Positions 1 through 15,548 of a stretch of DNA of 15,548 nucleotides are shown piece after piece. Below the pieces are notes generated by a model, which did not search any database, was not told the origin of the DNA, and worked only from the letters and a program-made list of their open reading frames with translations. Position 1 is the first letter of the stretch. Each line of letters starts with the position of its first letter. The DNA lies in the sequence record MK054233.1; one strand, written 5' to 3'. The translations under genes were made by a program, and so were the position numbers.

Positions 1-49
1 ATGGGGGCCTGTCGAGCCCCTGACCCGGGTTCAAATCCCGGCCGCGGCG
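1..49 (+). tRNA. 3' half of tRNA-Asp(GUC) serving as the viral attachment site (att); not a complete tRNA within this window
   Basis: Anticodon arm GGGGC-CTGTCGA-GCCCC (anticodon GTC), T-arm CCGGG-TTCAAAT-CCCGG, then acceptor 3' strand GCCGCGGCG. SSV att sites are known to be tRNA 3' halves. Confidence 0.93.
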
Positions 50-226
50 TTGTGGGGGAATATCCCCCACTCCCCCTACTGCTATGTAAGTTTCTATTAT
101 CTTATCTAAAGGTGCAATGTAATTATGCCTTTGCTTACCGCCATCATCCTTCTCTATTAAGTAAACATAATACTTTCCTTTAATCTCTTTTACATAGAAT
201 TTAGAATTAACGTAAAAGGAAGGCAT
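1..226 (-). CDS. int: Integrase N-terminal part (intN); not in the supplied ORF track
   Basis: Manual translation from ATG at 226: MPSFYVNSKFYVKEIKGKYYVYLIEKDDGGKQRHNYIAPLDKIIETYIAVGGVGDIPPQRRGRDLNPGQGLDRPP. No stop codon; it reads through att and joins 15548 in frame (226+791=1017 nt, 338 aa). Confidence 0.92.
   Translation of the reverse strand, partial: MPSFYVNSKFYVKEIKGKYYVYLIEKDDGGKQRHNYIAPLDKIIETYIAVGGVGDIPPQRRGRDLNPGQGLDRPP
52..70. repeat. Hairpin/palindrome flanking att on the right
   Basis: GTGGGGGA-ATA-TCCCCCAC. Confidence 0.75.
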
Positions 227-249
227 TCTAAGAATGTTAAGTAACGGGG

Positions 250-259
250 GTTTAAATAC
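250..259 (-). promoter_or_regulatory. TATA box of a leaderless integrase transcript
   Basis: Minus strand reads GTATTTAAAC, ending about 24 nt before the int ATG at 226. The same 10-mer lies upstream of the F93-like gene (4255-4264). Confidence 0.65.
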
Positions 260-309
260 TCATTCTAATAGAACGATCAGCGTGGAGTTGAAAGAAGACG
301 GCAAAGATT

Positions 310-682
310 CCTCACTTTTGCGAAAAACTGAATATGTGATACTTAGCAACTGTGAGGCTTTGGAAAATTTGTAATTGTATAACTGCTCACTAATTTATAC
401 AAGAGATACCCCTGTTTTGGGGGTATATCTAGAATAAATTAGTGAGGGTTGAGAAATTTGCATATTTTCCCGGCGGTCACTAATTTTTAGAAGAAACTGC
501 CAAAAAAAGAGGTCTACTTTAAACCCAATCTACAAAAGTTTAAATCAAATTTACAAAAGTTTAAAGTAGACCTACTCCAGAAAAAGTTGCTTGCAAAAAT
601 TAGTGAGGGTTGAGAAATTTACAGGGGACACCTCTTCCAGAAAAAGTTTCTTCTAAAAATTAGTGAGGCTTTGGAAAATTTG
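310..682. repeat. Non-coding array of nested direct and inverted repeats; candidate replication origin
   Basis: Identical 24-mer AAATTAGTGAGGGTTGAGAAATTT at 436-459 and 597-620. Identical 20-mer at 352-371 and 663-682. Perfect 22-bp IR at 477-498/645-666 and 15-bp IR at 510-524/559-573. Tandem 14-mer TACAAAAGTTTAAA at 531-544 and 552-565. 60-bp period unit at 571-620/631-681. The repeats are directly visible; the origin role is inferred. Confidence 0.85.
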
Positions 683-721
683 AAAATTTATAAGTGGTCG
701 CTGTTTTTTACTAGCATCTGT

Positions 722-732
722 CAAAAAATGAG
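722..732 (-). terminator. T-tract terminator of the leftward operon
   Basis: Minus strand CTCATTTTTTG begins about 10 nt after the stop at 742. Confidence 0.5.
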
Positions 733-741
733 GTGTCAGTA

Positions 742-1044
742 TTACCTTGAAAAAGCGTCGTTAAACTTCTTCTTAATTCTTAATAAACTATCTAGGTGTT
801 TTAATTCGAGTTCGTCAACAAGTAGCACTTTACCGTCTTTGAGCCTCAAAATATAGTAAATTTCATTTTCCTCTCTTTTCCACCCTATTATCTCATAGCT
901 GTCATCCGGTTCCATGTAACGAAATATCGGCGGGTCTACAGTCCTATCGATGTAAAGAAACGCCAAATGTAAACACTCTTTAGCCCTTTCTATCGTTTTC
1001 TCGTTAGCGATTATCCCGTCAAACTCTTTACAGGAACTCGACAT
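742..1044 (-). CDS. Hypothetical protein (~100 aa), last gene of the leftward operon
   Basis: Overlaps the helicase stop. A GGTGA SD motif precedes the ATG at 1044, which I prefer to the track start at 1053. Confidence 0.75.
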   Translation of the reverse strand: MSSSCKEFDGIIANEKTIERAKECLHLAFLYIDRTVDPPIFRYMEPDDSYEIIGWKREENEIYYILRLKDGKVLLVDELELKHLDSLLRIKKKFNDAFSR

Positions 1045-2626
1045 ATTCCTCACCGCCTACCATCTTGTGGTTTACTAAGCCCCTTTCTTCGGCCCATTTT
1101 AGTACTTTTTCTGCAATCTCCTCACCGAGTATGCCATAAAATTCGCTGATCGTGAACTGCTTCCCCTTTAACTCTTTGTAAATTTCTGCCATGTTACCCG
1201 CAAACGTCAAATCGCCGTTACCATCCCTCTCTTCTTTATAACCGTTCACGACAAGGTCTAATACCTTTTGTCCGAATTCATTACGCCTCCATTTATTCCT
1301 ATTCGCTTTGTCCTTGTCAAGGTCTACCAGCCCTTTACGTGATAGGTTGTAGAGCCATGCCTTTGCTGTCTCTGTATCGACCTTGAGTCTCATTGCTATA
1401 GTCTTCGTTTCTTCGAATTCGGTACTGGTAGCCTGTAACGCTTTCAGTTCGACACTCGTTAGCCCTACCGCTGATACTAGGAAGTACCTCAATAGCTTTT
1501 GTGAGAAAAGTGAGTAAACTTCATCATCAACTACTTCTTTCCCTAACAACGATGCAAATATCTTCATAACTTTTAGGCCTTGGTCGTAAACTCTAAACGC
1601 GTACTGGTTATACTCCGTTATCACTTTCTTGAACTTCATGGCTATTTCTTTGGGTAACTTGACACTCCTCGGTGTATAGTACATCCATGCTATAGCCAGG
1701 TATTTTGTCACGGGGTCATATTCAAACGCGTTATCGCCCCTCTCTGCTATCTTCTCATATATCTTGTCAGTATCACCCCTTTCCAAGTCTAAGGCAACTG
1801 TCAAAAACCTACTCATTATCTGCGTCACTTGGTCGTTACTGTAGTCGATGTTAACAGCAGTGCTGACTACTGATGGCGGGTAGTCAACAGTACCGTAGTT
1901 AGTACCTATTTCGCCGTCACCTGTTTTCGCTGTTAAATTCGCAAGTCTACCCTCAGTCATTAAAATGCTCAACTCCTTAAACGCCTCAATGTCAATTGTC
2001 TCGACAATGAACAAACAGCGGTTTTTTAGCAACTTGCCGTTATCGTTGAACGCAAGGTAACTAAGGGCTTTCCGCGTCAGGTTTGACACCCATAACACGG
2101 CTCCATATCCTTCTTTTAGACTAAACATGTTGACGATACTCTTTACTGCTGAAGACTTCCCTGCTCCTGCACTCCCTAATACAAGTACACCAATTTTAGG
2201 AAGTCCTTCGTAAAAAGCAGACTTAATGGCTATCAATGTCAAAAGTTTCACTTCATCATCTCCTATATGCCATTTTTCCGATTGTCGTAAGAACCATGAT
2301 ATAGGGTCTTTTCTCAGTTCTTCCCACTGTTCCGGGAATTCCTCCATTACCCATTCCTGTAAAGGTTTTTCTACCGTATTTTCCGCTAACACTTGTCTGA
2401 CAAACTCGTTGAATTTCTCTTTTTCCCTCTTTATTGATGTACACCCTCCTCTTTTGAACGTCCCTTCCGTTATAGGATATGCTGTTTCTTTTCCGTCTTT
2501 AATATATCTGTAACTCGGTACGATGTAAACTATGCCGTCGTCAATCGTGGCATAAGCGTCTTCCTCGTTTATTTCCACTTCGATCTCGGCGTTTACACAC
2601 TCACTATCATATTGGTACCTCTTCAT
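1028..2626 (-). CDS. MCM-like AAA+ ATPase, putative replicative helicase, with C-terminal winged-helix domains (532 aa)
   Basis: Walker A GSAGAGKS; Walker B variant CLFIVE; a LMTEGRLANLTAK...PPSVVSTA segment like the MCM PS1-hairpin/sensor-1 region; arginine finger MSRF; wHTH-like TIAMRLKVDTETAKAWLYNLSRKGLV. GGAGGT SD and ATGA coupling to the upstream gene. Confidence 0.8.
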   Translation of the reverse strand: MKRYQYDSECVNAEIEVEINEEDAYATIDDGIVYIVPSYRYIKDGKETAYPITEGTFKRGGCTSIKREKEKFNEFVRQVLAENTVEKPLQEWVMEEFPEQWEELRKDPISWFLRQSEKWHIGDDEVKLLTLIAIKSAFYEGLPKIGVLVLGSAGAGKSSAVKSIVNMFSLKEGYGAVLWVSNLTRKALSYLAFNDNGKLLKNRCLFIVETIDIEAFKELSILMTEGRLANLTAKTGDGEIGTNYGTVDYPPSVVSTAVNIDYSNDQVTQIMSRFLTVALDLERGDTDKIYEKIAERGDNAFEYDPVTKYLAIAWMYYTPRSVKLPKEIAMKFKKVITEYNQYAFRVYDQGLKVMKIFASLLGKEVVDDEVYSLFSQKLLRYFLVSAVGLTSVELKALQATSTEFEETKTIAMRLKVDTETAKAWLYNLSRKGLVDLDKDKANRNKWRRNEFGQKVLDLVVNGYKEERDGNGDLTFAGNMAEIYKELKGKQFTISEFYGILGEEIAEKVLKWAEERGLVNHKMVGGEEYVEFL

Positions 2627-3042
2627 TTTGACCTCCTTAGCTCGATAACCGGCTTATCGAAAATCACGCGTTCGCAGTTGGCTTTATCGAAACCGAGACC
2701 GAGTTCCTCTAACTTCTTCTCAATTTCTTCGATATTTTCCTTTAACTGTTGTCTCCTTTTGCCTTTTACGTCATTTAAGGGGCATCTGGCATTAAAGCAC
2801 CATTTAGCGTCTGAACACATTTCAGGTGTGCCGTCATCTAACGGTGGCTGAATAATAATATCATTAATAACTAAAGGTGCTAGGGGGTCATTATTAATAA
2901 ACGCTATACCTTTTTTGTAAGTGCAATACCCTATACTGTACTTCCTATTACCAAACCTCAAGACGTTGACATACCATATTATTTTATGGTGGTATTTTTC
3001 GGGGTGTGTCCACAAGTCCTTAATGTATTCGTGGAGATCCAT
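2623..3042 (-). CDS. Hypothetical protein with a Cys cluster (C-x5-C-x4-CP), possibly metal-binding
   Basis: 139-aa ORF with GGGGT SD, coupled within the operon; motif MCSDAKWCFNARCPLN. Confidence 0.85.
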   Translation of the reverse strand: MDLHEYIKDLWTHPEKYHHKIIWYVNVLRFGNRKYSIGYCTYKKGIAFINNDPLAPLVINDIIIQPPLDDGTPEMCSDAKWCFNARCPLNDVKGKRRQQLKENIEEIEKKLEELGLGFDKANCERVIFDKPVIELRRSK

Positions 3043-3045
3043 CGT

Positions 3046-3552
3046 TTACCCCTTTAGTTTTGGTTTAGCCTTTTTCGCTTCTTCTACCCTTTCTTCTGTT
3101 TTCTCTTCTGTCTCTTTCTCCTCCTCTTCTTGTCCTTCGCCGTCTAACACTAGTATCTCGTCGTAGAACGTCTTATTCTGCTTCTTAGACACCTTGATTT
3201 TTAGTTTTGTACCCTCAGTAATCTCTTTGTTCTGCCATGCGTCGTAGAGTACTTCATAAGCCCTACCTGTTAGCTTCATAATCGCTTTGCCTCCTAACTC
3301 TTGGGCGTCATATTTCTTCGGCTTTACAACTTCATCACCGTCTTCCGTCTTCGTAACGACTTTCTCCGTGACGCTCTCAAACTTTCCGCTTACCGGCTTT
3401 ACGATAATACTGTAGTCTTCGATCTTCTTCACTGTACCGTCTTTCAACGCTATTTCTCTCTCAACGGCCTTTGGTGATTGCAGCACTTCTACGGTTACTT
3501 CGTCGAACGGCTTAACAATCGGTAACCTTTCCCTTTTCATTAATACTTTCAT
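3046..3552 (-). CDS. Putative ssDNA-binding protein (beta-rich core with acidic/charged tail)
   Basis: Alternating hydrophobic beta-strand pattern; tail GEGQEEEEKETEEKTEERVEE; located upstream of a helicase. The gene is solid; the function is inferred. Confidence 0.6.
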   Translation of the reverse strand: MKVLMKRERLPIVKPFDEVTVEVLQSPKAVEREIALKDGTVKKIEDYSIIVKPVSGKFESVTEKVVTKTEDGDEVVKPKKYDAQELGGKAIMKLTGRAYEVLYDAWQNKEITEGTKLKIKVSKKQNKTFYDEILVLDGEGQEEEEKETEEKTEERVEEAKKAKPKLKG

Positions 3553-3734
3553 GCGTTAACACCCTCCTTTAATACCTCTTGTCTCTTCTTGTCGATATAC
3601 CCTCTGCTTAATGCTTCAATGATTAAGATCTCAATTGCATCTGTTAGAGTTAGCTTTTCTTGTTTAGCTAAAAAAACGAATTTTTCTTTAATTTCACGAT
3701 CTAATTTTATTCCTACATACTCTCTCTCTTTCAT
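3549..3734 (-). CDS. Ribbon-helix-helix (CopG-like) regulator, 61 aa
   Basis: MKEREYVGIKLDREIKEKFVFLAKQEKLTLTDAIEILIIEAL fits the RHH pattern. The track start at 3788 runs through the promoter; ATG at 3734 sits at leaderless distance from the TATA box. Confidence 0.8.
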   Translation of the reverse strand: MKEREYVGIKLDREIKEKFVFLAKQEKLTLTDAIEILIIEALSRGYIDKKRQEVLKEGVNA

Positions 3735-3746
3735 GGCCAATTTATA

Positions 3747-3786
3747 TTTAAACAACAAAAGCATAAAAGTTTTTTGGTGTTTAAAC
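3747..3786 (-). promoter_or_regulatory. T5-type early promoter (leftward)
   Basis: Minus strand ACCAAAAAA-CTTTTATGC (BRE plus TATA); 36/40 identical to the reverse complement of 4281-4320. Confidence 0.75.
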
Positions 3787-3795
3787 ATAATTAGG

Positions 3796-4233
3796 CTAAG
3801 ATTTCAAGAATCTTTGTAAATATTTCAAGTCGTCTATAATCCTCTTTTTAGCCTCTTCATCAAGTATCCCCAATCTTGTAAATATTTCAACATATGGAAT
3901 CAAGATTGTCTGTCCCGCTAACGCCATTGCTATAAGTATCTTGTTAGGGTCTGCCTCTTTTTTCATTCGTTTATAGGTCTCAATACCCGGTTTCAGCGAT
4001 ATCGCGAAAAGTTTACCCTTTTCCGTGAGATATATCTTTTTTTCCCCTTTCTCTTGTTTCTCTTCTATAAAGCCTTCCTGAATAAGAAATTTCTTAGCGT
4101 CATAAAAAGTGGCGGTGGACATGGGGAAATCCGCGTTTACTTTCTTATATAAATCATATGTGGCTATCCCTTCATTATCATATATGTAGACTAATACTAT
4201 CGCTTCAGGGTAGAAGAAAGGAGTACTTTTCAT
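3796..4233 (-). CDS. f93: Winged-helix (MarR/PadR-like) regulator, SSV1 F93 homologue with a C-terminal extension
   Basis: N-terminus MKSTPFFYPEAIVLVYIYDNEGIATYDLYKKVNADFPMSTATFYDAKKFLIQEGF closely matches SSV1 F93 as I recall it. Start at 4233 fits the TATA spacing; 4242 is the alternative. Confidence 0.88.
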   Translation of the reverse strand: MKSTPFFYPEAIVLVYIYDNEGIATYDLYKKVNADFPMSTATFYDAKKFLIQEGFIEEKQEKGEKKIYLTEKGKLFAISLKPGIETYKRMKKEADPNKILIAMALAGQTILIPYVEIFTRLGILDEEAKKRIIDDLKYLQRFLKS

Positions 4234-4280
4234 ATATCGCATATATAATTTATAGTTTAAATACCAAACGTTTTAGTGTT

Positions 4281-4320
4281 GTTTAAATACCAAAAAGTTT
4301 TTATACTTTTGTTGTTTAAA
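4281..4320 (+). promoter_or_regulatory. T6-type early promoter (rightward)
   Basis: ACCAAAAAG-TTTTTATAC (BRE plus TATA) upstream of 4342; inverted copy of 3747-3786. Confidence 0.75.
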
Positions 4321-4341
4321 CAATAGATAGAGGGTCAAAAA

Positions 4342-4650
4342 ATGGTTGAACCCCAATACCAGGAAAAAGTTTTGGGTGAAGTTAGTTTGAATTTTTTTAT
4401 TCGTTCCGTAGAGGTTGAGGGAAGACATAACTTCTACTTCAAACTATACGTGAGAATAAAAGATGATAAGAATGGAACTGAAATCGATCAGCAGTTTCTA
4501 AGTCCAGAAGAGTATGAAACCCACCGCATTTTGAAAGACATCGAGAAATTGTATAATTTAGCCCGCTTTTCGCAAAATGAAAAATTGGCACAAGGGGCGA
4601 AAGAAGAGATTCTAAAATTAATTGCGTTACTGCTTTCGCGTGTAAGTTGA
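4342..4650 (+). CDS. a100: SSV1 A100-like early protein
   Basis: First gene after the T6-type promoter; MVEPQ start and KEEILKLIALLLS end resemble A100; GAGGGT SD. Confidence 0.7.
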   Translation: MVEPQYQEKVLGEVSLNFFIRSVEVEGRHNFYFKLYVRIKDDKNGTEIDQQFLSPEEYETHRILKDIEKLYNLARFSQNEKLAQGAKEEILKLIALLLSRVS

Positions 4651-4658
4651 GGTGGACG

Positions 4659-4793
4659 ATGATGAGGAGTAGACGTGAAAAGATGTTAAAAATATTCGAG
4701 AAGATCCTAGACGAAACAGATGATATAGAAGATCTTGAGCAACTAATAGAGATAATTCAAGATTATATATATCGTGCCGGTGAGGGGGAATGA
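4659..4793 (+). CDS. Small acidic helical protein, 44 aa (below the track cutoff)
   Basis: MMRSRREKMLKIFEKILDETDDIEDLEQLIEIIQDYIYRAGEGE; GAGGTG SD; ATGA overlap with the next ORF. Confidence 0.8.
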   Translation: MMRSRREKMLKIFEKILDETDDIEDLEQLIEIIQDYIYRAGEGE

Positions 4794-4969
4794 ATATTAG
4801 ATCTTTATATAGGCTTTCATTTGCTATAGAGAATCTATTAGATGATATTGTAGATGGGAATGTTGATGACGACAATGAAGTATTAGAGATTCTTCTTGAC
4901 GCTAAACGCTTAACAGATTTGCTTTCTCAAGAGTTGAATAATTATATCATAAGGGTGACAAAGGGATGA
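4790..4969 (+). CDS. Small acidic protein, 59 aa (below the track cutoff)
   Basis: MNIRSLYRLSFAIENLLDDIVDGNVDDDNEVLEILLDAKRLTDLLSQELNNYIIRVTKG; ATGA overlaps at both ends. Confidence 0.82.
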   Translation: MNIRSLYRLSFAIENLLDDIVDGNVDDDNEVLEILLDAKRLTDLLSQELNNYIIRVTKG

Positions 4970-5166
4970 AGGCAAGAGTGGAATACATTAAACTCCCGAA
5001 ATCTTATAACCCTCGTAAAGACTGGGACATGGACGTGATTTCATTCAAATTACCTCCAGAGCTTAAGGCAAAATTAGATATTGTTGCTCACAAAAGAAAA
5101 GTTTCAAGAAGTGAACTGATCAGGATTGCGATTCAGGAGCTTCTGAAGGATGAAGAGGTGCAGTGA
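4966..5166 (+). CDS. c80: RHH/CopG regulator, SSV1 C80 homologue
   Basis: MKARVEYIKLP...VISFKLPPELKAKLD...SRSELIRIAI. Confidence 0.88.
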   Translation: MKARVEYIKLPKSYNPRKDWDMDVISFKLPPELKAKLDIVAHKRKVSRSELIRIAIQELLKDEEVQ

Positions 5167-5409
5167 ATGTATAGATGCCCACTCTGCGGGTTCAAAACCA
5201 TCAGGTTGTTTGCATTAAAACAACATGCACGCCATGTCCATGTGTTAACTGTTTGCCCAGTTTGCAAGAAGGAATATCTTAATATTTATCAACATTTCTA
5301 CGTCAATGCGTACAGCGACAACAAACATCTAGTTCTGTGCTATTTATTTACAACAAATAAGCTCAAGAGTTTCGCGAAACAAAAAGTGAAAGAACTCTTA
5401 AGGTGTTAG
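5167..5409 (+). CDS. a79: C2H2 zinc-finger protein, SSV1 A79 homologue
   Basis: CPLC...HARHVH and CPVC...H motifs; follows c80. Confidence 0.88.
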   Translation: MYRCPLCGFKTIRLFALKQHARHVHVLTVCPVCKKEYLNIYQHFYVNAYSDNKHLVLCYLFTTNKLKSFAKQKVKELLRC

Positions 5410-5411
5410 AT

Positions 5412-5714
5412 ATGATGATTTATGATATACTATTATATTATGGGTTTCAGTTCAATGACTATTGGACAACAATATTAGGTACCAAAGTTGGCGGAAGAGA
5501 AGCAAATCTTGTAGCGAGGTTGTTTATGAAAAACAGATTAACATTAGCTATCTATAAATTTGATCTCGCTACAGTGGCTCTATTATTAGCTTTCATGTTA
5601 GATAACGTAAAAATGATACAAACGTTCCTACTTATTGTTGATGTTGTTGAATGCCTTGTAACACTAAACAATACTCTTACGATATATAGGCGTAAGAAGG
5701 TGAGAGCAAAATGA
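5412..5714 (+). CDS. Small membrane protein (position of SSV1 C102b; DUF5658-like motif)
   Basis: Hydrophobic segments with DYWTT-x5-GGREAN; AGGTG SD before ATG 5412 (the track uses GTG 5403). Confidence 0.75.
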   Translation: MMIYDILLYYGFQFNDYWTTILGTKVGGREANLVARLFMKNRLTLAIYKFDLATVALLLAFMLDNVKMIQTFLLIVDVVECLVTLNNTLTIYRRKKVRAK

Positions 5715-5890
5715 GGAAATTATGGGTGGTTTCAGCAAAAGACCCTTACGGTGATATTGTTTATCTGAAAATAACGCCTAAAAAGTCTACTGCGAAACGG
5801 TATTTGAAAGAGTGCAAAGAGATTTTCAATAGTTGTGAAATGGTACTTGGTGAGTTCTACACTCTCGATGAGGCTGAGGGGAAAATATAA
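5711..5890 (+). CDS. Hypothetical protein, 59 aa (below the track cutoff)
   Basis: MRKLWVVSAKDPYGDIVYLKITPKKSTAKRYLKECKEIFNSCEMVLGEFYTLDEAEGKI; ATGA and TAATG overlaps fill the operon gap exactly. Confidence 0.82.
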   Translation: MRKLWVVSAKDPYGDIVYLKITPKKSTAKRYLKECKEIFNSCEMVLGEFYTLDEAEGKI

Positions 5891-6261
5891 TGTCAGGTAA
5901 TAAAAATTACCTGAGTAATCGTAAAACTTTAGGGATTCATGTGTCTGCAGAAGAACTAAAACGGTACCACTCTTTATCTGCAGAACAGAAAAGGTTGTTA
6001 AGGATAATCGTTAAGGTGCTTATTTATAACCCTGAATTGCTTAACGAAAGTTCTTATCTTTACAAATTACTCACCACAAAAGCTATATCGCCTTACGTTT
6101 GCCCCCTTTGCTTAATACCGTTTTCCTCTTCCGTTAGTCTGAAACAACACATTAGATATGCTGAACATACGACAACTTGCCCGGTGTGCGGTAAGGAGTT
6201 TGCAAAGACTGACGCACTCTTAGACCATGTTTGCAAAAAACATAATATCTGCGTTAGTTAG
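5890..6261 (+). CDS. b129: Tandem C2H2 zinc-finger DNA-binding protein, SSV1 B129 homologue
   Basis: YVCPLCLIPFSSSVSLKQHIRYAEH and CPVCGKEF...HVCKKH. Confidence 0.93.
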   Translation: MSGNKNYLSNRKTLGIHVSAEELKRYHSLSAEQKRLLRIIVKVLIYNPELLNESSYLYKLLTTKAISPYVCPLCLIPFSSSVSLKQHIRYAEHTTTCPVCGKEFAKTDALLDHVCKKHNICVS

Positions 6262-6270
6262 GTGATGTTG

Positions 6271-6603
6271 ATGAATAGGCTAAAGGTCTTATGGTTCATC
6301 TTCATTTTAGGTAATATTTATGATGTCGTAATATCGGCAATAGCGTGGAGGTATGGGGCTATGGAAATAAATCAAACTTTAATTGATTTAGGCTTATGGT
6401 ATGGTAACACATCATTTTTTTCAGTAATGGAAGCATTTGTTGGCGTCAAATTAATACTAATAGTTGGAGTTTATTGGTTACTAAAATTATTCGAAAAACT
6501 TGGAGTTAGTAAGTATGAATGGTTGGGATTGGCCCCATTCGCCATTGAAACAATTTTTGTTTTAATATATGATACTTATAATTTCGTAATGCATCTTTTT
6601 TAG
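6271..6603 (+). CDS. Three-helix membrane protein (DUF5658-like motif)
   Basis: Hydrophobic segments with YDVVIS-x5-YGAMEIN; GGTGA SD before ATG 6271. Confidence 0.8.
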   Translation: MNRLKVLWFIFILGNIYDVVISAIAWRYGAMEINQTLIDLGLWYGNTSFFSVMEAFVGVKLILIVGVYWLLKLFEKLGVSKYEWLGLAPFAIETIFVLIYDTYNFVMHLF

Positions 6604-6616
6604 GCCCTTTATAAAG
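6601..6616 (+). promoter_or_regulatory. Late promoter box (T3-type)
   Basis: TAGGCCCTTTATAAAG, ending 23 nt before ATG 6640; identical copies at 7799 and 11847. Confidence 0.85.
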
Positions 6617-6639
6617 TCTACCTTCTTTTTTCGCTTACA

Positions 6640-7539
6640 ATGAGGAAGACCCTTCTAGCTCTTCTAACCCTATCCCTAGCGTTACTAATGTTAACAACAC
6701 CTACCGGTGCTATAACTGCAAGTCAGTTAGGTGCAAATCAAATAGTATTTACGACTAATCAATTCTATATTGCCGGCGTTTCATATAGCAATGAGTGGTT
6801 TTCAGCCTTCTTCCATGGTTGGAACCCAATCGTATATGATGTTGAGGGTATCTATTTACGTAACATCTCTTTAGGGTACGTGAACAACCCTAATGGTAAT
6901 GGCTATAATGAAATATTTATAGGTATAGGGCTTAGTGCATATGCCACCGGGACTTTAGGAGGTGCCGGAACGCCGGGACAAATTATAAACAATGCAGTGT
7001 TGGCGGGCTTATATATTGTAACTACCAGTAGTGGATCCTATTATTATTATGTAGGCGCTGAAACATTACAAAATGGTAATCCTATAATTGCTAAAGATTC
7101 ACCACCCATAACCGGTTCTCTTCCAATAAGTGTGCAAACATATTTATATGATGATGGGAACGGAACTGCCACTGCGTATATAACATTATATTATTCATAT
7201 GGTCTACTGACATATAGTTTCTACGTCCCATATCCTTTTAATCCTAGTCAAGGATATGCCTCATATTCTGCACTCACTTTAATTGGTGCGATATTGCAAT
7301 TACCATATATTAGTGGAGGGCTAACGAGTTTCGATTTTACCTATCAAAGTAACGGGCAAAACTATGAATGGCCGAATCAGGTAGCCTCTGGTACTCAGAT
7401 CATGGCAGGGGTTTATAACATATCAAGTTCCGTAAACGAGTTTACACAAGTAAGTCTGTATAACGGTTTCTTAAATAATGGTTTGTGGTCTTACATCTAT
7501 AGTTTTACCTATCCATATCCTACCACACACGCACTCTAA
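6640..7539 (+). CDS. Secreted protein of the SSV1 A291 / SSV9 B310 locus (candidate killer toxin)
   Basis: Signal peptide MRKTLLALLTLSLALLML resembles that of A291; same position between b129 and vp4; body rich in G/S/T/Y/N. Confidence 0.75.
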   Translation: MRKTLLALLTLSLALLMLTTPTGAITASQLGANQIVFTTNQFYIAGVSYSNEWFSAFFHGWNPIVYDVEGIYLRNISLGYVNNPNGNGYNEIFIGIGLSAYATGTLGGAGTPGQIINNAVLAGLYIVTTSSGSYYYYVGAETLQNGNPIIAKDSPPITGSLPISVQTYLYDDGNGTATAYITLYYSYGLLTYSFYVPYPFNPSQGYASYSALTLIGAILQLPYISGGLTSFDFTYQSNGQNYEWPNQVASGTQIMAGVYNISSSVNEFTQVSLYNGFLNNGLWSYIYSFTYPYPTTHAL

Positions 7540-7555
7540 GGCAAAATTTTTTATC

Positions 7556-7566
7556 CTTTCTTTTTT
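7556..7566 (+). terminator. T-tract terminator after the A291-like gene
   Basis: CTTTCTTTTTT follows the stop at 7539. Confidence 0.55.
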
Positions 7567-7568
7567 AT

Positions 7569-7793
7569 ATGTTTAATCAAATGCCAACCGAGTCTATAAC
7601 AAACGTAACAAACGAGCCTATAATACCGTTTACGGTTAAGACTCATAACCCCTCCCCACCATCGCCGTTCCAAGTGGTTTATGATTACATCCCTACAATA
7701 ATTCTATCAATAGGAATAACCCTTTTAGTTTTAACAATCTATGTATCACCATCCCTCAGAATAGCATTAAGAAAATTCTTCGTAAGACGTTAA
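7569..7793 (+). CDS. Small single-pass membrane protein (start at 7569 or 7581)
   Basis: Pro/Thr-rich N-terminus, TM segment IILSIGITLLVLTIYV, basic tail RIALRKFFVRR; fills the gap before vp4. Confidence 0.75.
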   Translation: MFNQMPTESITNVTNEPIIPFTVKTHNPSPPSPFQVVYDYIPTIILSIGITLLVLTIYVSPSLRIALRKFFVRR

Positions 7794-7798
7794 CAGAT

Positions 7799-7814
7799 TA
7801 GGCCCTTTATAAAG
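7799..7814 (+). promoter_or_regulatory. Late promoter box for the vp4 operon
   Basis: TAGGCCCTTTATAAAG, ending 22 nt before ATG 7837. Confidence 0.85.
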
Positions 7815-7836
7815 CCATTTAATTTTTTATCGCTTA

Positions 7837-10272
7837 ATGAAGTGGGGACTATCTTTACTACTACTAATCCTCTTACTCTCACCTATCTTAGCAAACGGTG
7901 TTATAACCGGGCCTCATCCATACTTAGATGGCGGAGGAGGTTTTACCGGGCCTTTCTTCAAATACTCTAACACAATTCAAGTTGGATCCTCTACTTTTTC
8001 TTCTAAATACAATGGTTCAACCCTTTCTACCGCACCATGGCTTAACCCGACTTACGTTTCGATATACAACACTTACTACCTTCAAGTTTTACCGAACCAA
8101 GAGTACATTTCAAATAACGTATCTCTTTCTCTTTCATCATCACAAATCGCTCTAAACGTCACATGGTTATTAGCGTCTTCCGGTAATTCCGGATCCTACG
8201 GTTCAATCGCCATAGGCTACGGTGTTAATTTTCCTTCAGGGTTTACGGGTAACTATGCACCCGCACCACCTTACGCCTCTGATGGGATTGTAGTTTATCT
8301 GGAAAAAGGGAGTTTCCCAACATATAGAATATTCGTATACTTTGATGGTGTGAAACAGTTAAACGTATCTGTGGGATCAATCAGTGTTGGGCAACAAATA
8401 GGTTTAGGGTTCTGGTACTTACCCGCTACAAACCAACTTTACGTTTATTACTATAACGGTACTCTAAAGACTTTTTCAATAACACCGGGTCAAGTTATCA
8501 ATAACCAATTTTATCCTCTTTCATTGAATACTATAAATAGTAATTATGTCATTGATGCTCAAAATGTTGGGCCGGGGTACGGTTACGGGCAGTGGGTGTT
8601 AATATCATACTCAATCTTCCAAACTAAGACATATAGTGCAACACTTAGCTATACATCTGTTATTTTAGGCAATGGTATTCAGGCTTTGGCGGGATTTACT
8701 GGTGCGTACAACCCTTTAAACGTGTCCACTAATGTGACCTCTTGGTCTGTTGTAGGTATCGTTAAGGTTGTAAATTATAGTGTTTCAAACTCACAATATT
8801 CATTGATCGGTAGTGTGAGTTACTTAACATCAACAAATACTGTTTACTTCATTCTTAATAGTATTTACCCCACATATAGTGTAAACACATGGTATCTTAA
8901 CGTAACGTTAGAGTTTCAGTTTGTAACGCCCTCAAGTACAGTCTACAAGAATATTACAATTCCGATTTTTGACGGGGGATTTGCGGTTCTTGTCCAAGTA
9001 AGCTTACCGCAATCATCATACCTATCAGGTCAAACTATCAGTGTTTCTAATTCTACAACTATTGAATATCCCTCTAATGCGGGATATTCGTTAGCCTTAA
9101 AACCGGTTGTAGAAATTAATATACAAGGTCTCACTAACGGCTTTGTGCCATTACCTTACACGGTTACTGCGAACGTTAACGCACAAACAACATATTATTA
9201 CGTTATAAACATACAATTCGGTCAATTCTCTCTAGGTGGTCAAACTGGTACAATAACAATATACCCCGTCAGCCAATTACCCGTTATATTCGTTTCACAA
9301 TATCCCACATCAGTTACGGCTGGTACTAAGGTGACTATAACTTTTCAATTCACTCTTAACACACCCGTTTCAAATGTGACAATGTCAGCGTTTAGCCAAT
9401 CCACTACGACTTTCGCATGGACTTACGCGTCTCTTTTATCGTCATCATCACTTGTGGAGTTTCAGGGGTACTGGCTATCAGCGAATGACGGAATCATAAT
9501 CATTACGCAAAGTCAAAACTATTTAATTCCCTTCAATTATGTAGGTTTGACGTTTTATAACAACAGTGTTAACACAATTCAGATTAACGTTGTAAATAAC
9601 GCGTTACAACTGAATGTTAATAATAACGTGCTAAACTTAGCTAACTCATCTAAAGTTATCGGTATAGGATTCTATTACGGTGCGGGGAAGTTAGTGTTAA
9701 ACTGGTTCTTTGTTAGCGGTATCGTTTTGCAGTCTGCCACTGCAAATCAGGCGTATACAATCTTAACGGGTACAAGTCTGAACACATTGACACAGTATAC
9801 GAATGGATACACTAACGCGTCAGGGTTTGGACAGGTAACCGTGACACTGACTGACACTCCTTACGAGTTAGTGGAAATCTACTGGGGTGGTCTGCAGAAA
9901 TACGTAATCCTAAACATTAGCGTCACTCAGCCTACTACAACTACAACTACGACTGTGAATACTTCAACATTAAACTACAACTACACTAATCCGTTTACTA
10001 ACAACATATCGCCTACCTCAACCCTTTACAACTTTAGCAATATGCAGCCATGGGCTGAACTAGTAGGGATAGTCATTGTAGTCGTCGTTACGTTACTAGG
10101 GTGGAAGTTTGGTGGAAAAGGTGGTGCTAGTGGTGGTGTAGTTATGGGGTTAATCGCCGTGTCCTATCTAGGTTTAGTGCCATGGTATATCTTCTACATC
10201 TTCATCTTTGGCATAGCGTTACTATTAGCGAAAATATTCGTAGATAGGTTTATGGGTGGTGAGGAGGAATGA
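7837..10272 (+). CDS. vp4: VP4 tail/host-adsorption glycoprotein (SSV1 C792 type), 811 aa
   Basis: Signal peptide; N-terminal GPHPY...GGGFTGPFF; many N-x-S/T sequons; Thr-rich linker; C-terminal TM helices; followed by b78. Confidence 0.93.
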   Translation: MKWGLSLLLLILLLSPILANGVITGPHPYLDGGGGFTGPFFKYSNTIQVGSSTFSSKYNGSTLSTAPWLNPTYVSIYNTYYLQVLPNQEYISNNVSLSLSSSQIALNVTWLLASSGNSGSYGSIAIGYGVNFPSGFTGNYAPAPPYASDGIVVYLEKGSFPTYRIFVYFDGVKQLNVSVGSISVGQQIGLGFWYLPATNQLYVYYYNGTLKTFSITPGQVINNQFYPLSLNTINSNYVIDAQNVGPGYGYGQWVLISYSIFQTKTYSATLSYTSVILGNGIQALAGFTGAYNPLNVSTNVTSWSVVGIVKVVNYSVSNSQYSLIGSVSYLTSTNTVYFILNSIYPTYSVNTWYLNVTLEFQFVTPSSTVYKNITIPIFDGGFAVLVQVSLPQSSYLSGQTISVSNSTTIEYPSNAGYSLALKPVVEINIQGLTNGFVPLPYTVTANVNAQTTYYYVINIQFGQFSLGGQTGTITIYPVSQLPVIFVSQYPTSVTAGTKVTITFQFTLNTPVSNVTMSAFSQSTTTFAWTYASLLSSSSLVEFQGYWLSANDGIIIITQSQNYLIPFNYVGLTFYNNSVNTIQINVVNNALQLNVNNNVLNLANSSKVIGIGFYYGAGKLVLNWFFVSGIVLQSATANQAYTILTGTSLNTLTQYTNGYTNASGFGQVTVTLTDTPYELVEIYWGGLQKYVILNISVTQPTTTTTTTVNTSTLNYNYTNPFTNNISPTSTLYNFSNMQPWAELVGIVIVVVVTLLGWKFGGKGGASGGVVMGLIAVSYLGLVPWYIFYIFIFGIALLLAKIFVDRFMGGEEE

Positions 10273-10508
10273 CTGACGCAATTAGTTTAGCCCTTCAAAC
10301 GGGTTTAGGGCCAGTTATTGGCGTCGTCATTATCATTTCTCTAATGGGGTTGACGTACAAAATTGCGGGAAGGATCCCCGCTATCATCACGGGAATAGCG
10401 TCAACATTTGTATTGATTTTTATGGACTTTATACCCGTTTATTGGGGTATAGGGATTATATTTGGTCTGATAGCCGGGATGGTATTAGGTGGGAAAGATG
10501 GGTACTAA
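10269..10508 (+). CDS. b78: Membrane protein, SSV1 B78 homologue
   Basis: MTDAISLALQTGLGPV..., hydrophobic, coupled to vp4. Confidence 0.88.
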   Translation: MTDAISLALQTGLGPVIGVVIIISLMGLTYKIAGRIPAIITGIASTFVLIFMDFIPVYWGIGIIFGLIAGMVLGGKDGY

Positions 10509-11001
10509 GCTAATAGTCTACGTGTTAATTTTCGATATCTTTCTTTCGCTAATGGTAGGTGCTTACGGTGGAATCTCACCACCGTCAATACCACCGATAC
10601 CTAGCTATAGTTTCGATCAAGCTTTAGCATCATCAATCGTGTGGACTGTAGGATGGCCACCAATCACTTTATGGGGATCCGTGACACTTATTCCACCGTT
10701 TTCGATATTGGGGGCTAATTTTCCGGGGCTAACTTTACCGGGTGTAACGATTCCGGGCGTAACACTGTTTAGTATATCGTTTTCATGGCTAGCACCCCTC
10801 TTCTACATCTCTGGTTGGATAATCTGGATATTCCAAACGGTAGCATCAACAGTAGGATATTTGTTAAGTATTTTTACAAGTAGTGTAGCGTTACTATCGT
10901 CAGTACCGGTGGTAGGGCCATTCCTTACTGCGTTTATACTTATTGTTAATTTCATTCTCATTTGGGAACTGGTGAAACTGATAAGGGGTTACGGGCCATG
11001 A
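10498..11001 (+). CDS. c166: Membrane protein, SSV1 C166 homologue
   Basis: MGTKLIVYVLIFD..., Pro/Gly-rich and hydrophobic; expected position. Confidence 0.88.
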   Translation: MGTKLIVYVLIFDIFLSLMVGAYGGISPPSIPPIPSYSFDQALASSIVWTVGWPPITLWGSVTLIPPFSILGANFPGLTLPGVTIPGVTLFSISFSWLAPLFYISGWIIWIFQTVASTVGYLLSIFTSSVALLSSVPVVGPFLTAFILIVNFILIWELVKLIRGYGP

Positions 11002-11339
11002 CTTATAACGCGAATGAGATAAGGGCAAAAATCCTAAGAAAGAAGATACTGGAGCTTATCGCTGAAAACTACGTACTCTCTGCGTCGCTAATCTCTCACA
11101 CACTGCTTTTGAGCTATGCCACCGTTTTGCGTCATCTCAGGATCCTAAATGAACACGGCTATATCGAATTGTACAAAGAAGGGCGAACGTTATATGCAAA
11201 AATTAAGGATAATTCGCGGAAAATTCAGATTCTGAATTCAGAACTAGAGGGGTTTAAAAAGCTTAACGAAAAGACCTTAGTGACCAAGAATGAGGGCAGT
11301 CGCGGTATTGTCAACACCAAAGAAACTAAGAAGGGCTGA
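10998..11339 (+). CDS. b115: ArsR-like winged-helix regulator, SSV1 B115 homologue
   Basis: [30 protein letters not shown]; ATGA overlap at 10998. Confidence 0.9.
11245..11289 (+). promoter_or_regulatory. T1/T2-type capsid promoter inside b115
   Basis: AGAGGGGTTTAAAAAG with the TATA box at 11252-11259; resembles the SSV1 T1/2 promoter. Confidence 0.7.
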
Positions 11340-11559
11340 GGCAACTAACATAGGTGTACTGTTAGGGTTATTCATCTTCATCCTTATAGGAATAGTATTA
11401 TTGCCCGTTATCGTTTCACAAGTAAACAACCTCACGAGTGGTACCGCACCCGCGGTTACGGGTACTAATGCTACATTATTGAACTTGGTACCGCTATTCT
11501 ATATACTTGTATTGATAATAGTCCCCGCGGTAGTAGCGTATAAGATCTACAAAGACTGA
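11290..11559 (+). CDS. vp1: Major capsid protein VP1 precursor
   Basis: A 16-aa leader then [23 protein letters not shown] gives the known 73-aa mature VP1; sequons NLT and NAT. Confidence 0.98.
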
Positions 11560-11570
11560 GGGGTTGAAAG

Positions 11571-11849
11571 ATGGAGTCAAATGTTAAGGCAATTATTTTT
11601 TTGTTTGTCTTTATCCTCATCGGGGTTGTCCTATTCCAACCAATTTATAATGAAGTAGTTTACGTTACGACATCAGGAACTTACACTACTATTACCTCAG
11701 GTACTCTAGTTACATCATCGTTTATACCTAACCCGCAATATGTAGGGTCTTCAAACGCTACTGTTGTATCATTAGTACCGGTCTTCTACTTACTTGTGTT
11801 GATAATAGTACCGGCCGTGATTGGTTACAGATTGTACAAGAGTGAGTAG
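11571..11849 (+). CDS. vp3: Minor capsid protein VP3
   Basis: VP1 paralogue with two TM helices, 92 aa, directly after vp1. Confidence 0.96.
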
Positions 11850-11862
11850 GCCCTTTATAAAG
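11847..11862 (+). promoter_or_regulatory. Promoter box (T9-type) for the a82-b251 operon
   Basis: TAGGCCCTTTATAAAG, ending 22 nt before ATG 11885; the T-tract at 11869-11877 can also terminate the capsid transcript. Confidence 0.85.
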
Positions 11863-11884
11863 CCATATTCTTTTTTTCCTCTTG

Positions 11885-12133
11885 ATGAGTGCGTTAGGCG
11901 ATGTAATCTATATTTTAGGTATTTTAATCCCACTCCTAGGATTGGTCGTAAGGAACTATCTAGTTGAATTGCTAGGTTTTGTAATGGGTACGATTGCGTT
12001 CTTAGCGTTTGTGCAAAATTATACAGACATAACATTTTCAGCGTCAAACTTCTATTTGGCGTTACTACCTTTAGCGTTTGGCTTAATGGACTTTGCCTTC
12101 TTCTTTAACTGGCTTAAGGAGGAAAGAATATGA
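11885..12133 (+). CDS. a82: Membrane protein, SSV1 A82 homologue
   Basis: 82 aa, three hydrophobic segments, expected position. Confidence 0.88.
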   Translation: MSALGDVIYILGILIPLLGLVVRNYLVELLGFVMGTIAFLAFVQNYTDITFSASNFYLALLPLAFGLMDFAFFFNWLKEERI

Positions 12134-12366
12134 AGGTGATACATAATGATATACGTTTCAGAAAATTACGCATTGGACATACTTATTTTCGATATAACTA
12201 TGCTCATTACTGCACTACTATTCAGAAAGCCAAAGCCCAAACCCGTGAAATCAACATTAGACCACAAAACCATAAGGCGATTAGGGTATTACACCGTAGG
12301 AGCCGGGGTATTAACGCTCTTCTTAGGCCATTTGGGTTTTTACGAAAGTTTTTGGGAATACCTTGA
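12130..12366 (+). CDS. c84: Basic protein overlapping a92 (SSV1 C84 position)
   Basis: ATGA-coupled to a82; overlapping c84/a92 is known in SSV1. Translation is not shown by the sequence. Confidence 0.5.
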   Translation: MKVIHNDIRFRKLRIGHTYFRYNYAHYCTTIQKAKAQTREINIRPQNHKAIRVLHRRSRGINALLRPFGFLRKFLGIP

Positions 12367-12430
12367 AGGGTTGATGTTAGATGCTTTCCTATTTTACATT
12401 GGGTTGAGAATGGTGATCCAAGGTGAGTGA
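12146..12430 (+). CDS. a92: Membrane protein, SSV1 A92 homologue
   Basis: GGTGA SD; hydrophobic segments around a basic loop; coupled to b277. Confidence 0.82.
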   Translation: MIYVSENYALDILIFDITMLITALLFRKPKPKPVKSTLDHKTIRRLGYYTVGAGVLTLFLGHLGFYESFWEYLEGLMLDAFLFYIGLRMVIQGE

Positions 12431-13250
12431 TGGGAAACTACTTCATGCGTGGGAAGAAGAGCTTAAGAAAGCCCAAACGGTAGATGAGTTAAGGCAAAAA
12501 TATGAAGAAATGCAAAAGCAGATAGCGGATAGCAAAACGCTTAAACGCTTATACAAAGTTTATGAAAAGAGAGAATTCGAAATAAAGAAAGCACAGTTTG
12601 AGCAGTTGAAGGCTGAACTTTCAAAGAAGAAGAAGAGGTTCAAGAAAGAGAAGGTTGACGTTAGGGTTAAGGTAGTTAAGAAATGGATCAATTCGCGTTT
12701 GTTTACGGCTGAGCATTATGTGGCAATGCTGCAGCAATCAAAAGACGGGCTGCAGCTGCTATTTCTCAGAAGAGTGAAATTGGTTGAAAACCAGGGCTAT
12801 TTAATGTTGGAAAATAGGAAGATGAGAAAGTCATGGGTCTTAAACGCTGAACCGTTGTTACTTGAAAAGAGTAAATTCCCGTTTGGGCGGAAATTTGTAG
12901 CCGTACACTTTGTCCTACCAGACTATCCGTATACGCTTAACTTAACGGTTGACGAGAAGATTAGGCAATTAACGCTGAAGAGTCTTAACGCCCCTCAGAT
13001 TATTCACTCTATTGTTAGGACAAAGTTCTTTGAAGCACTTGCAAAAGTCGGTGGTGGGCCGGATTTTACAATGTTAGTTATCGGCGTTATAATGGGGATA
13101 GGGATAGGGGTAGCCGTAGGTTTCGGAATAGCAAACGCTAACTTAACGCATTTACTCTCTCAACACGTGACTAATAGCACAGTAACGCATGTTACATCAT
13201 CAACAACATCACCTAGTTTCACGATTCCAAGTAACAGTACAAAGGGGTGA
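12423..13250 (+). CDS. b277: Core protein, SSV1 B277 homologue (coiled coil plus C-terminal TM helix)
   Basis: MSDGKLL..EEELKKAQ start; INSRLFTAEHYVAMLQ; Gly-rich TM segment. Confidence 0.92.
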   Translation: MSDGKLLHAWEEELKKAQTVDELRQKYEEMQKQIADSKTLKRLYKVYEKREFEIKKAQFEQLKAELSKKKKRFKKEKVDVRVKVVKKWINSRLFTAEHYVAMLQQSKDGLQLLFLRRVKLVENQGYLMLENRKMRKSWVLNAEPLLLEKSKFPFGRKFVAVHFVLPDYPYTLNLTVDEKIRQLTLKSLNAPQIIHSIVRTKFFEALAKVGGGPDFTMLVIGVIMGIGIGVAVGFGIANANLTHLLSQHVTNSTVTHVTSSTTSPSFTIPSNSTKG

Positions 13251-13255
13251 GTTAA

Positions 13256-13720
13256 ATGGCTAAGAAGACAGAAGTAGAACAATTACAGAAAGAGAATAAT
13301 GAGTTAAAGAAAAAGTTAGCAGAGATAGAGAGTTTACTAAATAATAATAAGGAATTAGATGAGGATGAAAAGTTACAAGAGATAGAGAACCCCTACACGG
13401 TCACGAATAGGGCAATAACCGAGTTAGTAGAACCTAAGGACACAATGTTTTACCTTTCGGGGTCTCAGATATCACTGATTTTGACGGCGTTTGAGTTTGC
13501 AAGACTCCCTAGTTATTTCGGGGAAGAACCAGTTGTCGAGTTAGCGGAATTCGCTCACAAACTTAAGCACTATTTAGTTTCAAAGAGTGGAAGAGGAAGA
13601 AGGGATATACTGAGGGTACTTAGGGTGTCATCAGGTCAATCTAGGGAAAACGTGAATAAGAGTTTGATTAGTAAAATATTAAAGGGGACTGATATGGATG
13701 CCAAAGAAGAAGAAGGTTAA
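13256..13720 (+). CDS. a154: Core protein, SSV1 A154 homologue
   Basis: IENPYTVTNRAITELVEPKDTMFYLSG; 154 aa; position before b251. Confidence 0.92.
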   Translation: MAKKTEVEQLQKENNELKKKLAEIESLLNNNKELDEDEKLQEIENPYTVTNRAITELVEPKDTMFYLSGSQISLILTAFEFARLPSYFGEEPVVELAEFAHKLKHYLVSKSGRGRRDILRVLRVSSGQSRENVNKSLISKILKGTDMDAKEEEG

Positions 13721-14435
13721 ACATATCAATACGGGGCAGTTAGGGCAGATGATCATAAAAGAGATGCAAGAAAATGGTTTTCAAAGCATAATAATATTCG
13801 GTAAGCAAGGTGCGGGGAAAACTACTTACGCCCTAAAAGTAGGGGCAAGAATATTAATGTATTTATACCCAGAGCTTACTGAACATGACGCATGGTGGCA
13901 GGCATATAATCTTATGGTCTTTTCTCTAGATGAGGCAATAGAAAAACTGACAAGTGTAGTAAACACACATGAACAGGGTAATATAAACTATAGGTTACCA
14001 TTTTTGATAATTGATGACGCGAGCATTGACTTGATTAAATACGCATGGCATCAAGAACAAAATATCCAATTTGCTAAGTTATTTAACTTAGCTAGGACAT
14101 GGTCTACGGCATTAATTTTCACCACTCCATGGATAGATGACCTTCAGAAATTCTTAAGAGAGAAAGCATGGATAGTAGTGCAAGTACAAAAATTCGGGAA
14201 ATCTAAAGGAAACTATCCCCAGTCAATTGCATGGATATATAAGAGGACTATCAAATTGGTCAATGGGGAATTTAAGGGTAAATATGTAGAAAAATATTAC
14301 GATATCTTTAGGAGGGAAATGCCCAATGACCTTTATGAAGAATATATTAAAAGACGTGATAAGGTAATGGCGAAAATAGCGAGTGAGGTACTTGCTATAC
14401 TTAGGGAAAAAGCCTCAAAAGTACCAAGTACATAA
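13698..14435 (+). CDS. b251: P-loop ATPase, SSV1 B251 homologue
   Basis: Walker A GKQGAGKT, Walker B LIIDD; last gene before the convergent int. Confidence 0.94.
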   Translation: MPKKKKVKHINTGQLGQMIIKEMQENGFQSIIIFGKQGAGKTTYALKVGARILMYLYPELTEHDAWWQAYNLMVFSLDEAIEKLTSVVNTHEQGNINYRLPFLIIDDASIDLIKYAWHQEQNIQFAKLFNLARTWSTALIFTTPWIDDLQKFLREKAWIVVQVQKFGKSKGNYPQSIAWIYKRTIKLVNGEFKGKYVEKYYDIFRREMPNDLYEEYIKRRDKVMAKIASEVLAILREKASKVPST

Positions 14436-14438
14436 CGT

Positions 14439-14450
14439 TGTTTTTCTTTC
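14439..14450 (+). terminator. Pyrimidine-tract terminator after b251
   Basis: TGTTTTTCTTTC immediately follows the stop. Confidence 0.6.
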
Positions 14451-14540
14451 AATTCTACACGTGTAAGGTACTTGAAACGGGTCTAGTTTTATAGCGGGGG
14501 CAGTGTTTGCTTATTCCTAATATATATTATGTAAACCGCA

Positions 14541-14557
14541 AAAGAAAGGCTTATTAG
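14541..14557 (+). promoter_or_regulatory. Candidate promoter for the 31-aa ORF
   Basis: Purine-rich BRE AAAGAAAGG plus CTTATTAG, ending 23 nt before ATG 14581; same spacing as the other leaderless promoters. Confidence 0.5.
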
Positions 14558-14580
14558 CTTTTTAAATATATGATAAAAAT

Positions 14581-14676
14581 ATGGACTCGATATGGCTTTT
14601 AGTTTTAGCAGGCATTGGGTTGGAGTCACTCTTTATTTATTATATGGAAAGGCTAAGGCGTGTGTCCAACACGTAA
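14581..14676 (+). CDS. 31-aa single-TM peptide (below the track cutoff)
   Basis: MDSIWLLVLAGIGLESLFIYYMERLRRVSNT; hydrophobic helix with a basic tail; promoter-like element at the right distance. Confidence 0.5.
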   Translation: MDSIWLLVLAGIGLESLFIYYMERLRRVSNT

Positions 14677-14697
14677 GTTACATGCACCCTCTCTTAC

Positions 14698-14769
14698 TAG
14701 GGGTACCGGGGTTAAGGTACCCTATGGGGTACCGATGTACCCCCATGGGTGCCGGGTTCAGCCCGGCAC
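14698..14769. other. Three consecutive GC-rich hairpins at the int stop
   Basis: TAGGGGTACC/GGTACCCTA, ATGGGGTAC/GTACCCCCAT, and a perfect GTGCCGGG-TTCAG-CCCGGCAC. Confidence 0.7.
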
Positions 14770-15548
14770 TTTGGACAGCCATTCCGCGTACTTCTTATAC
14801 TCTTTTTTCGCTAAAGCGTATAAGTCCAAATAATGTTTTGTTAGCACGTCACTAGGTGTTCGTCCTTCTATGAAATCTATGACTTGACTTGGTATTTCCA
14901 ATTCCGCCATTTTTGTTGCCACGAATTTGCGAAAATATTTAGGCGGGACTAAGTTCAACCTCCTTATCGCACTGGTAATCTGTCCTTCAGTTATCTTTAT
15001 TTTCCGTAGAGGCGTGATGTGGAATAGGTAGAAACTCTTCTTTTGCCCCCTGACCCAATTGAGGACGTAAATACTAAAGCCGTCCTCATTAATTTCGTTT
15101 TTCTCGTCATAATTGCTTAGGACTTTAAGCACTTCTCTTTCTCTTCCGCCCGACTCTAAAAGTAGTCTGTAAAACGTGTATAACGCGTAGTTATCCCTTA
15201 CCGCGTTGAGGGTCTTCCAGACTTCTTCTAATGTCGGCACGCGTAAGTCCGGTTTCGTCTTTTTCGGTTTCAGGTCTTTAGGCGGGTCTTTGTTCAGCAC
15301 GAGTTTGTAGAAATTCCTCCACGCTTTGATGCAATTATTCGATTCTTTTCTTCCTTGCTTAACGCACGAGATATATTTCTTTATTGTCTCTTCACTGATA
15401 TTCTTACTACGTAAAGCAATTTCGAATTTGAGTAAATCACTTGCGGAAATTTCAGAGTTGTTAGAAAGCGTTAGATTAGAGTCAATTATTCTAACTCCTT
15501 TCAATTCATCATAATTAGCATTGGGGGTCTTAGGGGGTGTCCCCCCTA
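14758..15548 (-). CDS. int: SSV-type tyrosine integrase, catalytic C-terminal part (intC)
   Basis: Motifs ESGGR, PKYFRKF, FIEGR and TKHY match the R-K-R-R-Y catalytic set of SSV1 D335. The frame is open from the track's TTG at 15504 up to the window end. Confidence 0.96.
   Translation of the reverse strand, partial: GGTPPKTPNANYDELKGVRIIDSNLTLSNNSEISASDLLKFEIALRSKNISEETIKKYISCVKQGRKESNNCIKAWRNFYKLVLNKDPPKDLKPKKTKPDLRVPTLEEVWKTLNAVRDNYALYTFYRLLLESGGREREVLKVLSNYDEKNEINEDGFSIYVLNWVRGQKKSFYLFHITPLRKIKITEGQITSAIRRLNLVPPKYFRKFVATKMAELEIPSQVIDFIEGRTPSDVLTKHYLDLYALAKKEYKKYAEWLSKVPG
15531..15548. repeat. Hairpin/palindrome flanking att on the left (across the junction)
   Basis: TAGGGGG-TGTC-CCCCCTA. 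Confidence 0.75.

Follow-up and report, generated by a model that had tools for sequence, protein, structure and literature searches.

Five tightly packed leftward genes run from position 3734 to position 742 of MK054233.1, an integrated Sulfolobus spindle-shaped virus (SSV) from S. islandicus (Nymph Lake, Yellowstone), and end at the largest non-coding segment of the window, by which we mean the whole stretch of 15,548 nucleotides that was analysed. In minus-strand order these genes encode a 61-aa RHH protein, a 168-aa protein, a 139-aa protein, a 532-aa ATPase and a 103-aa protein. Both the reading frames and their close junctions, which an earlier note on this DNA had described, were confirmed; in operon order, the genes overlap by 4 nt at the first junction, lie 3 nt apart at the second, and overlap by 4 nt at the third and by 17-26 nt at the fourth. 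The features of the locus and its setting are the following.

227 to 345, minus strand: integrase upstream region, with TATTTAAAC about 30 nt 5' of the integrase ATG at 226.
347 to 738, no strand assigned: iteron-like array, candidate replication origin (repeat finding and cross-element consensus).
436-460, 597-621 and 657-681, plus strand: full iteron units with the core AAATTAGTGAS.
374-398 and 464-488, minus strand: full iteron units with the same core.
347-371 and 690-714, no strand assigned: two degenerate iteron units.
510-573, no strand assigned: central AT-rich element, a perfect 15-bp inverted repeat around two 21-bp tandem repeats.
742 to 1053, minus strand: 103-aa protein, last gene of the module.
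1028 to 2626, minus strand: MCM-like AAA+ ATPase of 532 aa, putative initiator/helicase (motifs, predicted fold and homology).
2623 to 3042, minus strand: 139-aa protein with five cysteines (sequence clusters).
3046 to 3552, minus strand: 168-aa protein, phrog_21681 (sequence homologues in SSVs).
3549 to 3734, minus strand: RHH (CopG/SvtR-like) protein of 61 aa (Pfam, and family profile against the PDB).
3747 to 3787, minus strand: promoter-like segment with TTTAAA boxes 5' of the RHH gene, putative promoter.
3796 to 4242, minus strand: F-93-type winged-helix regulator (Pfam F-93_WHD, E=1.6e-29).
13698 to 14435, plus strand: core DnaA-like AAA+ protein, SSV1 B251 homologue (phrog_5484, E=1.7e-93).

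The longest stretch devoid of substantial genes runs from the end of the operon at 742 to the integrase start at 226 and measures 515 bp (367 bp when an annotated 46-aa ORF at 234-374 is counted), and the remaining intergenic gaps of MK054233.1 are all 90 bp or shorter. As had been claimed, it is also the most repeat-dense segment: 347-738 contains most of the genome's long inverted repeats as well as its three largest families of direct repeats. The integrase upstream region is conserved in many SSVs irrespective of the presence of the module and was therefore placed outside it; the published Tint consensus is TWTTTAAC (PMC6080066). At the other end, the F-93-type gene lies directly upstream of the RHH operon on the same strand. 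Segment 3747-3787 is one arm of a 41-nt inverted repeat (90%), the other arm of which (4280-4320) faces rightward into a T6-like operon; the segment may act as a promoter, comparable to those with the conserved TATA boxes of T5 and T6 (PMC6080066).

The description of the 532-aa protein as a divergent MCM-like AAA+ ATPase is supported by its predicted fold and its motifs. The predicted domains are a beta-rich N-terminal part (residues 1-60), an AAA+ core (about 120-280), a helical lid, a MarR/TrmB-type winged helix (about 386-460) and a second winged-helix-like domain (479-532). When the AF2 model (pLDDT 84.9, pTM 0.76) was compared with the PDB using Foldseek, as the earlier note had advised, MCM subunits were the top matches. 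The best match was 8ouw_2 (E 2.1e-10), and the top 50 were mostly eukaryotic and archaeal MCM chains, the latter including 8q67, 6mii, 4r7z and 3f8t, with RuvB and BchI also present; the TM-score against PfMCM-AAA (4r7z), normalised to the target, was 0.63. The MCM-like motifs reported from the sequence were recovered. An IxGxxxxK motif precedes Walker A (151-158, G151-x2-G154-x-G156-K157-S158), Walker B (205-212) reads LFIVETID against a family consensus of LFIEQxD, and an arginine finger is found at S272-R273-F274 (SRF motif). Conservation is high for K157, G122 and R273 (each in 26 of 27 family members) and for K127 (24 of 27). A pre-sensor-1 beta-hairpin is predicted at 228-247 (strands 228-236 and 239-247), after the Walker B helix and before the sensor-1 strand. 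We saw no helix-2 insert beta-hairpin in the model, in which helix 185-197 is unbroken between strands 177-180 and 204-207.

These motifs, together with the C-terminal winged helix, are shared with the MCM proteins used for comparison, among them archaeal mobile-element homologues (pTAU4-type RepA-MCM plasmids, TPV1 and BJ1). However, sequences are identical at about 12-15% of positions, the small beta-rich N-terminal domain, compared with the zinc-binding OB-fold domain of MCMs, shows no Zn-finger signature (the protein has no Cys4/His motif), and the family, which contains PF27228, is classified separately; a precomputed annotation assigns PF27228 (MTBMA_p00010_2nd) to the 532-aa protein and its relatives. 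Pfam MCM (PF00493) gave no hit for the protein itself. Sub-threshold matches to the MCM P-loop were obtained in 4 of the 27 family members (best E-value within the family 1.7e-6), besides matches to MarR/TrmB winged helices, and individually scanned relatives and pSSVi ORF735 scored 16.5-19.4 bits, in the Walker A region only, against a cutoff of 23.3 bits. Given the lack of a recognisable helix-2 insert and a Pfam MCM score under the threshold, the protein is not certain to be an active helicase. An Orc1/Cdc6 initiator, which has a comparable AAA+-lid-winged helix order, was also considered. Initiator-clade cores lack a pre-sensor-1 hairpin, however, and the model shows one; the 50 best Foldseek PDB matches include no Orc1/Cdc6 chain.

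For the product of the first gene, the RHH identity proposed earlier was upheld. The single sequence matched Pfam RHH_1 with E=0.054, and the family profile matched SvtR (2kel, 1.8e-4), NikR (5e-4), CopG (2.5e-3) and pRN1 ORF56 (0.056) in the PDB. The GenBank call for this gene (3549-3788, 79 aa) is probably over-extended, because its counterparts in five other elements begin at the equivalent of M19 and have 60-66 aa. The 168-aa protein consists of a conserved core of about 135 aa, an acidic linker that varies and, at the C-terminus, the conserved sequence KPKLKG, and has homologues in SSV-K1 (C158, 82%) and in SSV7 (B204), ASV1 (A171) and SYV1 (gp54), the last three at 25-27%. Its designation as SSB-like found no support at the sequence level: neither the protein nor its 18-sequence profile matched Pfam, NCBIfam or the PDB, and hhalign gave a probability of 1.7% against an Sso SSB sequence. 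It does have the SSB-like trait of an acidic low-complexity linker of variable length, but the acidic stretch ends in the basic KPKLKG, unlike the tips of SSBs. The 139-aa protein is confined to close relatives (13 clusters). The same slot holds an unrelated XPD/Rad3-like helicase in SSV9, SSV7, ASV1, SYV1 and an A. manzaensis provirus, and is empty in elements L010 and L011. The 103-aa gene always ends the module, with homologues in SSV-K1 (unannotated), L006, L010, L012 and L133; its product matched no family or PDB entry.

The array downstream of the operon contains five full units, arranged with the degenerate ones mostly as tail-to-tail pairs. The 10-mer AATTAGTGAS occurs in five exact copies, all inside 386-667 and none elsewhere in the 15.5 kb. 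Near the centre, 515-574 is 77% AT compared with a genome mean of 61% (sd 6.7), which is about 2.3 SD above the mean, several segments being AT-richer. Across six elements, whose ATPases are 68-100% identical, 32 units directly 3' of the homologue of the 103-aa gene yielded a consensus of about 30 bp, WGTAAAAATTAGTGAGSNNTKAGAAAATT. This agrees with the pattern of iteron-type origins, in which three or more units of roughly 20-30 bp lie beside the initiator gene and keep their core while the flanking sequence diverges. The joint occurrence of operon and array that the earlier note had put forward as a check was borne out: SSV-K1 carries a variant motif, AATTAATTAGGAGAAAGT, at the same location relative to the module, blastn found the array only in the 14 GenBank SSVs that carry the ATPase, the sole multi-copy array among the IMG/VR contigs sits in a module-carrying contig, and none was found in close relatives without the module. 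With respect to the viral backbone, array and module are found in either orientation, and in MK054223 gene block and array are inverted as one unit. In SSV7, ASV1 and SYV1, the 0.8-0.9 kb or so downstream of the module contains no ATTAGTGA-type or comparable array. Between related elements, such linkage could result from joint inheritance and not from function.

The earlier note had presented a replicative helicase in this operon as foreign to what is known of SSVs, which was incomplete. The ATPase is already present in SSV9/SSV-K1 (A460+C78, 82% identical), SSV7 (B471), ASV1 (C674) and SYV1, and in SSV9, SSV7, ASV1 and SYV1 it lies directly downstream of the Rad3/XPD-like helicase; the block with helicase and ATPase is the 'T5+' of Goodman & Stedman 2018 (PMC6080066). 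The ATPase was therefore not newly acquired by MK054233.1 alone. The earlier interpretation is supported in part, by the MCM-like fold and motifs of the ATPase, its homology to pSSVi ORF735, the RHH gene and the linked array. Like MK054233.1, the T5+ blocks and that of Sulfolobales virus YNP1 (ATPase gp57) contain, in the same order, an RHH gene, a homologue of the 168-aa protein, the ATPase and a small downstream gene, and SSV-K1 has a repeat-rich non-coding region at the same place. They differ in having an XPD/Rad3-like SF2 helicase where MK054233.1 has the 139-aa protein, and the block of MK054233.1 lies in the classical leftward T5 orientation behind the F-93-like gene and is not divergent from the integrase.

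Backbones 84-99% identical over 4323-14490 exist without the cassette, as in the isolated virus SSV-RH/SSV8. The cassette is therefore accessory to the fusellovirus backbone, and fusellovirus replication in general is independent of it. The word 'self-contained' was likewise too strong, as MK054233.1 encodes no primase, polymerase or clamp and has retained the fusellovirus core DnaA-like gene. A frameshift within the winged-helix region interrupts the ATPase gene of SSV-K1 and, if real, argues that the ATPase protein is dispensable; SSV9 has been used as an infectious virus (PMC4453537).

The nearest plasmid counterpart is found in pSSVi, an integrative satellite plasmid of Saccharolobus solfataricus P2 (NC_013777) with the gene order ORF56/CopG, ORF121, ORF735. 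Residues 91-461 of the ATPase align with ORF735 (735 aa) at 28% identity over 382 aa (BLASTP E 6e-31) and the last 54 residues (479-532) at 56% (E 2e-18), so that the homology covers the AAA+ core, lid, MarR-type winged helix and C-terminus. Wang et al. (2007) reportedly predicted ORF735 to be the replication protein of pSSVi, and we found no functional study of the pSSVi-type large ATPase family in the literature searched. In both elements a small RHH/CopG gene, a copy-control gene in pSSVi, precedes the ATPase gene, and both are linked to SSV-type integrases and fuselloviruses. An RHH/CopG gene is also found upstream of the ATPase in L008 (DUF6290) and in L010 and L011 (RHH_9). In L008, a distant relative, it is directly upstream, beside a split SSV-type integrase in a plasmid-like context, while the distant relative L009 has a pSSVi-like pair of 121 and 675 aa. 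On the other hand, ORF735 is about 200 aa longer at its N-terminus, and pSSVi lacks homologues of the 168-, 139- and 103-aa proteins as well as ATTAGTGA iterons, having instead a 12-bp inverted repeat, AATTTTTGCCGT/ACGGCAAAAATT, 3' of the rep gene; integrated element L008 shares this repeat with one mismatch in one arm.

The layout also resembles that of pRN1, in which the orf56(CopG)/orf904 operon and the 166 bp beyond it, with the origin, an essential stem-loop, make up the minimal replicon (PMC4234260). In both, a small RHH repressor gene is combined with a gene for a large multidomain winged-helix protein, of putative replication function in MK054233.1, and a cis element just downstream, but ORF904 is a prim-pol with a superfamily-3 helicase, whereas the MK054233.1 ATPase has an MCM-like superfamily-6-type core and no prim-pol.

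Based on the present data, 347-3790 is on balance probably a plasmid-type replication cassette that an alphafusellovirus carries in its variable (T5) region, and would read best as a pSSVi/pRN-style replicon with a CopG-like repressor, an initiator-helicase and a downstream iteron origin. In such a cassette the RHH protein would autoregulate the operon, and the winged helix of the ATPase would recognise the iterons of about 30 bp 3' of the operon. An ATPase oligomer could then assemble on the tail-to-tail site pairs, melt the AT-rich palindromic centre (510-573) as initiator and/or helicase, and pass the DNA on to the primase and polymerase of the host. Conserved accessory factors would be provided by the 168-aa and 103-aa proteins. 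What lies between the 168-aa gene and the ATPase gene is interchangeable: an XPD-like helicase, the 139-aa protein or nothing. GC skew is dominated by gene orientation in MK054233.1 and is uninformative on the origin. No SSV origin has been functionally characterised, the 'Tori' of SSV10, at an equivalent position, having been proposed as one (PMC6080066). The array is a directly testable candidate for a virus family without a mapped origin.

We regard it as unlikely that the ATPase is instead a winged-helix AAA+ transcription factor or remodeller and the repeats operators of neighbouring promoters, with integrase expression or the carrier/lysogeny state among the targets. Such a switch would suit the strong MarR/TrmB-type winged helix, the RefSeq name of the pSSVi homologue ('MarR family transcriptional regulator'), the other small regulators around the operon (F-93-like and RHH) and the position of the array next to the integrase upstream region in MK054233.1. 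However, the array is far from the integrase in five sister genomes and in SSV-K1, and it tracks the module and no particular promoter. Moreover, the structural matches of the ATPase are to MCM and to no specific AAA+ transcription-regulator family, and a conserved trans-acting arginine finger with a pre-sensor-1 hairpin is typical of MCM/RuvB-type ring translocases.

A role of the array in segregation or packaging is improbable; here a small module protein or the winged helix would bind it as a centromere-like or packaging site, and the ATPase would serve as the motor. In favour of this, centromere arrays have a similar look of multi-copy inverted sites, profile searches link the winged helix weakly to AspA and TubR and the RHH protein to ParG, and SSVs package pSSVi (PMC3543421), which shares the ATPase family; but there is no ParA/Walker-box partition ATPase, pSSVi lacks the ATTAGTGA iteron, and array-less SSVs such as SSV-RH are packaged normally. 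Just as doubtful is a repair, recombination or anti-defence module in which the ATPase acts in relatives with the XPD/DinG-like helicase and the repeats are recombination hot spots behind the cassette inversions, since, although that helicase (which matches the PADLOC type IV DinG model at 6e-50) adjoins the ATPase in SSV9, SSV7, ASV1, SYV1 and the A. manzaensis provirus and two orientations of the cassette exist, the helicase is missing from the MK054233.1 clade, L010 and L011 while ATPase and array persist, the only PADLOC match among the MK054233.1 module proteins is the unconvincing one of the 168-aa protein to IetS (E 0.0038), and the inversion boundaries lie outside the array, which is itself included in the inverted block.

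The window matches MK054233.1 at 100% identity; this record is that of Sulfolobus spindle-shaped virus strain NL03.C02.05.SSV, and all 33 of its genes are labelled 'hypothetical protein' in GenBank. This strain is a circular alphafusellovirus from an integrated element in S. islandicus of Nymph Lake, Yellowstone (PMC6452263). The record is linearised at its att site, and the tRNA-like bases 1-50, which are 100% identical to 49 nt within the integrase gene of SSV-K1 (SSV9), are the attP core inside the integrase gene. ARAGORN called no tRNA in the window because only a fragment is present at 1-50. The features of the integrase-proximal region are the following:

14758..226, across the record start, minus strand: SSV-type integrase gene (Pfam Phage_integr_3, E 2e-44)
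742-1053, minus strand: p103 gene (103 aa), with the operon end at 742
1028-2626, minus strand: ATPase gene (532 aa)
2623-3042, minus strand: p139 gene (139 aa)
3046-3552, minus strand: p168 gene (168 aa)
3549-3734, minus strand: RHH gene, the first gene of the packed five-gene block
3747-3787: promoter-like 41-nt sequence with TTTAAA boxes, with an inverted copy at 4280-4320 (90% identity)
3796-4242, minus strand: F-93-type winged-helix regulator gene, directly upstream of the RHH operon (Pfam E 1.6e-29)

Neighbouring genes of the module are joined by 4-nt overlaps or gaps of a few bases. The 515 bp from the operon end (742) to the integrase ATG (226) form the longest stretch without a substantial gene, and this segment between the p103 gene and the integrase holds the densest repeats of the genome. 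ORF and repeat analyses therefore confirmed what had been noticed earlier, namely a packed leftward operon of five genes that ends at the largest non-coding, repeat-dense segment. GC skew was set aside for origin calling since it tracks gene orientation in the window. Upstream of the module, the two arms of the 41-nt inverted repeat flank the F-93-like gene and a 51-aa ORF, and both carry TTTAAA directed outward, towards the RHH operon on one side and, from 4280-4320, towards a rightward T6-like operon on the other. The repeat looks like a duplicated early promoter and is a possible substrate for cassette inversions or exchanges among sister genomes.

As a single query against Pfam, NCBIfam and PDB, the 532-aa ATPase gave weak and uninformative matches only. 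When 1.8 billion representative proteins were searched exhaustively with a profile, no more than 36 relatives were retrieved at E<=1e-3, which makes this a small family. In a 27-sequence alignment of the family, the conserved columns carry an MCM-type AAA+ signature with these elements:

I-x-G-x-x-x-x-K, followed by 'SS'
Walker A, GxxGAGKS, residues 151-158
Walker B, LFI(E/V)(Q/E)xD
'MTEG' in place of the MCM 'AMEQQ'
a sensor-1 strand
a nearly invariant S/N-R-F arginine finger, R273

Sub-threshold matches to the Pfam MCM P-loop domain were found in 4 of the 27 family members, while the archaeal MCM winged helix was matched by one member and the TrmB winged helix by nine. An AlphaFold2 run with a shallow alignment (68-100% identity), in which the AAA+ core reached a pLDDT of 57, was replaced by a run with the 27-sequence alignment, and the latter gave a confident model (pLDDT 84.9, pTM 0.76). 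This model has a beta-hairpin (228-247) at the pre-sensor-1 position and two C-terminal winged-helix-like domains. When it was compared to PDB with Foldseek, MCM2-7 subunits and archaeal MCMs dominated the top matches (E down to 2e-10), RuvB and BchI were also matched, and no Orc1/Cdc6 chain was among the top 50. Judged from the model, the protein would be an MCM-like, ring-translocase AAA+ ATPase of the pre-sensor-1-hairpin group and not an MCM proper. We use the term 'MCM-like' because motifs and fold are of the MCM type, yet the model contains no helix-2 insert and the protein stays below the Pfam MCM threshold. In this respect the motifs, the model and the Foldseek matches bear out the earlier note.

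In the repeat array (347-738), the core AAATTAGTGA(G/C) is shared by five full units, of which the plus strand carries three and the minus strand two; two degenerate units complete the array, and most units are paired tail to tail. Its centre is AT-rich, with a perfect 15-bp inverted repeat (510-524/559-573) around two 21-bp tandem repeats, and the core 10-mer is absent from the rest of the genome. Directly 3' of their p103 homologues, five other elements carry the same unit: MK054223 (5 units), two metagenomic elements (L010, 4 units; L011, 5 units), an Acidianus manzaensis provirus (L012, 4 units) and an IMG/VR contig (L133, 9 units). The ATPases of these five elements are 68-100% identical to that of the window, and the non-coding DNA around the units has diverged among them. 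The 32 units yield the consensus WGTAAAAATTAGTGAGSNNTKAGAAAATT, in which conserved positions flank an anchoring heptamer on both sides. SSV-K1 has an analogous array at the equivalent place with the variant unit AATTAATTAGGAGAAAGT. For covariation between the iteron and the recognition helix of the winged helix, this is the sole variant iteron, and the gene that it accompanies has its frameshift within the wing.

The array and the block p168-p139-ATPase-p103 of MK054223 lie between its integrase and T6 and are inverted together, with genes 96.6% identical and an array 70-88% identical to those of the window. Strand comparison indicates that four sister genomes share this inversion. By blastn, the array is confined to the 14 GenBank SSVs that have the ATPase, unlike the segment on the integrase promoter side (227-345), which is conserved across many SSVs. 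A scan of IMG/VR with a loose iteron pattern gave chance single matches only, and this pattern was replaced by a paired-site pattern. The latter found one multi-copy array, which resides in a contig carrying the module; the remaining nine matches lie in contigs without the module and amount to one or two clusters of inverted repeats with 2-4 core motifs. The earlier note had named an array in relatives lacking the operon among the observations that would refute its reading; in the blastn and IMG/VR collections, the array was found only together with the module.

The ATPase is 82% identical to the SSV-K1 product of ORFs A460+C78 and 27-37% identical to SSV7 B471, ASV1 C674 and gp57 of SYV1 (Sulfolobales virus YNP1). 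The view that SSV9, SSV7 and ASV1 carry merely a different, Rad3-like helicase needs correction, since each of them has an ATPase homologue too. In SSV-K1, SSV7, ASV1 and SYV1 the ATPase gene lies directly 3' of an XPD/DinG-type helicase gene (DEAD_2 + Helicase_C_2), the gene order being small repressor, p168 homologue, helicase, ATPase, small gene. This gene set is the large-ORF 'T5+' block (Goodman & Stedman 2018, PMC6080066). Compared to the T5+ block of SSV9, SSV7 and ASV1, that of the window runs leftward, in the classical T5 orientation, and its helicase slot is filled by the unrelated, Cys-containing p139. The helicase form of the module is found in L012 and L133, whereas the slot between p168 and the ATPase is empty in L010 and L011. 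Because the slot content varies between relatives, the conserved core of the module consists of RHH, p168, ATPase and p103. In SSV-K1 (NC_005361) the ATPase homologue at 4001-5613 is annotated as the two ORFs A460 and C78, with the frameshift located in the winged-helix domain, at its wing. Either the sequence is in error there, or the gene is truly disrupted in a virus used as an infectious laboratory isolate. The p103 homologue downstream is unannotated and also interrupted. L010 (JGI 3300045864 Ga0496368_000409) is probably a small circular element, since its own genes recur with a period of ~10.6 kb. Alongside the helicase-less module and an iteron array, it has a Sulfolobus_pRN-family gene and a gene resembling fusellovirus VP2, and it may represent either a hybrid of virus and plasmid or a short fusellovirus.

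For the RHH gene, homologues in five other elements have 60-66 aa and align from M19 (ATG at 3734), which favours the start proposed previously; the 79-aa GenBank call probably begins too far upstream. Its 18 extra codons (3735-3788) overlap the promoter-like repeat. The single-sequence RHH match was weak (E 0.054), and the assignment became credible with a nine-member profile, which matched SvtR in PDB (1.8e-4), followed by NikR, CopG, ParG and pRN1 ORF56. In p168, a variable acidic linker separates the conserved core from a basic KPKLKG tip, which is conserved as well. Its designation as 'SSB-like' found no sequence support: no OB-fold similarity was detected in the sequence tests. For p139, known from close relatives only, tests for an XPD helicase remnant and for homology to SYV1 gp56 were both negative. 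In a PADLOC scan, none of the module proteins matched a defence system convincingly, the sole match being that of p168 to IetS (E 0.0038).

The layout of module and array, in which a small RHH repressor is combined with a large winged-helix protein and a cis element lies directly downstream, is that of the experimentally defined pRN1 minimal replicon (PMC4234260). Building on the observed sequence, predicted fold, homologies and genomic linkage of array and module, we infer DNA binding, oligomerisation, unwinding and origin function. The RHH protein would autoregulate the operon, and the ATPase would bind iteron pairs through its winged helix, oligomerise on them and open the AT-rich centre as an initiator and possibly as a helicase, with priming and synthesis supplied by host enzymes. 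That the MCM-like ATPase and the ~30-bp iteron array form an autonomous initiator-origin pair is a serious possibility, which we rate as somewhat short of probable. Counter-evidence comes from the SSV-K1 ATPase gene, which is frameshifted, and from close backbones, which do without the cassette. The array and ATPase could instead constitute a transcriptional switch, or the array could be a partition or packaging site; neither fits as well with the orientation-independent linkage of array and ATPase or with the ring-translocase features of the latter. The same holds for a repair or anti-defence module acting with the XPD helicase. Even as an initiator-origin pair, the module is not 'self-contained', as had been proposed: without primase, polymerase and clamp the cassette is not a complete replication machine, and the core fusellovirus DnaA-like AAA+ gene is retained at 13698-14435 (phrog_5484, E 1.7e-93).

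In PLSDB, tblastn with the ATPase matched only the 735-aa ORF of the integrative plasmid pSSVi, a satellite of SSV1/SSV2, at 28% identity over 382 aa (E 6e-31). The final 54 residues are 56% identical (E 2e-18). These conserved ends correspond to 1028-1189 of the window (ATPase residues 479-532) and 2387-2551 of pSSVi, the remainder being ~28% identical. Such conservation suggests a strongly constrained interaction surface common to virus and satellite plasmid, and one might speculate that it contacts a partner common to both, be it a viral protein or a component of the host replisome. An ORF56/CopG copy-control gene lies shortly upstream of ORF735. Wang et al. reportedly described the pSSVi ORF in 2007 as a large replication protein without the prim-pol domain of pRN RepA. 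More distant ATPase relatives reside in plasmid-like integrated elements, of which one (L008) has an RHH gene directly upstream of the ATPase gene and a split SSV-type integrase nearby, and another (L009) a pSSVi-like pair of 121 and 675 aa; a further relative occurs in a virus-like contig of 21 kb. These proteins have the precomputed Pfam domain PF27228, 'MTBMA_p00010_2nd', a name presumably taken from a Methanothermobacter plasmid gene. Just 3' of the ATPase gene, pSSVi has a 12-bp inverted repeat (2563-2610, AATTTTTGCCGT ... ACGGCAAAAATT), which recurs 3' of the ATPase gene in L008 (8900-8946) with one mismatch in one arm (AATCTTTGCCGT). It may be a different origin element for the plasmid branch of the family.

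The genes of the module are in GenBank for at least 15 sequenced SSVs, the block was remarked on in 2009 and 2018, and the type of system, CopG-plus-Rep plasmid replicons with MCM-like Reps on archaeal mobile elements, is already known. In the literature searched, we found no account in which this ORF family is assigned as MCM-like or recognised as homologous to the large pSSVi ORF, and none that describes the modular slot between p168 and the ATPase or a conserved ~30-bp iteron array accompanying the module. The MCM-like nature of the family appears under-recognised, since a 2016 global survey of dsDNA virus replication proteins lists MCM-like helicases of archaeal viruses with fuselloviruses absent from its main text (PMC4889955). 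The cis-array tied to an MCM-like winged-helix ATPase provides a concrete, clonable origin/initiator hypothesis for a subset of SSVs that includes SSV9, an established experimental system. It links the variable T5 region to the replicon of pSSVi and makes the long-open question of the fusellovirus origin directly testable for one lineage. If ATPase and array were an autonomous pair, they would give the Fuselloviridae a first identifiable origin system, and fuselloviruses and satellites would exchange whole replicons, given that the ATPase family is common to pSSVi. The cassette (RHH, p168, ATPase, p103 and array) would then be portable in either orientation, with one slot accepting an XPD helicase, the 139-aa protein or nothing, and could give a new compact replicon for Sulfolobus vectors.

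SSV-RH (SSV8), which is 84-99% identical to 4323-14490 of the window, has a classical T5 operon and lacks the module; its integrase gene is separated from the neighbouring gene by only 25 bp. The cassette is thus accessory, as close backbones lack it. All of the integrase-proximal ~5.4 kb (14490-15548 and 1-4322), with the integrase, the array, the module including its RHH gene, the 51-aa ORF and the F-93-like gene, differs from SSV-RH, unlike the other 10 kb, so the unit of exchange is larger than the replication module. The integrase itself is merely 75-81% identical, in patches. Elsewhere in the window, a 299-aa ORF (6640-7539) lies shortly upstream of the 811-aa VP4-like gene, with a 74-aa ORF (7569-7793) alone intervening. 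It sits at the T3 position, the site of diverse SSV-encoded toxins against competing Sulfolobus cells (DeWerff et al. 2021, PMC8628083).

Follow-up and report, generated by a model that had tools for sequence, protein, structure and literature searches.

In which part of its genome does a fusellovirus that carries its own helicase-like gene begin to replicate, and could the repeats beside that gene be the place? No fusellovirus origin has been functionally defined (PMC6080066, PMC9608457). We addressed the question in the full circular genome of Sulfolobus spindle-shaped virus NL03.C02.05 (MK054233), hereafter the window, i.e. the whole stretch of 15,548 nucleotides that was analysed. This genome contains a non-coding region of ~390 bp (352–737), composed of five intact, one degenerate, and one truncated repeat copies, which is bounded on one side by the integrase promoter and ends on the other 5 bp past the stop codon of a ~100-aa gene, the final gene of an operon that also encodes a predicted MCM-like ATPase. 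With a probability of roughly 0.6, we read this array as the site at which a portable replication cassette has its origin or loads its helicase, and it is the best candidate yet for a fusellovirus origin.

The repeats are genuine and well in excess of chance. The 9-mer AATTAGTGA occurs five times within 387–666 and nowhere else in the genome (0.32 expected), and a count of five was reached in none of 200 shuffles. The hexamer AGTGAG alone is barely enriched (11 seen vs. 5.7 expected), with sites for it or its complement at 311 (−), 386 (−), 441 (+), 602 (+), and 662 (+), and the variant AGTGAC at 477–485 (−). The repeat unit is not this hexamer but a bipartite iteron of ~60 bp, consisting in order of a distal CACCYC/ACCCC box, a spacer of ~28–30 bp, the sequence TTkCTwsTAAAAATTAGTGAs, and then TkrGAAAAWTT (Table 1). 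The long unit is apparent from the identity between 570–620 and 630–680 (82%) and between 436–513 and 657–734 (72%).

This unit revises the list of seven AGTGA(G) boxes given in the first-pass annotation, five of which are genuine iteron cores. At 310, the box is there by chance, in junction DNA beside the integrase-upstream segment (234 to ~340), and we count it as a hexamer match only because most of that segment is conserved even in SSVs lacking the array (SSV2, SSV4). The box at 352 reads TGTGAGG and belongs to a truncated iteron, which marks the outer limit of the array and of the cassette. Conversely, a full-length sixth iteron (673–735) had been overlooked. It lies exactly 40 bp from iteron 5 (the copy at 658), with its minus-strand T6 tract directly past the stop codon of the 100-aa gene, and its degenerate-core variant is kept in three relatives (L005, L006, and L019).

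Table 1 Coordinates of the repeat array and the adjoining cassette genes in the window
Feature	Position	Strand	Characteristics
Truncated iteron	352–371	+	3' half only (GTGAGGCTTTGGAAAATTTG), TGTGAGG box; identical to 663–682; lacks the AAAAATTA part
Iteron 1	362–424	−	Core TCACTAATT at 387–395; distal ACCCCC box near 419–424
Palindrome, 61 bp	386–446		Iterons 1 and 2 back to back; 13-bp perfect outer arms
Iteron 2	408–470	+	Core AATTAGTGA at 437–445; 50-bp divergent with iteron 1, 40-bp convergent with iteron 3
Iteron 3	452–514	−	Core TCACTAATT at 477–485 (variant AGTGAC); T7 tract; distal box GACCTC
Central dyad element	510–573		Perfect 15-bp inverted-repeat arms at 510–524 and 559–573
Iteron 4	569–631	+	Core at 598–606; TCCAGAAAAAG at 576–586 in the spacer
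Iteron 5	629–691	+	Core at 658–666; TCCAGAAAAAG at 636–646 in the spacer
Iteron 6	673–735	−	Full length, degenerate core AACAGCGA; TCGCTGTTT at 698–706, the reverse complement of AAACAGCGA
~100-aa gene	742–1044	−	Always between the ATPase gene and the array; orthologues in 9 loci, 19 invariant residues
532-aa MCM-like AAA+ ATPase gene	1028–2626	−	Two C-terminal winged-helix domains in the structure model; candidate initiator/helicase
Upstream cassette genes (139, 168, and 79 aa)	2623–3042; 3046–3552; 3549–3788	−	Similarity with MK054223 over 762–3558

The higher-order architecture proposed at first, i.e. repeats of the protein-binding type in a structured array with symmetry about an AT-rich centre, was borne out. 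The 61-bp palindrome and its perfect outer arms were recovered as described, as was the 15-bp inverted repeat without mismatch, and the 22-bp inverted repeat that encloses it (477–498/645–666) is present, with 21 of 22 positions matching. As single-stranded DNA, the palindrome folds at −19.6 kcal/mol (z = −9.5 relative to shuffles), and its inner G/C hairpin at 406–426 was the only feature returned by a bacterial promoter and terminator scan, a type of scan unsuited to archaea. The same back-to-back arrangement is found in two relatives (L014 and L019).

Iterons flank both sides of the dyad-symmetric centre, in which TTTAAA recurs three times (518, 539, and 560) in exact 21-bp phase, the two tandem 14-mers TACAAAAGTTTAAA noted earlier are present at 531–544 and 552–565, and the dyad hairpin has a z-score of −4.6. 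The same central element, with two to three phased TTTAAA, is also present in five relatives (L005, L006, L012, L014, and L019). Two 13-mer units in the centre, ACAAAAGTTTAAA, have the form of a BRE followed by a TATA box. Being conserved in relatives, ACAAAAGTTTAAA looks like a specific BRE+TATA-form site as opposed to mere AT-richness. The designation of the centre as an unwinding element fared less well, as its duplex (514–573) is only moderately unstable (z ~2, rank ~264 of 15,548 60-bp windows). The least stable DNA of the genome instead lies at 4136–4335, in the T5/T6 divergent promoter.

The distribution of the array also bears on its role. Across nine diverged loci, in which the ATPase is 68–100% identical, the 1.5 kb downstream of the ATPase and 100-aa genes hold 40 copies of the 9-mer AATTAGTGA, and the remaining 93 kb hold none; the 9-mer is also absent from a tenth locus, in a degraded provirus (L015). 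Within the phage collection, the genomes carrying the ATPase and those carrying the array DNA are the same, in 14 of 14 Yellowstone SSV genomes, and the pair also occurs in metagenomic, proviral, and plasmid-like relatives. This linkage to the gene pair is exclusive, and it holds in either orientation and whatever lies on the far side of the array, which can be the integrase promoter (window), T6-type genes (MK054223/5, in which the block is inverted), or a hicB-like gene (a conjugative-plasmid-like contig), with a further array in an Acidianus manzaensis provirus. The similarity to MK054223 extends over 762–3558 and is inverted relative to the rest of the genome, so the suggested tie to the neighbouring helicase-like gene survives even inversion of the block. 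The geometry of the array is conserved as well: convergent neighbours are spaced by exactly 40 bp in 9 of 12 cases, 50-bp divergent pairs were found three times, and the iteron core is invariant among the relatives compared while its flanks drift. In two relatives (L018 and L023), the array is enlarged to 9–10 copies.

More distant members of the family show how this arrangement varies. SSV-K1 has the same layout and a central tandem repeat, with a box shorter by one base (AATTAGGAG). Its WH1 differs from that of the window by three conservative changes only, and in the record a frameshift interrupts its gene, such that covariation between box and winged helix is not decisive. No array was found downstream of the gene in SSV7, ASV1, pSSVi, and two metagenomic distant homologues; in the SSV7, ASV1, and pSSVi subfamily, repeats are located inside the gene. 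A scan of IMG/VR for the inverted-pair pattern retrieved L023 as the one true relative, with the other eight contigs being unrelated and carrying other AATTAGTGA palindromes without an ATPase homologue, and an IMG/VR scan for the 14-mer yielded single chance matches only, short patterns being too unspecific for scans at that scale. A full-text literature search with the iteron core returned unrelated primers only, the source paper of the MK0542xx genomes makes no mention of an inversion, helicase, origin, or intergenic region, and an Rfam scan of 1–1200 detected only sub-threshold noise and a tRNA 3' half, which corresponds to the attP site within the integrase gene.

To gain insight into the candidate binder of the array, we examined the proteins encoded by the cassette. 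The 532-aa ATPase is, in its AlphaFold2 model (pLDDT 82, pTM 0.74), an MCM-like protein with two C-terminal winged helices, consistent with the first-pass description of a helicase with wHTH domains. MCM2-7 subunits and archaeal MCM were the top Foldseek matches to the model in the PDB (E-values 3e-9 to 1e-6, probability 1.0), with a whole-chain TM-score of only ~0.4. The best-matching folds overall were MCM, RuvB, and BchI, and not Orc1/Cdc6, and viral matches included SSV-K1 A460, SSV7 B471, and phage helicase/primase proteins. The model also features a beta-rich N-terminal domain (residues 1–50), and the sequence includes a Walker A motif (GSAGAGKSS, 151–159) and an SRF at 272–274, which we take, from what is established for MCM proteins, to be the MCM-type arginine finger. 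Residues G151, G156, K157, S158, Q269, and R273 are conserved in at least 90% of 32 homologues.

Sequence-level searches place this protein in a small family. A Pfam search with the window ATPase found neither PF00493 nor Cdc6, its sole match being a sub-cutoff one to DUF815, and a sequence search of the PDB returned nothing. PF27228 is on record for homologues of the ATPase, as is a weak MCM match for one distant homologue (P0040). The family comprises 38 clusters (50% identity) among 1.8 billion proteins, including SSV-K1 A460, SSV7 B471, ASV1 C674, and pSSVi ORF735, the last of these being the only plasmid homologue (30% identity). For the ~100-aa protein, the AlphaFold2 model (pLDDT 81) predicts a beta-sheet with a long C-terminal helix, and a fold search of the PDB with this confident model gave no match. 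The 79-aa protein had no match in Pfam, and is a putative ribbon-helix-helix (RHH) protein based on its position and sequence pattern; in relatives, the cassette opens with a 64–69-aa protein with weak RHH matches. No prim-pol domain was found.

Taken together, these observations suggest how the cassette might operate. Its components are, in order, a small RHH-like protein, a ~170-aa protein, in some cases a 139-aa protein, the 532-aa MCM-like AAA+ ATPase, the ~100-aa protein, and the iteron array. Each iteron would be recognised by the winged helices of the ATPase through its invariant AAAAATTAGTGA core and its distal CACCYC box, perhaps with assistance from the 100-aa or the RHH protein, and the fixed 40-bp convergent and 50-bp divergent spacings would place the bound proteins on one helix face on both sides of the dyad. 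Opposed ATPase rings could then assemble around the central element, the phased TTTAAA would open, and the host replisome would follow, with TBP/TFB at the central ACAAAAGTTTAAA units, or a short transcript, possibly aiding the opening. The identity of the binder, ring loading, melting of the centre, and the start of replication at the array are what we infer, whereas the anatomy of the repeats, their conservation, their exclusive linkage to the gene pair, and the MCM-like fold with winged helices were seen in the sequences and the structure model. A more elaborate version is possible, and we propose it tentatively: a mobile and self-contained cassette of MCM-like helicase and bipartite-iteron origin would hop, in either orientation, among alphafuselloviruses and between these, spindle-virus-like elements, proviruses, and conjugative-plasmid-like elements of the Sulfolobales, with the two winged helices of one subunit reading two half-sites about three helical turns apart. 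Its centre would be a 21-bp-phased BRE/TATA set, in which case TBP/TFB binding or a short origin transcript would be part of the opening. Such a reading of the centre echoes the old and unproven idea that Tind primes replication in SSV1.

One alternative is that the array serves in transcription control. Its iterons would be operators for the cassette RHH protein or a viral winged-helix regulator and, in combination with BRE/TATA-like promoters and T-tract terminators inside the array, would shield the helicase operon from the neighbouring gene or regulate that gene. The central ACAAAAGTTTAAA units and TGAAAATTTATA (681–692) are both of promoter form, the T6–T7 tracts in iterons 3 and 6 are of the archaeal-terminator kind, and another transcription unit is always found just downstream of the array. 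Small regulators are moreover abundant in SSV genomes, and in SSV1 the repeats at the early promoters are bound by F55 (PMC9608457). However, the array has a constant neighbour only in the helicase operon, at its 3' end, while the unit downstream varies (integrase, T6-type, or hicB), no annotated gene lies within 150 nt past the promoter-like elements, and six to ten 60-bp sites in a fixed 40/50-bp geometry far exceed the need of a promoter-operator. Three of the four genome-wide matches to a BRE+TATA pattern (with a purine-rich BRE) are located inside the array, yet this crude pattern missed the real promoters of the genome and hence carries little weight either way. Overall, we consider a role in transcription control unlikely.

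A second alternative is that a cassette protein binds the array for maintenance, either as a centromere-like partition site or for copy-number or incompatibility "handcuffing", with initiation elsewhere, e.g. at T5/T6. Arrays of inverted and direct repeats are typical beside maintenance operons in established plasmid biology, growth to 9–10 copies, as in the two enlarged arrays, is frequent for centromere-like arrays, and both duplex stability and GC skew are at their minimum in the T5/T6 region. The cumulative skew indeed reaches its minimum at 4136–4335 with no switch at the array, but it follows gene orientation and, being confounded in this way, cannot locate an origin in this genome. The cassette also includes no ParA/ParB-type or other partition NTPase, its sole ATPase being helicase-like, and it is found in integrating elements, for which partition is less needed. 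Finally, a maintenance role leaves the dyad centre and its phased TTTAAA unexplained, and overall we find it distinctly unlikely.

An origin at the array would not have to be the only one. SSV1 and SSV2 replicate without the helicase-array cassette, and the cassette is therefore accessory; a second origin in the virus may be served by the core B251-type ATPase. The SSV1-type origin has been predicted near the T5/T6 promoters (PMC6080066, PMC9608457), and the equivalent of this Tind/T5/T6 region in the window (4243–4450) is ~3.5 kb from the array, which unlike the SSV1 prediction is not at divergent early promoters. A positional parallel is offered by SSV10, in which the syntenic region upstream of the integrase was proposed as the origin ("Tori") and a single transposon insertion in that region abolished virus function (PMC6080066). 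Tori occupies the same slot, from the integrase start to the end of the T5-type operon, and a large stem-loop is present in both (in SSV10, by description), whereas the T5 genes listed for SSV10 include no helicase-sized ORF (PMC6080066), and SSV10 was not among the 30 listed of the 31 records matching the array DNA.

We regard two further explanations as much weaker. Recombination, with the inverted repeats driving inversion or exchange of the T5-type block between co-infecting fuselloviruses, could account for the inversion of block 762–3558 in MK054223/5 relative to the window, the truncated iteron at the end of the array, and the N that GenBank relatives carry in the middle of perfect iteron palindromes. 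At its opposite end, however, the inverted block lacks iterons, and the inversion is therefore no simple flip between array copies; an invariant 12-bp core with exact spacings across lineages points towards protein recognition and not homology-driven exchange alone. Recombination is also a frequent by-product of origin function, and we hold it very unlikely that the array is mainly a recombination hot spot. A host-dependent origin bound by cellular Orc1/Cdc6 is scarcely credible: two exact copies of the mini-ORB-like TCCAGAAAAAG do exist at 576 and 636, as first reported, with one preceded by a T to give TTCC, but the other reads CTCC, both are spacer parts of the long iteron and not separate elements, the stretch varies among relatives (CTCCGGGAGAG, CCCCAAAGTGA, and TCTGGCAAAAG), and the invariant TTCC...GAA core of archaeal ORB and mini-ORB boxes (TTCC-N4-GAA, PMC1904270), searched as TTCCNNNNGAA, has 0 matches genome-wide vs. 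2.5 expected.

The reading as an origin or helicase-loading site can also be weighed against known replicons. Archaeal chromosomal origins (PMC1904270) likewise include multi-copy inverted repeats flanking an AT-rich centre next to the gene of a winged-helix AAA+ protein, but the repeat sequence is unrelated and the neighbouring AAA+ protein of the window is MCM-like by predicted fold and not an Orc1/Cdc6. The minimal replicon of pRN1 consists of the orf56 repressor, the orf904 replication protein, and an origin stem-loop downstream of orf904 (PMC4234260). It shares with the cassette its hosts and an order in which a (here putative) RHH repressor gene and a replication ATPase gene are followed directly 3' by a cis element with a long palindrome. 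The two differ in the enzyme, as ORF904 combines a prim-pol with an SF3 helicase whereas the window ATPase is predicted to be MCM-like, and in the origin, which in pRN1 is a single ~100-nt stem-loop, whereas the cassette has a dyad surrounded by six to ten 60-bp iterons.

The core origins of SV40 and other polyomaviruses and of papillomaviruses, with their double hexamers of large T antigen or E1, were the model for the helicase-loading idea of the first-pass annotation. They resemble the array in having boxes inverted around a centre, an A/T tract, a palindrome, and their own ring helicase with a sequence-specific DNA-binding domain. However, these are SF3 helicases in which the DNA-binding domain precedes the motor, whereas the predicted winged helices of the window ATPase are C-terminal, and their boxes are pentamers or hexamers within ~64 bp, compared to bipartite ~60-bp iterons over 390 bp. 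Iteron origins of theta plasmids and ori-lambda of phage lambda, bound by the O protein, similarly cluster initiator-specific repeats beside or within the initiator gene. Another shared trait is a specificity that drifts with lineage, as seen in the SSV-K1 box, and the intragenic repeats of SSV7, ASV1, and pSSVi recall lambda O. Yet these systems usually rely on direct repeats of 17–22 bp and a dedicated non-helicase initiator, while the window iterons are found in both orientations with fixed 40/50-bp pairing, and their candidate binder is helicase-like.

The array represents a precise and testable origin candidate whose consensus and geometry are defined and for which a candidate initiator can be named, and both the SSV-K1 box and the expanded arrays are natural variants available for specificity swaps. 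For forty years, SSVs have served as model viruses of archaea, and Sulfolobus vectors are built on them. If the origin reading is true, it would explain what a small and uncharacterised family of MCM-like ATPases does and provide a simple system in which to study the origin-specific loading of an MCM-like ring, and the compact cassette of helicase and origin would represent a possible new replicon for thermoacidophile genetics.

The sequence matches MK054233.1 exactly, the complete, circular genome (15,548 bp) of Sulfolobus spindle-shaped virus (SSV) strain NL03.C02.05, an Alphafusellovirus from Nymph Lake, Yellowstone, whose record annotates all genes as "hypothetical protein". The usual SSV core is found elsewhere in the window (B277, C166 and B129 homologues, a C80-type RHH protein and a VP4-sized protein), and from gene position we infer that a 228-aa P-loop protein downstream of B277 is B251. 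The 811-aa VP4-sized gene contains short tandem repeats (9934-9984; ACTACAACT and similar). The attP inside the integrase gene is typical of SSV-type integrases, and is where the record has been linearised.

The first-pass annotation had proposed an origin-like region built of AGTGA(G) boxes, and all of its listed elements were found in place. The AGTGAG hexamer alone was marginally enriched in the window (11 observed vs. 5.7 expected), and AATTAGTGA occurred five times, always within 387-666, against 0.32 expected (0 of 200 shuffles reached five). When 43 distinct copies, drawn from the window and related genomes, were aligned, a bipartite iteron of ~60 bp emerged, comprising a distal box (CACCYC or ACCCCC), a 28-30 bp spacer with an A- or T-tract, a nearly invariant TTkCTwGTAAAAATTAGTGAs, and a TkrGAAAAWTT tail. 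The 61-bp palindrome corresponds to iterons 1 and 2, back to back, and is predicted to fold strongly, as a hairpin or as a cruciform (-19.6 kcal/mol, z = -9.5). A "box" at 310, previously grouped with the others, falls outside the array, in junction DNA beside an integrase-upstream segment that is mostly conserved even among SSVs lacking the array. In the window, convergent iterons (2/3 and 5/6) are exactly 40 bp apart and the divergent pair (1/2) is spaced by 50 bp; among relatives, the 40-bp spacing recurs in 9 of 12 convergent neighbours and the 50-bp spacing in divergent pairs (n = 3). Two of the three central TTTAAA hexamers fall inside the 13-mer ACAAAAGTTTAAA, and five relatives (L005, L006, L012, L014 and L019) likewise have a central dyad, with phased TTTAAA in two or three copies.

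Coordinates of the array, its neighbours, and intragenic repeats of distant ATPase homologues
Feature	Position	Strand	Remarks
Integrase gene	14758-15548 + 1-226	-	Record opens inside this gene
tRNA 3' half, attP segment	1-49		Inside integrase gene; Rfam tRNA, 32 bits
Gap holding array	227-741 (515 bp)		Between integrase start and 3' end of 742-4428 operon
Truncated iteron	352-371
Intact iteron cores (n = 5)	387, 437, 477, 598, 658	-, +, -, +, +
Iteron 6	698	-	Core position given; full length, degenerate core; overlooked in the first-pass annotation
Central dyad	510-573		Between iterons 3 and 4; perfect 15-bp arms
TTTAAA hexamers (n = 3)	518, 539, 560		Enclosed by dyad arms; phase exactly 21 bp
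Operon	742-4428	-	Occupies slot of SSV "T5" early operon
~100-aa protein gene	742-1044		Conserved; adjoins array
532-aa ATPase gene	1028-2626		Next after ~100-aa gene
Intragenic repeat, SSV7 B471	L148 2969-3036
Intragenic repeat, ASV1 C674	L149 2985-3045
Intragenic repeat, L151 homologue	L151 3148-3295
Intragenic repeat, pSSVi ORF735	L010 482-600

Among the matches listed from the phage collection, the 14 Yellowstone SSV genomes with a close ATPase homologue were the same 14 that matched the array DNA, the remaining SSV matches covering only the integrase-proximal 150 bp of the query. In MK054223 and MK054225, block 762-3558 runs in the opposite orientation to the remaining genome (12454-15253 in MK054223), and the array travelled along, so that it adjoins T6-type genes instead of the integrase. 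This inversion of the T5-type block, seen in several sister genomes, gives an SSV-K1-like "T5+" layout with nearly all genes in one direction, and is not a simple flip, since unrelated DNA replaces the block ends. We also examined contigs with 68-91% identical ATPases, which came from metagenomes, a provirus of Acidianus manzaensis, and an element resembling a conjugative plasmid, with TraG and VirB4-type genes; in each, 3 to 10 iterons, in both orientations, directly followed the ~100-aa gene and were absent elsewhere. Taken together, the nine loci with an array had 40 exact cores in the 14.5 kb downstream of these genes vs. 0 in the other 93 kb, and a degraded provirus end (L015) had neither the 100-aa gene nor iterons. 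Because this linkage holds across inverted, viral, proviral, and plasmid-like contexts, all that is found consistently beside the array is the 3' end of a cassette, which encodes, in order, a small RHH-like protein, a ~170-aa protein, in some cases a ~139-aa protein or SF2 helicase, then the 532-aa ATPase and the ~100-aa protein. In two contigs (JGI Ga0326765_100038 and Ga0326764_001254), cassette and array lie amid TraG, VirB4, and FtsK-type genes, neighbours which identify the setting as a conjugative-plasmid-like element and not a virus; there, the 100-aa gene is separated from the iterons by a hicB-like gene.

Sequence searches with the 532-aa ATPase returned only DUF815 (sub-threshold) and an unannotated PHROG, and Pfam PF27228 ("MTBMA_p00010_2nd") is recorded for its homologues. 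The family is small, with 38 clusters (50% identity) found in 1.8 billion representative proteins, and includes SSV-K1 A460, SSV7 B471, ASV1 C674, and ORF735 of the satellite plasmid pSSVi, the only plasmid member found. An AlphaFold model based on 32 homologues (pLDDT 82, pTM 0.74) comprises an N-terminal beta domain, an AAA+ core, and two C-terminal winged-helix domains (about 390-460 and 478-532). Among PDB structures it was closest to MCM2-7 subunits and archaeal MCM (lowest E 3e-9), with RuvB, BchI, and MoxR ranking next. Matches in a viral structure library were A460, B471, and many phage proteins of helicase or primase-helicase type. Homologues conserve Walker A (GSAGAGKSS) as well as an SRF motif whose arginine is nearly invariant; the SRF motif of MCM proteins is the site of the arginine finger. 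Since the Pfam MCM model gave no match to this protein, we term the ATPase MCM-like and do not assign it to the MCM family. For the 100-aa protein we obtained a confident structure model, for which no known fold relative was found.

Distant, longer ATPase homologues (670-735 aa, 25-38% identical) have no downstream array (SSV7 B471, ASV1 C674, L151, and pSSVi ORF735), and carry clustered repeats, inverted or tandem, within the 5' part of their own coding region, about 140-280 nt past the start codon; that of ORF735 is a 119-bp near-perfect palindrome. By analogy with the lambda O gene, such repeats could be candidate intragenic origins.

The array also varies among close relatives. SSV-K1 (SSV9), whose ATPase is 82% identical, has the same layout, with boxes AATTAGGAG (one base shorter) and a tandem TATTGAACTGGTT repeat as centre. 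In its record (6100-8040) the ATPase is frameshift-split into ORFs A460 and C78, and the ~100-aa gene is interrupted and unannotated; as SSV-K1 replicates as a virus, these splits may be sequencing errors or tolerated by the proteins. In one lineage (L018 4975-6045, L023 6069-6977) the array has grown to about 1 kb, with 9-10 iterons forming four or five 40-bp pairs and a second repeat, GGTATTAC(C), packing the segments between; this repeat occurs singly near the array in the window (733-741), SSV7, and SSV-K1. In the GenBank records MK054225 (~12202-12220) and MK054222 (~15167-15202), perfect iteron palindromes have an N in the middle, which suggests assembly ambiguity or heterogeneity there. 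Tandem AATTAGTGA(A/C) as inverted pairs also appears in IMG/VR contigs of unrelated viruses (L021, L022, L026, L028, and L029), none with an ATPase homologue; there the repeats probably serve as operators or origins in other systems that share a word by chance.

The array thus combines many long, lineage-specific, protein-sized sites, fixed helical phasing, and a dyad around a distinct centre, and is linked exclusively to a helicase-like gene with its own modelled DNA-binding domains. It is very probably an array of specific protein-binding sites with a functional tie to the cassette. Copies, phasing, dyad symmetry, and this exclusive linkage make it look like an origin with its cognate initiator, and we put at about 0.6 the probability that it is the origin, or the site of helicase loading, of a portable replication cassette, a rating that follows from array anatomy and two precedents. 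In pRN1, tested in the same hosts, orf56 and orf904 precede an origin stem-loop (PMC4234260), and the window array is likewise downstream of a putative replication operon. In SSV10, the integrase-upstream region, syntenic with the array, is a proposed origin, where a single transposon insertion was lethal to the virus (PMC6080066). Against the origin reading, duplex stability at the dyad centre is only moderately low (z about 2), and the T5/T6 divergent promoter (4136-4335), a region corresponding to the predicted SSV1 origin (PMC9608457), is both the least stable DNA of the window and its cumulative GC-skew minimum. The T5/T6 region has its own repeats (3740-3790 and 4229-4335), with two copies of GTTTAAATACCAAA and several of TTGTTTAAAC. 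Alternatively, the dyad centre may be a promoter, which would allow for a regulatory role or for transcription-assisted opening; the conserved ACAAAAGTTTAAA units are of BRE+TATA form, with weak support from a BRE+TATA pattern scan. Because SSVs without the cassette do replicate, it may serve as an accessory replicon or a second one. An origin bound by host Orc1 at mini-ORB boxes, as raised earlier, was rejected, since the TTCC...GAA core of these elements (PMC1904270) is absent from the entire genome and the putative box, TCCAGAAAAAG, is a variable spacer among relatives. This sequence is present as described, but it forms the spacer in iterons 4 and 5 and is not a separate box.

An iteron origin beside its own initiator is a well-known kind of element; what is new is the bipartite 60-bp iteron with 40/50-bp pairing, the phased TATA-like centre of the array, and the mobility of the cassette between viruses and plasmids. 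We found no description in the literature of the iteron, the array, or the MCM-like nature of the A460/B471/C674/ORF735 family. According to reviews up to 2022, no SSV origin had been characterised (PMC6080066, PMC9608457), and the array makes this long-standing question directly testable.

Follow-up and report, generated by a model that had tools for sequence, protein, structure and literature searches.

The 15,548-nt stretch of DNA analysed here (hereafter, the window) is the complete 15.5-kb genome of a Sulfolobus islandicus fusellovirus, identical to MK054233, and one of its genes, P0001 (Table 1), probably encodes a divergent minimal MCM-type ATPase (superfamily 6, AAA+ clade 7) of the family PF27228, most likely a plasmid-type initiator-helicase. 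MK054233 and MK054231 both encode an identical protein (100%), annotated as a 'hypothetical protein'. Because 34 close homologues (68–95% identity) and 38 cluster representatives were retrieved, P0001 is a real conserved gene and no chance ORF, and its 4-nt overlap with the upstream ORF suggests coupled translation inside an operon. The scan for bacterial promoters and terminators carries no information for an archaeal virus.

Table 1. Features of the P0001 gene and its surroundings (positions in the window; residues refer to P0001)
Feature	Position	Strand	Remark
Non-coding repeat region, TTAGTGAGG boxes and nested inverted repeats	350..715	.	Adjoins module
Downstream 103-aa module gene	742..1053	-	Overlaps ATPase gene by 26 nt
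P0001, whole gene: 532-aa AAA+ ATPase with two C-terminal winged-helix domains	1028..2626	-	Stop-free translation
Winged-helix-shaped domain 2, residues 474–532	1031..1207	-	Model topology
Winged helix 1, residues 384–462, MarR/TrmB type	1241..1477	-	
AAA+ ATPase core and helical lid, residues 96–383, MCM-like	1478..2341	-	
Sensor-2 candidate Arg 345, in lid	1592..1594	-	Arg in 20/25 distant relatives
Arginine finger candidate Arg 273, SRF motif	1808..1810	-	Arg in 24/25 distant relatives
Sensor-1 candidate Thr 256	1859..1861	-	End of strand 252–257 (model); Thr in 23/25 distant relatives
Pre-sensor-1 beta hairpin, residues 228–247, Lys 234 in LTAKTG	1886..1945	-	Model
Non-canonical Walker B LFIVE, residues 205–209	2000..2014	-	Alignment of relatives and MCM profile alignment
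Walker A GSAGAGKS, residues 151–158	2153..2176	-	G151, G156 and K157 near-invariant in family
N-terminal domain, residues 1–95: four-stranded beta sheet and long helix	2342..2626	-	This clade only
Upstream 139-aa ORF containing Cys residues	2623..3042	-	Slot of Rad3/XPD-like helicase in SSV-K1, ASV1, SSV7 and YNP1
Shine-Dalgarno-like GGAGGT	2631..2636	-	4 nt upstream of P0001 ATG, read directly
168-aa C158-like gene, acidic tail, conserved module member	3046..3552	-	phrog_21681
79-aa gene, first conserved module member	3549..3788	-	Weak RHH_1 match, E 0.054

The structure model of P0001 (pLDDT 84, pTM 0.74) contained an AAA+ fold nearest to the MCM ATPase domain. The top Foldseek matches were MCM2-7 and archaeal MCM (E about 1e-10), and all 11 best structural matches were MCM chains. 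Grouping with MoxR- or Lon-like clades, which the earlier note had raised as a counter-indication, was not seen; RavA (Z 16.5) and BchI (Z 16.4), which share an AAA+ clade with MCM, ranked under all 11 MCM chains by a modest gap of approximately 3 Z units. No Orc or Cdc6 chain occurred in the top 50 structural matches, and SF3 chains were absent among the matches listed, which were filled by MCM and MarR chains. The lid of the model is helical (residues 305–383) and carries the conserved Arg 345; the AAA+ core of SF3 has neither sensor 2 nor a helical C-terminal lid. At the profile level, hhalign aligned the family with a genuine MCM, BJ1 ORF35, over 179 columns (E 0.0019), from the helix ahead of Walker A through the SRF arginine, with which Arg 273 aligns. 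The Cdc6-like ORF16 of BJ1 aligned over 38 P-loop columns only, and the virus's own DnaA-like B251 homologue over the P-loop only. Single-sequence searches with P0001 yielded DUF815 and AAA as the only Pfam matches, both sub-threshold, an unnamed family in PHROGs, and nothing useful in NCBIfam or among PDB sequences. No Pfam MCM match was obtained at E ≤ 1, short of the PF00493 gathering cut-off, and none was present in the nearest virus record. Among the family members, DUF815, an uncharacterised AAA+ family, was the commonest weak Pfam match, MCM was matched at E < 0.01 by 8 of 35, and one full-length relative (P0040) cleared the Pfam MCM cut-off (27.7 vs 23.3 bits).

P0001 shares with MCM (PF00493) the G..K helix ahead of Walker A, Walker A itself, the helix after Walker B, the pre-sensor-1 hairpin, the SRF arginine finger, the lid arginine, and a winged helix after the ATPase. 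Unlike MCM, it is without the N-terminal tier (helical subdomain, Zn finger, and OB fold), the helix-2 insert hairpin and the Walker B DE pair, and its winged helix is of the MarR type and is followed by a second one. In the model, helix 3 precedes and strand 4 follows the two strands of the pre-sensor-1 hairpin (residues 228–236 and 239–247); a basic residue at most one position from Lys 234 is present in most relatives. The earlier note had read Walker B as LFIVE instead of hhhhDE, and the translation bears this out: a single acidic residue is present, without the DE pair of the canonical motif (as in IDEFDKM). In a register that is uncertain by one residue, V208 pairs with the Walker B Asp of MCM and E209 with the catalytic Glu. 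Because 25 distant relatives also deviate, showing E-Q (15 of them), E-E, or x-E at these two positions, the oddity is a family trait and not an error of this copy; the single acidic residue, with an apparent Val in place of the Asp, could mean that hydrolysis is slow or absent. The model contains no helix-2 insert beta hairpin, with 23 residues and two short helices between the strands 177–180 and 204–207, a stretch in which the relatives are 4 residues shorter than P0001; this region and the Walker B geometry were judged from DSSP strings and alignments only. In MCM, the helix-2 insert contributes to unwinding, and the OB/Zn tier holds DNA and stabilises the hexamer. The short N-terminus described in the earlier note was also recovered, the first approximately 95 residues of P0001 containing no Zn finger, OB fold, or primase. 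Since this domain, when folded alone, found no structural relative, its reading as a reduced OB fold or primase remnant was rejected.

Self-association was predicted for residues 95–390. The trimer model scored 0.49, against 0.28 for the best control, a mark that 20 of 30 solved homo-pairs attained, as did 1 of 23 single chains. The trimer runs shared at least 85% of contacts, with a partner pLDDT of at least 78. Across the predicted interface, one copy presents its Walker A and Walker B residues to helix 3, the hairpin, and the lid of its neighbour, and lid residues 321–355 of one copy pack against the neighbouring copy, an arrangement in which Arg 345 would act in trans as sensor 2. The pass may, however, be the model's memory of AAA+ rings.

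The two winged-helix segments that the earlier note had placed after the ATPase were both found, the second by model topology only. Winged helix 1 is likely a sequence-specific DNA binder. Residues 474–532 adopt the canonical H-S-H-H-S-S topology in the model (pLDDT 79–87); no Pfam match was found for this domain, and its language-model look-alikes all scored <0.9 and are leads only, so that a second winged helix is suggested by the predicted topology together with weak leads. The same terminal domain shares 56% identity with the C-terminus of ORF735 of pSSVi and 64% with that of the homologue P0038, whereas the ATPase cores of these proteins share only 30–32% with P0001.

PF27228 (MTBMA_p00010_2nd) is a P-loop domain of mobile-element replication proteins, and its precomputed assignment was present on P0001 and on 30 of 33 other listed homologues. 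The nearest structure clusters of the ESM Atlas (TM by query up to 0.75) were 63–100% PF27228 in 8 of 10 rows and 26–32% in the other 2. In phages and bacteria, PF27228 is repeatedly fused to Prim-Pol, Toprim, or DnaG primase domains; P0001 has a winged helix and no primase domain, common though the latter is in its structural neighbours. Homologues include SSV-K1 A460+C78, ASV1 C674, SSV7 B471, YNP1 gp57, and the large replication protein of pSSVi. ASV1 C674 has been linked to the helicase portion of a prim-pol fusion, and it was proposed to help initiate the replication of viral DNA (Makarova et al. 2014, PMC4158269). This link and the PF27228 primase fusions agree with the resemblance, claimed in the earlier note, to the helicase halves of mobile-element primase-helicase fusions. 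No assayed member of this exact family was found in the literature.

The closest parallel in domain order is pSSVi ORF735, encoded by the fusellovirus satellite plasmid of Saccharolobus solfataricus P2, which is homologous over P0001 residues 91–532 and presents the same succession of ATPase (30% identity), winged helix (28% for winged helix 1), and terminal domain. It differs in its approximately 200-aa N-terminal extension and an insert of approximately 115 aa before the terminal domain, and it resides on a plasmid with copG-type control, whereas P0001 resides in a virus. In the 5.7-kb pSSVi, this 735-aa protein is the largest ORF, far above all others including the integrase. Wang et al. 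(Virology, 2007) reportedly described ORF735 as a replication protein that lacks a primase domain. BcMCM, the MCM-primase fusion of a Bacillus cereus prophage (PMC2715239, PMC3273815), contains only the AAA part of MCM and is an active 3'-5' helicase (PMC2715239). Compared by description, BcMCM and P0001 are both encoded by mobile elements and homologous to the MCM AAA+ region only, without the MCM N-terminus, but BcMCM has an N-terminal primase-like segment, in place of which P0001 carries an orphan domain of 95 aa together with two winged helices. The self-loading SCCmec helicases Cch/Cch2 (PMC7581432; PDB 5dgk) are far less similar to P0001 than MCM proper and have other flanking domains. 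Orc1/Cdc6 and the Rep of the pRN1 ORF904 type follow a common logic with P0001, in which an AAA+ ATPase followed by a winged helix starts the replication of small replicons. The profile-level similarity of Orc1/Cdc6-type proteins to P0001 is, however, confined to the P-loop region, and ORF904 combines a prim-pol domain with a superfamily 3 helicase (PMC4158269), whereas the P0001 model has an MCM-like helical lid with a sensor-2 arginine.

P0001 lies in a gene module composed of an RHH protein, a C158-like protein, a Rad3-like helicase or the 139-aa ORF, the ATPase, and the 103-aa protein, which is common to SSV-K1, ASV1, SSV7, YNP1, and metagenomic relatives; within the explanation that we favour, it is an accessory replication module. 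The ATPase genes of ASV1, SSV7, SSV-K1 (annotated there as two ORFs), and YNP1 belong to the same family and module and sit right after a Rad3/XPD-like helicase gene, which is absent from the virus encoding P0001; a provirus of Acidianus also pairs the two genes. In 14 S. islandicus SSV records, the ATPase is kept and the 139-aa ORF replaces the Rad3-like helicase. The homologues of ASV1, SSV7, and YNP1 have other N-termini and are without the terminal domain of P0001. Since SSV1, SSV2, and most other fuselloviruses are without the gene, it is not required for fusellovirus replication in general. The non-coding repeat region that adjoins the module is a candidate viral origin. The box TTAGTGAGG had 8 matches in the window vs 3.6 expected, a weak overall enrichment reached by 8 of 200 shuffles, and what counts is the clustering of the boxes at 385–668. 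Relatives do not share the box, and the comparable repeat region of SSV-K1 (8208–8600) contains different boxes.

If P0001 is the virus's plasmid-type replication protein, winged helix 1 would recognise the repeated boxes of the neighbouring non-coding region, and the ATPase would form a ring with inter-subunit ATP sites, in which the Walker motifs come from one subunit and Arg 273 and the lid Arg 345 from its neighbour. The pre-sensor-1 hairpins in the pore would then pull DNA, leading to opening and unwinding, probably 3' to 5' as in MCM and BcMCM, and the conserved terminal domain would dock a host replisome component. The analysis shows the fold, the motifs, membership of the family, and the gene surroundings, and it predicts self-association, but origin binding, unwinding, and host docking are inferred. 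The winged helix, the adjacent iterons, and the homology to pSSVi make it plausible that origin recognition and unwinding are combined in one chain, as the earlier note had proposed, and its interpretation as a whole is partly supported. Against the initiator-helicase reading stand the single acidic residue of Walker B, the missing helix-2 insert and OB/Zn tier, the narrow Z gap between MCM and the MoxR and chelatase ATPases, and the absence of the gene from most fuselloviruses. In the best-known relatives, the Rad3/XPD-like neighbour might do the unwinding. The fullest version of the initiator-helicase reading, in which P0001 is self-sufficient, binding its own iteron origin by the MarR-type winged helix, loading itself, and unwinding, with the unusually conserved terminal domain, which pSSVi shares, serving as a host-replisome plug, is tentative, and we rate it somewhat below even. 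If true, it would provide the first defined pair of origin and initiator among the fuselloviruses and set a minimum for the parts that an MCM motor requires.

How fuselloviruses copy their DNA is unsettled. To our knowledge, the DnaA-like B251 protein is the only widely shared fusellovirus ATPase. No SSV origin has been functionally characterised, according to the SSV10 study (PMC6080066), and this lineage has a compact module with an initiator-helicase candidate, small partners, and iterons. The module could be tried as a minimal replicon in Sulfolobus and may give a new shuttle-vector origin, and P0001 is a natural experiment in the losses of an MCM motor, namely of the N-terminal tier, the helix-2 insert, and the Walker B aspartate. 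Since Pfam already lists PF27228 and reports of 2009 and 2014 mention its members from fuselloviruses, P0001 improves the annotation and offers a good lead for experiments without representing a new kind of system; with the family already catalogued in mobile elements, the find is useful rather than surprising.

The strongest competitor of the initiator-helicase reading, though on balance unlikely, is that P0001 is an initiator or loader only, an ATP-dependent switch like Orc1/Cdc6 or DnaA that does not translocate by itself, and that binds and remodels the viral origin and recruits the host MCM or, in relatives, the adjacent Rad3/XPD-like enzyme. The degenerate Walker B (V-E here, E-Q in 15 of the 25) resembles Walker B mutants that slow hydrolysis, and the missing helix-2 insert, the winged helix of a sequence-specific type, which follows the ATPase as it does in Orc1/Cdc6, and the Rad3-like gene partner in SSV-K1, ASV1, SSV7, YNP1, and the Acidianus provirus all fit such a switch. 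The fold and the alignable motifs, however, track MCM and not Orc1/Cdc6, the basic pre-sensor-1 hairpin, the arginine finger, and the lid arginine are all retained, fusion of PF27228 to primases is the usual signature of a helicase, and 14 viruses without the Rad3-like helicase still keep the gene. It is improbable, in our view, that P0001 takes no direct part in DNA replication and acts as a remodelling ATPase of the MoxR or chelatase kind or as an ATP-dependent transcription regulator. The frequency of weak DUF815 matches and the presence in the operon of transcription-factor-like genes (the RHH protein and an F93-like winged helix) would agree with this role, but the MCM identity of 11 of 11 best matches, the primase fusions, the size of the homologue in the small self-replicating plasmid pSSVi, and the absence from the window of a VWA-domain gene, the typical partner in MoxR systems, argue against it. 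A DNA translocase that uses an MCM-like motor for packaging, segregation, or anti-defence is very improbable, as pSSVi carries a homologue yet no virion genes of its own, the neighbours of P0001 are DNA-binding and replication-type genes with iterons alongside, and the universal fusellovirus ATPase (the B251 homologue, at 13698–14435) is a separate gene.

The RefSeq label 'DNA helicase' in SSV-K1 was considered for the homologue of P0001 and rejected, as it belongs to B494, a Rad3/XPD-like SF2 helicase that is absent from the window. Among the smaller module genes, the 79-aa gene is homologous to an 89-aa gene of the relative L002, and the 103-aa gene to the 102-aa gene that follows P0040 in L002 (E 2e-13). 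BLAST ties the 103-aa protein (win_103) only to this L002 protein (L002_102); read by eye, the 103-aa protein, ASV1 B119, and YNP1 gp58 have a common Cys-containing motif, C-h-[HR]-h-A-x-x-Y-h-[DE].

P0001, the AAA+ ATPase encoded by the minus-strand ORF of the window, is an MCM-like ATPase with predicted DNA-binding winged helices and belongs to the mobile-element family PF27228. Its AlphaFold2 model, built from a 35-sequence alignment, had a pLDDT of 84.3 and a pTM of 0.74. Foldseek matched the model to MCM2-7 and archaeal MCM (E about 1e-10) and to RuvB (7e-9). In the structural comparison, RavA (Z = 16.5), BchI (16.4), and a MoxR-family protein (14.8) ranked below the MCM chains, and further matches were BrxL (13.5), Cch (12.7), and ComM (12.1). 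Grouping with MoxR or Lon-like clades, which the earlier note had named as the outcome that would speak against a helicase, was not observed, the margin over MoxR/chelatase proteins being about 3 Z units. All four features described in that note, which include a non-canonical Walker B, a short N-terminus lacking the MCM zinc-finger/OB region and a primase motif, and two C-terminal winged helices, were found in P0001, the second winged helix being the least secure.

The Walker A and Walker B motifs of P0001 are GSAGAGKS (residues 151–158) and LFIVE (residues 205–209), respectively. With hhalign, the family profile was aligned to a genuine MCM, ORF35 of Halorubrum virus BJ1, over 179 columns (E = 0.0019), the low probability of this alignment being due to the template consisting of a single sequence. 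The alignment covered the G..K helix preceding Walker A, Walker A itself, and the helix that follows Walker B; it placed V208 and E209 opposite the Asp and Glu of the MCM Walker B, and Arg 273 opposite the SRF arginine finger. The BJ1 Cdc6-like protein and the B251 homologue of the window, which served as controls, were aligned in the P-loop only. Among 25 distant relatives, Thr 256 (sensor 1), Arg 273, and the lid Arg 345 were kept in 23, 24, and 20, respectively. The two Walker B positions were mostly E-Q in these relatives, and otherwise E-E or x-E; only one acidic Walker B residue was reliably kept across the family.

Helix 3 and strand 4 of the model are joined by a long hairpin (residues 228–247, with Lys 234), the pre-sensor-1 hairpin. 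Strands 2 and 3 are not linked by a hairpin, and the P0001 model therefore lacks the helix-2 insert. Trimer prediction for residues 95–390 scored 0.49, compared with 0.28 for the best control; 20 of 30 solved homo-pairs had reached the mark, as had 1 of 23 single chains. Contacts agreed in at least 85% across runs, and partner pLDDT was at least 78. Residues 154 and 208–209 were placed near the neighbour's helix 3, hairpin, and lid (321–355, including 344–345), as would be expected in an MCM-like ring whose lid acts in trans. This predicted interface may reflect AAA+ rings that the model has memorised, and binding itself is a prediction.

P0001 gave a 100% full-length match to MK054233.1, a Sulfolobus spindle-shaped virus of S. 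islandicus with a 15,548-bp genome, as long as the window (tblastn, phage collection), and the usual fusellovirus gene set was present in the window. The integrase gene is in two pieces because the circular genome was linearised within it, and the split is not of the provirus type. The ATG of the ATPase gene lies 4 nt after GGAGGT and within a 4-nt overlap with the upstream ORF. The minus-strand operon comprises genes for an F93-like winged-helix protein, an RHH-like protein (79 aa), and a C158-like protein, followed by the 139-aa ORF, the ATPase gene, a 103-aa ORF, and then the repeat region. The F93-like gene is flanked by a 41-nt inverted repeat (90% complementary). The coordinates are listed below.

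Features of the window and of related elements
Feature	Element	Position	Strand	Remarks
ATPase gene (P0001)	window	1028-2626	-	532 aa
Terminal domain of P0001	window	1031-1207	-	residues 474-532
139-aa ORF	window	2623-3042	-	C-x5-C-x4-C stretch; slot of the Rad3/XPD-like helicase in related viruses
C158-like protein gene	window	3046-3552	-	168 aa; phrog_21681; constant module member
Small gene directly after ATPase gene	window	742-1053	-	103 aa
Small gene directly after ATPase gene	21-kb contig (L002)	6455-6763		102 aa
Small gene directly after ATPase gene (B119)	ASV1 (L003)	5341-5700
Small gene directly after ATPase gene (gp58)	YNP1 (L004)	5347-5787
Repeat-rich non-coding region	window	350-715		adjoins module; direct and inverted TTAGTGAGG boxes; nested inverted repeats
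Repeat region	SSV-K1 (L001)	8208-8600		AATTAGGAGA boxes
A460 + C78	SSV-K1 (L001, NC_005361)	6100-7712
Inverted repeat	window	3747-3787 and 4280-4320
Inverted repeat	pSSVi (L005)	482-600
VP4-like protein	window			811 aa
VP1/VP3-like proteins	window			small, hydrophobic
B277 homologue	window
DnaA-like B251 homologue	window	13698-14435
Integrase gene	window	2-226 and 14758-15546	-	two pieces across window ends

The same gene order, without the 139-aa ORF, surrounds P0040, a full-length relative on a 21-kb metagenomic contig. In SSV-K1, ASV1, SSV7, YNP1, and an Acidianus provirus, a Rad3/XPD-like SF2 helicase is encoded directly upstream of the ATPase gene. This helicase was not found in the window, and it is apparently missing from 13 other S. 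islandicus SSV records too, none of which was among the matches of B494, the SSV-K1 helicase. All 13 carry the 139-aa ORF, which belongs to no Pfam or PHROG family and is limited to 14 SSV records of S. islandicus. The constant element of the module is thus the ATPase. We consider it reasonably likely that P0001 is a plasmid-type initiator-helicase serving an accessory replication module. The main rival, which appears less likely to us, is that the role of P0001 ends with marking and opening the origin, after which another helicase takes over; this reading is favoured by the degenerate Walker B, by the lack of a helix-2 insert, and, in relatives, by the Rad3-like gene next to the ATPase gene.

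The C158-like protein has a strongly acidic, Glu/Lys-rich tail. The window, the metagenomic contig, ASV1, and YNP1 all have a small gene at the conserved position 3′ of the ATPase gene; BLAST paired the window's product with that of the contig, and B119 with gp58. By eye, all four products share the motif C-h-[HR]-h-A-x-x-Y-h-[DE], which contains a Cys, and the gene likely encodes a partner protein. The repeat region of SSV-K1, about 500 bp beyond its ATPase gene, has a similar architecture, and the boxes differ despite 82% identity of the two ATPases.

In the AlphaFold2 model, residues 474–532 show the canonical winged-helix order H-S-H-H-S-S; a Pfam search of this segment gave no match, and its language-model look-alikes were sub-threshold only. 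This terminal domain showed 56% identity to residues 682–735 of pSSVi ORF735 and 64% to residues 618–675 of P0038, a metagenomic relative, and the ATPase core showed 30–32% identity to both. Winged helix 1 (residues 384–462) showed 28% identity to ORF735 and had no BLAST match in P0038, and the N-terminal domain was confined to the close clade. We infer that winged helix 1 diverges in step with the DNA sites of the respective element. The constancy of the terminal domain suggests a common partner, most simply a host replisome protein; its high identity might alternatively suggest recent domain exchange.

Close homologues of P0001 (n = 34, 68–95% identity) came from metagenomes, SSV-K1, and an Acidianus manzaensis chromosome. 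When 1.84 billion cluster representatives were scanned exhaustively with HMMER, only 38 relatives were obtained at E ≤ 0.001, many of them 600–860 aa long with other N-termini. SSV-K1 A460 and C78 jointly cover the single window ORF end to end (82 and 85% identity, respectively), and the division into two ORFs in that record probably reflects a frameshift or sequencing error, not the presence of two genes. Other viral homologues were YNP1 gp57 (37%), ASV1 C674 and SSV7 B471 (both about 27%), and proteins of further SSVs. For P0001 and its homologues, the precomputed Pfam assignment is PF27228 ('MTBMA_p00010_2nd'), whose name derives from a Methanothermobacter marburgensis plasmid protein. An ESM Atlas structure search led to PF27228 clusters, one of which is archaeal and carries TrmB winged helices (TM 0.75 by query), and several of which, from bacteria and tailed phages, are fusions to Prim-Pol/PriCT, an NrS-1-type helix bundle, or Toprim/DnaG primase domains.

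Novelty is limited in that the family is already in Pfam and fusellovirus members had been noticed. The ASV1 record annotates similarity between C674, B471, A460, and Msed_2283, and Makarova et al. 2014 (PMC4158269) related C674 to the helicase portion of a prim-pol fusion and proposed that it helps to initiate viral DNA replication. In the survey of Kazlauskas et al. 2016 (PMC4889955), the MCM-like helicases listed for viral genomes were confined to BJ1 and TPV1 and to divergent members that profile comparison had revealed in bacteriophages and archaeal haloviruses; fuselloviruses were not mentioned. What is new is an explicit MCM-type assignment and a motif map for this lineage, the version of the module that lacks the Rad3-like helicase, and the conserved terminal domain common to P0001 and pSSVi. 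The latter, a 5.7-kb fusellovirus satellite, was the sole plasmid match, and its 735-aa homologue is by far its largest ORF. Towards its 5′ end, the ORF735 coding sequence contains a 55-nt inverted repeat (82% complementary, 9-nt loop), which could be an origin element inside the rep gene.
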